A stretch of 64,000 nt of DNA, taken from NCBI GenBank assembly GCA_029775875.1, contig JARVKD010000002.1, positions 3,007 to 67,006 on the forward strand, written 5' to 3'. The notes under the pieces are model-generated. The model had not been told where the DNA came from. It saw nothing but the letters and a program-made list of their open reading frames with translations, and did no database searches. Below are positions 1 through 64,000 of this stretch, piece after piece. This DNA comes from Nitrososphaeria archaeon. GTDB taxonomy: Archaea > Thermoproteota > Nitrososphaeria > Nitrososphaerales > JACAEJ01. The position numbers were made by a program, and so were the translations under genes. Positions within the stretch are counted from its first letter, which is position 1. Every line of letters starts with the position of its first letter.

Positions 1-1
1 T

Positions 2-529
2 TATCACTTGATAAGTGAAAAAGCCCTTTATGAGTTTACAAGAAGAAAGGCTAAAACCATAGTCAAGGTCGAGAATCCAAAATCCATTGAGTATGAATTT
101 CTTAGAGATAATATATTCCCATCTTTGCTTATAGTATTATCAAAGAACTTACATGAGGAGTATCCACAAAGAATATTCGAAATATCGAAAGTATACTCTA
201 AGGATTTAAGAACTCCTAATGGCATCAGAGAGGATTATCATCTTGCTACAGCAGTATCTCATTCTACAGCCAACTATACAGAAGTCAAATCGATTCTTAG
301 CTCTCTTCTCCTACAGACTTTTAATCTCAGCATAAATACCATTCCTACTAATCATCCATCCTTTACATCAGGTAGGGTTGCAGAGATAATTTCAGCAAAG
401 AATAAGCTTGGGATAATTGGAGAGATACATCCCTTAGTTTTAGAGAACTTTAAGCTAAGAAACCCTGTATCTGTCTTTGAAGTGAATTTGAGTAAAGTCA
501 TTGATATGGTAAAACAAAAAGCACTGTGA
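2..529 (+). CDS. pheT: Phenylalanine--tRNA ligase beta subunit, C-terminal fragment (5' end outside window)
   Basis: Frame is open from the window edge. The translation (VENPKSIEYEFLRDNIFPSLL...GRVAEII...GIIGEIHPLVLENF) resembles the C-terminal domain of archaeal PheRS beta. Confidence 0.8.
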   Translation, partial: YHLISEKALYEFTRRKAKTIVKVENPKSIEYEFLRDNIFPSLLIVLSKNLHEEYPQRIFEISKVYSKDLRTPNGIREDYHLATAVSHSTANYTEVKSILSSLLLQTFNLSINTIPTNHPSFTSGRVAEIISAKNKLGIIGEIHPLVLENFKLRNPVSVFEVNLSKVIDMVKQKAL

Positions 530-643
530 GCATAAATTTATGCCAATTATACATTCAGCAATTCTTCATCTCTTCTAAAACTAAGCCCAGCACTTTGATT
601 TAATCTTTCTCCCATTGGCAGCGATGTTGTATTTGATTTTATG

Positions 644-1069
644 TTACTTTGGAATCTCCGGTCTCTTGTGCTCATCTATGTAACGTTCCCAGTCTCTGAG
701 CAGAGACGAAGAAATCAGGAAATCAGCGGTGCTTCGGTTGCAGGCGATAGGGACATCATACAATACTGCCAAACGTAAAAGAGCTTTCACATCTACATCA
801 TGAGGTTGAGGAGTCAGTGGATCCCAAAAGAATATTATCATATCAACTCTCCCTTCAGCAGTCATCGCACCTACTTGAGCATCACCTCCAAGAGGCCCGG
901 AAAGAAGGAGGTTCACTGGCAATTTGATTTCTTCCACGATTATCTTGCCCGTACTCTCTGTGGCCCAGATTTCGAAATTTTTTATGATTTCTTTGTTGTA
1001 GGCTACCCACTCAGCTAAACTCTTTTTCTTGGAATCATGGGCTACAAGAACTATCCTTATCTTTTTCAT
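644..1069 (-). CDS. mgsA: Methylglyoxal synthase
   Basis: 141 aa. IVLVAHDSKK...GPLGGDAQVGAM...IIFFWDPLTPQPHDVDVKALLRLAVLYDVPIACNRSTADF matches the MgsA signature along its full length. Confidence 0.85.
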   Translation of the reverse strand: MKKIRIVLVAHDSKKKSLAEWVAYNKEIIKNFEIWATESTGKIIVEEIKLPVNLLLSGPLGGDAQVGAMTAEGRVDMIIFFWDPLTPQPHDVDVKALLRLAVLYDVPIACNRSTADFLISSSLLRDWERYIDEHKRPEIPK

Positions 1070-1280
1070 GTATAACCCTTAAAACACCTAACCTCTGCTT
1101 ATAACTCTTATCTTTGGTAAACATCTTGCTGGTTTTCTAGGCCTATGACTTGCCGAAACAAGGTATGCATAGAATAAAAAGTAAGAGAAAGAATCAGTTT
1201 CATAAAGACTAGTGTTATAAATTCACATTCAGAGTACTTTAAACGAAAAACTTAACCTATAGAATCTAATTAACATTTTA

Positions 1281-1367
1281 TGGCTCCTGTCATAAAGCTC
1301 GCTGACGGCCCTAGCAGATAAAAGATGAAGTATAGGGTTTACCCAGGCGTGCGACAGACAGGAGCTA
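1281..1367. ncRNA. Candidate structured RNA (long irregular GC-rich hairpin, family unknown)
   Basis: 11-bp terminal helix (tggctcctgtc / gacaggagcta), inner helices gctcgc/gcgtgc and ggcccta/tagggtt, and a GA-rich apical loop (agatgaag). It stands out as a GC-rich island in AT-rich intergenic DNA. No family recognised and the strand is uncertain. Confidence 0.3.
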
Positions 1368-1434
1368 CCAAAATTCATATCCCTTCCCTAAGGAATAGGA
1401 TTTGTTTATATCATGCAAAATCGAATAGATTCTG

Positions 1435-1974
1435 ATGAGTTCTTATTACGATGTATCTAGGTATCTTGATGTAAAATTAGAAAAGGTCTCTATGAGCAAA
1501 GAGCCAGAGCTAAGGCCGACGATATCCTCCCAAATAATGCTTCATAATAAATCAGACAGATTGGTAGAATCTGACAGCATCAAGTATGCGATTTACTTTA
1601 ATCTGCCAAAGGAAGATGGCAATTTAGAATTCAAGGTTGTAGCTCGTGGTTCTATTCTTACAAAATTCCTTATAGACGCTGGATCGAGCCTTCCCATTAC
1701 TCTAGAGGTTGAAATCCCTCACATAAGAGTACTTTATCTGAGCAAAATCATCCAATCATCGATAGAAGGCAAGTTAGAAATATATGCATTTTTTGACCAA
1801 ATTCCAGTTCCTTATCAACCTCCCTTTTCTAGAGATTACATCCTTACTCATGAGTACTTGCCAGACTTTCCTATCAGCGGAATGGTGTGTAAGTTTATTG
1901 AATTTAGAATCCCTATAGAAGAATGGAAAGTATTCGCAAAAAGAGTGGAGAATTTTTTCTTTAGCCTTAAGTAG
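1435..1974 (+). CDS. Hypothetical protein
   Basis: 179-aa ORF with no competing frame. No motif recognised. Confidence 0.5.
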   Translation: MSSYYDVSRYLDVKLEKVSMSKEPELRPTISSQIMLHNKSDRLVESDSIKYAIYFNLPKEDGNLEFKVVARGSILTKFLIDAGSSLPITLEVEIPHIRVLYLSKIIQSSIEGKLEIYAFFDQIPVPYQPPFSRDYILTHEYLPDFPISGMVCKFIEFRIPIEEWKVFAKRVENFFFSLK

Positions 1975-2039
1975 AAATAAGACAATACTTATATTCACAA
2001 TGAACACTATTATTCATTGCTATCATCAAGGTAAATGGT

Positions 2040-2456
2040 ATGATAGACTTTAAATCAAATCAAGATACTCTTCAAGAATTGATGCTATTCACGAAAAGAT
2101 TAAACGATGAATGTAAAAACGGTGCTTTAGTCGTGGTTGAGGGGCAGCGTGATGCAAAGGCCCTTGAATCGATAGGGTTTAATGGAGATCTGTTCTTGCT
2201 ATGTCATAATGAAAGCTTAGTAAAATTGGCCATTAAGGCTGAAAAGTACAAAAAGATAATTCTTCTTCTGGATTTGGATAAAAAAGGAAGAGCGTTAACA
2301 AAAAGGGCTGCCATGATCCTTCAAGAGAAGAGTAGAAAGATAGACCTATTCTTCAGAAGAGAATTGGCAAAAGCGAGTAAGGGAAAGATAAAGCATGTAG
2401 AAGAGTTGAGTCGATTTGGCGACTATCTTCAAAATTTAAATTATTTTAATACTTGA
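2040..2456 (+). CDS. Small Toprim-domain protein (UPF0292-like)
   Basis: 138 aa. VVVEGQRDAKALESIGF ... ILLLDLDKKGRAL fits the Toprim E...DxD pattern of small archaeal Toprim proteins. Confidence 0.65.
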   Translation: MIDFKSNQDTLQELMLFTKRLNDECKNGALVVVEGQRDAKALESIGFNGDLFLLCHNESLVKLAIKAEKYKKIILLLDLDKKGRALTKRAAMILQEKSRKIDLFFRRELAKASKGKIKHVEELSRFGDYLQNLNYFNT

Positions 2457-2540
2457 TTTTATTAACAAAATCGAGAATCCAAACTATTTAAAAAAGCAAA
2501 TCTTTTATTACAAAACAATTGGATAGATGGATCATTATAT

Positions 2541-4010
2541 GTGATTAAGATGAAGTTCTCATTCATAAACCCTGGAGCGAGTGAATCTTGGACTCATGTT
2601 ATTACTGCTCCAGCATCTTGGCCACCTTTAGGATTGTTATATATTGCTACTTTTTTAAAACAAAATGGTTTTGATGTTTCTGTTCTTGACGCTGCAAGTC
2701 AAACTTCTCTTCAAGATGCATTATCATGGGTTAAGAAAGAGGACCCAGACTTTCTAGGCTTTTCAACATTATCTAGCTCAGGAAGATCAGCTGCAATCAT
2801 AGCTGAGAAGGTTAAAGAAATCAATCCAAACATTAAAATCGCTTTTGGTAATTATCATGCTACCTTTAATGCTGAGAGAATTTTAAGGAAATATCCCTTC
2901 GTGGATTTGATAGTCAGAGATGAAGGAGAGTTTACATGCCTAGAAATAGCAAACTGCTTGGAAAAGGGAAAAGACATCAAAGATGTTAGAGGCATAGTTT
3001 TTAGAGAAGGAGATAGAATAGTCTTCACACCAGATAGGCCACTTATCAAAGAATTGGACAAAATTCCTTTTCCTGATAGAAGTCTGCTAAAGAAAGAATA
3101 CAGATCAACTCTAGCTGGATTAACTGTTGCTACGAAAAAGTTCACTTCTATGGTCTCTTCTCGTGGTTGCCCTTTCAATTGCACTTATTGTGCCTGTTCT
3201 CTATTTGCACGTCGAAGATGGAGGCCTAGGTCTCCAGAAAACATCTTGGAAGAGTTAGAGATGCTTTACCATCAAGGGTTTAGGCAAATAATATTCGTCG
3301 ATGACAACTTTGCCTTGAACCAAAAAAGAGTGATAGAATTATGCAATTTAATGAAGAAAAATAAGATCGATATGGATTGGGTCTGTGATGCCAGGGTTGA
3401 CTGCATATCCATGGATGCTTTAAGGGCTATGGCCAAGGCTGGATGTAGAATCATCTACTATGGCATGGAAAGCGCAAATCAAAGAATCCTCGATTTCTAC
3501 AAAAAGGGAATAGTACCATCACAATCTATAGCAGCCACCAAAGCTACGAGAAAGGCTGGCATTGATATCATCGTTGGTTCTTTCATAGTTGGGGCTCCAG
3601 ACGAGACTCGAGAAGAAATTCAAAATACCCTCAACTTTGCTCAAAAGTTGGATATCGATGTACCGATCTTTCATCCTTTAGAAATTCATCCTGGGACTCC
3701 TTTATGGGCAGATTTGGCATCAAAGGGGTTATTGAATGAGGATGAGCACTGGGAGAAAGGAGTCTATGCTCCAGAAATATCTCCTAAAGCCGTTCCTTTG
3801 AAAGAGATTTACAACATGATCTACTATGCATCTAAGAAGTTCTTGCTTCGATTAAGATACGTCAGTTTAAGCTTTATGAGGCTATTGAAAAGTCGCTATA
3901 AGCTTGGAATTGTGCATAATAATATAAGCAAATTTCTAAGACATAAATTCAGCCTTTCAGAAGCAATGGAAATTCCAGAAGGCTATAGAATAAAAAAGGC
4001 TACTCACTAA
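2541..4010 (+). CDS. B12-binding-domain radical SAM protein
   Basis: 489 aa. N-terminal Rossmann-like B12-binding region (LGLLYIATFLKQNGFDVSVLDA) followed by the radical SAM motif SSRGCPFNCTYCAC. The start may be the ATG at 2550. Confidence 0.8.
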   Translation: MIKMKFSFINPGASESWTHVITAPASWPPLGLLYIATFLKQNGFDVSVLDAASQTSLQDALSWVKKEDPDFLGFSTLSSSGRSAAIIAEKVKEINPNIKIAFGNYHATFNAERILRKYPFVDLIVRDEGEFTCLEIANCLEKGKDIKDVRGIVFREGDRIVFTPDRPLIKELDKIPFPDRSLLKKEYRSTLAGLTVATKKFTSMVSSRGCPFNCTYCACSLFARRRWRPRSPENILEELEMLYHQGFRQIIFVDDNFALNQKRVIELCNLMKKNKIDMDWVCDARVDCISMDALRAMAKAGCRIIYYGMESANQRILDFYKKGIVPSQSIAATKATRKAGIDIIVGSFIVGAPDETREEIQNTLNFAQKLDIDVPIFHPLEIHPGTPLWADLASKGLLNEDEHWEKGVYAPEISPKAVPLKEIYNMIYYASKKFLLRLRYVSLSFMRLLKSRYKLGIVHNNISKFLRHKFSLSEAMEIPEGYRIKKATH

Positions 4011-4050
4011 AGCTTTAAGAGAAATTATGAGAAAGAACTTTTAAATTCAT

Positions 4051-4677
4051 GTGAGTTTAAAAAATAGCGTAAAAAGTATTATGAGTGAACAGAAAGCAAA
4101 GAAGATCATAGAAGATGTAACTCTATACTTCGATGAGATGGCTAGAGCTCTAGAGAAGTCTATTATCGAAGAATATTGTTCTAAATGTCCAAAATCTAAG
4201 GGAAAAGAAGGCTGTGAGCTTCTCTCTCGTGAAACTGTTTTCGCACTATTCAATGGTATCTGGGATGGTTTAGTATCCTGGGCTTCGAATAGCTCATTAT
4301 CTTTAGAAGAATGGTGGCCGGCTTTGGTGTGTTTTGTCTGTCAGCTCACAGAGAAAAAGCCTATCATAAGGGCATCGAGTAAAGAGTGCATGAAACCTAC
4401 TGTAGAGGAAGGTGATCTAGTACTCATCAAAAGGTCCATCGATCCCCTTACTATAAATGTTGGCGATATAGCTGTATTGAGAGCGGGTCCAGGAGACTGT
4501 CATATCAGAAGGATAGTTGAGATAGTTAGGAAAGAAGGTTCGATCTATGTTAGAACGAAAGGCGACTTTGAACCAACCCCTGATGAGGGACTCACCTCAA
4601 CTGAAAGGATTTGTGGCATAGTCGTCCAGATCATTAAAAGAGACACAGAATTATGGAAAAAGTTGATGGGAAGATGA
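4051..4677 (+). CDS. Soluble signal-peptidase (S26B/S24)-like protein, Cys at the nucleophile position, Cys-rich N-domain (paralog 1)
   Basis: 208 aa. Box order KECMKPT / EEGDLVLIK / VGDIAVL / CHIRRIVEI / RTKGDFEPTPDE. The N-terminal half carries CSKCPKSKGKEGC and CFVC. No N-terminal TM helix. Confidence 0.55.
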   Translation: MSLKNSVKSIMSEQKAKKIIEDVTLYFDEMARALEKSIIEEYCSKCPKSKGKEGCELLSRETVFALFNGIWDGLVSWASNSSLSLEEWWPALVCFVCQLTEKKPIIRASSKECMKPTVEEGDLVLIKRSIDPLTINVGDIAVLRAGPGDCHIRRIVEIVRKEGSIYVRTKGDFEPTPDEGLTSTERICGIVVQIIKRDTELWKKLMGR

Positions 4678-4684
4678 TTTAAAA

Positions 4685-5323
4685 TTGCCTCAAGAGAATC
4701 AAAATCTAAGGGAAGCTGATGAAATACCAAGCGCAATCATGAAATACTTAGCAACCTGCCAAAGAGCCCTTGGCGATTTGTTAAATTCAATCCTAGGAAT
4801 CATCAGAGAAAATTGTGCTGACTGTGATATGAAGAAGGATTGTCCGCCATTTTTCATTTACGCTGAAGCTTACAGAGTCATGCTTATGTTTCTCCTAGAA
4901 TTCATTGCAAGACATGGCGTTGATGAAGAATTAGCAAAGGATGAAAAAGCCTTAGCGTTAATTAAGTGTGAAATGTGCAGACAAGTCACTGAAACGAATT
5001 CTTTCTTATTTGCCATGGAAAAGTGCATGGAGCCTTTGATCAACGAAGGTGACTTGCTGATCATAAAGCGAAAGTTACAGCCAGAAGAGTTGAAAGAGGG
5101 AGATATAATCGTTTACCCAAGTTTCAGATGGCTACAAGGCGGGAAAGTTCCTATATGTGTTGTCCATAAGATTACAAGAATCGAAGGAAATCGCTTCTTT
5201 CTGACAGATACCAGCGGTCATAAAGAGAGCGTCGAGAAACACCTTGTCTGTGGGAAGGTTGTTAAGACGATAGAAAAAGGAAGCAGTCTTTGGAAAGAGT
5301 TTTCACAGACAATTTCGATGTAA
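4685..5323 (+). CDS. Soluble signal-peptidase (S26B/S24)-like protein, Cys at the nucleophile position, Cys-rich N-domain (paralog 2)
   Basis: 212 aa and collinear with the upstream ORF: EKCMEPL / NEGDLLIIK / EGDIIVY / VVHKITRIEG, with a shared C-terminus (VCGKVVKTIEKGSSLWKEF vs ICGIVVQIIKRDTELWKKL). N-domain has CADCDMKKDC and CEMC. Confidence 0.55.
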   Translation: MPQENQNLREADEIPSAIMKYLATCQRALGDLLNSILGIIRENCADCDMKKDCPPFFIYAEAYRVMLMFLLEFIARHGVDEELAKDEKALALIKCEMCRQVTETNSFLFAMEKCMEPLINEGDLLIIKRKLQPEELKEGDIIVYPSFRWLQGGKVPICVVHKITRIEGNRFFLTDTSGHKESVEKHLVCGKVVKTIEKGSSLWKEFSQTISM

Positions 5324-5350
5324 TGATTGAGTTCTTTGGCATTTATAGTA

Positions 5351-5827
5351 TTAGACAAAGACCGACCTGATAAAGTCTCCAACAAAATTCGCTATAATTA
5401 CAACTATAATTGCAATTAACAAATGCTCTGTGATAACTTTCCAAGCTCTTGCCTTCTGCTCTTTTGCGAGATAGAAACTAAAGATTCCTAAAAGAGATAG
5501 CCCCCAAATAATGCTTACTATAACTGCAGTTGTCAGTGGAAATAGCAAGACAGGAACAATAAATGTAGTTGCGAAGATAAATTTAGTCAGAAAAGTGGAG
5601 ATCGTTGATTCCCATATTTCCCTTAACGTGTGCTTGCACTCTGATTCTTCAGATATATGAATTCCCAGTGCATCTGAAAATGCATCTGCTATAGCTATTA
5701 CTAATATTCCACCAATAACAGCAAGTTCTGAGCGGGTGCCAGAAGTCAGGCCTACCATTAATCCTAGAGTTGTAATTATCGCTGAGGTCAAACCGAAACT
5801 AAATCCAGTTTTTACTGAGTGTTTCAC
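5351..5827 (-). CDS. Small integral membrane protein, possibly VIT1/CCC1-family
   Basis: 158 aa with about 5 hydrophobic helices. AIADAFSDALGIHISEES resembles the VIT-family acidic loop. The assignment is tentative. Confidence 0.45.
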   Translation of the reverse strand: MKHSVKTGFSFGLTSAIITTLGLMVGLTSGTRSELAVIGGILVIAIADAFSDALGIHISEESECKHTLREIWESTISTFLTKFIFATTFIVPVLLFPLTTAVIVSIIWGLSLLGIFSFYLAKEQKARAWKVITEHLLIAIIVVIIANFVGDFIRSVFV

Positions 5828-5957
5828 TATAGCTCTATGCCTACAATCACCAATGTTGGAAGGGATATATATTTTTGCTTTCTCCTATGGAATCATCGTT
5901 AAAGCGCAAAGTTGAAAAGATCGTTCTAAAATCTTTTATATTGGACAGTAAAGTCTG

Positions 5958-6410
5958 GTGGTTAGATTGTCTAAATCAAAGTCTCCTAGAGGAGAAATGG
6001 CTGCTAGAAAATTGAGGAGGAAAAAGCAGAAGCTAAGATGGTCTGATAAGTACTATAAGCGTAGGCTATTGATGCTCGATAAGAAGGCAGACCCTCTTGA
6101 AGGTGCTCCTCAAGCCAGAGCCATAGTCTTGGAGAAGGTTGGAGTTGAATCAAAGCAGCCTAACTCTGCCATAAGAAAATGTGTTCGTGTTCAATTGGTG
6201 AAGAATGGCAAGCAGATAACAAGCTTCCTTCCAGGTGATGGTGCATTAAATTATGTGGATGAGCATGATGAAGTCGTAATTGAAGGGATAGGAGGCTCTA
6301 TGGGAAGGTCTATGGGAGATATACCTGGAGTAAGATGGAAAGTTTCTACAGTCAACGGAGTCTCCCTAAATATGCTCGTCTTGGGTAAAAAAGAAAAACC
6401 TAGGAGATGA
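5958..6410 (+). CDS. rps12: 30S ribosomal protein uS12
   Basis: [48 protein letters not shown] is the canonical S12 core. Confidence 0.95.
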
Positions 6411-6414
6411 GATC

Positions 6415-7011
6415 ATGGCTGAAGAGAAGCTATTACTATTCAGAAAATGGGATATGAGTGAAGTTAAGGTTAAGGACAAGGGCTTAGAGAGAGTTATCTC
6501 TCTTAAACCTATGATTATGCCAACATCAATGGGAAGGCATGAGCATCATAGATTTGCAAAGGCTGAAGTGAACGTGGTAGAGCGCCTCGTTAACAATCTG
6601 ATGCACTTCGGTAAAAAATATGCCAAGAATACAGGTAGGATGGGAGGAAAAAAGGCAAGAGCCATAAACATAGTCAAGACAGCCTTCGACATAATTCACT
6701 TAAAGACTGGCGGTAACCCTGTAGAGCATCTTATTCGTGCTATTGAAAATGCATCTCCCAACGAAGATACGACTAGGATAAGCTATGGTGGTGTAGTCTA
6801 TCATCTTTCAGTGGATATATCTCCCTTAAGAAGACTTGATCTGGCTTTAAGGTTCATTGCAGAAGGAGCAAGAGAGGCTAGCTTTTCTAGTCCAAAGACC
6901 ATAGAAGAAGCCTTGGCAGATGAGATAATAATGGCTGCAAATGGGGATGTAAACAGCTATGCAGTGAAGAAGAAGAACGAGCAAGAAAGAATAGCCATGG
7001 CATCAAGGTAA
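6415..7011 (+). CDS. rps7: 30S ribosomal protein uS7
   Basis: 198 aa directly downstream of uS12. It has an archaeal S7 pattern (VERLVNNLMHFGKK...ISYGGVVYHLSVDISPLRRLDLALRFI). Confidence 0.9.
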   Translation: MAEEKLLLFRKWDMSEVKVKDKGLERVISLKPMIMPTSMGRHEHHRFAKAEVNVVERLVNNLMHFGKKYAKNTGRMGGKKARAINIVKTAFDIIHLKTGGNPVEHLIRAIENASPNEDTTRISYGGVVYHLSVDISPLRRLDLALRFIAEGAREASFSSPKTIEEALADEIIMAANGDVNSYAVKKKNEQERIAMASR

Positions 7012-7077
7012 ATTTCATATACATATCATTGAAATTTTAACCCTTACTTCATCGCTAATTTTCAATATGAAAAATTT

Positions 7078-7278
7078 TTACTTTCTCTCGTTTATCAATG
7101 TAATGATTCTTGCTATTGATCTTCTTATAGCCCGAATCTTTCCAGTCTCCTTTCTTAAAGTACCTCTTTTCGCTGCACTCTTTAACTTGACCAACTCAGC
7201 CCTTAGCTCAAATAGCTTTTCTTGAAGCTCCTCATCCTTCAATTTTCTTAACTCATCACTCTTTAGTTTCGGCAACAC
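7078..7278 (-). CDS. rpl29: 50S ribosomal protein uL29
   Basis: 66 aa. LRKLKDEELQEKLFELRAELVKLKS is typical of L29, and the gene follows uS3. Confidence 0.85.
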   Translation of the reverse strand: MLPKLKSDELRKLKDEELQEKLFELRAELVKLKSAAKRGTLRKETGKIRAIRRSIARIITLINERK

Positions 7279-7906
7279 CTTCTCCCTCCTTTTGAATACT
7301 CTCTTCAGGCTTCTTTTCTATGATTTCAACTTCAGGAGGTATAGCATCCTTTAAGGCGATTCTTACTTTTATCCCATAGAGCCCCATCTTAAGCAGTACA
7401 TGCCCCGAAGCCTCTCTTACAGCCTTCAATGCAGGATCTCCACTCTTAGGAACTACCCCTGCTCTATACTTCTCATAATGTGATCTTTCACTTCTCAACT
7501 TCCCAGAAATTATTATCTCTGCACCCATGGCACCAGCGTTCATTATAGAATTCAAAGCCCAAAGGGCAGCTCTTCTAAAGGCTCCGCCTCTTACAATGTT
7601 CTGGGCTATTCTGTTGGCCATGACCATGGGGTTAAGCTCTGGGACTTCTACTTCTAAGACTGAGATTTGAGGGTTTGGCAAACCAAACTTTTTTTCTATC
7701 ATGGATGTAAGGTCTCTAATCCCCATGCCACGTCTTCCTATAACCAAGCCAGGTCTTGTTACAAAGATGGTTATTCTTGTCCCTATAGGTGTCTTAAAAA
7801 CGTCTACTCCTCCATATCCTGCATCAGCCAACTCCTTCTGTAGAAATTCATCAAGTTCAGCACTCTTTGCATAATTCTTCATAATATTCTTAATGGCTGA
7901 CATCAT
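7256..7906 (-). CDS. rps3: 30S ribosomal protein uS3
   Basis: 216 aa with a KH-domain S3 pattern (VTRPGLVIGRRGMGIRDL...GAEIIISGKL). Flanked by uL22 and uL29. Confidence 0.9.
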   Translation of the reverse strand: MMSAIKNIMKNYAKSAELDEFLQKELADAGYGGVDVFKTPIGTRITIFVTRPGLVIGRRGMGIRDLTSMIEKKFGLPNPQISVLEVEVPELNPMVMANRIAQNIVRGGAFRRAALWALNSIMNAGAMGAEIIISGKLRSERSHYEKYRAGVVPKSGDPALKAVREASGHVLLKMGLYGIKVRIALKDAIPPEVEIIEKKPEESIQKEGEGVAETKE

Positions 7907-8367
7907 GCAACCTCCTTTCCTACTATCTCTATGTGTACTAAAGTATTGAATTTTGGCGAAGAACGACCAAAAGCTCTAGGCGTGTATCTTTTAACCTTCA
8001 TGCCTTTCATGACTGCGGCGTGTACTATGACCATCTTCTCAGTATCCAGTCCTTTAAACTCCGCATTAGCCTCAAGATTCTTGATGACCTTAAGAATTTC
8101 TTGTGCAGCCTTTACTGGGTAACCTCCAGCATGGAATCTGAATTGAGAGCTTTTATGTGGTACTTCTTTCTTATACCTTCTAAAAGGCACTGCTTGCTTC
8201 TTGTTTATCACGTCTTCCAAGAACTTCTTAGCCTTGGATATATTCATGCCCTTTATAAGGGCACAGACTTCTCTAGCCGCCTTTGGGGAGACATCTACCT
8301 CTCTCCCACTCGCTCTGACTTGCGTAAGTGGATCGTAACCTATGAAGCTATATTCGAATTCGGGCAA
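7903..8367 (-). CDS. rpl22: 50S ribosomal protein uL22
   Basis: 154 aa. ASGREVDVSPKAAREVCALIKGMNISKAKKFLEDV...HIEIV matches archaeal L22. Confidence 0.9.
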   Translation of the reverse strand: MPEFEYSFIGYDPLTQVRASGREVDVSPKAAREVCALIKGMNISKAKKFLEDVINKKQAVPFRRYKKEVPHKSSQFRFHAGGYPVKAAQEILKVIKNLEANAEFKGLDTEKMVIVHAAVMKGMKVKRYTPRAFGRSSPKFNTLVHIEIVGKEVA

Positions 8368-8451
8368 AGAATCTTAACCTATCTAAAATGGGTCGTATAT
8401 CATATAAGATAAATACTTTTGCATTAAAACCTCTTTAAAGAAAGAGCACCA

Positions 8452-9210
8452 TTGAAGGCTGATAAGCTCTCCGACATAACAAATAGCCCCGCAAGGGTTA
8501 GAATCCTAGAAATAATAGGGGAGAAGGGGAGCGTAAGCTTCACAGAGATAAAACGTGAGACAGGATTAAGCACTGGCTCCATCTACTACCATCTCTACTA
8601 TTTGAAAGATTTCGTGGCCAGAGATGCTGATAGGAGATATACATTAACTGAGAAAGGTAAGCGTTTGCTAGAGAAACTAGGTATGAAGCCTTTGATAAAA
8701 GAGAAAACCAGTCTTGCCCTAAAATCTCTTTCTATCATCACTCTTGCACCAATCTTCAAGCGCGTAACTTACTCAAAGTGGGGCTGCATAATTGTAACTA
8801 TTTTAGCCTTGGCATTTGGTTCAATCGCAAACCTATATTCACGTTCAAATCAGTTTCTACTCTCAGTGCCAAGTAAAGGAATCATAAACCCAGTAATATC
8901 TACACTCGTTACAGGATGGCTATTGACTTTCATACTCGCTGAATTATTCTCATTAATTACCACAGAAACAAGGATCGGAGGCGAATTGGAGCTTTTTGCC
9001 ACTATAGCCTTAAGTTTCATTCCCTTACATATCTACTCATATCTTTCAGACCTTCAATTTTCAAATATCATCCTTATTCCCATGCAGATTTGGAGTGCTA
9101 TACTTCTTGCGGGAGGGCTGAATATATCTAAAGGAGTCAATTTGACTCATTCATTTATCTTCAGCCTTATAGTGCTTTACCTATCGATTTATATCTGGTT
9201 TACTATATAG
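8452..9210 (+). CDS. Membrane-anchored winged-helix (ArsR-like) protein
   Basis: 252 aa. N-terminal wHTH (PARVRILEIIGEKGSVSFTEIKRETGLSTGSIYYHLYYLKD) followed by about 5 predicted TM helices. Confidence 0.6.
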   Translation: MKADKLSDITNSPARVRILEIIGEKGSVSFTEIKRETGLSTGSIYYHLYYLKDFVARDADRRYTLTEKGKRLLEKLGMKPLIKEKTSLALKSLSIITLAPIFKRVTYSKWGCIIVTILALAFGSIANLYSRSNQFLLSVPSKGIINPVISTLVTGWLLTFILAELFSLITTETRIGGELELFATIALSFIPLHIYSYLSDLQFSNIILIPMQIWSAILLAGGLNISKGVNLTHSFIFSLIVLYLSIYIWFTI

Positions 9211-9281
9211 CATCAGAAAAAATTTTTATTGGAAATCATTCGTGAAGTGAATATTAAAATTCAATGAATATCTAATGATTC

Positions 9282-9557
9282 TCAATATAGCCTACGCTCA
9301 TCTCTAGCCCTTACTTTTACTAAACCATAATGAACAGCGCATGATACACAATAGTACTTAACAGTCTTTGGTGCAGCTATATACGTTCCAGCAGCCCTAA
9401 GCTCTTTTGCCAAAGATGGCTCTACTAGGCTAACTCTTGAAGTGAACTTTTTGGCTTTGTCTCTTGGTACCAATGTTCCACAGTTGCTACATTGAACATA
9501 ATCCGACCTTCCTTTACCGCCTTTTGCCCTTCCTCTGCTCTTTCTCTTCTTAGCCAA
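9282..9557 (-). CDS. rps26e: 30S ribosomal protein eS26
   Basis: 91 aa. KKRKSRGRAKGGKGRSDYVQCSNCGTLVPRDKA...YYCVSCAVH is the S26e zinc-ribbon pattern. TTG start. Confidence 0.85.
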   Translation of the reverse strand: MAKKRKSRGRAKGGKGRSDYVQCSNCGTLVPRDKAKKFTSRVSLVEPSLAKELRAAGTYIAAPKTVKYYCVSCAVHYGLVKVRARDERRLY

Positions 9558-10050
9558 CTTCCTTCAAGATTATTGATCCTATACTGCTTTAAAAGGTTGT
9601 GATTCTTAATAGAGAAGGAGAAACTCAAATAAACACACCTATCTTTTTATTGTTATGCTATTATACTATCTATGAAAACCGTGTTTTTTATCACTCTTTA
9701 ATCTTTTTTTCTTTTGCTTCTTAATTACCCTTTGTTGTTTTACTTTCAATTACACCCCCTTTACTGTTATGCCTCTTTATCCTAAACTCACCAGAACGTT
9801 AAAGCCTATATGCTCTCCACACCTCTATGTTTTCTTTTTATTTTTAAATCTATATATAAATTCACGCTCGACCTTCAACCCTGCTCTGCATCCCATAATT
9901 CCCAACCAAACTTCACGGTGTTCTTGCGAAATTCTTCAGGGCGCATTAACTTTAATTCAGCGGCTTTCAGCATATCAGCCATTATAAACTCAGGAGTTTT
10001 CGGTGCACCCCAATTCAGCCTAATACAGTCAAAGAATGAAAAATTTAATT

Positions 10051-10725
10051 CTATTTTATATTATCTAATTGCTTCTCAAACTCGTAAACAATTCTCGCTA
10101 TTACTACGTGGGCTTCAAGGGGCAACTCATGGCAAAAGTATAATTTATCGAAATTTGATGTTATGCTTTGAGAGAAATGACCTCTAGGGAAGCCTCCAAC
10201 AACAAACACGGGCTTATCATATTTTGACAATTCTTTTGCAACTCCTTCAAAATCATTCCTTTCTCCTAATCTTGATAGGCCTATAGTAATAGAAGGCTTT
10301 ATTTCAGATATAAGCTCTTTAAAGGATCGCTTTTTCATTTCGAGTAAGGTTTCATTATTTGATGATAGTATCTTTCTCTCCTTGAACAACTTTTCCATTA
10401 ACCCTTCGAACCTAAAGTAAGCCTTTGGCAATCTAACATATTTTCCTAGTTTAATTACTTCATCAGCAATAGTATGAACATAGATTTCCATTAAACCTCT
10501 CGTGTATAGGGGAGAAGAAGTTGCCTCAAGGAGGGAGAAATGAACTATGTCTGGCCTTCCTCTTTTGTCAGCATCCTTTAGCTTTAACATGGCTGAATGA
10601 TGATAACTTCTATCCAGCAATATTTCGCTAACTTTCTTTCCTTTTGATGATGCATGCTTAACAACTGATGGATGCTTCCAAACTTCATTAGGAATCAACT
10701 CTAAAGCAGATTCAGCAAGGATCAT
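10051..10725 (-). CDS. nep1: rRNA small-subunit pseudouridine methyltransferase Nep1/EMG1
   Basis: LAESALELIP...LLDRSYHHSAML...RGRPDIVHFSLLEATSSPL is the Nep1 signature. I chose the start at internal ATG 10725, because the longer track ORF overlaps the divergent rpp21 gene. Confidence 0.8.
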   Translation of the reverse strand: MILAESALELIPNEVWKHPSVVKHASSKGKKVSEILLDRSYHHSAMLKLKDADKRGRPDIVHFSLLEATSSPLYTRGLMEIYVHTIADEVIKLGKYVRLPKAYFRFEGLMEKLFKERKILSSNNETLLEMKKRSFKELISEIKPSITIGLSRLGERNDFEGVAKELSKYDKPVFVVGGFPRGHFSQSITSNFDKLYFCHELPLEAHVVIARIVYEFEKQLDNIK

Positions 10726-10818
10726 TACGAGTGATTTTTTAGATTGCAAAGTCAATCTTTTATCAAAGCCCTCCTTTATATTTTGAAGGATTTGCCCTCG
10801 CGTATAAAAGACCTTGCC

Positions 10819-11148
10819 ATGCAAAGAATAGACATATTGCTAGAAAACGCTCTGAAGAATGCTAGAGATAATATGAAATTAGCACAAAGGCAAGCATCTA
10901 TTGCAAGAAGAATATGCATGAAGTTCAACATAAGGCTACCCTACGAAAAAAGGCAACTCTTCTGCAAGGGATGTAAAAAGTTCATAGTCCCAGGTTTAAA
11001 CGCTCTTGTAAGGGTTGAGAGTAGGCCAAAAGCGATCAGAATAAAATGCCTAGAATGTGGTCATGTTTATAGAAAAATAATTGAACGAAAGATATCTGAT
11101 CAAAACCTAAATATATCTAATGATGAAGATAAATTACAAAAGGCTTAA
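10819..11148 (+). CDS. rnp4: RNase P protein component 4 (Rpp21/Rpr2)
   Basis: ARRICMKFNIRLPYEKRQLFCKGCKKFIVPG...IRIKCLECGHVYR is the Rpr2 zinc-ribbon pattern. Start taken at ATG 10819. Confidence 0.8.
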   Translation: MQRIDILLENALKNARDNMKLAQRQASIARRICMKFNIRLPYEKRQLFCKGCKKFIVPGLNALVRVESRPKAIRIKCLECGHVYRKIIERKISDQNLNISNDEDKLQKA

Positions 11149-11181
11149 AACCAATCAAAAATCTGTGGTGTTAAGATAAAA

Positions 11182-11640
11182 ATGGTAACTGTTCATGACG
11201 TTCCTCAGGATTTGCTGATAAAGAGGTTGGCTGAAGAGTTGAGGAAAAAGTATCCTCAAGTCTCAGTTCCAGCTTGGGCTATTTATGTGAAGACTGGCTC
11301 TCATGCAGAAAGAATCCCTCAAGATAGGGATTGGTGGTATACACGCTGCGCTTCATTACTGCGCAAGATCTATCTCCATGGTCCCATTGGAATTAGCGAT
11401 TTGAGGACAATGTATGGTGGGAGAAAGAGGGTTGGGTACTCCCTAACCCATCATAGAGATGCTGGAGGCGCAGCCGTAAGAAAGGCTATACAGCAATTAG
11501 AAGCATCAGGCTTAGTTACAAAGTTGAACAAAAGGGGCAGAATTCTGACAAGTCAGGGCAGAGCATTGTTAGATAGGCTCAGCACAGAAATATTCGAGGA
11601 GCTTGTCAAGACAAACCCTTCTTTGGCAAGGTATTCATAA
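11182..11640 (+). CDS. rps19e: 30S ribosomal protein eS19
   Basis: 152 aa. VPAWAIYVKTGSHAERIPQDRDWWYTRCASLLRKIYLHGPIG is typical of S19e. Confidence 0.9.
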   Translation: MVTVHDVPQDLLIKRLAEELRKKYPQVSVPAWAIYVKTGSHAERIPQDRDWWYTRCASLLRKIYLHGPIGISDLRTMYGGRKRVGYSLTHHRDAGGAAVRKAIQQLEASGLVTKLNKRGRILTSQGRALLDRLSTEIFEELVKTNPSLARYS

Positions 11641-11650
11641 GGTGGTAAAG

Positions 11651-11932
11651 ATGGCTGAAGGCGCTGAAAGCCAGGATGAAGCTCGCATTGAAGAAGCAAA
11701 GAAGCAAATTATAAAGGATAGGTTGTTAAAGGTCTTGCTTACATCAGAGGCTCGTCAGAGATTGAACAATATAAAGATAGTAAAGCCAGAATTGGCAAGC
11801 ATTGTAGAGGAGTATATTATTCAACTTGCTTCTTCTGGAAAGATTAGAAATCCCCTTAACGATGAAGAATTTAAGCAATTGTTACTAGCTATTCAGAAGC
11901 CTAAGAAAGAATTCAAGATAAGATGGGCGTAG
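11651..11932 (+). CDS. PDCD5/TFAR19-like DNA-binding protein
   Basis: [41 protein letters not shown] matches the archaeal PDCD5 homolog. ATG 11651 is preceded by GGTGGT. Confidence 0.75.
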
Positions 11933-12096
11933 TGATAGAATTGGGCTCTATAAAACCTTCTGGGCTAAAGAAAAGGTTGGTAAAGAAAACAAAGCAAAAT
12001 TCTCCTGTACCTGCTTGGGTGATTATAAGAACAAAGAGAAAGGTGAGAACGAATCCAAAAAGAAGGATGTGGAGAAGAAAGAAGCTCAAGGTGTGA
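11923..12096 (+). CDS. rpl39e: 50S ribosomal protein eL39
   Basis: 57-aa ORF absent from the track because it is under 60 aa: [57 protein letters not shown]. It matches L39e and sits in the conserved position upstream of eL31. Confidence 0.85.
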
Positions 12097-12104
12097 TAAT
12101 GTAA

Positions 12105-12377
12105 TTGGCAGAGAAGGAAGTTACTCAAGAAAGGATTTACACCATTCCCCTAAAGAAAGCGATGATATCGCCTAGGCAGAGAAGGGCAAAAAGAACGATA
12201 AACATCATAAAAGAGTTTGCCATGAAGCATATGAGATCATCCGAAATAAAACTATCTTCAGAGTTGAACAAGAAGATATGGGAGAGGGGGATCAGAACTC
12301 CTCCGAGAAGGATAACAGTAAAGATGGTAAAGGATGAAGAAGGGATAGTTACGATCTCTCTCCCAAAAGAGGAATAA
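12105..12377 (+). CDS. rpl31e: 50S ribosomal protein eL31
   Basis: 90 aa. RIYTIPLKKA...NKKIWERGIRTPPRRITVKM is typical of L31e. TTG start. Confidence 0.9.
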   Translation: MAEKEVTQERIYTIPLKKAMISPRQRRAKRTINIIKEFAMKHMRSSEIKLSSELNKKIWERGIRTPPRRITVKMVKDEEGIVTISLPKEE

Positions 12378-12384
12378 TCCTATT

Positions 12385-12621
12385 TTACTTTTGAAGCTTT
12401 ACCATTGCTTTGTACTCATCTTGTGTGAGCACTTGGACAACATTTGTAGAATGAAAGACATAGACTGGTAAACCTGTTGCATCGAATTGTTCGGTTTTTA
12501 TGACCTTCGAGACTACGACTTTGACCCCTAGTATATTACCATCATCGAGAGAGTAATAGCTCCATTCTTCTATCAAGGGCTTGAACCCTATAGCTTTTCC
12601 TTTTGGAATAGCAGGTTGCAA
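12385..12621 (-). CDS. Hypothetical small protein
   Basis: 78-aa ORF with a TTG start preceded by GGTGAT. No motif recognised. Confidence 0.4.
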   Translation of the reverse strand: MQPAIPKGKAIGFKPLIEEWSYYSLDDGNILGVKVVVSKVIKTEQFDATGLPVYVFHSTNVVQVLTQDEYKAMVKLQK

Positions 12622-12736
12622 ATCATCACCTAAATTGTTAGATCAAGAGTAGTGTTTAAACTTTAGCAAATCCTAAAAGGCTATATAATGCTAACGAATT
12701 ATAGTCAGAAGAGCATAGTTTATATCAAAAAGATAG

Positions 12737-13096
12737 GTGTATCACTCATTGGCTATAATGGATGCTCAAGTCGAGGAAGAAATCAAGAACGATAAGCTTC
12801 TAGGCGAGAAGAAAGACTGTGAATACTATCCTTGCCATTTTGAAGGTCAAGATTGCACTTGGTGCTTTTGCCCCTTTTATCCTTGCCAAGATGGTAGAAC
12901 TGGAGGCGGTCTAACCATAGGAATGCTAAGTGGTAAGCTTGTGTGGGGCTGTGGAAGTTGTGTTTGGATACACAGACACGATGTCGCCTTGTTCATTTTG
13001 GAGGGCATACACAAGATCATGGAAAGAGAAAAATCCTTGACAAATAGTCATCTCCTTAAACTAAGGGAAGAGGCTTTGAAGGCTTTTCCTCCTTAG
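12737..13096 (+). CDS. Cysteine-rich small-domain protein (PF04071-like)
   Basis: CEYYPCHFEGQDCTWCFCPFYPCQDGRTGG...WGCGSCVWIH matches my recollection of the archaeal 'cysteine-rich small domain'. The start may be ATG 12758. Confidence 0.6.
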   Translation: MYHSLAIMDAQVEEEIKNDKLLGEKKDCEYYPCHFEGQDCTWCFCPFYPCQDGRTGGGLTIGMLSGKLVWGCGSCVWIHRHDVALFILEGIHKIMEREKSLTNSHLLKLREEALKAFPP

Positions 13097-13097
13097 A

Positions 13098-14882
13098 TCA
13101 TTTAGGCGAGATTTTGACAGGGTCTATAATTACATCGACTATAACAGGCTTTTTCGATGAAAAGGCTTTTTCTAAGGCAGAGTCTAATTCTTCAGGCTTC
13201 TCAACTCTGTAGCCATCGCCACCACAGGACTTGGCAAAGTCAGCGAAGTTAGGATTAGTTAGATTCGTGGCGAACTCAGGAAAACCATACATGCTCTGCT
13301 CCTTCCTTATGTTCTTCAGCTTATTATCATTGAAGATTATCACTTTTATTGGTAGATCGTTCTGGACTGCTGTTGTAAAATCACCCATGAGCATGGCAAA
13401 GCCTCCATCCCCTGTTACACATATGATCTGCCTATCTGGGAAGTCCAGTTGAGCTGCAAGGGAAGCAGGAAGAGCAAAAGCCATGCTCGCCATGTTCGAT
13501 GACATCAAGGTTTCTTCTCCTTCACAGACATACTTTTTGTAGAACCAATAAGTGTGGTCTCCAACATCGACACAGATCAAAGAATCTCTTTTTGCATGCC
13601 TTTTTATGGATTGCACCAAAAAGCCTGGGCTTATGGGTACACTCATATCCTTAGAATCCTCCTCTATCTCTTTGAAGTAATCCTTTCTCATCTCATTGAT
13701 CTTATCAAAAAACTCCTTATCAGGCTCCTTTTTCGATACTTTTTCTGTTAGCAACTTAGCCACGGATTTTGCATCGCCTACTATGCCAATGTCCACAGGG
13801 AAGTTCCTACCTATCCTTACGCTATTAATATCGACTTGAATTATTGGAACATCGGGAACTAGGTTTCTGTGCCTAAAGGCTGAGCCTAAGATGATCATCA
13901 AGTCAGCATTTTTTACAGCTTCCTTAGCATACTTTGTTCCTAACGAACCTAAAACTCCTAAGGATAGATCATGCCTTTCGTTTATCATTCCTTTTGCCCT
14001 TGATGTTGTGGCTATTGGTGCAGAAATCTTCTCAGCAAACTCTAACAACTCTTTACTTCCTCTTCTTATTCCCCATCCAGCAAGTATGACTGGCCTTCTG
14101 CTTTTGTCTATGAGTTCAGCAGCCTTTTTGATTTGCTCTTCATCTGGGATCAGGCTTTGTCTGAAGATGCGCTTTTCAGGGGGCCATGTCTCAATCGTCT
14201 CTGCTTGTTCAGCTAGAACATCTGTTGGAGTACTTAGATGGGCAACACCCATCTTCCAGTAAGCGTTCTTTATCGCTAGAGTTGTAAGCACTATCGCTTG
14301 GGGCGCTTTGGCTATAGTTTCGCTGAAGACAGTGAAAGGGCGGTAAAGCTCTATCTGATCTATCTCTTGAAAAGCTTCACTGCCAAGATAGGCTTGGGCT
14401 ATTTGTCCAGTTAGAGCTAAAACTGGTGCACCGTCTGTGGCTGCATCCATCAAGCCTGTGATCAAATTCGTTGTTCCTGGTCCTGCTATTGATAAACAAA
14501 CACCAAGTTCATCTGTAATTTTAGCATGGGCTGATGCCATGAATGCTGCCGTCTCTTCATGCCTTGTAAGGATGAATTTTATTGCATTATTCTTTCGAAT
14601 AGCTTCTATCAAAGGCAGATTAGAATCTCCAGGAATACCATAGATGTATTTTACACCAACTGCCACAAGTTGCTCAACTACTTTATCTGCAACAGTATAC
14701 CTAGAAGGAACTTTGCGTTCGATCTTGCCAATCAATTCAAAGGCAGATCTAGGGGCACCACAGACAGGGCATACCCAATCATCGGGCAAATCCTCGAATT
14801 TGACTCCTTCCTTTTCTTCATCATAGACATAACCACAGACTGTGCATCTCCATTGTGAATAAATAACCTGCATAAATTTCAT
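13098..14882 (-). CDS. Rubredoxin-fused thiamine-diphosphate enzyme (PoxB/acetolactate-synthase family)
   Basis: The N-terminus [13 protein letters not shown]...[16 protein letters not shown] is a rubredoxin. It is followed by GIPGDSNLP...[15 protein letters not shown]...[11 protein letters not shown] and the TPP motif [12 protein letters not shown]...IFNDN. Confidence 0.8.
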
Positions 14883-14937
14883 AACTTCATCAAATAAAGT
14901 AGGTCTTTTAAGTTTTGCCGGCGGTGAAATTGATCCT

Positions 14938-16380
14938 TTATCTCATGAATAAGGACCAAAGCGTTATTATAGAGAAGGCGAACAAGTTAAGCCCTAAAAA
15001 GTAGGACGAATCCAGAAAGGCCAATACGCTCAATGCTCCTAATACTAAAGCGACCAAAAGTTCTACATATGAAAGTTTACTCATGCCAATCCTATATCTT
15101 CCCTTCCATTTTCCTTCGTTACCTTTAAGACCGTACTTCGGCGTTCTGAAGAACTCAAACTTGAGCCCAAATATGCCCTTGATACAGCTTATCGAGTTCG
15201 CGATAGCCATGCTCAGTTGATAGTAATACATTAGGATAACTGTTAGAAGATTCTTTCTAATACCTTGACCATATAATCTTAGCACATACAATGGAGTCAA
15301 AGATACTATGATGAGCGGGGTCATCACTACAATGACATATACAGGACTTTGGAATAGACTGGGTGCAACTTCGAATTTGAACAATAAACCTAACGCAGCA
15401 ACGAATGTAGTCGTAAGCCATCCTATGCTGGCAAATGGCCAGATCAAAAGAAGGATAAACTCTATCTTTGAGATGATGCCAATTTTGCTACGCCAAATTT
15501 TTGAGAAATATTTTCTTAGACATTGACTTACACCTTCAGCGTTACGGGCAGTCTGTCTCTTCCATGATTCAAGAAGAGGAGGGTCTTCTCCTGGGACGAT
15601 TATATCTTTAATAAAAAGACCATTTTTGCCATTCAAAAAGAATTTACACGATATATCCATATCATCGACCAAAACATCTGGAGACCATCCTCCAACTTGC
15701 TCCAAGTAATCTTTACGAATCAAGGAGCATGCACCACTAAGGCTAAAAGGTATTTTCAAAATGGTCCTTGCAGCCCTTTCTAGAGTCTCATACATATCTA
15801 CTAATAATGCGCAAGCCTTGGATACCCAACTGTAATCTCTGTTAACATGGCCTATCTTAAAGGATACAAATGCAAGTCCTTCCTTCATAAGGGGAAGAGA
15901 TTTTAACAATATATCTTTTGGAGGGATAGAATCAGCATCCATTATGAGGATATAATCGCCTTTTGCAAACTTTCGAGCGTTGTTTAAAGCACCTGCCTTG
16001 AATCCATTTCTTTTTTCCCTATGAACGATCTGAATGTCGTATCCTTTGCTCAAGAATTCACTTACTTTTTTCTTAGCAATTTCATACGTCTCGTCCGTCG
16101 AATCATCTGCCACTATTATCTGCAATTTATCCTTTGGGTAATCTATCGATGTGGCAGCGTTTAAGCCGTTCTCGATTACATACCGTTCATTGAAAGAAGA
16201 GACGATTACTGTAACTTTTGGGGGGTTAATTGGTCCTCTCGAACTTTCTATTATTTTCTTTATCTTTGAGTTGTACTTGAATGATGCCATTATCAGTATG
16301 AGGTAATTATAAGAAATAGCTAAGACAGGTAAGCTTGTAAAGACAAGAAGAAATAGCAACAACGTATCGGCGTTTATCAT
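14938..16380 (-). CDS. Family 2 glycosyltransferase, polytopic membrane (processive-type)
   Basis: 480 aa. [15 protein letters not shown] and an ESWKRQTAR region (QxxRW-like), with TM helices at both ends. Confidence 0.75.
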
Positions 16381-16423
16381 TAATCTCCACTATACGGACA
16401 TCGAAGATTCCTATAAATATTAA

Positions 16424-17968
16424 TTATTGGTCAATAACTTTGTGGAGTTCTCTACAACGCTTTTCTACAAGATCATGAATCTCTTTCCTAAGAGCTTCGC
16501 CTCTAAGATTCTTTTCTTCAGATTTTTTGATACAGTTCGCAAGCTCTAAGTCTCCTATAAATTTGATCCAATTCTCAAAGTCGTTCCTTTTCACATGAAA
16601 CTCTATGGAATCAATGGTTACTACATTGAGCAAATTGCAGAATTCATCAAGAGAATTAGCCACTTGACCTATATAATCGCCTATCCCTTTGAAGAAGTAG
16701 AAGGCTTTCTCTGGCGGTAGTTTCTCAAGAATTCTTCTAGCGTTTTCCTTATCTATAATCTTAGTTTCGCTGATAATCTTTTCAAGACTAATCTCAGGCT
16801 GATGAATTTGTTCAAGATGCCTTACGAATCCTTCCACAACAGATTTAGGCCTGACTTTAATGCTGGGCCAGATTTTTGATCCATTTTGAATATTGGTTAA
16901 ATGACCAATCTCACATCCTGCACCTACTATAGATTTATCACCAATTTTTACACCAAGACCTATATTACAACCTTCAGCTATTATACAGCCATCGAGTAAA
17001 GAGTAGGGGCCTACGAAAGTATCCTTATAAATTATAGACTTTCTAACGCTCGTATTAGTTGATACCTCAACATCTGATTCAATCATAGTGTAAGAATCAA
17101 TTATGGCACCACTTTTGATATGGCATCTATCTCCAATTATTGTTGGGCCATAAATCATCGCATTATCATCGACTTTTGAATCCTTACCAATCACCAAAGG
17201 ACCTTTGATAATAGCATCTTTAACTTCTGCATCTGAGATACTTCTTCCCTCCAATTTGCTCAAAAGCCAGTTTGAAGCCTCTAAATATCCCTCAGGAGTG
17301 CCTATGTCGACCCAAAAGCCTTCAGCTTTGAATCCGTATATCTTTTTGTTACTGCTCAAGAGTTGGGGAAATAGATCCTTTGCGAAATCAAACTCTTTGT
17401 CACTCGGTACATAGTCTAGGATTTTAGGCTCAAGCATATAGATGCCTGTATTGATTATATTGCTGAAGCACTCGCTAGCCTTTGGCTTTTCTTTAAAAAG
17501 TAGAATCTGTTCTTCAGAATTCATCTTAACTATACCGAAGAGATAAGGTTTTTCAACTTCTTTCAACGCTATCGTAGCATCTCCTCCTTTCTTTTTGTGA
17601 AATTCTAACATTTTCGTTAAATCTATATCTGTTATATTATCGCCCTGAATTACAGCAAAAGTGTCATCCAGATAGTTTGCCACATTCTTTACTGAGCCAG
17701 CAGTCCCTAAAGGTGAATATTCATCAGAATAGATCAATTTTACATCAAGATCTGAGCATCTCTCAAAATAATCCATTATAGAACTGCGCAAATAATTTGC
17801 AGTAATGATTATCTCATCGAAGCCATGATTTGATAAATATTCTATTATGTGATGAAGGGCGGGTTTATCTCCTAACAATAGCATAGGTTTTGGTCTGGTT
17901 AAAGTAAGGGGCCAAAGTCTTGTCCCATAACCTCCAGCCAACACTACTGCTCTCATATGATCACCCAA
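16424..17968 (-). CDS. Sugar-phosphate nucleotidyltransferase with left-handed beta-helix and an extra C-terminal domain
   Basis: VVLAGGYGTRLWPLTLTRPKPML is the NTP-transferase motif. Hexapeptide-like repeats lie mid-protein, followed by an uncharacterised tail of about 125 aa. Confidence 0.8.
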   Translation of the reverse strand: MGDHMRAVVLAGGYGTRLWPLTLTRPKPMLLLGDKPALHHIIEYLSNHGFDEIIITANYLRSSIMDYFERCSDLDVKLIYSDEYSPLGTAGSVKNVANYLDDTFAVIQGDNITDIDLTKMLEFHKKKGGDATIALKEVEKPYLFGIVKMNSEEQILLFKEKPKASECFSNIINTGIYMLEPKILDYVPSDKEFDFAKDLFPQLLSSNKKIYGFKAEGFWVDIGTPEGYLEASNWLLSKLEGRSISDAEVKDAIIKGPLVIGKDSKVDDNAMIYGPTIIGDRCHIKSGAIIDSYTMIESDVEVSTNTSVRKSIIYKDTFVGPYSLLDGCIIAEGCNIGLGVKIGDKSIVGAGCEIGHLTNIQNGSKIWPSIKVRPKSVVEGFVRHLEQIHQPEISLEKIISETKIIDKENARRILEKLPPEKAFYFFKGIGDYIGQVANSLDEFCNLLNVVTIDSIEFHVKRNDFENWIKFIGDLELANCIKKSEEKNLRGEALRKEIHDLVEKRCRELHKVIDQ

Positions 17969-18215
17969 ATTAAAGAAGAAATCAAGATAAATGTGGGTTG
18001 CCAGATTATAAATGTTATGGCAAATGGTTCTATTTCTATTAATTTTATAGACTATGGATCTATGTTTTAAATGATTTTGATGATTCTTATTATTATAATA
18101 GTTTTATAATAAAAGTCTTGCCTGTTTCTGTTAAACAAAAATGAAAAAGGATAAATGCTGATCTATACACGGGTAAAAATTGAGTGGGGGCTGTTAACGA
18201 CTGGGGATCTATCTC

Positions 18216-18866
18216 TTGGATATTTATAGAAGTCCAAATATTGGGATGTTCACTAAGTGTAATGACAATTTTCTACTAATCCCAAGAGGGTTAGCCAGTA
18301 CGAAAGCTTCTAAGCTATCTTCTCTTTTAGGAGTAGAGCCTGTTAGAGCATCTATAAGTGGCTTAAGGTTGATAGGTCCTCTTGTTGCCATGAATAACAA
18401 GGGAATAATAGTCTCTAGGCTGACAGAGGATGAGGAGATAAGGGAAATAAAAAAAGAGACAGGCTTGCCAGTGGAAAGATTACCAACAAAGTACACATCT
18501 GTGGGGAATTTAGTCGTTGCCAACGATCATGGTGCTCTAGTATCAGAAATTTTACCCAATCAAGCAGTGAAGATCATAGCCGATGTTTTAGACACTCCAG
18601 TTGAGATTATGAGCATAGCATCATATTATCAAATAGGTTCTATGGCTGTGGCAACAGATTCGGGCGTAGTCGTTCATCCTCGTGCCTCAGAGGCTGAAGT
18701 GAAGAAAATTCATGATTTTCTTAAAGTTGATGTAGAACCATCAACAGTAAATAATGGCGTGCCCTACGTAGCTTCAGGCATAATAGCGAATTCTAGGAAC
18801 GCTGTTGTAGGAAGCCTCACTAATGGTCCTGAGCTATTAATATTAAGTAGAATTCTTAAGGTCTAA
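18216..18866 (+). CDS. eif6: Translation initiation factor 6 (aIF6)
   Basis: 216 aa. GSPNIG-type N-terminus (RSPNIGMFTKCNDNFLLIP) and a pentein repeat pattern. Conserved position upstream of pfdA and ftsY. Confidence 0.85.
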   Translation: MDIYRSPNIGMFTKCNDNFLLIPRGLASTKASKLSSLLGVEPVRASISGLRLIGPLVAMNNKGIIVSRLTEDEEIREIKKETGLPVERLPTKYTSVGNLVVANDHGALVSEILPNQAVKIIADVLDTPVEIMSIASYYQIGSMAVATDSGVVVHPRASEAEVKKIHDFLKVDVEPSTVNNGVPYVASGIIANSRNAVVGSLTNGPELLILSRILKV

Positions 18867-18920
18867 TCAAGAAAACTATATTCTTAAATTCCAGCCAATA
18901 TTTGAATTGGTAGATGTTAA

Positions 18921-19343
18921 GTGAGCGATCAAGAAAGAATTCAATCACTGGCTATGGAGTTAAGGATGCTAGAGGGCTACTTTGGCGAGATAAATACACG
19001 TGAATCTCTTCTGGCTAGAGCTATAGTAGAGAGTAGAGCGGCTCTAGAGGCCATAAGAAGCTTTCCAAGTAATGAGACTTCCGATGTGCTTGTTCCAATA
19101 GGGGGAGGAGTTTTCATAGAAGTATCTGCAAAGCCTCCTGACAAGCTCTTGGTGAGCATAGGCGCTGATGTTATGATAGAGGAGACGAAAGATGGCGCTG
19201 TAAGTTTTTTGGAGGAGAGAATAAAAGAACTTGAGAATGCTATATCAAACCTTGAGGGACAGAAGGCAGAGCTGGCAAAAAGGATAGAATCCAACAGAGC
19301 AATCATAAGCAGTATATTAGAAAAGCAGAAAAAGACTCAATAG
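18921..19343 (+). CDS. pfdA: Prefoldin alpha subunit
   Basis: 140 aa with coiled-coil ends and a central VLVPIGGGVFIEV...LLVSIGADVMIE beta-hairpin region. Confidence 0.8.
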   Translation: MSDQERIQSLAMELRMLEGYFGEINTRESLLARAIVESRAALEAIRSFPSNETSDVLVPIGGGVFIEVSAKPPDKLLVSIGADVMIEETKDGAVSFLEERIKELENAISNLEGQKAELAKRIESNRAIISSILEKQKKTQ

Positions 19344-19383
19344 TTAAATGATGCAGCTTTATGTTAACTTGAAGTGAAAAGCC

Positions 19384-20295
19384 ATGTTCGATAAGCTTCG
19401 TTCTGCCTTGAAGGCTTTGAGCAAAGCCATTACAGAGCGTACTCTTGATGAGAAAGAAGTTGATAAACTGCTTTGGGATTTCAAAGTTGCTTTGATGGAG
19501 AGTGACGTGGCTTACGAGGTAGTTGAAGAATTGACATCAAGGTTGAAGAGCGAAATAGTCGGTACTAAAATTCAACGCTCTATAAATTCTTCAGATTACA
19601 TTAAAGAACGCTTAATGAATGTAGTCAAAGAAATCTTTTCAGGAGCGAAGCAATTCGATATGCTCGATATGATAAAAAAGAAAAATACAACGGGAGAACC
19701 TTTCATAATTCTGTTTTTAGGGGTGAATGGGACTGGAAAGACCACAACTATAGCTAAATCTGCAAACCTTTTGAAAAAGTCAGGGTTTTCAGTGATTTTA
19801 GCATGTTCAGATACACATCGTGCTGGAGCCATAGAGCAACTCACAGAGCATGCAGACAGATTATCAGTAAAAGTCATCTCACAAAAGTATGGTGCAGACC
19901 CTGCTGCTGTTGCTCGAGATGCTGTATTACACGCAAAATCAAGAAAGATAGACGTTGTTCTTATAGACACTGCAGGAAGAATGCAGACGAGCAAGAATTT
20001 GATGGAGGAGATGGCTAAGATAACAAGAGTCGTTAACCCAGACTTAAAGATATTTGTTGGTGATGCACTAGCTGGAAACGATGCTGTATCTCAGGCTAAA
20101 GAATTTCAGGAATTCACCAATTTTGATGCTGCAATCTTGACTAAGACCGACGCTGATGTCAAAGGAGGGGCTGCTCTATCTATTGCATATGTAACTGGGA
20201 AGCCGATAATTTACCTTGGTACTGGTCAAAGCTATGATGATTTAGTTGCATTTAACGTTGATTCTTTCGTTTCATCCTTATTTGAAGAGAAGTGA
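19384..20295 (+). CDS. ftsY: Signal recognition particle receptor FtsY
   Basis: GVNGTGKTTTIAK...DTAGRMQT...TKTDADVKGGAALS are the SRP-GTPase G1-G4 motifs. Confidence 0.9.
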   Translation: MFDKLRSALKALSKAITERTLDEKEVDKLLWDFKVALMESDVAYEVVEELTSRLKSEIVGTKIQRSINSSDYIKERLMNVVKEIFSGAKQFDMLDMIKKKNTTGEPFIILFLGVNGTGKTTTIAKSANLLKKSGFSVILACSDTHRAGAIEQLTEHADRLSVKVISQKYGADPAAVARDAVLHAKSRKIDVVLIDTAGRMQTSKNLMEEMAKITRVVNPDLKIFVGDALAGNDAVSQAKEFQEFTNFDAAILTKTDADVKGGAALSIAYVTGKPIIYLGTGQSYDDLVAFNVDSFVSSLFEEK

Positions 20296-21269
20296 ACAGC
20301 ATCTTGATGAAGGGTAAGTCTATTCTCTCACTAATGGAATTAAACTCGGAAGAAATCGATAAAATCCTAGATCTAGCAATGGTATTGAAGAAAGAGGCAA
20401 AGCAACGCTTTTTCAGAAAATTACTGAAGGACAAAGTTCTTGCCATGATCTTTCAAAAACCCAGCACAAGAACGAGAGTTAGCTTCGAGGTTGCCATGCT
20501 TCAACTTGGTGGGCATGCTATCAACCTTAGCACTAACGAACTGCAGTTAGGTCGCGGGGAGACCATAGAAGATACTGGCAGAACCTTATCGAGATACGTT
20601 GATGCTATAATGGCTAGAGTTTATAATCATGAAGATGTAGTAAAATTGGCAAAAGTTTCATCAGTGCCAGTGATAAATGGATTAAGCGAACATTACCATC
20701 CTGCTCAGATACTAGCTGATCTACAGACTCTTTTTGAAGCAAAAGGCAAATTGAAAGGGTTAAAAGTTGCGTGGGTAGGAGATGGCAATAACGTTTGTAA
20801 TACTTGGCTGATAGGAGCAGCATTGATGGGTATTGATATATCTGTTGCAACACCAGAAGAATATCGTCCTTTAAAAGAAGCTGTTGATAACGCTCAAAAG
20901 ATAGCCAAAGATACAGGAGCGAGAATAGAAATCATAAATGATCCTATCATGGCTGTAAAGGATGCAGATTGTGTTATGACTGATTCTGTAGTATCTATGG
21001 GCTTCGAGCAAGAGAGAGATAAAAGATTGAAGGTATTTATACCAAAGTATCAAGTCAACGGTAAGCTTATGGATAAAGCAAAGTCTGATGCTGTTTTCAT
21101 GCATTGTTTGCCTGCAAAGAGAGGAGAAGAGGTTACTGACAATGTTATCGATGGTCCTAAATCTTTGGTCTGGGATGAGGCTGAGAACAGACTCCATTCA
21201 CAAAAGGCTCTACTTTGCTATCTGCTTTTGGATGAGAATGAAATCTTTAGAAATTTATCCCATTCCTAA
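20292..21269 (+). CDS. argF: Ornithine carbamoyltransferase
   Basis: FQKPSTRTRVSFE, HPAQILADL, DSVVSMG and HCLPAKRGEEV motifs. Overlaps the ftsY stop by 4 nt. Confidence 0.85.
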   Translation: MNSILMKGKSILSLMELNSEEIDKILDLAMVLKKEAKQRFFRKLLKDKVLAMIFQKPSTRTRVSFEVAMLQLGGHAINLSTNELQLGRGETIEDTGRTLSRYVDAIMARVYNHEDVVKLAKVSSVPVINGLSEHYHPAQILADLQTLFEAKGKLKGLKVAWVGDGNNVCNTWLIGAALMGIDISVATPEEYRPLKEAVDNAQKIAKDTGARIEIINDPIMAVKDADCVMTDSVVSMGFEQERDKRLKVFIPKYQVNGKLMDKAKSDAVFMHCLPAKRGEEVTDNVIDGPKSLVWDEAENRLHSQKALLCYLLLDENEIFRNLSHS

Positions 21270-21477
21270 AGTATTTTATTGCAAAATTTGTAGTCATTAG
21301 CTTATCGGAAAATAAGTATGGAGCTAGGGTCAGAAGCGAGGTTTTTAAGCTTTTTTATTCGAAGATCAATGTAAACCTTTCGCAGATTAGTAGCAATTTT
21401 TCGATAAGTTATATAAAAATTTAATAGATTAGTCTCAGAATAAAAGGTTTTTATAGTTCAATACCTATTTTGGTTTA

Positions 21478-22815
21478 GTGACTGGTTTAATAATTAATGT
21501 AATGGCAAGTGTTTCTGTTGGCATAGCCATAATGGCACCATTCTCGACCGTATTGCTTCTATCGAGAAGAATAGAAAGAATATCTGGAGTTAGATCATAT
21601 TGGCATTTATTCTTAATCTCCATCATGTTTTATGTAGCGTATGTTTTGGTAACATGGAGCGATCCTTTTGGTATTTTCTCATTAGAACCTCTTACATTAC
21701 TCTCTGGCACAGCATTACTCATGCTTAGCGCTCTTTCTGTTGCCCTTGGTATGATGGGCTTAATGGCTACTATTGGTTATAATACTTATAGGATATTTGT
21801 TGCCTTTACTTTTGTAGGTGTGGTAACACCTATCATATTGGGTCTGAGCTTAAACTATATTGCTACTTCTTCAATTCCACTTTCCATAGTGATTTTAACA
21901 TTATTAGAAGGCTTTCTTACGTATTGTTTCATCTCTCTCTCGTATTTTTTACTTTCAAGATTCGGATCGATTTTAGGTAAAGTAAGAATACCCTTTGCTC
22001 TAATAGTAAGCGCAGTTAGCTTAATTGCAGGTTTTGGTTTTCTATACTTCTTTGGAAGTTTGATCTTCGAATTTTCCCTCTTCAATCCTGATATAATAAT
22101 TGGGCTAGGGGCACCAGTATACGCAGTAGTAGGTTTAATGGCTCCATATGCCTCTTTTAGAATAGTTAAAGAGACTAAACCTTTACTCCCAATGCCCTTA
22201 GAAGCAAAGCTAGAGGCTGGGATTCCTGAGATAGACAATATGTTAAAAGGTGGCATTCCCCATCCTTGCTCACTATTGTTCTTAGGACCCGTAGGTAGTG
22301 GAAAGACGGAAATCTTTCTAAAGTTATCAAGTTATCGGCTTCAAAAAAATGATGCAATAATCTTTGTCTGCACCAATAACCTACCAGAGAATTATCGATT
22401 GATGATGGAGAATATAGGGTTTGATCCACAACCTTTTGAGGAAAGAAATTCACTAATATTCGTAGATGCTTATTCTAGCAAGTTTGGGATAGAAAGCAAA
22501 GAGAAGTATTGCACCTCAATAATACCTTACGATGTTAATGCAACAATTTCAAAAGCTATCGATGAAGCAAAAGGAATAAACAAGATTGTCATAGTTCATA
22601 GTCTGACGGACGTTTTGGACGAGTGTGGAACTAGGGAAGGATTAGTGTTCTTGAGAAGCTTGGTCGCCAGAACAAGAGAAGTGAAGGCAACTTTACTCTT
22701 AAGCCTAAACCCTCAAGCGTTTCCTCCAGCTGTATTGGCTCTTGCCCAAGAAGCTGTGGATGGTACCATAACCCTAAAGGCAAAGGAGAAAGCTGGTGTA
22801 AGATGGCACCTGTGA
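21478..22815 (+). CDS. Polytopic membrane domain fused to a KaiC/RecA-like ATPase domain
   Basis: 445 aa. About 230 aa of TM helices, then GIPEIDNMLKGGIPHPCSLLFLGPVGSGKTE (KaiC-type Walker A region). Confidence 0.65.
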   Translation: MTGLIINVMASVSVGIAIMAPFSTVLLLSRRIERISGVRSYWHLFLISIMFYVAYVLVTWSDPFGIFSLEPLTLLSGTALLMLSALSVALGMMGLMATIGYNTYRIFVAFTFVGVVTPIILGLSLNYIATSSIPLSIVILTLLEGFLTYCFISLSYFLLSRFGSILGKVRIPFALIVSAVSLIAGFGFLYFFGSLIFEFSLFNPDIIIGLGAPVYAVVGLMAPYASFRIVKETKPLLPMPLEAKLEAGIPEIDNMLKGGIPHPCSLLFLGPVGSGKTEIFLKLSSYRLQKNDAIIFVCTNNLPENYRLMMENIGFDPQPFEERNSLIFVDAYSSKFGIESKEKYCTSIIPYDVNATISKAIDEAKGINKIVIVHSLTDVLDECGTREGLVFLRSLVARTREVKATLLLSLNPQAFPPAVLALAQEAVDGTITLKAKEKAGVRWHL

Positions 22816-22947
22816 AATTAAAAGTAGAAATAAAAAACCTTCCACATAAAGGATTATGCAATTAGGATATTACTAGGCGAAAAACAAGGGTGGTATAGCT
22901 AACTTTCTATGTGAGCACTTTTCTAACATCCAAAGCATCATATAAAA

Positions 22948-23211
22948 TCATGCTTGAGTGATCAGAAGCTCAGCCACATTTTTTCTCAAAGTAAGTAGTT
23001 TTTTACAGTACCTGCAATCTGGGTTCTTGCTTTCGTAATATGGGCAAGGAAAAACATCCTCTATACTTTGAAGCAAGATTTTTGCGTTCTCTGCTTTTTC
23101 ACTAATGCTTTTTGCTTCATTTATTCTTTTGAATATCTCGATCAAAAACTGTTCTTTAATATCGAATGTAGAACATGATATTTGACTCCTCTTTCTTTCA
23201 GTAGAACGCAT
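22948..23211 (-). CDS. Hypothetical small protein with C-terminal Cys cluster
   Basis: 87 aa with CPYYESKNPDCRYC. Divergent from the PadR gene. Confidence 0.4.
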   Translation of the reverse strand: MRSTERKRSQISCSTFDIKEQFLIEIFKRINEAKSISEKAENAKILLQSIEDVFPCPYYESKNPDCRYCKKLLTLRKNVAELLITQA

Positions 23212-23335
23212 TTTGAATTATATTTTCGGCAATTAAAAAATATTTTATTCATCACTTTGATCGGAAACAGGCTCTTTACAGCTCGAATACTGTATAGAAA
23301 AGTATATATTTGTTTATCGATCGAAAAATATAATA

Positions 23336-23746
23336 ATGCTTATATATAGTCTATATAACATGCGCCTTGTAAATATTATGAATTCATCGCCTAATGAATG
23401 GAGGGTGATAAAGAAGGCTAGGGGAAAGTATGTGAAAGGTTTACTGGACCTCTTAATCTTGACAATCTTGAGAGAAAGAGAGATGAGCGGCTATGATCTT
23501 ATTAGTTACATTCATAGAACCTTTGAAGTTTTGCTCAGCCCTGGCACTTTGTATCCCATGCTGAACAATCTTGAGCATATGGGGTTGATAGAAGGTATAG
23601 AACAAGGCAGAAAGAAGCTTTACAGGTTAACAAGTAAGGGAGAAGTCTTGTGCCGATCTCTCTCTTCAGAATATTTGAATATCATATCAAGAACTGCCTT
23701 CTTAAAAACCAATGAAGAAGCCAAAACTTTCACGCCTGAGGAGTGA
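23336..23746 (+). CDS. PadR-family transcriptional regulator
   Basis: LLDLLILTILREREMSGYDLISYI...SPGTLYPMLNNLEHMGLIEG...KLYRLTSKG is the PadR wHTH pattern. The true start may be internal (MNSSPNEW). Confidence 0.8.
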   Translation: MLIYSLYNMRLVNIMNSSPNEWRVIKKARGKYVKGLLDLLILTILREREMSGYDLISYIHRTFEVLLSPGTLYPMLNNLEHMGLIEGIEQGRKKLYRLTSKGEVLCRSLSSEYLNIISRTAFLKTNEEAKTFTPEE

Positions 23747-23843
23747 TTGTACAAATTTTCTTCTTTTAGCCTCTGTTTTCATTTCTTACCTCCTTCTACG
23801 AAGCGATTAGAACATTCGTTGCTTGGGAAAAATTCGATTGAAA

Positions 23844-24668
23844 TTATATTTTTAAGATTTTAAGGTTGGCTCTTTCAATCAATTCAACTATTCTTGTCTT
23901 CTCTTTACCCAATCCCTTCCAATCGAGAATAGCGTAATTAACTTTTTGTGGGCATTTTTCTATCATCTGGTTTAGAATCTCCCCATCAATGAACTGTAAT
24001 GAGTATTTTGAAGCAATCGCTCCTAGCGCAAAGTCTGACTCTATCAAGAACTTTGTAAACTTCTCTGAGTAATGAGTTCCTCCAAATCCTATACCAACTT
24101 TGTCGTATCTTTGTATAACGTTTATAGTGTTCATCAGAGCCTTTGAAATTATCTCGCCAGCTTTAACGTCTTTCCATTCCTGCTCCGTTGAGCCTATCTC
24201 AACAAATATTACAGGCTTGGTAAGAGAGGTTGGACCATGGTGCATTGGTTCAAGAATTATCTGATATTTTGGAGCCGATTCTCTCAATTTCCATAATTGC
24301 TTGATGTATTCTTTTTGGAAGCTTGGATAGGTGTGTGCCAATTCTCTTGGCTTTCCTCCATGAGAATTATCATCAGAAAAGTTCCCTGGGAAATGAGTAG
24401 TAAGGCAAGGTATTTTGCTCTCAGATTTATGACGCGAAATAAATATGTAGGCATCTGCTAAAAAATGATCATTCAGATAGTCTGCAAAGATTAGATCTTT
24501 CTCTATTCTTATCAGTTTTAAATTGTCTTTTGTGAATATTGGCGAACCATCGAACTTTTCATCCGTTTCTCTAAAACCAAATCCTTCTATCAACATCTTG
24601 GCTATGTTAATGCTTGCTATGTCTTCATTAGAGCTGACTATCACTAGATTCTCCATCGATTCGATCAT
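23844..24668 (-). CDS. dtdA: D-aminoacyl-tRNA deacylase, archaeal type (DTD2)
   Basis: 274 aa. IFISRHKSESKIPCLTTHFPGNF...GGKPRELA and EPMHHGPT fit my recollection of the DtdA/GEK1 family. Confidence 0.7.
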   Translation of the reverse strand: MIESMENLVIVSSNEDIASINIAKMLIEGFGFRETDEKFDGSPIFTKDNLKLIRIEKDLIFADYLNDHFLADAYIFISRHKSESKIPCLTTHFPGNFSDDNSHGGKPRELAHTYPSFQKEYIKQLWKLRESAPKYQIILEPMHHGPTSLTKPVIFVEIGSTEQEWKDVKAGEIISKALMNTINVIQRYDKVGIGFGGTHYSEKFTKFLIESDFALGAIASKYSLQFIDGEILNQMIEKCPQKVNYAILDWKGLGKEKTRIVELIERANLKILKI

Positions 24669-24715
24669 AACGAACCTGTCTTATAAATAAAAAGAACCTA
24701 AAAGTTTAAAATATA

Positions 24716-24916
24716 ATGCATGGTCTCATATTGTGGAGAGACTTGGCTTTATCAGACCTCATAAGATCGATTATACAGATGCTTAGACTCTCTAAGAAAT
24801 CGAGTAGAGATGAGTATCTTCTATACCTTAAGCTGACCGCCTTAGGTGTAGCAGTAGTCGGGATATTGGGGTTTATAATTAAGATAGTAGGTTCTGTGCT
24901 ACAACTCATGGGTTAA
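24716..24916 (+). CDS. secE: Protein translocase subunit SecE (Sec61-gamma)
   Basis: Small protein with one C-terminal TM helix (YLKLTALGVAVVGILGFIIKIV), directly upstream of spt5. The start is uncertain. Confidence 0.7.
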   Translation: MHGLILWRDLALSDLIRSIIQMLRLSKKSSRDEYLLYLKLTALGVAVVGILGFIIKIVGSVLQLMG

Positions 24917-24934
24917 TCATAGAGATGAAAGGGA

Positions 24935-25426
24935 ATGTCAAAGAATCTATCCAGTAAACTATTTGCCATAAAGACTACGGGAGGGCAAGAAAAGATCGTT
25001 GCAAGGCTCATACATAATAAAGTATCCACTAGAAAATTGCCTATTTCTTCTATACTTGTATTGGACGAAATGAAAGGATATGTCTTTCTAGAGGCAAGCA
25101 ATGCTCAGGTCATAAGTGAGGTTGTATCTGGGCTAAAGCATGTTAAAGGATTCGTGCCAGGTATGCTACAATATCAAGACATCGAAAAATTCCTTATATT
25201 CAAGCCCATAATCTCTGAATTAAAAGTGGATGATATAGTCGAGATAGTAGCTGGTCCCTTCAAGGGCATGAGGGCAAAGATAGACCGAATAGAGTTGGCT
25301 AGGTCAGAGGTTACCGTTGTACTATTAGATGCACCATACCAGCTCCCTGTAACTGTGGATGCAAGCTATCTAAAACTGTCTTCACAGGCAAAAAGTCCAC
25401 CACCTTCCCCTGAAGGACAGCCTTGA
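24935..25426 (+). CDS. spt5: Transcription elongation factor Spt5 (NusG)
   Basis: NGN domain (LFAIKTTGGQEKIV...KGYVFLEA) plus a KOW motif (VDDIVEIVAGPFKGMRAKI). Confidence 0.9.
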   Translation: MSKNLSSKLFAIKTTGGQEKIVARLIHNKVSTRKLPISSILVLDEMKGYVFLEASNAQVISEVVSGLKHVKGFVPGMLQYQDIEKFLIFKPIISELKVDDIVEIVAGPFKGMRAKIDRIELARSEVTVVLLDAPYQLPVTVDASYLKLSSQAKSPPPSPEGQP

Positions 25427-25489
25427 ATCAATTAGGTCAAAGATTCAATGTTTTTATACAAGAAAGTAAAAGGATTTCAGTGATAAGTT

Positions 25490-25723
25490 ATGAGGGCGTA
25501 TATTCTGATAAGGGCCAAACCAGGAACCACTGAGGATATTATTAAAGCCATAAAGAATTTGAAGGGAATCAAGGTAGTCTTGGCTGATTCTATTTATGGT
25601 AGGTTCGATGCTATAGTGGTGATCGAAGCTCGAGATATAAAAGCACTAAGTGAGATGGTCTACAAGATGATCGGCGTGCATCCAGAAATAATCCATACCG
25701 AAACTCTGATAAGTCTTTTCTAA
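25490..25723 (+). CDS. Stand-alone Lrp/AsnC-type ligand-binding (RAM) domain protein
   Basis: 77 aa. AYILIRAKPGTTEDIIKAIKNLKGI...GRFDAIVVIEARDIKALSEMV has the RAM fold pattern and no HTH. Confidence 0.7.
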   Translation: MRAYILIRAKPGTTEDIIKAIKNLKGIKVVLADSIYGRFDAIVVIEARDIKALSEMVYKMIGVHPEIIHTETLISLF

Positions 25724-25737
25724 TTTGGTGATAAAAA

Positions 25738-25980
25738 TTGCCTATAAGGGCCTTCGTCTTAGTTACAACAAAGCCAGGCACTTCTGAAGATATAGTCAGA
25801 GCTAGAAAGATAAGGGGAGTAAAGATCGCCAATTCTGTCTTTGGAAGGTTCGATGCTGTAATAGTAGTGGAGGCAAAGGATATGAACGAATTGTCGAAGA
25901 TAGTCTATGAGATGATAGAACAGATGCCGAACATAAGGAGCACTGAAACTCTTATTACTCTGTTCTATCCACCAGAATGA
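25738..25980 (+). CDS. Stand-alone Lrp/AsnC-type ligand-binding (RAM) domain protein (paralog)
   Basis: 80 aa. AFVLVTTKPGTSEDIVRARKIRGV...GRFDAVIVVEAKDMNELSKIV is a paralog of the upstream ORF. Confidence 0.7.
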   Translation: MPIRAFVLVTTKPGTSEDIVRARKIRGVKIANSVFGRFDAVIVVEAKDMNELSKIVYEMIEQMPNIRSTETLITLFYPPE

Positions 25981-26062
25981 ATGATTAATCAAAGTCTGCT
26001 AAATTAAAGCGATTTACTTAAAAACATGGTATTTATGCAGGTCTAATAAAGAGAGTGGTATC

Positions 26063-26548
26063 TTGGGGGAAAAGAAGATAATTAATGCCTTAATAGTTGG
26101 TGGCGAGGCTACCGCAGGTCCTCCTTTAGGACCAACTCTTGGGCCTCTTGGAGTAAACGTAGTTGCTATAGTGAATAAGATCAACGAGTTGACAAAAGAG
26201 TACTCAGGTATGAGGGTCCCAGTGAAGATAGCTGTTGATACAGAAACAAAGAGTTTTGACGTTGAAGTTGGCACACCTACAACTTCTGCTCTTATAGTCA
26301 AAGAGGCAGGCATTCAGAAGGGATCAGGTACACCAAAGACAAGTTTTGCTGGCAACTTAAGCTTTCAACAAGTTTCTAAGATAGCCAAGATGAAAGGGCA
26401 ACTTTCATACGGTAAGAATTTGAAGTCTGTAATAAAAGAGGTAATTGGATCTTGTATAAGCATGGGAGTATCAATAGAGGGAAAGGATCCCAGAGAGGTA
26501 CAGAAAGAAATCTATGAGGGGAAATGGGACAAAGCTATAGAGGAGTGA
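26063..26548 (+). CDS. rpl11: 50S ribosomal protein uL11
   Basis: VGGEATAGPPLGPTLGPLGVN is the L11 N-terminal signature. Confidence 0.95.
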   Translation: MGEKKIINALIVGGEATAGPPLGPTLGPLGVNVVAIVNKINELTKEYSGMRVPVKIAVDTETKSFDVEVGTPTTSALIVKEAGIQKGSGTPKTSFAGNLSFQQVSKIAKMKGQLSYGKNLKSVIKEVIGSCISMGVSIEGKDPREVQKEIYEGKWDKAIEE

Positions 26549-26553
26549 ATTGC

Positions 26554-27201
26554 ATGCCAAAATTGGTAGAAATAGTGAAGAAAGCAAGGGAAAGCGCGAA
26601 AAAGAGGAACTTCTCTCAATCTTTTGATCTCATATTGTCTCTTCAGGATATAGACTTCAAGAAAAAAGAGTTCAGCATAAACGAGGTAGTATTCTTGCCT
26701 TATGCTTTCACTAATCCTTCTCCAATCTGTGTCTTTGCATCTGGTGATATGGCCTTAAGGGCTAGGAATAGCGGTGTAGATCGGGTCATAGAGCCTGAAG
26801 AACTGGATAAGCTTATGACTTCGAAAAGAGAGGCAAGAAAGATAGCCCAAAATTATACCTTCTTTCTTGCTGAAGCACCTTTGATGCCTAGGATAGGAAA
26901 GATTTTTGGGCCTTACCTTGGCCCTAAGGGTAAGATGCCATCTCCTCTTCCCCCTAATGCTCCTATAGAGAATATAATAGCGAGATACCGCTCAGCAACA
27001 AGGGTAAGGACAAAAAATCAACTCACTATTTCATGTAAGATAGGTGATGAGGGTATGAGCGATGATAAAATCGCTGAAAATTCACAAGCAGTTATAAGTG
27101 CCATTGAAAAGAAACTGCCGTTAGGCTCGAAAAATATAAAGAATATAATTGTAAAGCTTACCATGAGCCCCGTCGTCAAAGTTCCTGCTATAGAGGCGTA
27201 A
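26554..27201 (+). CDS. rpl1: 50S ribosomal protein uL1
   Basis: Archaeal L1 pattern (RNFSQSFDLILSLQDID...GPYLGPKGKMP). ATG 26554 is preceded by GGAGTGA. Confidence 0.9.
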   Translation: MPKLVEIVKKARESAKKRNFSQSFDLILSLQDIDFKKKEFSINEVVFLPYAFTNPSPICVFASGDMALRARNSGVDRVIEPEELDKLMTSKREARKIAQNYTFFLAEAPLMPRIGKIFGPYLGPKGKMPSPLPPNAPIENIIARYRSATRVRTKNQLTISCKIGDEGMSDDKIAENSQAVISAIEKKLPLGSKNIKNIIVKLTMSPVVKVPAIEA

Positions 27202-27204
27202 AAT

Positions 27205-28071
27205 TTGCAAGTTGCTTTGAAAAGTCCTAGAGCCAAGAAGGAAAGGGTAGCCCAGAGGATTCTATCCCTTACAAAAAATCATAAAACCATAGCCATATCA
27301 AAGCTCTACAAAGTTAGGGCAACTCAATTGATGGAATTGAGGCGAAAATTCAGAAAAGACATGGAGATAATAGTCGTTAAGAACAAAGTAGCATCCATAG
27401 CCCTTAAAAAGACCGATCTTGAAAAGGCTGAAGATTTCATCAAAGAAATTAAGGATCAAAGTGCCCTAATTTTTACAAATATGGATCCCTTCAAGCTTTA
27501 TATGCTACTTGAGAAGAACAAGGTCAACTTACCTGCAAGACCTGGTGATATAGCAACTGAGGATGTAGTCATATCAGCAGGGAATACTGGAATGGCCCCT
27601 GGTCCAGTATTAAGCGAATTTAAGGAGGCTAAGATACCAACAAGGATAGATTCAGGAAGCATTTGGGTATCAAAGGATACTGTAGTAGCGAATAAAGGAG
27701 ATTCAATCTCGCCAAAACTTGCTAGCTTGCTTTCTAGACTTGGAATAAAGCCTGTGAGGGCAGGGCTATCTGTATCTGTTGCATGGTATGATGGCTTAAT
27801 CTTCCATGAGAAGGATATGAAACTCGACATAGATGAGTATGAACATTCAATACAAGATGCCTATCTTAATGCCAAGGCTTTAGCTCTAGGAGTTAATTAT
27901 CCTACAAAGGAAACTTTACCTTTGATCATAATCAGATATGAGACTGAAGCAAGATCTTTAGCTATAGCATCGGGCTATCTCAGCAAGGATGTAATGGCAG
28001 ACATTCTTGTAAAATGCAACAACGAAGTCATGATTTTGTATAGCAAGTTAAGGGATAAAGGATATACTTAA
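27205..28071 (+). CDS. rpl10: 50S ribosomal protein uL10 (P0), short form without the conserved acidic C-terminal tail
   Basis: 288 aa in the position after uL1, with an L10 N-domain pattern. It ends ...LYSKLRDKGYT, only 21 nt before the convergent P1 gene. Confidence 0.85.
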   Translation: MQVALKSPRAKKERVAQRILSLTKNHKTIAISKLYKVRATQLMELRRKFRKDMEIIVVKNKVASIALKKTDLEKAEDFIKEIKDQSALIFTNMDPFKLYMLLEKNKVNLPARPGDIATEDVVISAGNTGMAPGPVLSEFKEAKIPTRIDSGSIWVSKDTVVANKGDSISPKLASLLSRLGIKPVRAGLSVSVAWYDGLIFHEKDMKLDIDEYEHSIQDAYLNAKALALGVNYPTKETLPLIIIRYETEARSLAIASGYLSKDVMADILVKCNNEVMILYSKLRDKGYT

Positions 28072-28092
28072 TCGATATACTGATTGCTACAA

Positions 28093-28416
28093 TTAGCCGA
28101 AGAGGGTGGATAGACCTTCTAGGCTTTCTTCTTCCTTCTTCTCTTTTTTCTCCTCTTTCTTTTCTTCCTTCTTCTCCAAAGGCTTCTCTTTTTCAGGAGG
28201 TGCTGTAGGGGTTGGAGTTACTGCAGGGGCTATTGTAGGAACGAAAGCACTCTTCAAGGCTTCGTCTATATTTATCTCACCCAGAGCTGAAACCAAAGCC
28301 TTTACCTTTATTTCATCAGGTTCAACACCTGCTGCCTTTATTACCTTCTTTAAGTTTTCTTCATCTACCTTCTTATCCAGTTTATGAAGCAGTAGAGCTG
28401 CATATACGTACTCCAT
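28093..28416 (-). CDS. rpl12: 50S ribosomal stalk protein P1 (aL12)
   Basis: [11 protein letters not shown]...GVEPDE...[26 protein letters not shown] is the canonical archaeal P1 including the C-terminal LF(G) tail. It lies on the opposite strand to uL10. Confidence 0.9.
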
Positions 28417-28510
28417 GATGTTACACCACTTACAATATAAGAGCTGAATTTTTTAGTATTTAAGAATAGCGTTACTTTGGAGCGTCTATATACAACATGA
28501 CTCTTGAAGA

Positions 28511-29257
28511 TCACACTTCAGAAGGGATGGGAATCGCTTTTTCTTCCAAAATACTCCACAACTTTTTTGGTGGATTTAATTCAGATATGAGCATAGGTCT
28601 TCCGTCAAATTTTGTGCATGGATATTCCCCTTTTCTTTTTAATGGTATTCTCTCAATCTCCTCTTTAGTTAAATAACCCACTATAGCGCCTTTTCCTATG
28701 ATTCCATTATCTTTCGCTTCAATTTCAAGTATTTTAACCCCGACTGCATAATCGCATTTTTTCCACTTTCTTTCGGGTATGATGAAGTTTTTTACTATAT
28801 TTCTCCCTTCGCTAGGTGGTTTATAGTAATCTGGAGGGATATGCACAATCTCTAAGGTTATTATCCCTCCATCCTTAGTTCGAATGGCGAAATCAAAAGA
28901 CCCTTTGCATGGTTTCTCGAAGGACTGTCCTTCATAATAATTGTAGTGTAAAATATGTATATTTCTCAACTTATCTTTAACAACATTCCAAGCAATAAAT
29001 CTATAAATGTAGTCTTCCTTTATCTCCTCCGAGGTTCTCTCGCTCTTAATCTCTTGCAGTCTTTTAAATTCTTCAAATTTAGTGAATGCGTAGAAATTAA
29101 CCCATTCATGATCATAAAGTTCTATTTCAAAGTATTCTGCATTTTCGTAACATTGCCAACAGAACTCAAACTCTTTCATTGATCTTATAATATCTGTGAA
29201 TATTGCTCGGCCTTCTAATTGGAGACCTCTAAAACGTTCTTCCAAATCAAACTTCAC
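28511..29257 (-). CDS. Hypothetical protein, possible PD-(D/E)xK-like fold
   Basis: 248 aa. Candidate motif D169(YAVGVKILEI)E180-A-K182, plus an earlier GSFDFAI...ITLEIVH. Downstream of the KaiC-like ATPase on the same strand, with a 52-nt gap. Confidence 0.5.
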   Translation of the reverse strand: MKFDLEERFRGLQLEGRAIFTDIIRSMKEFEFCWQCYENAEYFEIELYDHEWVNFYAFTKFEEFKRLQEIKSERTSEEIKEDYIYRFIAWNVVKDKLRNIHILHYNYYEGQSFEKPCKGSFDFAIRTKDGGIITLEIVHIPPDYYKPPSEGRNIVKNFIIPERKWKKCDYAVGVKILEIEAKDNGIIGKGAIVGYLTKEEIERIPLKRKGEYPCTKFDGRPMLISELNPPKKLWSILEEKAIPIPSEV

Positions 29258-29309
29258 TTTATGTTATCTTTACTCCCATTTGAAAACCCCACAAAAAAGA
29301 AGTTCTTGT

Positions 29310-30722
29310 TCATAAGACAGGTATCAATTTCACTTCTTCACTAGTAACTGAGATGTTGTATAATGGCGTGTCTGGTCTAACTCCATAGATAAATATAGCA
29401 CCATTAATGTTCTTTAAAACGAAATGCTTATCACACATTTGTGCGATTTGGTCGACAGCCCTCTGTCCCCTCTTAGTTATAGAGATATAAACATCCCCCC
29501 ACTCACTTATTGATGAGAGGTCCATTGACACTTTAAGCAATGTCGCATTATATCCTAGTGAATGCTCAATAAAATCTGCAGACATTATGTGGCAAACAGG
29601 TTGTTTTGCTCTTCCCACCAATTTAGATCTTGCTGCAAACCAAGACTCAAGAGTCTTATCCAAGTTCTTTAAATGAACAAAGAATCTATTTTCTGGAATA
29701 GGTCGTTCGTATATTGCCTTTTGAGCTATCATTGCATTATTCACATTCTCTCCAACATATTCCTGAAAACTTTTGAGATGTTCCTCAATGCTTAATCCTT
29801 CTAAAGGGGTTATTACTAATCCTCTTCCCAACAACAAAGTGTTGATCATTAAAGGGAAGATTAAGAAGTGGAAATGTTCGTTGCCAACACCATGCTCTAA
29901 AGTGAACATAGTCGATGTTCCTAACTTATAACCACCGCCCAAAAGCTTGTCGAGGTCTGGAATACCACTGGATATTTTGTCTTTTTCAGGGTCAGGAATT
30001 ATATTAAATTTCTTAAGATATATTGGCTTAAGAGGTGGGAAGTATTTAAAATGCCCTTCATATAAAGTAAAAGCGTAATTCTTCTTTTTCCTCGTGATGC
30101 CTCGAAGCTTGTTAATCGTAATTTCTCTTGCCGATCTCCTCTCCAACAATCCACTCCAAACCCTTCCATCTTTTGCTTCACCAAATATATCTATATCAGA
30201 GAGAGTTACCATCCCATCGACTAAATAGTCGAGAGTAGATAGATCAGGATTCTCGTTAACAAGAATGATATTAGCACTCTTCTTGCTAATCAAAGTCTCT
30301 AAAAGGCTTAACATTTTCTCTGCCTCTTCGGGTCCCGCTTCTCTTACAATACCTTCCCAACTATCTATTATCATCAAAGGGTTGTTTAATCTTGCGATAA
30401 AATCATATACGCGCTCAAATGGCAATGAATACATTTTCATCTTTGTATCTATTATTGTAATGCCCTTTTTATTCGCTAATAAAACACTCTCTGTCTTGAT
30501 TACATCCTTTAACCAAGGAAAAGAAGCAAACAACCTCTCTGGCGTTATTCTTGTACTCACATAGACTCCATTTCTACTTTCTCTGAAGTGATTCAACAAC
30601 TCGAGACTTAACATCGTCTTTCCAGTACCAGGTTTACCCTTAATTAAAAGAATGTTATTTCCTTGGGATAAGAAATTTATCAGCTCTTTTGGAATATTAC
30701 TTTCCGACAATTTTCTATCCAT
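29310..30722 (-). CDS. Double-domain KaiC/RecA-like ATPase (second domain lacks a P-loop)
   Basis: Domain 1 has LLIKGKPGTGKTMLSLELL (Walker A) and LMIIDSWEG (Walker B). Domain 2 has GIPDLDKLLGGGYKLGTSTMFTLEHGVGNEH, a KaiC-type lead-in whose GxxGxGKT is replaced. Confidence 0.7.
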   Translation of the reverse strand: MDRKLSESNIPKELINFLSQGNNILLIKGKPGTGKTMLSLELLNHFRESRNGVYVSTRITPERLFASFPWLKDVIKTESVLLANKKGITIIDTKMKMYSLPFERVYDFIARLNNPLMIIDSWEGIVREAGPEEAEKMLSLLETLISKKSANIILVNENPDLSTLDYLVDGMVTLSDIDIFGEAKDGRVWSGLLERRSAREITINKLRGITRKKKNYAFTLYEGHFKYFPPLKPIYLKKFNIIPDPEKDKISSGIPDLDKLLGGGYKLGTSTMFTLEHGVGNEHFHFLIFPLMINTLLLGRGLVITPLEGLSIEEHLKSFQEYVGENVNNAMIAQKAIYERPIPENRFFVHLKNLDKTLESWFAARSKLVGRAKQPVCHIMSADFIEHSLGYNATLLKVSMDLSSISEWGDVYISITKRGQRAVDQIAQMCDKHFVLKNINGAIFIYGVRPDTPLYNISVTSEEVKLIPVL

Positions 30723-30939
30723 AATAACGAAAAATTATATAAAATTTATGGTGTATAGTTCTTTAATCTCGATGAATTTTTCAGCGTCAATTTTTCTTTG
30801 AATAAAACTATAAGCTCGATCATATTAAGCTTTAAACAGACTTTTGCATTTTTTAGAATTAACGTTTTAGAAGAGTGATTACTTTTCATCTAATTGTACT
30901 AAACTCTTTAAATAATCGTTATTTATCTCTCATGATAGC

Positions 30940-33699
30940 ATGCCCCTAAAAGATGATGAGTTCGATATTGATTTCATGAGGAAGAATGATTTTGTCAGAA
31001 AGAAGTGTAGAATTTGTGGTTCCTTTTTCTGGACTCAAAAGCATGATCTTGATGTTTGTATGGAGTCTCCTTGCGTAGAATATGAGTTCATAGGCAATTC
31101 TCCAACAAAGGTAAAGGCTGATGTGAATGAGATGAGAAGAATCTTCCTCAAGTTCTTTGAAGATAATGCCCATGCCGTGATAAATCCATATCCTGTTGTA
31201 GCAAGATGGAGAGACGATCTTCTTGTAACTATAGCAAGCATAGTGGACTTTCAGCCTTATGTTACGAATGGTGAGATACCACCGCCTGCAAATCCATTAG
31301 TGATTAGCCAGCCATGTTTGAGGTTTGAAGATATTGATAACGTCGGTCCGACCTTTGGGAGACATCTGACCATATTTGAAATGGGAGGTGCTCATGCCTT
31401 CAACTATCCTGATAGGTTCATCTACTGGAAGGACGATACGATAAGGTATCACCATGAGTTGCTGACAGAAAGGCTAGGAGTGCCCAGCGATCTAGTAACT
31501 TATAAGGAGCATTTCTGGTCTGGAGGAGGAAATGCTGGACCAGACGTTGAAGCCAACGTTATGGGATTAGAAATTTCAACATTAGTCTTCATGAGCTATA
31601 GATTAGAAAATGGAAACCTTGTCCCGACCCCTGTCAGGACTGTGGATACAGGTTATGGTATAGAAAGATGGGCTTGGTTAACCATGGGCACTCCTACAGC
31701 TTTTCATGCTGTCTTTGGTAAGATTTTTGATAAGACTTTGGATCTGGTTGGCATAAAAATAGATGATAAGGTCCTTTTAGAAGCTGGAAAGATTTCAGGT
31801 TCTTTCTCTATTGTAGATAGCAATAGATCGAGGATGGCAAGAGAGATCGTGGCAAAGAGGCTAGGAATGAAATACGATGAATTTGAAGATGCCATAAAGC
31901 CCTTCGAAAATATTGCAGCCATTCTTGATCATACAAAGGCTCTTGTTTTCATGCTCGCTGAAGGTGTAGTCCCTTCCAATGTAAAAGCCGGTTATCTTGT
32001 GAGAATGCTTGCTAGGCGCTCCTATAGATTACTCTCTTTGTATGGTGCTCAGAGTAAACTCTTTGACATTTTAGAGATGCAGATAAAACATTGGTCTCCA
32101 CAATTTCCTCATATCAAAGATATGAGAGATGAGATAATAAAACTGGCGGACGTAGAGATAGAAAAATATGAAAAAACGTTGGAAAGAGAGTATGGTGAAG
32201 CAAGAAAGAAGATCGAAGGGTTAAAGGCAAAGGGCAAATCATCAATTCCTGTTGAGCTTTTACAAGAATTCTATGAATCTCACGGTCTTCACCCTCAGCA
32301 AGTATCTGAAATATCACAGAAGATAGGAATGAAGGTGGAAATACCATTGGATTTCTTCTCTAACCTTGTTAAGAAGAAGTCAGAGATTGAAGTGCAAAAA
32401 CCCCAGGAGGAGCAGGCTCTTTTGAGCAAATTTGAAGATCTACCTGCTACTGAGCCAATTTATTACATGGATTCAAAGCAATTAGAGTTTGATGCCAAGG
32501 TCTTAAGAGTCGATGGTGATTTCTTAATCCTTGATAGGACTGCTTTTTATCCTGAAGGGGGAGGTCAGTTAGGAGACCAGGGCTTGATTGTATGGGATAA
32601 GGAAGAATCTCAAGTTATAGATACCATCAAAGTCGGTTCAGTGATTCTTCATAAGATAAAAGGAAGATTGCCACCAAAGGATGCTATAGTTAAAGGCATA
32701 GTGGATAGTCAAAGGAGGAGAGCCTTGATGATTCATCATACATCAACTCACATCTTAAACGGTGCTGCTCGTCATGTTTTAGGGGAGCATGTCTGGCAGG
32801 CAGGTGCTTTGAAGGATGTAGATAGGAGCAGGCTTGACATAACCCATTATGCTCACTTGACAAGAGAAGAAATCATTGAGATAGAGAATAGGGCTAACAT
32901 GGTTGTCCGCATGAACATACCAGTTGAAGTTCTAAAACTTCAGAGAAATGATGCTGAAAAGAGGTATGGCTTTCGCTTGTACCAAGGAGGGGTTGTACCA
33001 GGAAAGGAGATCAGAGTGATAAAGATAGGGGACTGGGATATCGAGGCTTGTGGTGGTGTTCATTGTTCAAGGACTGGGGATGTAGGTCTGATAAAGATAA
33101 TAAGGGTTGAAAGGGTGCAAGATGGTGTTGAGAGGTTTGAGTTCGTTGCTGGAGAGCCTGCCCTAAAATTCTTCCAGCTTCAAGAAGATGTATTGTCAAA
33201 AATATCTCAAGTAGTGGGGGCTCAGCAAGAGAAACTCGTAGATGCCATCAATAGGCTAGCATTAGATCGTAGTGAACTGATTAAAAAGCAGAAAGTCATG
33301 TTTAAAAGATTGTCAGAACTTTCAAAGGACAGAATTATAGAGAAAGCCACTAAGATTTCTAGTATTAATGTTTATTTCGAAGTTGATAGTGAATTAGGAG
33401 AAGACTTTCATATAATGCTCGGCGAGAAGGTTATAGAGCAAAATCCGTCTTTAGTCTACTGCGCAATAGCTTTAGAAAACAAAGTTGCAAGGGTTATAGT
33501 GTTCTGTGGGAAAGATGCTAGAGCAAGAGGTGTGAAAGCAAAAGAGATAACTCGGAACATATCTCAGATCATGGGAGGATCAGGAGGAGGGGATGAAAGG
33601 TTTGGAAGAGGTGGTGGTCCCCTCATCGATAAGGTTAGAGAGGTTAAGTCAACTTTATACTCACAGATAGAAAATATGATAAAAGAAAGGGAGCAATAG
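30940..33699 (+). CDS. alaS: Alanine--tRNA ligase
   Basis: 919 aa with the archaeal AlaRS layout: N-terminal zinc motif (CRICGSFFWT), editing-domain HHTSTHILNGAARHVLG...GGVHC, and a C-terminal DHHA1-like region. Confidence 0.95.
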   Translation: MPLKDDEFDIDFMRKNDFVRKKCRICGSFFWTQKHDLDVCMESPCVEYEFIGNSPTKVKADVNEMRRIFLKFFEDNAHAVINPYPVVARWRDDLLVTIASIVDFQPYVTNGEIPPPANPLVISQPCLRFEDIDNVGPTFGRHLTIFEMGGAHAFNYPDRFIYWKDDTIRYHHELLTERLGVPSDLVTYKEHFWSGGGNAGPDVEANVMGLEISTLVFMSYRLENGNLVPTPVRTVDTGYGIERWAWLTMGTPTAFHAVFGKIFDKTLDLVGIKIDDKVLLEAGKISGSFSIVDSNRSRMAREIVAKRLGMKYDEFEDAIKPFENIAAILDHTKALVFMLAEGVVPSNVKAGYLVRMLARRSYRLLSLYGAQSKLFDILEMQIKHWSPQFPHIKDMRDEIIKLADVEIEKYEKTLEREYGEARKKIEGLKAKGKSSIPVELLQEFYESHGLHPQQVSEISQKIGMKVEIPLDFFSNLVKKKSEIEVQKPQEEQALLSKFEDLPATEPIYYMDSKQLEFDAKVLRVDGDFLILDRTAFYPEGGGQLGDQGLIVWDKEESQVIDTIKVGSVILHKIKGRLPPKDAIVKGIVDSQRRRALMIHHTSTHILNGAARHVLGEHVWQAGALKDVDRSRLDITHYAHLTREEIIEIENRANMVVRMNIPVEVLKLQRNDAEKRYGFRLYQGGVVPGKEIRVIKIGDWDIEACGGVHCSRTGDVGLIKIIRVERVQDGVERFEFVAGEPALKFFQLQEDVLSKISQVVGAQQEKLVDAINRLALDRSELIKKQKVMFKRLSELSKDRIIEKATKISSINVYFEVDSELGEDFHIMLGEKVIEQNPSLVYCAIALENKVARVIVFCGKDARARGVKAKEITRNISQIMGGSGGGDERFGRGGGPLIDKVREVKSTLYSQIENMIKEREQ

Positions 33700-33726
33700 C
33701 CTTCTGAAAATATTTCTAACATTCAG

Positions 33727-36657
33727 GTGGAGAATTTGGTATTAGATTGGTCAAAAATGGAGGAGAAGTGGAGAAAGATATGGGAAAGTTCACATGTGTT
33801 TGAAGCCAATGCTGATTTCAAAAGGGAAAAGTATTTTGTAACAGTTGCATATCCATACCCTAACTCACCACAGCATATAGGGCATGGTCGGACCTATACT
33901 CTAGCAGACGTCCATGCAAGATACATGAGAATGAAAGGGAAGAACGTTTTATTACCCATGGGCTTCCATTACACAGGCACTCCTATACTTGCTATGTCGA
34001 AAAGATTGGCAGAAAAAGATGAAGAACTGATAGAAACATTCACGAAGATATACGGCGTTCCTATTTCAACTATAGAAGAATTTGATGAGCCTTTAAGAAT
34101 CGCGAAATACTTTCATGAAGAGATAAAGCAGGGAATGAAAGAAATCGGTTATTCAATAGACTGGCGCAGAGAGTTCACAACCATCGATCCACAATATAGC
34201 AGATTCATAGAATGGCAGTTTAAGAAGCTCTATGAGAAAGGTTTCATAGCTCAAGGTAGCCATCCAGTAGGCTGGTGCCCCAAGGATGGAAACCCGGTTG
34301 GTCAGCATGATACTATTGGAGATGTTGAACCTGAAATAGGAGAATTCGTATTAATAAAATTCATCTTTGATGGGTATATTCTTCCAGCTGCCACTCTGAG
34401 ACCTGAGACTATTTTTGGCGTGACCAACGTTTGGTTAAATCCTGATGCTAATTATGTAAAGGTCAAAGTGAATAATGAGAATTGGATAGTAAGCAAAGAA
34501 TGTTTGATAAAACTTAGTTATCTCAACAAAAAAGTAGAAGAGATAGAAGAGGTAAAAGGATCAGATTTAATAGGGAAATGGGCTGAAAACCCTCTCACAG
34601 GGCTTAAGGTTCCAATACTTCCTGCATCTTTTGTTGATCCAAAGAATGCTACTGGAGTAGTTATGTCAGTCCCTGGACATGCGCCTTATGATTATCAAGC
34701 ATTAGAAGATTTGAAAAAGAAAGGTGATGAATTAATGCTTTACAAAATAGACCCAAAGTTATTAGAATCTATAACTCCTATCTCAATAATAGAGCTTGAG
34801 GGCTACTCTGACCTTCCAGCCTTAGATGTAATTAAGAAGCTTGGTATAAAGAGCCAAAATGATCCTAAGCTTGAGGAAGCAACAGCAGAAGTCTATAGCA
34901 AAGAGTTTCACTCAGGTAGGATGAAAGCAAATACTATGCATTATTCAGGCTTACCAGTCTCTATAGCGAAAGAAAGGGTCAAAGAAGATTTGATGGAATC
35001 GAATAAAGGAGATGTTTTCTACGAAATCTTGAACAGACCTGTAATATGCAGATGCAGAACAGAGTGTATAGTGAAGATATTTGAGAATCAATGGTTCATA
35101 AACTATGGCGATGAGAATTGGAAGAATCTTGCTAGAGATTGCCTTGACAGTATGGACATAGTACCAGAGGATCTTCGCCCTGAATTCGAGTACACTATAA
35201 GATGGTTGAGGCAAAAAGCATGTGCAAGGAAGTCTGGATTGGGTACAAAATTGCCTTGGGATAAAGAATGGATAATTGAGAGTTTATCAGACTCTGTAAT
35301 ATACATGGCTTACTACACACTATCAAATTACATCAAATCGTATAAAATAGGTCCAGATCAATTGGTGGATGAATTCTTTGATTATATACTATTGGGCGAG
35401 GGCAATCTTAAAGAAGTCTCGAAGTTAACCAAGATCAAAGAAGAATTATTGAAGAAGATGAGGGATGAGTTCACATACTTCTATCCTTTGGATAGTAGGC
35501 ATTCTGGTAGAGACTTAGTCCCAAATCACTTAACCTTTTTCATATTCAACCATGTAGCCATCTTTTCAAAAGAATTGTGGCCAAGGCAGATAGTTGTTAA
35601 TGGTAGCGTGCTAATGGAAGGAAAGAAGATGTCAAAATCCCTTGGCAATATAATACCATTGCGTGAAGCCATTAGAAAGTTTGGGGCTGATCCTTTGAGG
35701 CTAGCGATTCTCTCAACAGCAGAACTATTGCAGGATGCAGACTTTAGCCCATCTTTGGCAAAGAGTCTTAATGTTAAGCTGGAGCGCTTCTATGAGTTTG
35801 CCATAAGTGTGATAAATATCAAGACTAAGAGTGAGGATGTTGAACTATCAAGTGAAGATAGGTGGCTGATGAGCAAACTTCAAAAAATCATAAAGTCTGT
35901 GACTGAAGCCATGGATAAGCTCAGAATAAGAGAGGCTATCAATTATTCCCTTTACGAGCTTGATCAAGATTTGCAATGGTACTTAAAACGTAGTCCTATA
36001 GAAGGCTCATCAGAGAAAAGGAAGAAAGCAATGGCCAAAGTGCTTAAAACTTTAATCGAAACAAAAGTGAGATTACTAGCACCTTTTGCTCCCTATATAT
36101 GTGAAGAAATCTGGGAGAAGATGGGCAAAGAAGGCTTGGTCTCTGTTGCTGATTGGCCAGTTTATGATGAGAGTAAGGTTGATGAAAGGGCTGAGGAGAT
36201 AGAAGGGATGATTATGAAGACTTTAGATGATACTGCAAATATAATTAAAGTAACTAAGATCAAGCCAAGTAGAATTTGCTATTATACATCTTCTGAGTGG
36301 AAGTGGGATGCATACTTAAAAGCCCTTGAAATTCTTGAATTTAGTGCAATAGATATTGGCGGATTAATGAAAAAATTGATGGAAGATCCAAGAATGAAGA
36401 AGGTGAGTAAAGAGTTGTACAAATTCGTTCAAAAAATTTATGATGAAGCTCGAAAGATGCCTCCTGAGATAAGGCAAAGAAGGCTAAGGGTCAAGGTTTT
36501 GGATGAATTAAATATTCTAAGAAACTCTGCTGGATTTTTAGAAAAAGAATTAGGCGCTAAGGTTGAGGTTTACAGCGAAGAAGATGATAAAAAATTCGAT
36601 CCTATGAATAGAGCGAGTTTAGCCCAACCATATAGACCAGCCATTTACATAGTTTAA
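33727..36657 (+). CDS. leuS: Leucine--tRNA ligase (archaeal type)
   Basis: 976 aa. PYPNSPQHIGHGRTY (HIGH) and KMSKSLGN (KMSKS), with a CP1 editing insertion. Confidence 0.95.
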   Translation: MENLVLDWSKMEEKWRKIWESSHVFEANADFKREKYFVTVAYPYPNSPQHIGHGRTYTLADVHARYMRMKGKNVLLPMGFHYTGTPILAMSKRLAEKDEELIETFTKIYGVPISTIEEFDEPLRIAKYFHEEIKQGMKEIGYSIDWRREFTTIDPQYSRFIEWQFKKLYEKGFIAQGSHPVGWCPKDGNPVGQHDTIGDVEPEIGEFVLIKFIFDGYILPAATLRPETIFGVTNVWLNPDANYVKVKVNNENWIVSKECLIKLSYLNKKVEEIEEVKGSDLIGKWAENPLTGLKVPILPASFVDPKNATGVVMSVPGHAPYDYQALEDLKKKGDELMLYKIDPKLLESITPISIIELEGYSDLPALDVIKKLGIKSQNDPKLEEATAEVYSKEFHSGRMKANTMHYSGLPVSIAKERVKEDLMESNKGDVFYEILNRPVICRCRTECIVKIFENQWFINYGDENWKNLARDCLDSMDIVPEDLRPEFEYTIRWLRQKACARKSGLGTKLPWDKEWIIESLSDSVIYMAYYTLSNYIKSYKIGPDQLVDEFFDYILLGEGNLKEVSKLTKIKEELLKKMRDEFTYFYPLDSRHSGRDLVPNHLTFFIFNHVAIFSKELWPRQIVVNGSVLMEGKKMSKSLGNIIPLREAIRKFGADPLRLAILSTAELLQDADFSPSLAKSLNVKLERFYEFAISVINIKTKSEDVELSSEDRWLMSKLQKIIKSVTEAMDKLRIREAINYSLYELDQDLQWYLKRSPIEGSSEKRKKAMAKVLKTLIETKVRLLAPFAPYICEEIWEKMGKEGLVSVADWPVYDESKVDERAEEIEGMIMKTLDDTANIIKVTKIKPSRICYYTSSEWKWDAYLKALEILEFSAIDIGGLMKKLMEDPRMKKVSKELYKFVQKIYDEARKMPPEIRQRRLRVKVLDELNILRNSAGFLEKELGAKVEVYSEEDDKKFDPMNRASLAQPYRPAIYIV

Positions 36658-37034
36658 TGGATCGATAAATTATTCAAAACATCAATTATCTCTGGCTTTG
36701 CAAGACTGTAAAATACCCACTTCCCTTCCTTCTTTTTCTTAACTATGCCTGCTCTCTCTAGCATTTCAAGATGATAAGAAGCATTTGGCTGTGTCATACT
36801 CAATGCAACCATTATCTCACAGACGCACATCTTCCTTAAGGCTAGCATCTTGATCATTCTTAATCGTGTTGAGTCTCCAAGAGTTTTGAAGAGTCTTTCC
36901 ATTGACTTTAAGATTTTTTCATCAAATACACTCTCAGCAAGACGCTTTAATTCTACTGCATACTTTTCCACATTCTCTGCTTTACATATTTCAGACGATA
37001 CTAAGCGTTTCAGTCTTGCGTCAGTACTGTTCAT
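36654..37034 (-). CDS. arsR: ArsR/SmtB-family repressor with CVC metalloid-binding motif
   Basis: LGDSTRLRMIKMLALRKMCVCEIMVALSMTQPNASYHLEMLERAGIV. The CVC ahead of the HTH resembles As(III)-sensing ArsR. Confidence 0.8.
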   Translation of the reverse strand: MNSTDARLKRLVSSEICKAENVEKYAVELKRLAESVFDEKILKSMERLFKTLGDSTRLRMIKMLALRKMCVCEIMVALSMTQPNASYHLEMLERAGIVKKKKEGKWVFYSLAKPEIIDVLNNLSIH

Positions 37035-37094
37035 GCCATATAGAAGTTATGAACATATTTAAATATGTTTTAAATCGAAGAGTTGCGTTTGTTT

Positions 37095-37862
37095 TTACTT
37101 TGTCTCTTTGCTACTGTTTTGGGGTTTAAGTAGTTTGAGTAATTCCTCATCTTCCTTCCTCTTTTTCTGGCGAGTCCGTTCAATCTCTATATCCAACTTT
37201 TTGAAGATTTCAGCCTCTTTCTGTGATAAAACAGCCCAGGGCTTCTCGATTCGCCATGTGATCTTAAAACATAAGGCTTCTTCAGGAAACGCACCTTGAT
37301 CATAGAGAGTCCAATGCATGAATTGTGTTGGCTCTTCCTGATAGCAACACCTTATAGCCTCTCTTATCACTTCTGGTCTTCTTGCCAATATAACATCTTC
37401 AAGCAAGGCAAGATTTACTAGAGTTATCTGCTTCCTAAAGCGTTTTATAGCCTCTAGAGGTATGTTGTATAGGTATGGTGTAGGCGCTTCAGCCCCTATG
37501 ATCCGGCGTTTTTCATCAACACCATTATCCACTAGAGCCTGTAGAGTCTGTCCAGGTTGATGCCCAGAAGACTCTACTCCACAGACAATTAGGTAACGAA
37601 TGTTCGGATTCGCTACAATATTGCATATAATCTTCTCAATTCCTACGTTCTCAGTCTGAAGGTATCCTGCTAGAGCAGCACCAGATTCTATGCTTGTCTT
37701 CACCAACTCTTGAAGATACGATGGAATCTTATCGTAGAAAGTATGAAGAAGAACACAGACCGCAACTGGAGAAAGATCGTTTCCTCTAAGGTAACTGCCA
37801 TCTTCAGTAGGATATTCGGGAGGAGGCTTCACCTTCAAGATTTTTCTATCTGTTTCAGGCAA
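37095..37862 (-). CDS. MtrA-like corrinoid-binding protein (soluble, no C-terminal TM helix)
   Basis: SPVAVCVL...LQTENVGIEKIICNIVANPNIRYLIVCGVESSGHQPGQTLQALVDNGVD...EAIKRFRKQITLV is collinear with MtrA, including the His ligand region (SGH). The C-terminus is a charged coiled-coil tail. Confidence 0.75.
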   Translation of the reverse strand: MPETDRKILKVKPPPEYPTEDGSYLRGNDLSPVAVCVLLHTFYDKIPSYLQELVKTSIESGAALAGYLQTENVGIEKIICNIVANPNIRYLIVCGVESSGHQPGQTLQALVDNGVDEKRRIIGAEAPTPYLYNIPLEAIKRFRKQITLVNLALLEDVILARRPEVIREAIRCCYQEEPTQFMHWTLYDQGAFPEEALCFKITWRIEKPWAVLSQKEAEIFKKLDIEIERTRQKKRKEDEELLKLLKPQNSSKETK

Positions 37863-37875
37863 AGCCCTTCACACT

Positions 37876-38919
37876 TTATAATGAGCCAGATACCAGTCCA
37901 TAGGCTAGCCCAAATAATATACTAAAGAACCATGCTATAAATGCGTAGTTCAAAACAACTTTCCACTTTACGACCCTTGAGGTTGCAATCATATTCGGGA
38001 TATCATAAGGCTGACCCATGAGCCAAGACAGCAAAGCCGCACTAGACATTCCTAAATTCATTAACCCTCTACCCAATACTATTTCAACCAACGTTGGAGT
38101 GTATAGAGGTCCTCCAATTACTGATGCGAGAAGAACTCCACCTACGCCTGTTAAATACGTGGCAACTATCTCTCCAGGAAGGAAGGCTTCCAGATAGCTT
38201 ACAACTACAAGCCCCAAGAAGAAGAATGGAAGTATCTGCTTGCCCAAGAATCCGCCAAATTTCAGTGCACTTGTCAGTCTTTCGTCGAGAGGAGGTTTAA
38301 CGTTTTCTAGGTTGGTAGTTGTAGTTCCAGGGTTTAGCCGATGCTCAGCCTCAATCCTCTTCCCCCAAGGTGTCTTGGATATGATGACTCCTGCGGCAAC
38401 AGCAGTAACGAGGGAAGCAATTATTCGGATACCTGCAATCTCCCAAGAGAGAATTTCACCAGTAAGCAAGATAGTAAGTATATTGGCGGCTGGAGCCATT
38501 AGAAGAAAAGAGATGGCAGGGCCTATACCTGCGCCAGTATAAAGAATTCCAGCGAACAAAGGAACCATGGTGCATGAGCAGACGGTAAAAAATGGGGCGA
38601 ACCCTGCAGCTAAGGCATATCCTTGAACCTTCCCGCTACCCATATGTTTTGTAATAAAAGACTTTGGCATGAACTCGTAGACCAAGCCTGCAGCGACGAA
38701 GGCGAAGAGAAGGCATATCCATCCATGGCTCATATAGTCCCAGATGTAAGCAAGTGGGATCATCCACAGTGGAAGGCCTTGAAGATGTGCTGGCTGAATG
38801 GTAGGAGCTAGTGAGTAGGCCATGATACGTGAATAAATGAGACCTCCAATAACCAAGGCTATGAAGGTGAGCATCAGGGCGATTCGCAGTCGTCTTATGC
38901 GCTCCTGCATTACACACAT
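37876..38919 (-). CDS. ArsP-like permease (PF03773/DUF318 family)
   Basis: 347 aa, polytopic. FFTVCSCTMVPLF resembles the family CSC motif. Adjacent to a thioredoxin-like 'redox-active disulfide protein 2', as is typical for this family. Confidence 0.65.
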   Translation of the reverse strand: MCVMQERIRRLRIALMLTFIALVIGGLIYSRIMAYSLAPTIQPAHLQGLPLWMIPLAYIWDYMSHGWICLLFAFVAAGLVYEFMPKSFITKHMGSGKVQGYALAAGFAPFFTVCSCTMVPLFAGILYTGAGIGPAISFLLMAPAANILTILLTGEILSWEIAGIRIIASLVTAVAAGVIISKTPWGKRIEAEHRLNPGTTTTNLENVKPPLDERLTSALKFGGFLGKQILPFFFLGLVVVSYLEAFLPGEIVATYLTGVGGVLLASVIGGPLYTPTLVEIVLGRGLMNLGMSSAALLSWLMGQPYDIPNMIATSRVVKWKVVLNYAFIAWFFSILFGLAYGLVSGSL

Positions 38920-38924
38920 CTGCC

Positions 38925-39641
38925 CTACTTTGTTGTAAGCCTCTTCTTCACATATCCGATCCTATCGATGTTGTCCGAAATAGTCTTTAGCATTTCTCCT
39001 GGGATTCCGATGATGACACCTTCATCCATATACTCCGCTCCGAAGGCTTTAGCACTCATTCTTGCGAATTCGCAGGCGAAGGTTATGTTGAGTCTACCTA
39101 GATATGGTCTTACGGTTGATGCTCCACAGAGCTGTCTTGGGGCAGACATCCAGCTCTCCACCTTTCCACCTTGATCGAATATGGAGGCATGCATGACTTC
39201 AAAGGCTCTTCTTGGAATCATCTCCATAATTACTACGTCAGGGTCAAGCGGCGTTTTGTCCAGAGGTGAAAGTAGTGTTGCATAGACGCTTCCCGTTTCG
39301 AGGCTTGGAGACTCCATCACAGATCTTATAGCAGCTCTGAGAGAGCTAAAGGATGCTTTATTCAGGTAGAACTCTCCAGTACGTTCATCTTCAGGAATAT
39401 CGATCATCCCTAATGCTGCTGCTCCTCTTCTACAGCTATGTGTATTTTCTTTAGCGTAAAAAGTTTTACCAAGCATTGCATACTTTATCATACCACAGTA
39501 GAACATAGGTCTGTCAAGCTCAGCCACACCTTGAGGAATATCACTTGCTCTTCTTATCAGCGTTATGGCTACTGGCGGGAACTTTAATTCAAGAATTTCT
39601 GTAAGCTTTCTTTGAATACCGGAATAGTCAGCCTTCATCAT
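38925..39641 (-). CDS. DUF169-family protein
   Basis: 238 aa. FPPVAITLI...FYCGMIKYAMLGKTFYA...SCRRGAAALGM fits my recollection of the DUF169 pattern. Confidence 0.6.
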   Translation of the reverse strand: MMKADYSGIQRKLTEILELKFPPVAITLIRRASDIPQGVAELDRPMFYCGMIKYAMLGKTFYAKENTHSCRRGAAALGMIDIPEDERTGEFYLNKASFSSLRAAIRSVMESPSLETGSVYATLLSPLDKTPLDPDVVIMEMIPRRAFEVMHASIFDQGGKVESWMSAPRQLCGASTVRPYLGRLNITFACEFARMSAKAFGAEYMDEGVIIGIPGEMLKTISDNIDRIGYVKKRLTTK

Positions 39642-39652
39642 CCTTTGATCAC

Positions 39653-39916
39653 CTATTTAGATGCTCTATCTAAAAACCACTTCTTCACTTCCTCATACTT
39701 AGGTATCTTTCCTTGTGATACGATCTCATCGTTGATGATGACTGCTGGAGTGAACATTACACCATGCCTTGCAATTTCCTTAGGGTCTTTAACCTCCTGC
39801 ACTTCAGCAACGAGCTTCAGCTCGGATAAAGCATTCATCACTAGCCTCTTCGTCTCTTGGCACCGAGGACATCCAGGTCCGAGAACCTTCACAGTTCCAA
39901 ACATCTTTACGCTCAT
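39653..39916 (-). CDS. Small thioredoxin-fold protein (redox-active disulfide protein 2-like)
   Basis: 87 aa. VKVLGPGCPRCQETKRLV...FTPAVIINDEIVSQGKIP has a CxxC in a Thioredoxin_3-type fold. Confidence 0.75.
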   Translation of the reverse strand: MSVKMFGTVKVLGPGCPRCQETKRLVMNALSELKLVAEVQEVKDPKEIARHGVMFTPAVIINDEIVSQGKIPKYEEVKKWFLDRASK

Positions 39917-39960
39917 CTTATCACCGCCATAAATCAGATAAATAAATTTAAATATGTTTC

Positions 39961-39980
39961 TATATAAATTTAATTATATA
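39961..39980. promoter_or_regulatory. Symmetric TATA-like element in the divergent ars-island intergenic region
   Basis: TATATAA-ATTTAA-TTATATA (7-nt inverted arms) lies between the divergent operons (39916 <- and -> 39999). It could be a bidirectional TATA pair and/or an ArsR operator. Confidence 0.3.
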
Positions 39981-39998
39981 AAATTGGGTGATCGAAGA

Positions 39999-40328
39999 TT
40001 GGTTGCAAGGGTTTCGGTAGATCAAATTTGCAGTAAGAAGGCTGTTATAACAACTAAGATGAATCCTTCAGGCAATGTCGATATTCTTATAGAAAGTGAT
40101 TGTGAGAATGTAAAAGGTCTTGCTGAAAACTTAAAGGAGATTAGCATCAAAGATTCATACATGCCGTTTGGAGATAATCCAGTCTTTGTATTGGCTGGGA
40201 AGAACAACTTAACTCCAACGTGCCTTGTTCCTACTGCTATCGTTAATGCAATTTGGGTCGAGGCTGGGTTGATAGCAAGAAGTTTCGCTTTAAATGCAAA
40301 AGAATTGAAGATTTTATTCGAAGAATAA
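39999..40328 (+). CDS. Hypothetical protein upstream of acr3
   Basis: ORF co-directional with acr3, 19-nt gap. Start taken at TTG 39999, preceded by GGTGAT. The track start at 39954 lies inside the AT-rich promoter. No motif recognised. Confidence 0.45.
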   Translation: MVARVSVDQICSKKAVITTKMNPSGNVDILIESDCENVKGLAENLKEISIKDSYMPFGDNPVFVLAGKNNLTPTCLVPTAIVNAIWVEAGLIARSFALNAKELKILFEE

Positions 40329-40347
40329 CCGAGGTGCTAGTACGCAT

Positions 40348-41388
40348 ATGTGTATGAGGCCCGTCAAGGTTGGTGGGCTTGGATGGATTGAAAAGTTACT
40401 CGCAGTCTGGATAGCTCTTTGTATCGTCATAGGCTTATTGCTTGGTAAATACTTGCCTGAATTGAGCAATCGTCTTGAAATTGGAATACCAATAGGACTA
40501 TTCTTGATGATCTACCCTGCGATGACCAAGATCGAAATAGAAGAGCTAAAGGAGGCTTTAAAAAGCAAAAAGCAAGTTGGAGTAATCGTCTTCTTCAACT
40601 ATGCAGTAAATCCTTTTCTACTATATGCCCTTGGTTTCTTATTCTTTGAGATAATTCTTCCTTCTCTTGGTCTTATAACTCTTGAGACTGCGAAGTATCT
40701 GTGGACAGGACTAATTTTACTCGGCGTAGCCCCTTGCATCGCCATGGTTCTGGTATGGACTGATCTTGCTAAGGGCAATGGTCCTCTTGGAATAGTTCTT
40801 ATGGCATGGAACTCTATCATTCAAGTTCTAACTACACCTCTCTACATAGCTTTGCTTGTAGGGACTTACATAGCGATAGATATTGTTTCGATTGGTGAAA
40901 GCGTTCTCTTGTACCTAGGTTTGCCATTGCTCTTTGGAGTGATTACCCGAAGAGAGGTGATAAAGAGAAAATCTGAGGATTGGTTAAACAATAAGTTGAT
41001 TCCTTATTATAATGCAATGCAGTTACTTGCTCTTCTCTTCACAATGGTGGTTATGTTCTCCCTTAGAGGCGGTGTAATAATAGATAATCCTAACTTGATT
41101 TGGCAAATGGCTGTACCAATAGTTTTGTTCTTCTTCCTGCTCTTCAACCTAGTGTACTACACAACAAGACGCATGGGGTACAACTATGAAGATGCTGCTA
41201 CTATGGGTTTTCACTGCACTGGCAGAAATTTTGAACTGGCAATTGCTATAGCATTGACGGCTTTTGCATCGATGCCAATGGTGGCAGTCTCAACTGTTGT
41301 AGGCCCACTTATAGAAATCCCTGTAATGTTGACAATAGTTTGGATGGCATTAAAAAGGAAGAATAAATTATCAAGTTCTTCGCATTAA
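40348..41388 (+). CDS. acr3: Arsenite efflux transporter Acr3
   Basis: 346 aa with about 10 TM helices. LLGVAPCIAMVLVW carries the Acr3 P-C-I/T-A-M-V signature. Confidence 0.85.
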   Translation: MCMRPVKVGGLGWIEKLLAVWIALCIVIGLLLGKYLPELSNRLEIGIPIGLFLMIYPAMTKIEIEELKEALKSKKQVGVIVFFNYAVNPFLLYALGFLFFEIILPSLGLITLETAKYLWTGLILLGVAPCIAMVLVWTDLAKGNGPLGIVLMAWNSIIQVLTTPLYIALLVGTYIAIDIVSIGESVLLYLGLPLLFGVITRREVIKRKSEDWLNNKLIPYYNAMQLLALLFTMVVMFSLRGGVIIDNPNLIWQMAVPIVLFFFLLFNLVYYTTRRMGYNYEDAATMGFHCTGRNFELAIAIALTAFASMPMVAVSTVVGPLIEIPVMLTIVWMALKRKNKLSSSSH

Positions 41389-41460
41389 TCTTGCCATCGA
41401 GGAAACACTTATAATCGGAGAGGAAGCAAATAATAAATTGGAAAAAAGGAGGTTAGCAAA

Positions 41461-42441
41461 ATGAGCCTTGTTAAGCTTCGCTTATCCATGGTAGGTACTC
41501 TAGCCTTCTTGATAGGCCTCTCTACTCTATTCTTTGCAGTAATTCTCAGTCTGATAGGATCATTGAACATCATATTGCTAGTATCGTTTGTGGTAATTTT
41601 TAACCTCATACAGTGGCTCATCGCTCCTTACATGATCGATTCCATGTATAAAGTCAAAGAAATATCAAGGAAAGATAATCTAAAACTTTACAATATGGTC
41701 GAGAATCTAAGCAAAAAAGCCAAAATAAAGATGCCAAAGGTGATGATAGCTAAGATTCCTATCCCAAATGCGTTTGCTTATGGCTCTCCTATAGCTGGTA
41801 GAAGACTGGCTGTAACTGAAAAATTGCTGGATACCCTCGAAGATGAGGAAGTAGAAGCTGTGATAGGACATGAGTTAGGGCATCTTAAGCATAGGGATGT
41901 CCAAATAATGATGTTTGCCTCGGTCCTCCCAGCCATATTCTACTTTATCGGATACTCCTTCATGATGTCTGCTTGGTTTGGTGGTTATAGAGGTAGGGAC
42001 AATGGTGGCTTAGCTATTCTCATAGGGCTTGCAAGCATGGTCATATATTGGGTACTATCCCTCTTTGTACTAGGGTTGAGCAGATTGAGAGAATATTATG
42101 CAGATAGGCATAGCGTTGAGATAGTGGAAGATGGTCATAGGAAATTATCCGAGGCTCTAGCTAAAATCGTTGATTATAGCGCAAAAATGAAATTTTACTC
42201 ACACAAGCAGACAAGCGGATTCAATAGCTTTCGCTCCTTGTTCATAGCAGACCCAGAAAGGGCTGACAGAGATTATCAGGAAATGGCAAGGCTTTCTGGA
42301 TACTCGACAGATAGACAATTGGTTGAAAGAATACTCTCAAGAAAAGTTACAACAGCAGATAAGATATTGGAGTTATTTTCGACTCATCCTAACATTGTCA
42401 AGCGCCTTAAAGCTCTGCAAAGATTAAGTCAAAGTTTTTAA
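41461..42441 (+). CDS. htpX: Zinc metalloprotease HtpX (M48)
   Basis: N-terminal TM helices, HELGHLKHRD (HExxH), and a downstream EYYADRHS. Confidence 0.85.
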   Translation: MSLVKLRLSMVGTLAFLIGLSTLFFAVILSLIGSLNIILLVSFVVIFNLIQWLIAPYMIDSMYKVKEISRKDNLKLYNMVENLSKKAKIKMPKVMIAKIPIPNAFAYGSPIAGRRLAVTEKLLDTLEDEEVEAVIGHELGHLKHRDVQIMMFASVLPAIFYFIGYSFMMSAWFGGYRGRDNGGLAILIGLASMVIYWVLSLFVLGLSRLREYYADRHSVEIVEDGHRKLSEALAKIVDYSAKMKFYSHKQTSGFNSFRSLFIADPERADRDYQEMARLSGYSTDRQLVERILSRKVTTADKILELFSTHPNIVKRLKALQRLSQSF

Positions 42442-42472
42442 AGTATAAAAAGAATTTTTAAGAGGAAATCTT

Positions 42473-42988
42473 ATGATGCCATCCTCAGACGTCAAAAGAG
42501 AAATATTCAGCCTTTACAACAAAAAGCCGAGAGGTTGGCATGTCTTCATCAAAAAGGACCAAAAGGGATACTATGATACCATAATCACGCATGAAAAGGA
42601 TATTTGGTTCATAAAAGAGGAACAGATCAATCCCTACGATTTGATCGGCTTCGGTTTTAAAGGGGAGATAGAAGATAAAGAGGCGTTAAAGAGCATAAGA
42701 CCATACCAATTCGGCTTCAGACCTCTTTCTAAGAAGATAATGGATGAGGTTATGGAATCCTTTAGCAATGACAAAAATGTGGATAGAATAATGAGTAAAA
42801 TCATGAGAGAAAAGCCACTGCCAATTGATAGAATAAGGAGTGAGTTTATGGTCCAAGGGCCTGTAATCTACCCTGCGAAGCCTATGGAACTTATATCAAA
42901 CCAGAATGAGATAGACATGAAGCTTAGGACGGAATTGAACAAGCTTATTTACAAAAAGTATCCTCACTTGCTCACTACTTACCTTTAA
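42473..42988 (+). CDS. Hypothetical protein
   Basis: 171-aa ORF with no motif recognised. Its 3' end overlaps the convergent GNAT gene by 14 nt. Confidence 0.45.
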   Translation: MMPSSDVKREIFSLYNKKPRGWHVFIKKDQKGYYDTIITHEKDIWFIKEEQINPYDLIGFGFKGEIEDKEALKSIRPYQFGFRPLSKKIMDEVMESFSNDKNVDRIMSKIMREKPLPIDRIRSEFMVQGPVIYPAKPMELISNQNEIDMKLRTELNKLIYKKYPHLLTTYL

Positions 42989-43418
42989 TTTTTATAGTTT
43001 TGGACATGATCAACGCATCTTCACCATCTAGATAATAATTAGGAATAAAACCTGCTTCTTCAAATCCTAATTTTCTGTAGAAGCCTATAGCTTCTTCATT
43101 GCTTACTCTCACTTGAAGCTCTACGTAATCAACCTTTTTTGAGAGAAAATTCAAACTTTCTTCCATCAGCCTGCTACCAATGCCCTTTCTTCTAAACTCG
43201 GGAAGAACAGCTATGGATACTATGTTGCCTTTACCATTTCTTACAGACGAAATTACATAACCTATAATTTGTCCATTTTCCTCAGCAACGTAAAAGCCAT
43301 CAGTCTCTCTCATTAGAAAGTAAAGAAAAGTGAAGTAATCGTACGGATGCTTAAAGCAAATTCTCTCGATCTGCAATACCCTATCTAAGTCTTTTTCCTC
43401 GCATCTTCTTAAAATCAA
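42975..43418 (-). CDS. rimI: GNAT N-acetyltransferase (RimI/Ard1-like)
   Basis: 147 aa. IAVLPEFRRKGIGSRLMEESL is the acetyl-CoA binding motif Q/RxxGxG/A. Confidence 0.8.
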   Translation of the reverse strand: MILRRCEEKDLDRVLQIERICFKHPYDYFTFLYFLMRETDGFYVAEENGQIIGYVISSVRNGKGNIVSIAVLPEFRRKGIGSRLMEESLNFLSKKVDYVELQVRVSNEEAIGFYRKLGFEEAGFIPNYYLDGEDALIMSKTIKIKGK

Positions 43419-43511
43419 ACGAACATCAATGAAATTACGAATATTCTATAATATTTCTTTTTAATTCTATAGGAAAAATTTTAATAAGCAAATAAGCGGC
43501 TTTAAAACTGT

Positions 43512-43606
43512 GCCGAGGTAGCTCAGCCTGGGAGAGCATCCGACTCGTTTATTTGAGGGTGAAGCTGAAGACCGGACTGTCGCAGGTTCAAGTCCTGCCC
43601 TCGGCA
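43512..43606 (+). tRNA. tRNA-Phe(GAA) with a 21-nt intron at non-canonical position 30/31
   Basis: GCCGAGG/CCTCGGC acceptor, A73, GCTC-AGCCTGGGA-GAGC D arm, GCAGG-TTCAAGT-CCTGC T arm. Removing 43543-43563 yields TCCGG-CTGAAGA-CCGGA, a perfect anticodon arm. Confidence 0.75.
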
Positions 43607-43780
43607 TAAAGTTCTCTTCTATGTAGTTTTCCATTTGGCAATTTTCGCCAGAGCATACTGGGCATGATGATTCTTGATGAAGGCGCTCTAACTTTTGCCA
43701 ATATTACCTGCTTTGCATCTATTAATAAAGGGCAAGTTGTAGAGTTACGAATCTAGAGTGATCTCTAGGGTAATTCTACG

Positions 43781-43787
43781 AAAAAAA
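43781..43787 (-). terminator. Oligo-T tract downstream of the membrane-protein gene
   Basis: T7 run on the minus strand about 24 nt after the stop at 43811. Archaeal terminators are oligo-T tracts. Confidence 0.4.
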
Positions 43788-43810
43788 GAAGATGGATGAT
43801 TATTAGCGTG

Positions 43811-44182
43811 TTACCACAAAGACGGTAGCGGTGGAAAGCCGAGCGCCACTAATATGAAGGATAGTATTACTGATATTATCCAGTAGATTATCCCTGCTAT
43901 GATAGCTATAACTAATGCCTTAATCCAACCGCAGTCGAAGAAATGTTTGATTAGTGCCAGCCAAACTACTATCATGATAATTGTTCCGAGAATTGATCCA
44001 AGCAGGCCAGCAAGCAGAAAGCTGATGACTGCGCCAATTATTACTCCCAGAACTCCTATCCAGATGGCGTCAGTGAATTTTGCCTTTTCTTTGCCAACGA
44101 ACCATTTTCCAACAATCCACAGCACTGGTGCAAGTATTACAGCAGCTACGACTATCTGTATTAGAAGTGTTGTAAAATCCAT
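43811..44182 (-). CDS. Small integral membrane protein
   Basis: About 4 TM helices. Start taken at ATG 44182 (MDFTTLLIQIVV...) rather than the longer track ORF. Confidence 0.5.
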   Translation of the reverse strand: MDFTTLLIQIVVAAVILAPVLWIVGKWFVGKEKAKFTDAIWIGVLGVIIGAVISFLLAGLLGSILGTIIMIVVWLALIKHFFDCGWIKALVIAIIAGIIYWIISVILSFILVALGFPPLPSLW

Positions 44183-44557
44183 TTGAATTTCTCTACAAGC
44201 TAAGAACAATCGATTTATAAGCTTTCCGGTCATTAATTTTTTTGAAGATAATGACTGGGTTTTGTATCTCCGGCTTAGGTTAACATAGGCTTCTGTGCCA
44301 CCTTCATTTTACCTTATACAGCAGATCCTTATGTATCACTTAATGTCATCAGCGCAAATACAATTTCACCGAAAGCAAACATTTTTCTTCACCTGAACCC
44401 GCATATGCAGGCTGAGACCCTGCTCTCAGCACCATTTACAAAGTCCAATGAAAAATTGAACACAATCGATTCTTTCTAGTGGAAATTCGAAACAATTCCC
44501 AAAAAGCTAATATATTGCTAACATGAAGGGTCTTGCATCAAAGTCGAGGTGCAAATA

Positions 44558-44701
44558 ATGAGCAAAAAAGTAGAAGATTCACCACAGCAAAGTAGTTTCG
44601 AGTATGATTGTGATTGTGGCAAGCATTTCGTCAGAATTGGCGAAGCTGTAGCTCACATCAACAAGTTCAAGGATCATCACTTGAGAAGAATGGCTGTTTG
44701 A
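44558..44701 (+). CDS. Small C2H2-type zinc-finger protein (47 aa)
   Basis: Below the track cutoff: MSKKVEDSPQQSSFEYDCDCGKHFVRIGEAVAHINKFKDHHLRRMAV. It has CxC...HxxxxxxxHH spacing, and GAGGTG lies 6 nt upstream of the ATG. Confidence 0.55.
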   Translation: MSKKVEDSPQQSSFEYDCDCGKHFVRIGEAVAHINKFKDHHLRRMAV

Positions 44702-44780
44702 ACCCTTAAAGAATTCTAAGAGAATTTTTAACCCACTATGATTTTTATTTGCTAGCATTCAGACTTAGAGGTCATCATAA

Positions 44781-44880
44781 GGCCGCCGCCGGGATTTTCG
44801 TATTTACAAATCGAACCCGGGCTAGAGGCTCTTTGCTTTGATCCACAGGCCCCTGTGTCTACCACTACACCACGGCGGCC
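44781..44880 (-). tRNA. tRNA-His(GUG) with encoded G-1 and two introns (37/38 and T-loop)
   Basis: Minus strand: G-1, GCCGCCG/CGGCGGC acceptor, C73, GTGT-AGTGGTAG-ACAC, GGGGC-CTGTGG[12 nt, 44831-44842]A-GCCTC, CCGGG-TTCGA[15 nt, 44796-44810]AT-CCCGG. The spliced length is 73 nt. Confidence 0.75.
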
Positions 44881-44962
44881 ACGAATATACTAACAAAAAA
44901 GGCTTCGTAAAAAGTTTCTGAAAAAATTAATAGAAGTTTTGTCTATATATCTTGGTCTTAAT

Positions 44963-45027
44963 GGTGCACAGCGTGCTTCGACGGGCGAACTGACCTTCTT
45001 GGGATGAGGATCCAATCGTTGTGCGCC
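44963..45027. ncRNA. Candidate small structured RNA between tRNA-His and tRNA-Ala (family unknown)
   Basis: A 65-nt GC-rich island closed by an 8-bp helix (GGTGCACA / TGTGCGCC, one G.U). Internal CTGA and GGATGAGG are K-turn-like. A TATA-like ctatatat lies at 44943-44950. Confidence 0.3.
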
Positions 45028-45078
45028 AAGAAAGCCACATTTAACAAGGCTTAAATCAAATCCTATTGGATGAGATTT

Positions 45079-45165
45079 GGGCCGGTAGTCTAGTCTGGTA
45101 GTGATGCCCGCTTCGCAACTTGGCGAAAGAGCGGGAGATCGCGGGTTCGAATCCCGCCCGGTCCA
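45079..45165 (+). tRNA. tRNA-Ala(CGC) with a 12-nt intron at 37/38
   Basis: GGGCCGG/CCGGTCC acceptor with G3:U70, A73, CCCGC-TTCGCA[45118-45129]A-GCGGG, GCGGG-TTCGAAT-CCCGC. The anticodon-region UCGC can pair with intron GCGA, which is BHB-like. Confidence 0.85.
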
Positions 45166-45241
45166 TTTGAATTATTTTGAATAGTCAAAAAGACTATGGG
45201 ATCAAAAAAAAGGGTGTACGGAATTGACTTTAGTGTTGCTC

Positions 45242-46237
45242 TTATGGTTTTTCGACTTTCGGTGGTAGCATCCCCTTCAGTCTGTCTATGTACTCTGGGA
45301 ATAGCTTGCTCAAAGCGCAAGGCGCTTCTGGCAATGGCATCTTAAATTCAAAGTTGGCTACAGCTAAAGCCATTGCATCCACAGATGCGACTGCAGGAAT
45401 TACCCAAGGAGCTGCCTCTATTACACCATACATCAACCAATCTGCACCGAAGGCAATGGGTATAGCTTGACAAGTTGCTTCAACAGCCTTGTATATGTCT
45501 ACGCCCCACTTCTCTTTTACAAAGGGCTTCCAGACTGTTGTAGCGTTCGATGGTGCTCCTCCCGCTGCCAATCCCAATTGGTCTTTAACACCATAGATGG
45601 CTTTACAACTTAACCCTATGCCCGGTATAGCATTGGCAAAAGAAAGATCTACCATCATGCCCTCAATACCAGCCTCTTTTGCTACGTCTATTAGACCCTT
45701 TGTGGTTGCTGTGCCCTTAAGCACTGATATGGCTCCTGCTGGGCTCTTATCCTCAACGTTGAAGGCTAGAAGTATCGATGCCTTTATGCCAGCATCTTTT
45801 ATGGCAGCTACTTCCTTTGGATCAGGTGCTGGGGGCATTATGCTGTTGTGCACTATTCGATTGGAAAGCCCAACTTCTTTTACATGTTGAAGACCTGCGA
45901 GTCTCACATCTAGAGTCCATGCATCAAGTAGTATGGGATTCTCCGATTTATCTGCTACAAAGTCCAAGTACTTTGGGAAGGCTTCGGCAGATATTCCTAC
46001 AACATCATACATGGATGATAGTCCACAGTTTTCACATAGACTATCTTGCTTGTTTATCAAAGCCTCTGCTGCCTTCTCATCGAAGATTCCTTCCACTGGG
46101 TCTTCTACTATTTTGTGCCTCTCATAGAAGATAGTTCCTATCATAACCTTTGGGTTCTCTCCAGGCTGTCCTCCAACTTTCATCTTTCCTATTCGAAAAA
46201 CTTTTTGTGGCGCATTGAACTTGAACATCCCTTCCAC
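45242..46237 (-). CDS. MtrH-family methyltransferase (pterin-binding, tetrahydromethanopterin S-methyltransferase subunit H-like)
   Basis: 331 aa. FRIGKMKVGGQPGENPKVMIGTIFYERHKIVEDPVEGIFDEKAAEALINKQD is collinear with the MtrH N-terminus. Confidence 0.75.
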   Translation of the reverse strand: MEGMFKFNAPQKVFRIGKMKVGGQPGENPKVMIGTIFYERHKIVEDPVEGIFDEKAAEALINKQDSLCENCGLSSMYDVVGISAEAFPKYLDFVADKSENPILLDAWTLDVRLAGLQHVKEVGLSNRIVHNSIMPPAPDPKEVAAIKDAGIKASILLAFNVEDKSPAGAISVLKGTATTKGLIDVAKEAGIEGMMVDLSFANAIPGIGLSCKAIYGVKDQLGLAAGGAPSNATTVWKPFVKEKWGVDIYKAVEATCQAIPIAFGADWLMYGVIEAAPWVIPAVASVDAMALAVANFEFKMPLPEAPCALSKLFPEYIDRLKGMLPPKVEKP

Positions 46238-46347
46238 CTATCTTAGAATAGTAACTATAGTATATATGTGTAACGAATGTATATAACTACGTTAAAATCC
46301 GAGCAGAATGGAATCTTCAAAAAGAATCTGTAAGAAGGTTCTCTTTG

Positions 46348-47412
46348 TTAAGCGCTCAAGTAACTCTTTGCCCTCTCCTTTTTTCTTTCAGAGAGGCTGA
46401 TCACAGACTTTAAGCCTGGCTTGACTTGTTCTATGGGCATGAATTCTATGTAGCCTTCGTCACAAGCACCTTTGAATACTTGCTCACCCTTTTTCGATCT
46501 AACTATTACTGTGGACCAACCTTCAGGAGAGCCTACAGATCCTACGGATATGTCTGCATGCTCAGCAGTAAAGTCTGTACAGTAGTTGCAGGCGCTTCTT
46601 GCATAAGGTTTGATCTCCTCTAGAGGTATGTTTAATGCTTCTTTGCCCTCTACACGGGCTATGAACCTGCCTTTGCTTATGGAGAACTTTGTAACGCTCT
46701 TGGGCTCTACACCCTTTGATGTTAAGAAATTGATTAGATCGTCATAACCAAAGCTTTCCATGCAGAAGAGCCCTATTATTAACCTCGTCTTTATCCCAAG
46801 CCTATAGGCTGCTTTCTGAGTATATTGCATCTTTCTAGCAGCTTGAACTTCACAAGGAACTGCTACTATGCCAACTTTACTTTTTCTCTGGTTGTCTACA
46901 GCATCTTGTAATCCAATGTGAACTGGGCTCATTGTATATTTTGTACCAGCAGACTTTACCAGTTCCTTAGATGCTGAAACCACGCTGGGCCAGCCTTTCC
47001 ATACACCACCTTGAACCTCGGATACTACTGCACTATCGATGATCCCCTTGTCCATGGCGTATATCAACAAAGTTGTTGCTACTCCACCATCTTGGGCAAT
47101 TTCCAACACATCTTTGGTCTTCGACCTTGCAGCATAGACTCCTATGTTAACACCTAATAGTTCATTATCATTCCTGACTCTTTTGAAGACTTCTTTATCC
47201 ATCTGCTTGTAATCATAGAAGGTTCTTGGACAGGTGTGCCAACACGTCTCACACTTCTGGCATATACCTACGATCTTTGGCTTCTCACCCTCGAAACCTA
47301 GAACTCTATTAGGGCAACCTCCTATGCAACCACCACAGAATACACACTTGCCCTTGTTTATAATTTCTAGCATAAGCCCCTCAGATGTTTTAGGAACTGT
47401 TGACATTTTCAC
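46348..47412 (-). CDS. FrhB/FdhB/FpoF-family F420-binding iron-sulfur flavoprotein with N-terminal 2x[4Fe-4S] ferredoxin domain
   Basis: CVFCGGCIGGCP and CQKCETCWHTCP, then AQDGGVATTLLIYAMDKGIIDSAVV...GTKYTMSP, typical of the FrhB family. Confidence 0.75.
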   Translation of the reverse strand: MKMSTVPKTSEGLMLEIINKGKCVFCGGCIGGCPNRVLGFEGEKPKIVGICQKCETCWHTCPRTFYDYKQMDKEVFKRVRNDNELLGVNIGVYAARSKTKDVLEIAQDGGVATTLLIYAMDKGIIDSAVVSEVQGGVWKGWPSVVSASKELVKSAGTKYTMSPVHIGLQDAVDNQRKSKVGIVAVPCEVQAARKMQYTQKAAYRLGIKTRLIIGLFCMESFGYDDLINFLTSKGVEPKSVTKFSISKGRFIARVEGKEALNIPLEEIKPYARSACNYCTDFTAEHADISVGSVGSPEGWSTVIVRSKKGEQVFKGACDEGYIEFMPIEQVKPGLKSVISLSERKKERAKSYLSA

Positions 47413-47560
47413 ATACCCTATTAGTTATCTATTTCGAAGATAATTTAAGGATTTTGCTCAAATCCTATAACAATTGCAACTCGATAATAATGATTAAAGA
47501 GTTTCTTTAGGTGAGTTCAAACTGTCATAAGATGGAGTCTACAAATTACTTTCACAGCAA

Positions 47561-47974
47561 TCAGTCTTTTGCGTATTTGATTACGAGTTTTTCGAGATTC
47601 TTCTCTCCGACTGCGCCTATTACCACATCTACAGGTTTGCCCTTTACAAATATCATGAAAGTAGGTATGGAGAATACTTGATACTTGTTGGCTATGTCTC
47701 CATTCTCATCAACGTTCAACCTACCGAAGATCATCTTATCGCCATATTTCTTTGCTAACTTCTCAAACACAGGTAGCATATACCTGCATGGTGCGCACCA
47801 TTCCGCCCAAAAATCCACTATTACAGGTTTGCTAGAGTTTATTATTTGGTCAAAGTTATCTGATGAGAGGTTCGAAGATTCTTTTGTCTCCATTTTTGTC
47901 TCAGCCATCTGGGCTTTTTCCATGATGGATTTAGCTTTTTCTTCTAGAATTTTATTAAGTTCTGGGTCACTCAC
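47561..47974 (-). CDS. trxA: Thioredoxin
   Basis: VIVDFWAEWCAPCRYM (WCxPC) and a Trx fold pattern, with an N-terminal extension of about 35 aa. Confidence 0.85.
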   Translation of the reverse strand: MSDPELNKILEEKAKSIMEKAQMAETKMETKESSNLSSDNFDQIINSSKPVIVDFWAEWCAPCRYMLPVFEKLAKKYGDKMIFGRLNVDENGDIANKYQVFSIPTFMIFVKGKPVDVVIGAVGEKNLEKLVIKYAKD

Positions 47975-48006
47975 AGTAAAATAGATGAAAAGTTCCTATT
48001 TAAGGA

Positions 48007-48441
48007 TTATAGGTCCAAGAGGAAACGAAGAGTAACTCCTTTTTTACTTTTCTTTATCTCCATCATGTGATAAGTTACTGCTTTAACTTCAGTCTTGGGC
48101 TCATGCTTACTTATGTCTAGGTCCTCGCCTCTCCCTATGGCTTCTAACTCATAATTACCATCCTTCTTACTTATCTTTACATTGAAAGATGAATAAACCC
48201 TTCCTTCAGATGTAACTTTTATGAGCAAATCCTCTAACCAGTTGTACAAAAGGCTCTTCAAATCCCAGCCATTCACTTTTATATAATCCTCGATCTTTTC
48301 ATCAATTTTTTCTATATGGACCATTGTATCTACCAAAGCCATGCCAGCGCTCTCGAAGGCCTCTTCCAAACTCTTGCCACGAGCTTCTATAAAGGCATCT
48401 ACCATATGTTCAAGAAAATTATAGTTCTTCTCTCTAGGCAA
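48007..48441 (-). CDS. Archease
   Basis: 144 aa. YNFLEHMVDAFIEARGKSLEEAFESAGMALVD...VKAVTYHMMEI matches the archease pattern. Confidence 0.8.
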   Translation of the reverse strand: MPREKNYNFLEHMVDAFIEARGKSLEEAFESAGMALVDTMVHIEKIDEKIEDYIKVNGWDLKSLLYNWLEDLLIKVTSEGRVYSSFNVKISKKDGNYELEAIGRGEDLDISKHEPKTEVKAVTYHMMEIKKSKKGVTLRFLLDL

Positions 48442-48490
48442 TGTTCTTCAATATATTATTAATATGGGGTTGATAAGAATTTGTTTATTA

Positions 48491-49438
48491 TTAGAGCTTT
48501 AACGCTGACTTTAATCCTTTGTAGCGATTACGAATAGTGACTTCTGTTACTCCTGCTGCTTCGGCTATGTCTTTCTGAGTCTTGTTTTCTCCTTTCAACA
48601 CACATGCAACATATAGCGCTGCTGCAGCTAGACCCATAGGATCCTTACCCGCTGATGTCTTCATTTCCTCAGCCCTCTTCAGTATCTCTAAGGCTCTTCT
48701 CTTTGTCTTCTCTGAAAGTTTCGCCTTACTGGTAATCCTAGAGACACATTTCACTGGATCCACTACAGGCATCTTCAAATCCATCTCTCTAAGAAGTAGG
48801 CGATAGCATCTTGCTATGTCCTTCTTTCTAATGTTACTTACAGCGCTTAAGTCTTTAAGAGTCCTAGGGATTTCTGTGTCTCTGCACGCTGCATATAAAG
48901 CTGCGGCTATTAACGCTGATATAGATCTTCCTCTCACTAATCCTCTTTCTAATGCCTTGCGATAGATGTAGGCAGCTCTCTCTATAACAGCATCACTCAC
49001 ATTGAGTTTATCGGCAAGTCTATCTAATTCGCTAAAAGCCTGTCTTAAGTTCCTGTCCGCGGGTTCATGAACCTGACTTCTGCTATCCCAAGTGCGAAGG
49101 CGTTCTATTGTAGCCCTCATGAAGGCTGGGAGGGACTTTCCTGAAGCGTCTATATCCTTGCTACCGATGACTGTTGCTAAACCCATATCATGCATAGCAA
49201 GGGATGACGGTATTCCTGTGCGACTCCTGTCCTCCTTTTCCTCTTTAGAGAAGGCGCGCCACTCTGGACCAACCTCTTCTATCTTCTCTTTAACTACAAA
49301 GCCACAGTTACTACAGAATAGCTCACCACTTGTAGAGTCCACAATCATAGGCCCTTTTCCACACTTAGGGCATTTGTCCATTGATCTCTGTTTATAAAGA
49401 TCTGAGAGTTTTCTTTCAGAAACCAAAGTATGCACCAA
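48491..49438 (-). CDS. tfb: Transcription initiation factor IIB (TFB)
   Basis: N-terminal zinc ribbon (CPKCGKGPMIVDSTSGELFCSNCG), B-reader, and two cyclin repeats (RSISALIAAALYAACR..., GKDPMGLAAAALYVAC...). Confidence 0.95.
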   Translation of the reverse strand: MVHTLVSERKLSDLYKQRSMDKCPKCGKGPMIVDSTSGELFCSNCGFVVKEKIEEVGPEWRAFSKEEKEDRSRTGIPSSLAMHDMGLATVIGSKDIDASGKSLPAFMRATIERLRTWDSRSQVHEPADRNLRQAFSELDRLADKLNVSDAVIERAAYIYRKALERGLVRGRSISALIAAALYAACRDTEIPRTLKDLSAVSNIRKKDIARCYRLLLREMDLKMPVVDPVKCVSRITSKAKLSEKTKRRALEILKRAEEMKTSAGKDPMGLAAAALYVACVLKGENKTQKDIAEAAGVTEVTIRNRYKGLKSALKL

Positions 49439-49602
49439 AAGGTATTTATAATAGCACTACTTGAATATATAAGCTTTTCGATAATTGGCTCTTAGTTTAT
49501 TACTTGATAAACTTAAATAATCATGCTATGAATATGTAACAGAGCATTAATATGAATGCTTATATCTTCCCAGTTTTTGCATGAATGTTAAGGGTGCTCT
49601 CT

Positions 49603-49818
49603 ATGAGTCAATCGAGTGAAGAACAGTTCACACCAGCAGAAGTCTTGCAGATAGTAGGAAGGACTGGAGTAGCGGGAGAAATCACACAAGTCAGAGTGAG
49701 GATAATGGAGGGAAAAGACAAAGGTAGGATATTGACTAGAAATGTCAAGGGCCCTGTTAGATTGGGCGATATATTGATGCTTAGAGAGACAGAAAGAGAA
49801 GCTAAAAAGATAAAATAG
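49603..49818 (+). CDS. rps28e: 30S ribosomal protein eS28
   Basis: [57 protein letters not shown] is canonical S28e. Start taken at ATG 49603. Confidence 0.9.
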
Positions 49819-49828
49819 GCGTTGACTC

Positions 49829-50017
49829 ATGTTTGCTCAGAAAAAGTGCAGTTTTTGTGGTAAGGATGTAGCCTTAGGTTACGGAATAATGCTTGTAAGG
49901 AACGACGGTTCAATATACTGGTACTGCTCATCAAAATGTAGAAAGAATTCGTTAAAACTGAGAAGAGACCCTCGTAAGCTTAAGTGGACTACCTTTTATA
50001 AGAAAGGGAAAGGATGA
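49829..50017 (+). CDS. rpl24e: 50S ribosomal protein eL24
   Basis: CSFCGKDVALGYGIMLVRNDGSIYWYCSSKCRKN is the L24e zinc-ribbon pattern. Confidence 0.9.
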   Translation: MFAQKKCSFCGKDVALGYGIMLVRNDGSIYWYCSSKCRKNSLKLRRDPRKLKWTTFYKKGKG

Positions 50018-50439
50018 TGAAGGATAGAACACTGATTCTTATCAAGCCAGACGCAGTAAAAAAGGGGCTTATAGGAACTATTCTCTCAAGGTTTGAAGAT
50101 AAAGGATTTAGAATTGCAAAGTTGAAGATGATGAAACTTTCTGAAGAAGATGCAAAGAGGTTTTATGATGTTCATGAGAGTAAGCCTTTCTTTAATGATT
50201 TAGTCTCTTTTATTACATCTGGTCCAATTGTAGCCGCTCTAATTGAAGGAAAAAACGTTCAAGAAACAGTAAGGAAGATGATAGGGCCCACAAACCCTAG
50301 AGACGCTCCAAAAGGCACTATACGTGGGGACTTTGCAACGAGCATAACAGAGAACGCTATACATGCTTCAGACTCCCCTGAAAGTTTCTTAAAGGAGTAT
50401 AAGGTCATCTTTGGCTCTGATCGAGATCATTTTACTTGA
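50014..50439 (+). CDS. ndk: Nucleoside diphosphate kinase
   Basis: LILIKPDAV...GPIVAALIEG...GTIRGDFA...NAIHASDS, including the catalytic His. Confidence 0.95.
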   Translation: MMKDRTLILIKPDAVKKGLIGTILSRFEDKGFRIAKLKMMKLSEEDAKRFYDVHESKPFFNDLVSFITSGPIVAALIEGKNVQETVRKMIGPTNPRDAPKGTIRGDFATSITENAIHASDSPESFLKEYKVIFGSDRDHFT

Positions 50440-50504
50440 CAGAACCTTTTTCAGCAAAACTCAAATAAACCTTATGTTACTTTACACTATCCCCAAGTGA
50501 GAGA

Positions 50505-52061
50505 ATGAGCGTTATAAGAGAGACCCAGAGCATCTGTCCTGAGTGTAATAAAGTTCTCTCAGCAAAGATATTCGAAAGGGATGGAAAGGTTTGGATCAAG
50601 AGGGAATGCCAGGATCACGGTGAAACTGAGGAGCTATATTGGGGTTCTTATGAGATGTATATGAGGGCTAGCAAATTCAACCTAGAAGGTAAAGGGATAG
50701 AGAATCCGAGCATAAAAAAAGAAGCCATAGACTGTCCTTCTGATTGTGGTCTTTGCAAGGATCATCTTACTCATACAACTTTAGCAAATATCGTTGTTAC
50801 GAATCGGTGTGATCTGTCATGCTGGTACTGCTTCTTTTATGCTGAGAGGGCAGGATATGTTTATGAGCCAAGCTTAGAACAGATAAGAGAAATGGCAAGA
50901 AATCTAAGAAATGAAAGACCAGTCCCTGGGAACGCTGTTCAACTGACAGGGGGAGAACCGTGCCTTAGAGAGGATTTGATAGAAATAATAAAGACGGTAA
51001 AGGGAGAAGGCATAGATCATGTCCAGTTGAACACCGATGGTATAAGGCTTGCAACAGACCCTACTTTAGCAAAAAGGGTTAGAGAGGCTGGCACTAATAC
51101 AGTCTACCTTAGCTTCGATGGTTTAACTCCAAAAACGAACTTTAAGAACCATTGGGAGATTCCTAGCATATTGGAAAATTGTAGAAGTGTAGGGCTTGGT
51201 ATAGTCTTGGTACCAACAGTCATAAAAAGCATCAACGACCATGAAGTAGGTGGTATAGTCGATTTTGCATCAAAGAACATAGATGTAATAAGGGGTGTAA
51301 ACTTTCAACCCGTATCTCTCACTGGTAGGCTCACAACAGCTGAACGTGACAAGTATAGGATAACCATTCCAGACGTAATTCAAAGGATAGAGGATCAGAC
51401 CAACGGTGAGATTAGCAAGGATGACTTTTATCCAGTACCTTGCACTGGTCCTATAACAAGATTTGTAGAAGCTTTGACAGGTAGAGCCCATTATGAACTC
51501 TCGGTTCACTTTGCCTGTGGGGCAGCAACTTACCTCTTCAAAGAAGGTGATAGGTTAATCCCCATAACTAGGTTTGTCGATATAGATGGATTGTTCGAAT
51601 ATCTAGATGAAAAAGCTGATGAGATCGAAAGAGGCAAGAATAGGTATTGGGTGGCTGTAAAAGTTCTATCAAGGCTTGGCAAATTCATAGATAAGGAGAA
51701 GCAACCTAAAGGATTGAATTTATCAAAGATAATAATCAACGCTCTCATAAGGCACAATTACGAGGCTTTAGGAGAGTTTCATCATAAGACACTATTCATA
51801 GGCATGATGCACTTTATGGATAAATACAATTATGATATAGAAAGGGTAAGAAGATGCGGGATTCATTATTTGGTTCCAAACGGTTTGATAATACCCTTTT
51901 GCGCCTTCAACGTCATCCCTGAATGGTATAGAGACAAGATTCAGAAGGATTTTGGTATATCTATTGAAGAATGGGAGAAGAAGACTGGGAGAAGGATAAA
52001 GGACGATTTTTACGTTAGAAAAGTAAAGCGTGAAGAATTGGCCGAGGCAAAAATGGCATAA
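50505..52061 (+). CDS. Radical SAM protein, tetraether lipid synthase (Tes/GDGT-MAS)-like
   Basis: N-terminal rubredoxin-like CPEC...CQDH, auxiliary CPSDCGLC, and radical SAM NRCDLSCWYCF. The architecture matches my recollection of MJ0619-type Tes. Convergent with a prenyl synthase gene. Confidence 0.55.
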   Translation: MSVIRETQSICPECNKVLSAKIFERDGKVWIKRECQDHGETEELYWGSYEMYMRASKFNLEGKGIENPSIKKEAIDCPSDCGLCKDHLTHTTLANIVVTNRCDLSCWYCFFYAERAGYVYEPSLEQIREMARNLRNERPVPGNAVQLTGGEPCLREDLIEIIKTVKGEGIDHVQLNTDGIRLATDPTLAKRVREAGTNTVYLSFDGLTPKTNFKNHWEIPSILENCRSVGLGIVLVPTVIKSINDHEVGGIVDFASKNIDVIRGVNFQPVSLTGRLTTAERDKYRITIPDVIQRIEDQTNGEISKDDFYPVPCTGPITRFVEALTGRAHYELSVHFACGAATYLFKEGDRLIPITRFVDIDGLFEYLDEKADEIERGKNRYWVAVKVLSRLGKFIDKEKQPKGLNLSKIIINALIRHNYEALGEFHHKTLFIGMMHFMDKYNYDIERVRRCGIHYLVPNGLIIPFCAFNVIPEWYRDKIQKDFGISIEEWEKKTGRRIKDDFYVRKVKREELAEAKMA

Positions 52062-52065
52062 ATCT

Positions 52066-52917
52066 TTAGAACCCTCTTGAAATCATGAAGTCTGCAAGGT
52101 CGATTAAATGCCTCTTTGCGTTGGTATCTTTTAAGGATTTTAATCTTTGCTTTGCTTCCATAGCATAACGCTCAGACATCTTTCTCAAATAAGATAGTTT
52201 GTCATTTTGCTCTATCTTTAAGGCATTTGCTACTTTATCCTCTTTGCCCCAATCTTGTATATCGTCTTGTATCTGATAAGCTGTGCCAAGAAGATGACCA
52301 TATTTAGATAGAGCCTCAATCTCATCTTCATTACCTCCGCCTACTATTCCGCCTATCTTTGCAGAGACCTCAAAAAGTGAAGCAGTCTTTTGAGAGATCA
52401 ATTTTAAGTATTCGTCCCAGCTTAGTTGATAAACCTTTGGATCGATCTTTAATTCACCGAATTCGCCTTCACACATGCGAAGGGCAACTGATGATAGCTC
52501 CTTTGCAATTTTCTTGTCCTCATATCTTGAAGCTATATCTAGTATTATCCCAAATACAAAGTCTGCAGTCAGGAGAGACGCGCCTAGACCATACCTGATG
52601 TGAAAAGCTGGTCTATTACGTCTCAGAATTTCATTATCTAATATATCGTCATGAATTATGGATTCTGTGTGAAGGAGCTCTATAGCCACTGCTACAGGTA
52701 AGGCATTTGTATCGCTTTTTCCTATGCTCTCTGCTGAGAGTAGAAGAATTATCGGCCTGATCCTTTTCCCGCCTTCTAAGGCGTATCGTAAAGAGCCATA
52801 GAAATTTGATTCTTTATAACGGTTTAACTCGACCTTTATAGCCTCCTCTATTTGGGAATAATAGCCCTTCATCCTTTCCATAAGAATGCTAATGGTTAAG
52901 GGTTCTTCATCCTTCAC
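52066..52917 (-). CDS. Polyprenyl (geranylgeranyl) diphosphate synthase
   Basis: Two aspartate-rich motifs, IIHDDILDNE (FARM) and IQDDIQD (SARM). Confidence 0.85.
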   Translation of the reverse strand: MKDEEPLTISILMERMKGYYSQIEEAIKVELNRYKESNFYGSLRYALEGGKRIRPIILLLSAESIGKSDTNALPVAVAIELLHTESIIHDDILDNEILRRNRPAFHIRYGLGASLLTADFVFGIILDIASRYEDKKIAKELSSVALRMCEGEFGELKIDPKVYQLSWDEYLKLISQKTASLFEVSAKIGGIVGGGNEDEIEALSKYGHLLGTAYQIQDDIQDWGKEDKVANALKIEQNDKLSYLRKMSERYAMEAKQRLKSLKDTNAKRHLIDLADFMISRGF

Positions 52918-53032
52918 AAAGAGGCAACTCCATCATGCACGATTTTATGAAATTTAGCATATTTACACTTTACGGTCTGAAGATGAGTATGAATTTTGAC
53001 GAAATTTGCTATTCATAAATTAATGCATGAAA

Positions 53033-54526
53033 TCATTCTATCTGAGCCTTTATTATCATAAAAACTGGCCCTCTTAAGTCAATCCTTTTGTTCCTGCTTG
53101 TAATGAATCTTAATGCGTTTTCTTTCACCTTTATGTTAAGCTCTCCTGATGTGCTGATCATAGTCCTTTTCATAAAGAACTCTCTATTCCCTGATTCTAT
53201 GGCTTCTTCTATACCATTGGCCACAAATGCTGCTAAAGAATCTACATACCTTATCCCAGTCGGTACTCCATGTTCCCTTGCATCCTTTATCAATTCACTT
53301 TTTGATAATTCTTTATCTTCTTTTGGAATCCCTAAGATGTCTCCATTGTAAACTACTATCTCGTTGAAGGCTGCTCGCCCTAAAAGTTTCTTTCCTTCCT
53401 CATTTTGAATTAGCTTTACTATCACTTTTCTTCCAAGAATTCTGCCATCATACGCAGTATACTCAAAGGGGCTAGGAGCATCTCCATAAATCTCACAAGC
53501 TTTAATGATAGCAGCCTGTATTTCCTTGCCTTGTTCAGTTCTAGGAATCTTATCTATGGTAATTGAAGAAGCTATCTCTGAATCAGATAGCTCCAACTCA
53601 GCGTAGAATTGAGGATAGACTAATTTGCGAATGTCTGAGAAACCATAGATAGCCATCGTCAATCTCTCAGCTCCTAGACCCACGTTTAAAACTGGATGCC
53701 TTATTCCATACTTTTCAAGAACAGCGTTATCATATATCCCAAAATCTGCAACTTCGACCCAATCCTTTTGGCTTTTTGTTCTTACAAAGACTTCAGTTTC
53801 TGTATCCTTCTCATAGTAACTAGCACTTCTTTTCTTTTTGACACACTTTATCTCCTCGATTCCAAAAGGCTTTAGCAACCCTTCAGCAACACTCTTTGCA
53901 TCCTCTAAGCTCAGTTCATCATTCATTATAACACTTGAGGCTGAATGATAGCACCTAAGATGAGTTGCATCTAGAGTTTGTTCCCTTCGAAAGCAGACAT
54001 CTATAGAAAAGAGCTTTATAGGAAGTTCTCCGTCTTGAAATTCTTTTAAAGTTAAGAACCATCCTGATGTCATATGGCTTCTAAGAGTAAGATTGGTAGC
54101 AATGGCTCTTTTCTGCTTTAGTTCAGGAAAGGCGCTTAATATCATCGAAGCTTTATCTTCGTCTATTGAAAGAGCGTCAGCAAGCCTAGGAATCAGATCC
54201 TCCCCATCGAATATCCCCTTTTTATAATTGTGAAAGATCTTCTGTAATGCTATCTTTTTCTCCTGTTCAAGGACGAATCCAATCTTCTTAAGATCGTCTA
54301 GTTTATCTTGGCTAATCCCTATATCAGGTCTAGGGAGAGTTGCAAGGTAGAAGCATCTGTCTAGTATAGTCGGAGCCTCGTTTCCCCACTGCTTGTAAAT
54401 CTCTTTTTCCTCAATGAAGATAGGATTGTAGACTTCTTTGAAGCCTAGATCAAGATAAGCATGCCTTAACTTATCCATGACTTCTGAAAGGGGATGCTTT
54501 TCGGTTCTTCTTTGTTTTATAGTCAA
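53033..54526 (-). CDS. sepS: O-phosphoserine--tRNA(Cys) ligase (SepRS)
   Basis: HPLSEVMDKLRHAYLDLGFKEVYNPIFIEE...APTILDRCFYLATLPRPDIG is collinear with SepRS. Start placed at TTG 54526. The track extension to 54706 translates AT-rich promoter-like sequence. Confidence 0.8.
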   Translation of the reverse strand: MTIKQRRTEKHPLSEVMDKLRHAYLDLGFKEVYNPIFIEEKEIYKQWGNEAPTILDRCFYLATLPRPDIGISQDKLDDLKKIGFVLEQEKKIALQKIFHNYKKGIFDGEDLIPRLADALSIDEDKASMILSAFPELKQKRAIATNLTLRSHMTSGWFLTLKEFQDGELPIKLFSIDVCFRREQTLDATHLRCYHSASSVIMNDELSLEDAKSVAEGLLKPFGIEEIKCVKKKRSASYYEKDTETEVFVRTKSQKDWVEVADFGIYDNAVLEKYGIRHPVLNVGLGAERLTMAIYGFSDIRKLVYPQFYAELELSDSEIASSITIDKIPRTEQGKEIQAAIIKACEIYGDAPSPFEYTAYDGRILGRKVIVKLIQNEEGKKLLGRAAFNEIVVYNGDILGIPKEDKELSKSELIKDAREHGVPTGIRYVDSLAAFVANGIEEAIESGNREFFMKRTMISTSGELNIKVKENALRFITSRNKRIDLRGPVFMIIKAQIE

Positions 54527-54693
54527 CGATATTACCTTTCTTATGATGAACCTATTTTCTAGGATAATAATAAATTTATAAAAAATGGCATAAATATATT
54601 TAACGTATAGGTAACGTCTAAGTAAGGTATGAGCTAACGGCAATAAACATATAAGTAAGCTATATTTTCTTGACTCATAAGTAGGTATAAGGA

Positions 54694-55083
54694 TTGCGAA
54701 CACCATGTGAAATCGTGGTCAAGTATATGCTACCCGCTTTCCGCTCTTACGTGGCCAAGATTCTTATCAACGAATACCATCTCTCTCAAGTGATCGTGGC
54801 AAAGCGTCTAGGGACTACTCAAGCTGCGATAAGTCATTACATGGCGTCAAAAAGAGGGAACAAAAAGCTCATCCAGTTTGAAAGTGTGCCTTTGATGAAG
54901 GGCATGGCAAGAGAAGTGGCAAGGAGAATAGCTAGTGGAAAGTATTCTCCTGTGGATGTTCTGCCATACTTTTGTAAAATGTGTAAATCCTTCAGAACGC
55001 ATGATGTGCTATGCGTTTTACATAAAGACCTTGTAGTCCTTCCTAGCGAATGTGATGTATGTCCCCAACTGGAGCATCTCTAA
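54694..55083 (+). CDS. HTH transcriptional regulator with C-terminal Cys-rich region
   Basis: 129 aa. LSQVIVAKRLGTTQAAISHYMASKRG (HTH), then CKMCKSF...CVLH...CDVCP. Divergent from sepS and upstream of tRNA-Cys. Confidence 0.6.
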   Translation: MRTPCEIVVKYMLPAFRSYVAKILINEYHLSQVIVAKRLGTTQAAISHYMASKRGNKKLIQFESVPLMKGMAREVARRIASGKYSPVDVLPYFCKMCKSFRTHDVLCVLHKDLVVLPSECDVCPQLEHL

Positions 55084-55181
55084 GAAGTTCGAATATAAGA
55101 CTTACTGGCTTTTTTGGTCTTAACATAAAGTTTATAGATGCTTATCTTACGCCAAAATCTTATTGAACAAAAACTCTCAGA

Positions 55182-55274
55182 GCCGGGGTGGCCGAGTGGT
55201 TAGGCGGTGGGCTGCAGACAACTTGATGCAAAGCAGAGACCCGCTTTATGCAGGTTCAAATCCTGCCCCCGGCT
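55182..55274 (+). tRNA. tRNA-Cys(GCA) with a 21-nt intron at 37/38
   Basis: GCCGGGG/CCCCGGC acceptor, U73 discriminator, GTGGG-CTGCAG[55218-55238]A-CCCGC, GCAGG-TTCAAAT-CCTGC. Loop CUGC can pair with intron GCAG, which is BHB-like. Confidence 0.85.
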
Positions 55275-55337
55275 TTTATGCTAAAATAATATTTCCTTTA
55301 CAAATATGATGAATTAAAGGGTAATACCGCTCTTAAA

Positions 55338-56885
55338 TCAACCTATACTTCCTAGAAGTTCTGAAATATATGTTGATGCGCTAGATGCCATTAGCCCTGG
55401 GTATATGCCCAATATCAAAGCAAGAGCAGCAAGGATCATTATAGGTACAATCATTATCATTGACCCTTCTTTTGCATGCATCGTTTTCTCTGTAGGTTGG
55501 CCGTAAAAGACTCTTCTAACAGTCCATAAACCATAGCTGGCAGTCAGTACAGATGCAACTATGGCTAAAGATGTTATCAGCACTCGAATTGAGTTTGGCT
55601 CTAGGAGATGACTAAAGCCTTGAAGAGCTGTATACATGGAACCTGTAAATATGTATAGCTCAGCCCAGAAGCCTATTAGGTAAGGGAAGCCCATCAACCC
55701 AAGAAAGCCTATCAGCGTGGCTATGGCTGTATAAGGCATCTTTGCTGCAAGGCCGCCTAGCTCTTTTATACTCCTAGTCTTAAACTCATGTATCAAAACT
55801 CCTGAGACCATGAAGAGTACAGCCTTTCCTAGACCATGACTGACATAGAGTAATACAGCACCAACTAATCCTATAGTTGAAACTGAAGCTATGCCAAACA
55901 GCATGTAACCCATCTGGCTTATGCTTGAAAATGCAAGGAGCCTCTTTATATCATCTTGAGCTAAGGCCATGTATCCTCCGTAGGTCATGGTCACCAAGGC
56001 TAGAACTGACAGTATTAGCATGAACTGTGGCGTTGAGGCTTTGACAACTGCTGGGAATCCTGTGTAGACTATTCTTATGGCAGCGTATCCTCCTATTCCT
56101 ATCATGGCAGGTGAAAGGAGAGCGCTTATTGGTGTAGGAGCTTCAGCATGAGCATCTGGAAGCCATGTATGAAGAGGGAATATGGCCATCTTCACGAACA
56201 GACCTAATAGCATTGCTACAACTATGGCAATTTGAACACCTAACTCTATACCTACCATGCCTTGAGATACTTCGAATATTTCAAAGGTATTTGCTATGAA
56301 TCCAGTGGCAACTATACCAGCAAGCAGAGAAAGTGCTCCAGCCTCTGTGAACATGAAGTACTTGAAGGCTATCTTTTCTCTCAACCCTGTACCCCAGACT
56401 CCTATCAAAGCCCATGATGGTATCAACATTAGTTCGAAGAATAGGAAGAAGGCAGCAAGGTTTGTGACAAGGACAGTTCCTATCATACCAGACGCATATA
56501 GAAGGTATAATGCAAAGTATTGGCCTAGTGCATGCTCATGCTCCATGTATTTTACAGAGTATATTGAAATGAGAGTGCAAAGTATGGCTATGATGAGAGC
56601 TATAGGTGTGCTGAGACCGTCAGCCCTCAAAGTAAAGCTGCCTAGGCTTAAACTTCCAATGTTAGGAAGCCATGAATAAGATGCCTCTATAGCCTCTAAA
56701 CTTGGCTCTAGGAATAGCCTCAATTGGGTGTATCCTATGAGAACAGTTGAGTAAAGCAAGATTACTGATGACAACCAACCAGTTTTCTCCTTAAGGCGAT
56801 TGCCAAGGACTAAAGCCAAAACAGAGAACGCAGCCGGTACTATTATCGATTGGAAAAGAATGAAGCTATTATCTTCTATTATCAT
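55338..56885 (-). CDS. nuoM: Complex I-type antiporter-like subunit, NuoM/FpoM-like
   Basis: 515 aa. FFLFFELMLIPSWALIGVWG and WLPDAHAEAPTPISALL are M-type motifs. Confidence 0.7.
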   Translation of the reverse strand: MIIEDNSFILFQSIIVPAAFSVLALVLGNRLKEKTGWLSSVILLYSTVLIGYTQLRLFLEPSLEAIEASYSWLPNIGSLSLGSFTLRADGLSTPIALIIAILCTLISIYSVKYMEHEHALGQYFALYLLYASGMIGTVLVTNLAAFFLFFELMLIPSWALIGVWGTGLREKIAFKYFMFTEAGALSLLAGIVATGFIANTFEIFEVSQGMVGIELGVQIAIVVAMLLGLFVKMAIFPLHTWLPDAHAEAPTPISALLSPAMIGIGGYAAIRIVYTGFPAVVKASTPQFMLILSVLALVTMTYGGYMALAQDDIKRLLAFSSISQMGYMLFGIASVSTIGLVGAVLLYVSHGLGKAVLFMVSGVLIHEFKTRSIKELGGLAAKMPYTAIATLIGFLGLMGFPYLIGFWAELYIFTGSMYTALQGFSHLLEPNSIRVLITSLAIVASVLTASYGLWTVRRVFYGQPTEKTMHAKEGSMIMIVPIMILAALALILGIYPGLMASSASTYISELLGSIG

Positions 56886-56889
56886 ATCA

Positions 56890-58995
56890 TCACACCAGAA
56901 CCATATAAACCAGTATCAAAAGCAAAATTATTCCAGCTATCATTCCTATGACATTATAGTTCAGGAGTCCTGTGTGTGTTCTTCTGAAACGGTTAGAGAA
57001 GCCTCTTACAGCATTTGCCAATACATAGTTGAACTTGTCTATGCCGCCAATCTCTATATGCTTCAAAGCCCAGTTACTGAAGGATATGGTTGGATACACA
57101 AATACCTTGTAAAAGAAGGCATTGACATACCATCTTCTGAATAAAAAGTTCCATAAGGACTTTAAAACTCCTTTTGATCCAACCAGTTTGGCTGGGTCTG
57201 GGGATCTTCTGATATACAGCTTATAGGCGATGAAGGCGCCTATGGCAAGGACAGTCAAAGATGTTCCTATAGTTATGATAACTGCTAGCTCTTGTGGCAA
57301 TGTTCCTTCAGTTGCCAATTCTGCTGCCAATAGAGTTGAAGAATGCTCCATTCCTGGCAGTCTGCTTAGGTAATTCTCAAATGTATGCTCGAGCCAGCCT
57401 CCAAAACCTCCTAATGGGAGTAAAGTAATGGCACCTATGCCAAAGAGTACTGTTGCAATGGCTAAAATAGAGTACGGTATCCACATGACCTTTGGGGCTT
57501 CATGAATATGATGTCCTTCGTGTTCAAGTTCATGAATATGCTTGCTCTTCTTGCCCAAAAATGTCAAAGATAGCATTCTGACGCTATAAAAGGCAGTTAT
57601 GGCTGCTGTTATGGCAGCTAGTGCAAACAAAATCGGTTGACCAGCCAATAGAGTAGATTCTAATACAAGGTCTTTGCTCCAGAAGCCACTGAATAGTATA
57701 GGAACGCCCATCAGAGAGAAGGCTGTTAGAGTCATGCTCCAAAATGTTATTGGCATCTCTCTCCTTATCCCACCCATATGATGTAGAAACCTTGATTCAA
57801 CAGCGTGAATTACAGCTCCTGCAGTCAAGAATAGGGCTGCCTTGAATATAGCATGACTCATGAGATGAAAAACCCCTGCTGTATACCCTATGAAGAATTC
57901 GAAAGTGGTCCCAGCAACCCCAAGGGCTAGCATCATGTATCCAAGCTGACTAACTGTCGAATAAGCAAGGACCTTCTTTATTTCATTAGATGTTATAGCC
58001 TGGGTGCCAGCTACAAAGGCTGTTATAACGCCTATCCATGCAACAACATAGAAGAAAGAACCCATCTCTGGATAGAATTTTGAGGCTACATACATTATGG
58101 GGAATAACCTGCCTACTAAGTATACGCCTGCTTTAACCATCGTTGCTGCGTGTATTAAAGCGCTAACAGTAGCTGGGCCTGCCATAGCGTCTGGTAACCA
58201 CTCCATGAGAGGTAGTTGGGCTGATTTGCCTATAGGACCTCCAAAGAGCAGAATAGCAGCAGGAACCAGAATCCACATGAATTCATGAGGCAAGTGCTCA
58301 ACCTTCTCGATCAATTCCATGTAGCTTAGTGTGCCAGTAAAGGCTACTATTATTACAATGCCTATCAAAAGGCTTATGTCTCCAATTCTGGTAGTTATGA
58401 AAGCCTTCATTCCACAGTGTGAAGGTGGATAAGCTTCTGGAGGTTCGCCTACCCAAGTCTTAAGATAATCTTCCTTTCTATCCTTATACCAGAAGCCTAT
58501 CAAGGCATAACTACAAAGCCCTACTCCTTCCCATCCAAAGAGAGTTTGAACGAGATTCTCCGACATAACGAGTAGGAGCATGTTTCCTATAAAGAAGTTC
58601 ATAAAGAACCAGTATCTAGTCAGACCCGATTCTCCTTTCATATAACCAAGGGAGTAAACCATTATCAGGAAGCTTATCACAGCTACAACATTTGCCATTA
58701 TTATGCTGAGCGGGTCTACCAGAACGCCAAACTCGATCTTCGATAATACTGGAAATCCTTCCAACTCTATCCAAGGCAGTACCTCCCACTTAGGCAATGC
58801 TTCTACGCTAAAGAGCAATGGTATCAGCATTATCGTCATCAAAGCAGCTAGGAAAGAGAATAGAACGGCTCCATAATCCCTCACCTTCGGATTTATCTTA
58901 GCCAACAATGGGGTTAGGAAAGCCCCAATCATGGGAAAGAGCCAAGATAACCAAGCAGGTATCGTTTCTATTCCTACTGTAGGTACTATTGCCAA
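56890..58995 (-). CDS. nuoL: Complex I-type antiporter-like subunit NuoL/FpoL
   Basis: 701 aa. LFGWEGVGLCSYALIGFW and WLPDAMAGPATVSALIHAATMV, with a long C-terminal extension. Confidence 0.85.
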   Translation of the reverse strand: MAIVPTVGIETIPAWLSWLFPMIGAFLTPLLAKINPKVRDYGAVLFSFLAALMTIMLIPLLFSVEALPKWEVLPWIELEGFPVLSKIEFGVLVDPLSIIMANVVAVISFLIMVYSLGYMKGESGLTRYWFFMNFFIGNMLLLVMSENLVQTLFGWEGVGLCSYALIGFWYKDRKEDYLKTWVGEPPEAYPPSHCGMKAFITTRIGDISLLIGIVIIVAFTGTLSYMELIEKVEHLPHEFMWILVPAAILLFGGPIGKSAQLPLMEWLPDAMAGPATVSALIHAATMVKAGVYLVGRLFPIMYVASKFYPEMGSFFYVVAWIGVITAFVAGTQAITSNEIKKVLAYSTVSQLGYMMLALGVAGTTFEFFIGYTAGVFHLMSHAIFKAALFLTAGAVIHAVESRFLHHMGGIRREMPITFWSMTLTAFSLMGVPILFSGFWSKDLVLESTLLAGQPILFALAAITAAITAFYSVRMLSLTFLGKKSKHIHELEHEGHHIHEAPKVMWIPYSILAIATVLFGIGAITLLPLGGFGGWLEHTFENYLSRLPGMEHSSTLLAAELATEGTLPQELAVIITIGTSLTVLAIGAFIAYKLYIRRSPDPAKLVGSKGVLKSLWNFLFRRWYVNAFFYKVFVYPTISFSNWALKHIEIGGIDKFNYVLANAVRGFSNRFRRTHTGLLNYNVIGMIAGIILLLILVYMVLV

Positions 58996-59000
58996 CTACA

Positions 59001-60557
59001 TCAACCTCCTATTAACCCTAACAACGATTTAGTGGCCACTTCAGCAAAGCCCATTATCTCGAAGGGCCACAACCCTAATATGACAGTTATCAAGCCCAGT
59101 ATGACTACTGGCAATACCATTAAGATTGGCACTTCGTGCGCTCTTTCAACTTTTGGCTTTGGGGCTCTCAACATAAGGCGCTGCATAAGCCATAAATAAT
59201 AAGCTGCTGCGAAGATGGCGTTTAGCACCACTAGACTTGTAGTCACGACCATGAAAGTGTTGCCAGGTATCGTGAAACCAGCGAGTATTATGAATAGCTT
59301 GCTCCAGAAGCCACTAAGAGGTGGGACGCCTGCTAATGTCAATAATCCTAATGAGAAAGAGGTTCCTGTCCAAGGCATCTTTTTCCCAGCGCCTTCTAGA
59401 TCAACTAAATCTCTAGTCCCAGCTTCGTGTATGAAACAACCAGCGCCAAGGAAGAGAAGCCCCTTGCCTATTGCATGATTGAAAATGTGAAATATTGCTC
59501 CCATTACGGCTAGTGTGGCTATGCTGTAGCCCGCTGTGCCATATACATTCAGAGCATATGCACCGATACCAAAGCCGAAGATGATGTATCCTATGTTGAC
59601 TATGCTCGAGAAAGCAAGAAGGCGTTTTATGTCTCTTTGAAGTAGAGCCATGAAGTTGGCTACACTTAACGTTATGATACCAAATATCACCAACGTTGTG
59701 CCGAAATCAAAGGCAATTGGATTAAATATTGTGAAAAGGATTCTTGCAATAACGTAAACCCCTGCCTTTATGACTACTCCTGATAACATAGCGCTTATCC
59801 CACTTGGAGCTGCTGGGTGAGCATCTGGAAGCCAGAAGTGAAATGGCACTATCGATGCTGTCACACCAAAGCCTGCTATTATGGCAACGATGATAAGATA
59901 TGGTATCTGTGAAGGAATCTTCAATGTAGGAATGATGGCTGCAAGTTGAGATATGTTCAAAGTTCCCGTCAATCCGTAAAGAATGGACATGGCATAAAGA
60001 GCAGTTAAAGAGCCAATGGTACTCATGACAAGGTACTTAAAGCTGGCTTCTATCGGCTCCCAACGATACTTCCTGAATGCTACTAAAGCATAGGAGGAAA
60101 GACTCATAGCCTCCCAAAAGATGAACAAATTGAACAAATCTCCTGCAAAAGAAATCCCAACTAGACCTGCAACAAGGACCATAAGCAAAGAGTAATACTT
60201 GTCCAAACCTGAATCATCTTCCATATATCTGACTGAATATATTGAGACAAATAAGCCCAAAAGGCAGAATAGAAGAGCCATAAAGACGCTAAATTGATCT
60301 ACAGAGAAAGATACGCCCCCCATCTGTGGCTCGTAGGGGCTTAAGAAGTAAGTTAATTGCCCTTGCCTTTGAACTTCCTCATAAATGCCTAACAAGCTGT
60401 ATAGGGATAAGCCAAAAATGATAATGGCAAAGGCATCTCTTGTCTTCTCAAACTTTAAGGCTCTACCAAAATACTCTATTAGTGGAGTTAGTAGCGCTCC
60501 TGTGAAGAGTATGATTATAGGTTGTAAAATTATCCATGATTCAGACATATTCACCAC
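59001..60557 (-). CDS. nuoN: Complex I-type antiporter-like subunit, NuoN/FpoN-like
   Basis: 518 aa. FIFWEAMSLSSYALVAF and WLPDAHPAAPSGISAML. The N versus M assignment rests on the E-x-x-SL-x-x-Y motif only. Confidence 0.65.
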   Translation of the reverse strand: MVNMSESWIILQPIIILFTGALLTPLIEYFGRALKFEKTRDAFAIIIFGLSLYSLLGIYEEVQRQGQLTYFLSPYEPQMGGVSFSVDQFSVFMALLFCLLGLFVSIYSVRYMEDDSGLDKYYSLLMVLVAGLVGISFAGDLFNLFIFWEAMSLSSYALVAFRKYRWEPIEASFKYLVMSTIGSLTALYAMSILYGLTGTLNISQLAAIIPTLKIPSQIPYLIIVAIIAGFGVTASIVPFHFWLPDAHPAAPSGISAMLSGVVIKAGVYVIARILFTIFNPIAFDFGTTLVIFGIITLSVANFMALLQRDIKRLLAFSSIVNIGYIIFGFGIGAYALNVYGTAGYSIATLAVMGAIFHIFNHAIGKGLLFLGAGCFIHEAGTRDLVDLEGAGKKMPWTGTSFSLGLLTLAGVPPLSGFWSKLFIILAGFTIPGNTFMVVTTSLVVLNAIFAAAYYLWLMQRLMLRAPKPKVERAHEVPILMVLPVVILGLITVILGLWPFEIMGFAEVATKSLLGLIGG

Positions 60558-60865
60558 CTCAACTTGCTGAGCTTCTTTGCATCTATGGAACCATAGTGCC
60601 TATATGCTTGGATGACTATCATTAAAGAGAGGCCGGCAATAGCCGCCCCAATAACTGTTGATACTACTACGAAGTACTGGGCCAAAGGTAACAAACTTTG
60701 ATCTAGTTTTGTGAAAGCCAAAAAGTTTAGATTGACACTTGCCGTTATGATTTCAAGACCTATAACTATTCTTACCATGTTCCTTCTTACAGCAATACCA
60801 TAGAGTCCTATAATATACAGTGATATTGCAGTCAGAGCATATAGCGTAAAGTCAGGAGTGCTCAT
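60551..60865 (-). CDS. nuoK: NuoK/FpoK
   Basis: 104 aa with 3 TM helices. IVIGLEIITASVNLNFLAF is the NuoK motif. Confidence 0.85.
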   Translation of the reverse strand: MSTPDFTLYALTAISLYIIGLYGIAVRRNMVRIVIGLEIITASVNLNFLAFTKLDQSLLPLAQYFVVVSTVIGAAIAGLSLMIVIQAYRHYGSIDAKKLSKLRW

Positions 60866-60868
60866 TGC

Positions 60869-61165
60869 TCATTCCTCCTCTTCAATCTCCTCAACATAAC
60901 CCTCGGTAACCATCTCTTCTATAGGAATTCCAGCTTTTTCTTCTCTGAACAGTGAAGAAATACCAATTATTGCAGCGAAGACGACAATGGCAAGAAAGAT
61001 TATGTCAAACCATCTATAACCCCAAAAGATTACGAATACATCGATGGGTAAAGAAGGGCGAGGTAATGTTGATGCAAAAAATGTCAAGGGAAGGGACAAA
61101 GGCAAAAGGAAAGAGATCAAGAGCAAAATGGTCAGCGCACCGAAAAGCTTCCCAGCCTGAGACAT
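60869..61165 (-). CDS. nuoJ: NuoJ/FpoJ, C-terminal part (split gene)
   Basis: 98 aa with 2 TM helices and an acidic tail. It directly follows the N-terminal J fragment. Confidence 0.6.
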   Translation of the reverse strand: MSQAGKLFGALTILLLISFLLPLSLPLTFFASTLPRPSLPIDVFVIFWGYRWFDIIFLAIVVFAAIIGISSLFREEKAGIPIEEMVTEGYVEEIEEEE

Positions 61166-61168
61166 CCC

Positions 61169-61405
61169 TTACCACCTTTTTACAGTGTGTAATGTGATTA
61201 AGATAAGAATCACCACCGCTCCTGCATATATAAGGAGCTGAAAGATCGCAGCATAGGGCGCATTGAGCACAAGGAAGAGAATAGCCGTTAGAGCACTCAT
61301 AGACAAAAAGGCTACAACGGTACCAAACATTCTTTCATACCTAACAGCAAAGAAGGCTGCGATCAATGTTAAACCAATCAGGACAATTTCATAGATTTCG
61401 GCCAT
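61169..61405 (-). CDS. nuoJ: NuoJ/FpoJ, N-terminal part (split gene)
   Basis: 78 aa with 3 TM helices. NAPYAAIFQLLIYAGAVVILILI resembles the NuoJ TM3 region. Confidence 0.65.
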   Translation of the reverse strand: MAEIYEIVLIGLTLIAAFFAVRYERMFGTVVAFLSMSALTAILFLVLNAPYAAIFQLLIYAGAVVILILITLHTVKRW

Positions 61406-61552
61406 AAAACAAACCCCCCGCTACATCTCCTTTGCCACATAAAAGTTTTATGAATTTAAATACTTCGCTTATTTTCTATACTTTAAAGACTACAATCAAA
61501 AGGTTTAAAAAAGACCAAAAAATGCTCTATAAGGAGTCGTGAGTGACTGTTT
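61406..61552. promoter_or_regulatory. Divergent promoter region between nuoJ.. and nuoA.. operons
   Basis: 147-bp AT-rich spacer with several TATA-like boxes (tttatgaatttaaata, ctttaaaga, gtttaaaaaag) and AAGGAG upstream of nuoA. Confidence 0.4.
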
Positions 61553-61942
61553 ATGAGCGATGGCTACTTCGACTTACTAGCTTTTACTATATATTTCTTG
61601 ATCTCAACTTTGACACCTATCTCCCTTTACGGATTGGGTCTAACCTTTGGCGAAAGAAAACCTAACAAAGAGAAAAACATGTCTTTTGAGTGTGGGCAAA
61701 TCCCAGTAGGAGAAGCGCACATGAGGTTTACTGTACAATACTACCCTTATGCTCTCATTTATGGCATATTTACAGCCTTTACAACCCTTGTGCTCATCAC
61801 TGCACCCAGGCTTGCTGACCTTGAGGTAAAGACTCTTCAATTCGGGTTAATCGGTCTTCCTCTTATAGCAATAGTCGCGTTAGCTATGGTATTGATGGCT
61901 GCGGCAATGGCTTTGAGAAGCGCAAGACTGTGGAGGCGGTAA
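61553..61942 (+). CDS. nuoA: NuoA/FpoA
   Basis: 129 aa. FECGQIPVGEAHMRFTVQYYPYALIYGIF is the NuoA motif. Confidence 0.85.
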   Translation: MSDGYFDLLAFTIYFLISTLTPISLYGLGLTFGERKPNKEKNMSFECGQIPVGEAHMRFTVQYYPYALIYGIFTAFTTLVLITAPRLADLEVKTLQFGLIGLPLIAIVALAMVLMAAAMALRSARLWRR

Positions 61943-61943
61943 A

Positions 61944-62417
61944 ATGCTTCAAAAAGCCAAAGACGGTCTTATGGACATAAAACTATTTCGAAGGGTTATG
62001 AATTGGGGTAAGGCATGGTCGCTATGGTCTGTGCATTTGGAGACCGGTTGCTGTGGTCCAGAGGATATGGCGAGAGCATGCGCAAGGTTTGATACAGAGC
62101 GTTTCGGTACTCTTCCTTTCCCAACCTTAAGAGAATGTGATTTGATATTTGTAACTGGCTTTGTTACAAAGAAGATGGCGAAGAGGCTTAAGATAGTTTA
62201 TGAACAGATGCCAGAGCCGAAATATGTTATAGCTATTGGACATTGTGCGATTTCAGGTGGATTATGGTGGGACTCTTACAGCGTCGTTCAAGGCGTGGAT
62301 GAGATTATACCTGTTGACGTATACGTTCCAGGATGCCCTCCAAGGCCTGAAGCTTGGATTCAAGGGATAAGGATGCTACAAGAAAAAATTGCTAAAGAAG
62401 GTATGAGAAAGAAATGA
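61944..62417 (+). CDS. nuoB: NuoB/FpoB
   Basis: ETGCCGPE...GHCAISGG...VDVYVPGCPPRPEA are the N2 cluster ligands. Confidence 0.9.
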   Translation: MLQKAKDGLMDIKLFRRVMNWGKAWSLWSVHLETGCCGPEDMARACARFDTERFGTLPFPTLRECDLIFVTGFVTKKMAKRLKIVYEQMPEPKYVIAIGHCAISGGLWWDSYSVVQGVDEIIPVDVYVPGCPPRPEAWIQGIRMLQEKIAKEGMRKK

Positions 62418-62926
62418 TAGACAAAAGCGCAGAAGAATTAATTGTTGATAGCGTCAAAGCAAGATTCCCTGAAGAAGTAATAGAGGCAAAAGTTCAGAGA
62501 AAAAATAGAGTATCTATATCTGTTAGGAACAATAGAATTTACGATGTTGGATTATTCTTAAGAGATGAGCTTGAATTCGACCATATCGCTTCAGTATCAG
62601 GCGTTGATTATATAGATATGAACGAATTTGAAGTGATTTACTATGTTTGGTCAATAAATAAAAAAGTCTTAGTTGGCTTAAGAACAAAGATTCCAAGGGA
62701 TAATCCCGTTCTTAAATCTCTTGTTGATGTGTGGGAAGGAGTGCTTTACCATGAGAGAGAGGTATGGGAGATGTTTGGGATAAAATTCGAAGGACATCCG
62801 AACCTATCCTTGTTACTCCTTCCTGAAGACTGGGATGGACCACCACCACTTCGAAAGGACTTTGTCCTTCCAGAAACACATCAAGAAAGGTTAGAGGAGA
62901 AGATCAAGAAGTTGAGCAGTGGTTAA
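62414..62926 (+). CDS. nuoC: NuoC/FpoC
   Basis: 170 aa. VLYHEREVWEMFGIKFEGHPN is the NuoC signature. Confidence 0.9.
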   Translation: MIDKSAEELIVDSVKARFPEEVIEAKVQRKNRVSISVRNNRIYDVGLFLRDELEFDHIASVSGVDYIDMNEFEVIYYVWSINKKVLVGLRTKIPRDNPVLKSLVDVWEGVLYHEREVWEMFGIKFEGHPNLSLLLLPEDWDGPPPLRKDFVLPETHQERLEEKIKKLSSG

Positions 62927-62956
62927 GATGCTAGAGAGATTAAGGAGTGAAAGGTT

Positions 62957-64000
62957 ATGTCAATAATGAAGTTAAGCATAGGACCTCAGCATCCTATATC
63001 TGCACACTTTAGGTTTCTTCTTGATGTGGATGGCGATGTAGTCCTAAAGCTAGAGCCAGATGTAGGCTATACCCATAGGGGAATAGAGAAGTTAGCCGAA
63101 AAAAGAACATACCTTCAAAATTTACCTGTCATTGAGAGAGTCAATAGTTATTGTGACAGCGCAGGAACGATGCTTGGATACTTAGAAGTTATAGAAGAAT
63201 TGATGGGTTTAGAGGTCCCTGAGAGGGCTAAATATCTTAGAGTCATAGCTGCTGAATTGAATAGAATAGCAAGCCATCTTTATGCTGCGAGTCTATTCTC
63301 AGTTGCAACAGGACTTGAGACCATGTTAATGTGGCCAATTAACGACAGGGAGTTGATATTAGATTTACTTGAGAGGCTAACAGGGCAAAGAATTACCTAC
63401 ACATACCAAACTATAGGAGGAGTTCGCTTTGATATGCCTGATGGATTTAAGGAGGAAGCCCTAAAGAGACTTGATTACCTCGAGAAAAGGACTGAAGACT
63501 ACTATAAGATGCTACTATGGAATCATACATTTCACATGAGAACGAAAAAAGTTGGCATATTAAGACCGTCTGATGCTATAAAGCTAGGAGTAGTGGGCCC
63601 AAACCTTCGAGCTTCTGGAGTTAAGGTTGATGTTAGAAAAGATGAGCCTTATGAAGTTTATGATAGATTTGACTTTTCGATACCAACAGGGAAGAATGGC
63701 GACTCCTACGATAGATTAGAGGTGAGGTTTAAGGAAGTGGGGCAGAGTATAAACATATTGAGGCAGGCGTTAAAAGACATACCAAAAGGACCTATAAAGA
63801 AGTGGGTTCCACCAATAGTACCTAAAGGCGAGGCTTACACCAGAGTTGAAGCAGCTCGAGGAGAGTTTGGCTATCACCTTATAGGAGACGGGTCAATGAA
63901 GCCATATAGGCTAAAGATAAGCCCACCATCTTTCAGAAACCTCATAGCACTACCTCATCTATGCCAAAACATACCACTTGCCGATGTGCCTATAATTTAC
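62957..64000 (+). CDS. nuoD: NuoD/FpoD (3' end outside window)
   Basis: Not in the track because there is no stop in the window. ATG 62957 follows AAGGAGTGA. MSIMKLSIGPQHPISAHFRFLLDVDGDVV...GYTHRGIEKLAE has no NiFe CxxC, so it is Nuo-type. Confidence 0.9.
   Translation, partial: MSIMKLSIGPQHPISAHFRFLLDVDGDVVLKLEPDVGYTHRGIEKLAEKRTYLQNLPVIERVNSYCDSAGTMLGYLEVIEELMGLEVPERAKYLRVIAAELNRIASHLYAASLFSVATGLETMLMWPINDRELILDLLERLTGQRITYTYQTIGGVRFDMPDGFKEEALKRLDYLEKRTEDYYKMLLWNHTFHMRTKKVGILRPSDAIKLGVVGPNLRASGVKVDVRKDEPYEVYDRFDFSIPTGKNGDSYDRLEVRFKEVGQSINILRQALKDIPKGPIKKWVPPIVPKGEAYTRVEAARGEFGYHLIGDGSMKPYRLKISPPSFRNLIALPHLCQNIPLADVPIIY

Follow-up and report, generated by a model that had tools for sequence, protein, structure and literature searches.

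A GvpD-type KaiC-like ATPase and a putatively domesticated nuclease-fold protein as probable independent occupants of a variable alaS-P1 interval in Nitrososphaerales

Layout and variability of the alaS-P1 interval

The window, a stretch of 64,000 nucleotides from a Nitrososphaerales archaeon, encodes a putative GvpD-family, KaiC-like ATPase and a 248-aa protein with a predicted PD-(D/E)xK fold (p248) between alaS and the genes for ribosomal stalk proteins (Table 1). Both open reading frames are present as given in a preliminary description that was made from the sequence alone: a 470-aa protein with the GKPGTGKT (residues 29-36) and LMIIDSWEG (116-124) of an intact KaiC/RecA-like domain and, 52 nt downstream on the same strand, the 248-aa protein. 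That description had the pair flanked by a divergent alaS and a convergent P1 gene. alaS is indeed divergent (+ strand), but P1 shares the (-) strand of the ATPase and p248 and lies downstream of p248 in the same orientation. The 57 nt in front of P1 (28417-28473) are conserved, and the alignments of three related loci (L005, L006 and L012) resume at 28473. By inspection, a TTATAT element occurs about 25 nt upstream of the P1 ATG. The ATPase and p248 genes have a G+C content of 0.366 and 0.351, slightly below the window mean of 0.394, and both have evolved faster than their flanks.

Table 1. Features of the alaS-P1 interval and its flanks, in window coordinates
Feature	Position	Strand	Basis or remark
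P0	27205-28071	+	gene that converges on P1
Ribosomal stalk protein P1	28093..28416	-	Pfam Ribosomal_60s 1.6e-13
p248 presence/absence cassette	28474..29309	-	flank alignments with L005, L006
p248, 248-aa predicted PD-(D/E)xK-fold protein, GTG start	28511..29257	-	ORF, alignments, AF2 model
p248 nuclease-type signature core: FDFAI (D122), TLEIVH (E136, V138 at the Lys position)	28841..28897	-	alignments
Spacer between ATPase and p248, 52 nt	29258..29309	-	junction alignment
ATPase presence/absence cassette	29258..30899	-	alignment with L001
Putative GvpD-family double-domain KaiC-like ATPase, 470 aa	29310..30722	-	ORF, Pfam, AF2/Foldseek
ATPase C-terminal degenerate KaiC-like domain, residues 236-470	29313..30017	-	family consensus, hhalign, Foldseek
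ATPase C-domain TLEHGVGNEH at the P-loop position	29874-29903	-	
ATPase C-domain lead-in GIPDLDKLLGGGYKLG	29919-29966	-	
ATPase N-terminal RecA/KaiC-like domain, residues 1-235	30018..30722	-	conservation in 35 homologues
ATPase KLRG motif	30099-30116	-	
ATPase Walker B LMIIDSWEG	30351-30377	-	
ATPase Walker A GKPGTGKT	30615-30638	-	
ATPase/alaS intergenic region, 217 nt	30723-30939		
alaS	30940-33699	+	divergent from the ATPase

The pair had been described as an island in a housekeeping region, and the locus between alaS and P1 does vary among relatives, whose alaS is 85-97% identical to that of the window (L001, L005, L006, L011 and L019). In these relatives the gap holds the ATPase alone (two loci), p248 alone (two), both genes in window order (one) or both in reversed order (one). 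L001, with an alaS 96.7% identical, and L019 (86%) have p248 between alaS and P1 and no ATPase. L005 (93.9%) and L006 (84.7%) have the ATPase in this position and no p248, with clean indel boundaries: where the window has the p248 cassette, L005 has 75 nt and L006 about 24 nt, and both flanks align. Reciprocally, 210 unrelated nucleotides take the place of the ATPase cassette in L001, with the alignment picking up again at the start of p248 and at window position 30900. L009 shows the same order of the two genes as the window. The L012 contig is arranged as p248, 600 nt, ATPase and P1; a DDE-transposase remnant considered for the 600-nt gap is unsupported, with no Pfam match. In L007 the ATPase lies at another place, without p248. 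Altogether, the ATPase is adjacent to p248 in three of the eight loci of the chromosomal p248 clade, in two orders, and three of nine ATPase loci include p248. Distant members of the two families do not co-occur in any of the loci examined. The comparison loci are mostly MAG or metagenome contigs, of which L009 starts inside the ATPase, whose N-domain looks mosaic there, and the Kamchatka MAG with the reversed order breaks inside p248, so some of these arrangements may reflect population mixtures.

The alaS-P1 interval is a strain-variable slot with the ATPase and p248 as independent occupants, and the two genes are not a conserved two-gene module. The interval is thereby flagged, in this Nitrososphaerales group, as a slot for signalling genes that is prone to recombination. 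Selection for proximity could also account for the adjacency of the two genes in three related loci.

The spacer between the two genes opens with a T-run directly after the ATPase stop, which may act as a terminator. Window positions 29260-29314 share about 80% identity with the sequence in front of a small Cys-rich ORF in L011 and L001. The spacer may represent the retained promoter and start region of this small ORF, which precedes p248 in other genomes; the ORF itself has been lost from the window and L009, and L001 has a truncated version.

A GvpD-family ATPase with a degenerate second domain

The label KaiC-like is correct for the 470-aa protein, and its best Pfam matches are more specific. 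GvpD_P-loop (5.3e-19; 69.3 bits, cut-off 24) and GvpD_bR2 (2e-07; 31.2 bits, cut-off 27.9; profile positions 149-243 of 254) both score above their gathering thresholds, and KaiC matches at 1.7e-15. The first domain carries Walker A (29-36) and Walker B (LMIIDS, 116-121). Residues G29, G32-K35, D120, E157, R199 and K205 are invariant among 35 homologues, and R207 is nearly so (90% or more). The N-terminal domain possesses the full nucleotide-binding set.

A second KaiC-like domain with an intact lead-in and a replaced P-loop was also recognized previously and is borne out. It begins with GIPDLDKLLGGGYKLG (residues 253-268) and carries TLEHGVGNEH (274-283) at the P-loop position. In contrast to the CII domain of KaiC, it has no Walker A motif; throughout the ATPase family the consensus GVG replaces GxxGxGKT, and the Lys-Thr is absent. 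When the two halves are compared in hhalign, their P-loop and Walker B sites line up in register, though the match is weak (E 0.0015, probability 17%). The AF2 model (pLDDT 85.9, pTM 0.85) matches full-length KaiC in Foldseek at E 1.5e-21 over about 490 alignment columns that span both halves, which backs the two-domain architecture. The C-terminal domain would then be a pseudo-ATPase that kept the fold and lost the P-loop. The gene has a dN/dS of 0.14-0.18. Profile matches and the predicted structure identify the product as a putative GvpD-family KaiC-like regulatory ATPase with an intact N-domain and a P-loop-less C-domain.

The haloarchaeal gas-vesicle repressor GvpD (PF07088 and PF20440) likewise combines an N-domain that carries a P-loop with a C-terminal GvpD_bR2 region, and NCBI PGAP names close homologues of the window ATPase ‘GvpD P-loop domain-containing protein’. 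Unlike GvpD, the 470-aa window protein matches only the last ~95 of the 254 bR2 profile positions, and its host is a Nitrososphaerales archaeon rather than a haloarchaeon. The gas-vesicle-cluster context of GvpD is also missing: the window has no GvpA-like sequence (GvpA probe, E of at least 0.75), and no gas-vesicle families occur among the annotated neighbourhoods of ATPase relatives. The Walker motif of GvpD is required for lowering the amount of its partner activator GvpE (PMC4390858).

The ATPase shares two tandem RecA-like domains with KaiC and the archaeal double-domain KaiC-like ATPases, together with the KaiC-type lead-in GIPxLDxLLGGG and the KLRG motif. In the model, its two domains are oriented to each other differently than in KaiC (global TM about 0.37). 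Links between KaiC and REC domains and the concept of inactivated KaiC (‘iKaiC’, Makarova/Galperin/Koonin) have been described (PMC5847659), and varied partners have been suggested for KaiC-like ATPases (Makarova et al. 2017, as cited in PMC5847659 and PMC6393860). The association of such ATPases with receiver and PAS proteins also occurs in relatives of the window protein, whose neighbours elsewhere are signalling proteins, namely PadR, a PAS protein and receiver domains. In L020, where the ATPase is 42% identical, the order is alaS, PadR, ATPase, PAS protein, receiver and P1. Methanolobus has alaS, the ATPase and two receiver proteins. The window itself encodes a PadR protein at 23336-23746. 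The ATPase thus adjoins alaS in two phyla, a linkage for which a literature search on alaS-KaiC association found no report and which is raised here as testable.

By analogy with haloarchaeal GvpD and the proposed role of KaiC-like proteins as hubs, the ATPase most likely oligomerises, and ATP binding or hydrolysis by its N-domain would engage a partner regulator and alter its fate. The genes for its partners, probably signalling or transcription proteins, would lie elsewhere.

p248 and its relatives in integrating elements

The preliminary description found no recognisable family for p248, and indeed nothing matches it in Pfam, NCBIfam, PADLOC or PHROGs. The family is very rare, with 10 relatives among 1.84 billion cluster representatives. 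The protein contains FDFAI (121-125), TLEIVH (134-139) and DYAVGVKILEIEAK (169-182). A PD-(D/E)xK nuclease had been suggested mainly on the basis of D169-x10-E180-A-K182, and this motif does not survive comparison: close homologues have K or G in place of E180, and among distant homologues both E180 and K182 are free to vary. D169 is its only invariant residue, and K175, which had gone unnamed, is invariant as well. By contrast, the D...E pair that had been mentioned second (D122 in FDFAI, E136 in TLEIVH) does correspond to the PD-(D/E)xK site and reads PFDFAI...TLEIK in distant homologues. The fold call is right, because these distant members combine D-x13-E-x-K with a helix Glu, the canonical E...D...ExK signature.

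Among the distant members, the helix Glu and the Asp of this signature are present in 13 of 13 and the ExK Lys in 12 of 13, features shared with the PD-(D/E)xK superfamily at large. All seven sequences of the chromosomal clade have W or L at the position of this Glu and Val at that of the Lys. Window p248 has W90, D122 and E136-I-V138 where helix Glu...Asp...(D/E)-x-Lys is expected, and P0133 (FEIKSVPPD), which bridges a clade-specific insertion, places V138 at the lysine position. D122, E136, D169, K175 and G194 are invariant in all 20 family sequences of both clades, and K146 and K156 are invariant within the chromosomal clade.

The AF2 model of p248, built from a shallow MSA of 13 sequences (pLDDT 75.7), orders its elements as a helix (76-99) followed by strands 104-106, 123-127, 132-140 and 157-161, a predicted restriction-endonuclease-like alpha/beta core. 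It matches 20 phage proteins in BFVD at E ≤ 1e-3 (best 7.6e-9). These are small proteins, some of which are named PD(D/E)XK, restriction endonuclease or NO VEIN C-terminal. A Foldseek search of the PDB yielded no significant solved structure (best E 0.12), the top entries being PD-(D/E)xK enzymes, and a profile search of PDB sequences with the p248 family gave only spurious ubiquitin and FACT matches. The nearest named families within the superfamily are these small phage ‘restriction endonuclease’ proteins and NOV_C (PF13020), which matches 6 of 13 p248 members weakly (best E 0.014). p248 differs from PD-(D/E)xK families in the lack of a significant Pfam, PHROG or PDB match, an additional helical stretch of ~70 residues at the N-terminus and an extended C-terminus, family-specific invariant D169-x5-K175 and GY motifs and, in the window clade, W90 and V138 at two catalytic positions.

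A homologous tyrosine integrase lies beside the p248 relative in all six distant loci (L013-L018), none of which contains the ATPase. A gene of ~295 aa upstream of the distant homologues had been considered as P0 from a weak tblastn match, and was rejected: it is the tyrosine integrase. L014 is a 5,051-bp element in tRNA-Pro with perfect 45-nt repeats that also encodes a protein-primed PolB, and L016 is a 3,729-bp element in tRNA-Ser with 59-nt repeats. A scan of viral contigs with the distant sub-family gave no match. Small integrase-bearing elements and PD-(D/E)xK REase cargo have been described for Thaumarchaeota (Krupovic et al. 2019, PMC6563490). Both delimited elements resemble the cryptic integrated elements of Thaumarchaeota in their small size, tyrosine integrase and location in 3' parts of tRNA genes, and one of the two carries the PolB. 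Their repeats are longer than the median att repeat of 17 bp (PMC6563490). In contrast to such elements, the window has no integrase homologue, no att-like flanking repeats longer than 16 nt around its cassettes and no tRNA within 13 kb of the p248/ATPase locus. The recurrent neighbours of the p248 family are the tyrosine integrase in mobile elements and the small Cys-rich ORF in chromosomes.

These contexts suggest that the p248 gene was captured from small integrating mobile elements, where its ancestor would have been a PD-(D/E)xK-type nuclease gene beside a tyrosine integrase. The previously unannotated 248-aa ORFan family may thereby be assigned a fold and an origin as an integrase-adjacent gene of small integrating archaeal elements. 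In this Nitrososphaerales lineage one copy appears to have turned chromosomal, where it is usually translationally coupled with the small Cys-rich ORF and placed upstream of P1. Chromosomal p248 no longer has the helix Glu or the ExK Lys but keeps D122, E136, D169 and K175 and is under purifying selection. Most likely it binds nucleic acids or works in some other non-canonical way, and is not a standard Mg-dependent endonuclease. The window copy looks like a domesticated derivative with an eroded active site and is probably non-catalytic, a loss that we infer from two substitutions (W90 and V138). It would be a clean case of domestication, with active-site erosion under continued purifying selection.

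Two independent genes or a sensor-effector pair

With moderate confidence, we explain the locus by two functionally independent genes in the variable alaS-P1 slot, a GvpD-type ATPase and a domesticated nuclease-fold p248, brought together by cassette gain, loss and rearrangement rather than by a shared mechanism. The preliminary description had instead proposed an ATPase sensor paired with a nuclease effector, acting in defence or stress response, and had itself named unlinked genes in other genomes as evidence against this. Sensor-effector pairing is not supported, because each gene lives without the other at the same site and the order is reversed elsewhere. The nuclease-effector part is further at odds with the two canonical catalytic residues that window p248 lacks (W90 for Glu, V138 for Lys). 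A defence role fares no better: no defence-system model in PADLOC-DB 2.0 accounts for the pair. p248 has no match there, and the ATPase matches weakly, through its N-terminal P-loop part only (AbiO 8.9e-06, residues 10-111; others weaker). A KaiC-like ATPase next to a nuclease-like ORF in one genome is not the same as a defence module, and this false lead is removed.

A module in which the ATPase regulates p248 could still have been assembled recently in this lineage. The window, L009 and L012 have the two genes side by side in one orientation, purifying selection acts on each of them, and both combine fast evolution with slightly low G+C; the varied partners proposed for KaiC-like ATPases, as relayed in PMC5847659, would also suit such a pair. 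We consider the module improbable, since each gene stands without the other at this very site in relatives that are equally close, the order of the genes varies, distant members never occur together in the loci examined, and a T-run and an apparently retained foreign promoter region separate the genes, in addition to the missing catalytic residues and PADLOC matches. Somewhat less unlikely is that p248 is a still-active solitary nuclease, independent of the ATPase, with a variant site of D122, E136, D169 and K175, for example a restriction-like, anti-mobile-element or repair endonuclease. PD-(D/E)xK enzymes are known in which catalytic residues have moved or been substituted, and K146, K156 or the family-invariant K175 might compensate for the lost residues. 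The conservation of the variant site across both clades, purifying selection, the putative mobile-element origin with its variable location and the fold matches to phage proteins named restriction endonuclease all agree with an active enzyme. Against it stand the replacement of Glu and Lys throughout the chromosomal clade, the lack of a methyltransferase or other partner and of any defence or PHROG family match, and a frameshifted copy in one lineage. That same frameshifted copy (L002/L003), the deleted or truncated partner ORF in the window, L009 and L001, the lost catalytic residues and the absence of an integrase or att site from the window would fit p248 being what is left of an old mobile-element insertion, without function and in slow decay beside P1. 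We regard this as very unlikely: p248 is not in neutral decay, because at least six loci have intact full-length ORFs (66-93% identical to the window copy) and dN/dS is 0.18-0.24 at dS up to about 1.

Two further readings are quite doubtful. In the first, chromosomal p248 would be a mobile-element nuclease fold exapted for a host role with its Cys-rich partner, and might be a client of the GvpD-like ATPase wherever the latter is present. p248 lies directly upstream of P1 in every chromosomal context seen, including a decayed segmental duplicate. In the second, the ATPase would be an ancient alaS-linked signalling hub that might connect the state of aminoacylation or translation with regulators of the receiver-domain or PadR type; its adjacency to alaS is found in Nitrososphaerales, in the relative at 42% identity and in Methanolobus.

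The alaS–P1 slot and its contents

In the window, the interval between alaS and the ribosomal stalk gene P1 (the slot) encodes a 470-aa KaiC-like double-domain protein (ATPase) and a 248-aa protein (p248). The preliminary description of this locus was largely correct: both ORFs are real, correctly positioned and on the minus strand, all quoted peptide strings are found at the residues given, and alaS is divergent. P1, which had been described as convergent with the pair, instead lies co-directionally downstream of p248, and it is P0 that converges on P1. The G+C content of the pair (ATPase 0.366, p248 0.351) is slightly lower than that of the window (0.394) and of alaS and P1 (0.41-0.42).

Coordinates of features in the window and in related loci (L numbers)
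Feature	Position	Strand	Remark
ATPase	window 29310-30722	-	470-aa ORF
p248	window 28511-29257	-	248-aa ORF, GTG start; 52-nt spacer after ATPase
P1	window 28093-28416	-	co-directional, downstream of p248
P0	window 27205-28071	+	convergent on P1
alaS	window 30940-33699	+	divergent
Small Cys-rich ORF	L004 81-275; L008 1483-1755; L011 7738-7953; L002 7707-7976
Small ORF remnant	L001 about 7895-8014
Small ORF promoter/ATG region	window 29260-29314
Duplicate of locus	L002 7463-9195; L003; L008/L010 1193-2911		alaS remnant aa 4-38
Integrated elements	L014 1358-6453; L016 65-3852
L014 second repeat pair	3072-3122 / 6006-6056		51 nt, imperfect, direct
alaS and GvpD-like ATPase	window 29310-33699; L020 (JACGUJ010000243) 536-5374; L021 (CP150629) 1204-5341
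Second KaiC-like ATPase	window 21478-22815	+	445 aa; KaiC domain only in residues 246-440
PadR-family regulator	window 23336-23746	+
AsnC/RAM genes	window 25490-25723; 25738-25980	+	77 and 80 aa
tRNA-??? calls	window 43511-43607; 55181-55275	+	95-97 nt, four-base anticodons
MtrA-like protein	window 37095-37862	-	Pfam MtrA 1.6e-41
MtrA-like protein	L001 828-1592

Slot content was compared across relatives by tblastn and blastn.

Slot content, with identity of flanking genes to the window
Locus	Flank	Slot
Window		ATPase - p248
L009	P0 96%; contig starts inside ATPase, no alaS on contig	ATPase - p248
L011 + L012 (Kamchatka MAG)	alaS 96.7%	small ORF - p248 - 600 nt - ATPase, reverse order
L001	alaS 96.7%	small-ORF remnant - p248, without ATPase
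L019	alaS 86%	p248, without ATPase
L005	alaS 93.9%	ATPase, without p248
L006	alaS 84.7%	ATPase, without p248
L004	upstream not visible	small ORF - p248

The reversed order occurs within one contig, L012. In L008 and L002/L003, a decaying duplicate of the locus lies at another site, next to an aspartokinase-like gene; it consists of a remnant of the alaS 5' end, the small ORF, p248 (intact in L008, frameshifted and split into three frames in L002/L003) and a P1 remnant, without the ATPase. L007 encodes the ATPase (73% identical) at another location, without p248. Clean indels separate the alleles: 75 nt (L005) or 24 nt (L006) replace window 28474-29309, and 210 unrelated nt replace window 29258-30899 in L001. 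The ATPase–p248 spacer opens with a T-run directly after the ATPase stop and keeps the promoter/start region of the small ORF; by inspection, the two genes appear to be separate transcription units. The ATPase and p248 are not a linked pair across these genomes, and the functional ATPase–nuclease pair proposed earlier is unsupported. No known defence system in PADLOC is matched by either protein.

Both genes are under purifying selection that is weaker (dN/dS 0.18-0.24 for p248, 0.14-0.18 for the ATPase) than in their housekeeping neighbours alaS (0.08-0.11) and P0 (0.09-0.13). By these values, p248 is not a dead relic. ATPase divergence is out of step with the flanks, as loci with 95-96.5% identical P0 have ATPases that are 79-84% identical. 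Relative to L009, the differences cluster in the segment that encodes the P-loop domain (window 30134-30580 versus L009 8-450), with 71-84% nucleotide identity and 70% amino acid identity over residues 48-200, against 93-99% identity in the remainder of the gene and in all flanks. The L009 N-domain is equally distant from all other alleles. This mosaic gene reflects either recombination within the slot or contig chimerism.

The p248 family and its integrating elements

We conclude that p248 belongs to a new, very small family with a predicted PD-(D/E)xK fold and an origin in small integrating elements, and that the window's protein is a probably domesticated copy without two canonical catalytic residues. 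It has no family match in Pfam, NCBIfam, PADLOC or PHROG. A word-indexed search returned only five close homologues, all from Nitrososphaerales MAGs, and an exhaustive profile search just ten relatives among 1.84 billion cluster representatives.

Distant members carry a helix Glu (GE) followed by PFDFAI and TLEIK, the textbook PD-(D/E)xK signature, to which the earlier D...E pair of the preliminary description corresponds. In a 20-sequence alignment (13 distant members and seven of the window-type chromosomal clade; window numbering), D122, E136, D169, K175 and G194 are invariant in both groups. The helix Glu (13/13 distant members) is W or L in the chromosomal clade (7/7; W90), and the ExK Lys (12/13) is Val (7/7; V138). 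The latter position is fixed by homologue P0133 (FEIKSVPPD), which bridges the clade's 9-residue insertion. The motif originally favoured, D169-x10-E180-A-K182, does not hold up: E180 is K or G even among close homologues, and K182 is variable.

An AF2 model built from 13 sequences (pLDDT 75.7) has the helix-then-strands order expected for the fold. Twenty predicted phage proteins match the model at E <= 1e-3, the best at 7.6e-9 with a target-length-normalised TM of 0.74, and annotations among them include restriction endonuclease, PD(D/E)XK and NO VEIN C-terminal; weak NOV_C matches came from 6/13 family members. Against solved structures nothing was significant, and the top of the list was mostly PD-(D/E)xK enzymes. 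These lines of evidence for the predicted fold are convergent, not decisive.

In each of the six distant loci (L013-L018), a tyrosine integrase adjoins the p248-like gene; these integrases are mutually homologous, and none of the loci encodes the ATPase. In L014, perfect 45-nt direct repeats that derive from tRNA-Pro(CGG) bound an element of 5,051 bp; besides the integrase and the p248-like gene, it encodes a Zn-ribbon protein and a protein-primed PolB. In L016, the element is 3,729 bp long and its repeats, of 59 nt and also perfect, lie in tRNA-Ser(GCT). Both resemble small cryptic integrated elements of Thaumarchaeota (PMC6563490). Their integrase ORFs open with the first base of the left repeat, which makes the first 15-20 codons att/tRNA sequence. 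The second repeat pair of L014 flanks the PolB and Zn-ribbon genes, as if one module were nested inside the element.

The window lacks an integrase and att repeats, and there is no tRNA near the slot. Chromosomal p248 sits immediately upstream of P1 in every case seen, and its most consistent chromosomal partner is the small ORF (64-90 aa, CFPKCEW...CAGCRRQ; no Pfam match). Its overlap with the p248 start suggests that the two are translationally coupled. The window and L009 have lost this ORF except for its promoter/ATG region. A host role for the exapted p248 tied to P1 is possible.

A GvpD-family ATPase

The ATPase is an unremarkable member of a regulatory ATPase family that is known but little understood. 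It exceeds the Pfam gathering cut-offs for GvpD_P-loop (5.3e-19), KaiC (1.7e-15) and GvpD_bR2 (2e-07), and NCBIfam matches to KaiC, ArlH and RadB are sub-threshold. Its 164 homologues come from Nitrososphaerales, Methanosarcinaceae, Syntropharchaeia, Bathyarchaeia, Asgard lineages and others; 'GvpD P-loop domain-containing' and 'KaiC/GvpD/RAD55 family' are frequent names among them. The AF2 model (35 homologues; pLDDT 85.9, pTM 0.85) matches full-length KaiC chains (E about 1e-21, about 490 alignment columns), confirming two tandem RecA-like domains.

Among the 35 homologues, Walker A (G29, G32-K35), Walker B (D120) and E157 are invariant in the N-domain, as are R199 and K205 in the KLRG region, where R207 is nearly so. 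The C-domain keeps the KaiC lead-in, with S251, G253, D258 and G264 invariant, and has GVG at the P-loop position family-wide. A weak profile alignment of the halves (E 0.0015, probability 17%) brings their P-loop and Walker B positions into register. The earlier reading of an intact first KaiC domain and a second with a replaced P-loop is thus correct; 'a GvpD-family protein whose second KaiC domain is inactivated' names the protein more precisely.

In L020, the slot holds PadR, an ATPase homologue (42% identical), a PAS-rich protein and a receiver between alaS and P1. In L021 (Methanolobus sp. WCC4, Methanosarcinaceae) a homologue follows alaS by 22 nt, with two receiver proteins after it, and an Asgard genome has one within a paralogue cluster, plus an AsnC-type regulator. 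Such neighbours agree with published work that describes KaiC-like ATPases as associating with receiver domains in a signalling role (PMC5847659). They also fit GvpD, the only family member that has been studied, which depends on its Walker motif to reduce the level of the activator GvpE, its partner (PMC4390858). The window has no gas-vesicle genes.

GvpD-like ATPases adjoin alaS divergently in Nitrososphaerales and in L020, there with PadR in between, and in tandem in L021; this adjacency is absent from the Asgard cluster and L007. The neighbourhood may be conserved across phyla among the few genomes compared, and a cross-phylum alaS–GvpD-like linkage is possible.

Other features of the window

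The usual archaeal stalk arrangement is a co-directional L11-L1-L10-L12 cluster. In the window (26063-28416), P1 is inverted relative to L11-L1-P0, with a 21-nt gap to P0. The inversion is common to every relative examined (L004, L005, L006, L009, L012, L019 and L020), even L020 with its distant ATPase. Between NusG/Spt5 and L11 lies an insertion of two stand-alone AsnC/RAM ligand-binding-domain genes in tandem, which L004, L005 and L006 also keep.

The second KaiC-like ATPase and the PadR-family regulator lie ~6 kb from the ATPase and p248; the corresponding place in L004 encodes a KaiC ATPase together with a protein that has a MEDS domain. The two ARAGORN 'tRNA-???' calls are probably intron-containing archaeal tRNAs mis-parsed under bacterial settings. 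The MtrA-like gene adjoins an ArsR regulator downstream of leuS; a non-methanogen (Nitrososphaerales) here encodes a stand-alone homologue of the methanogens' MtrA.
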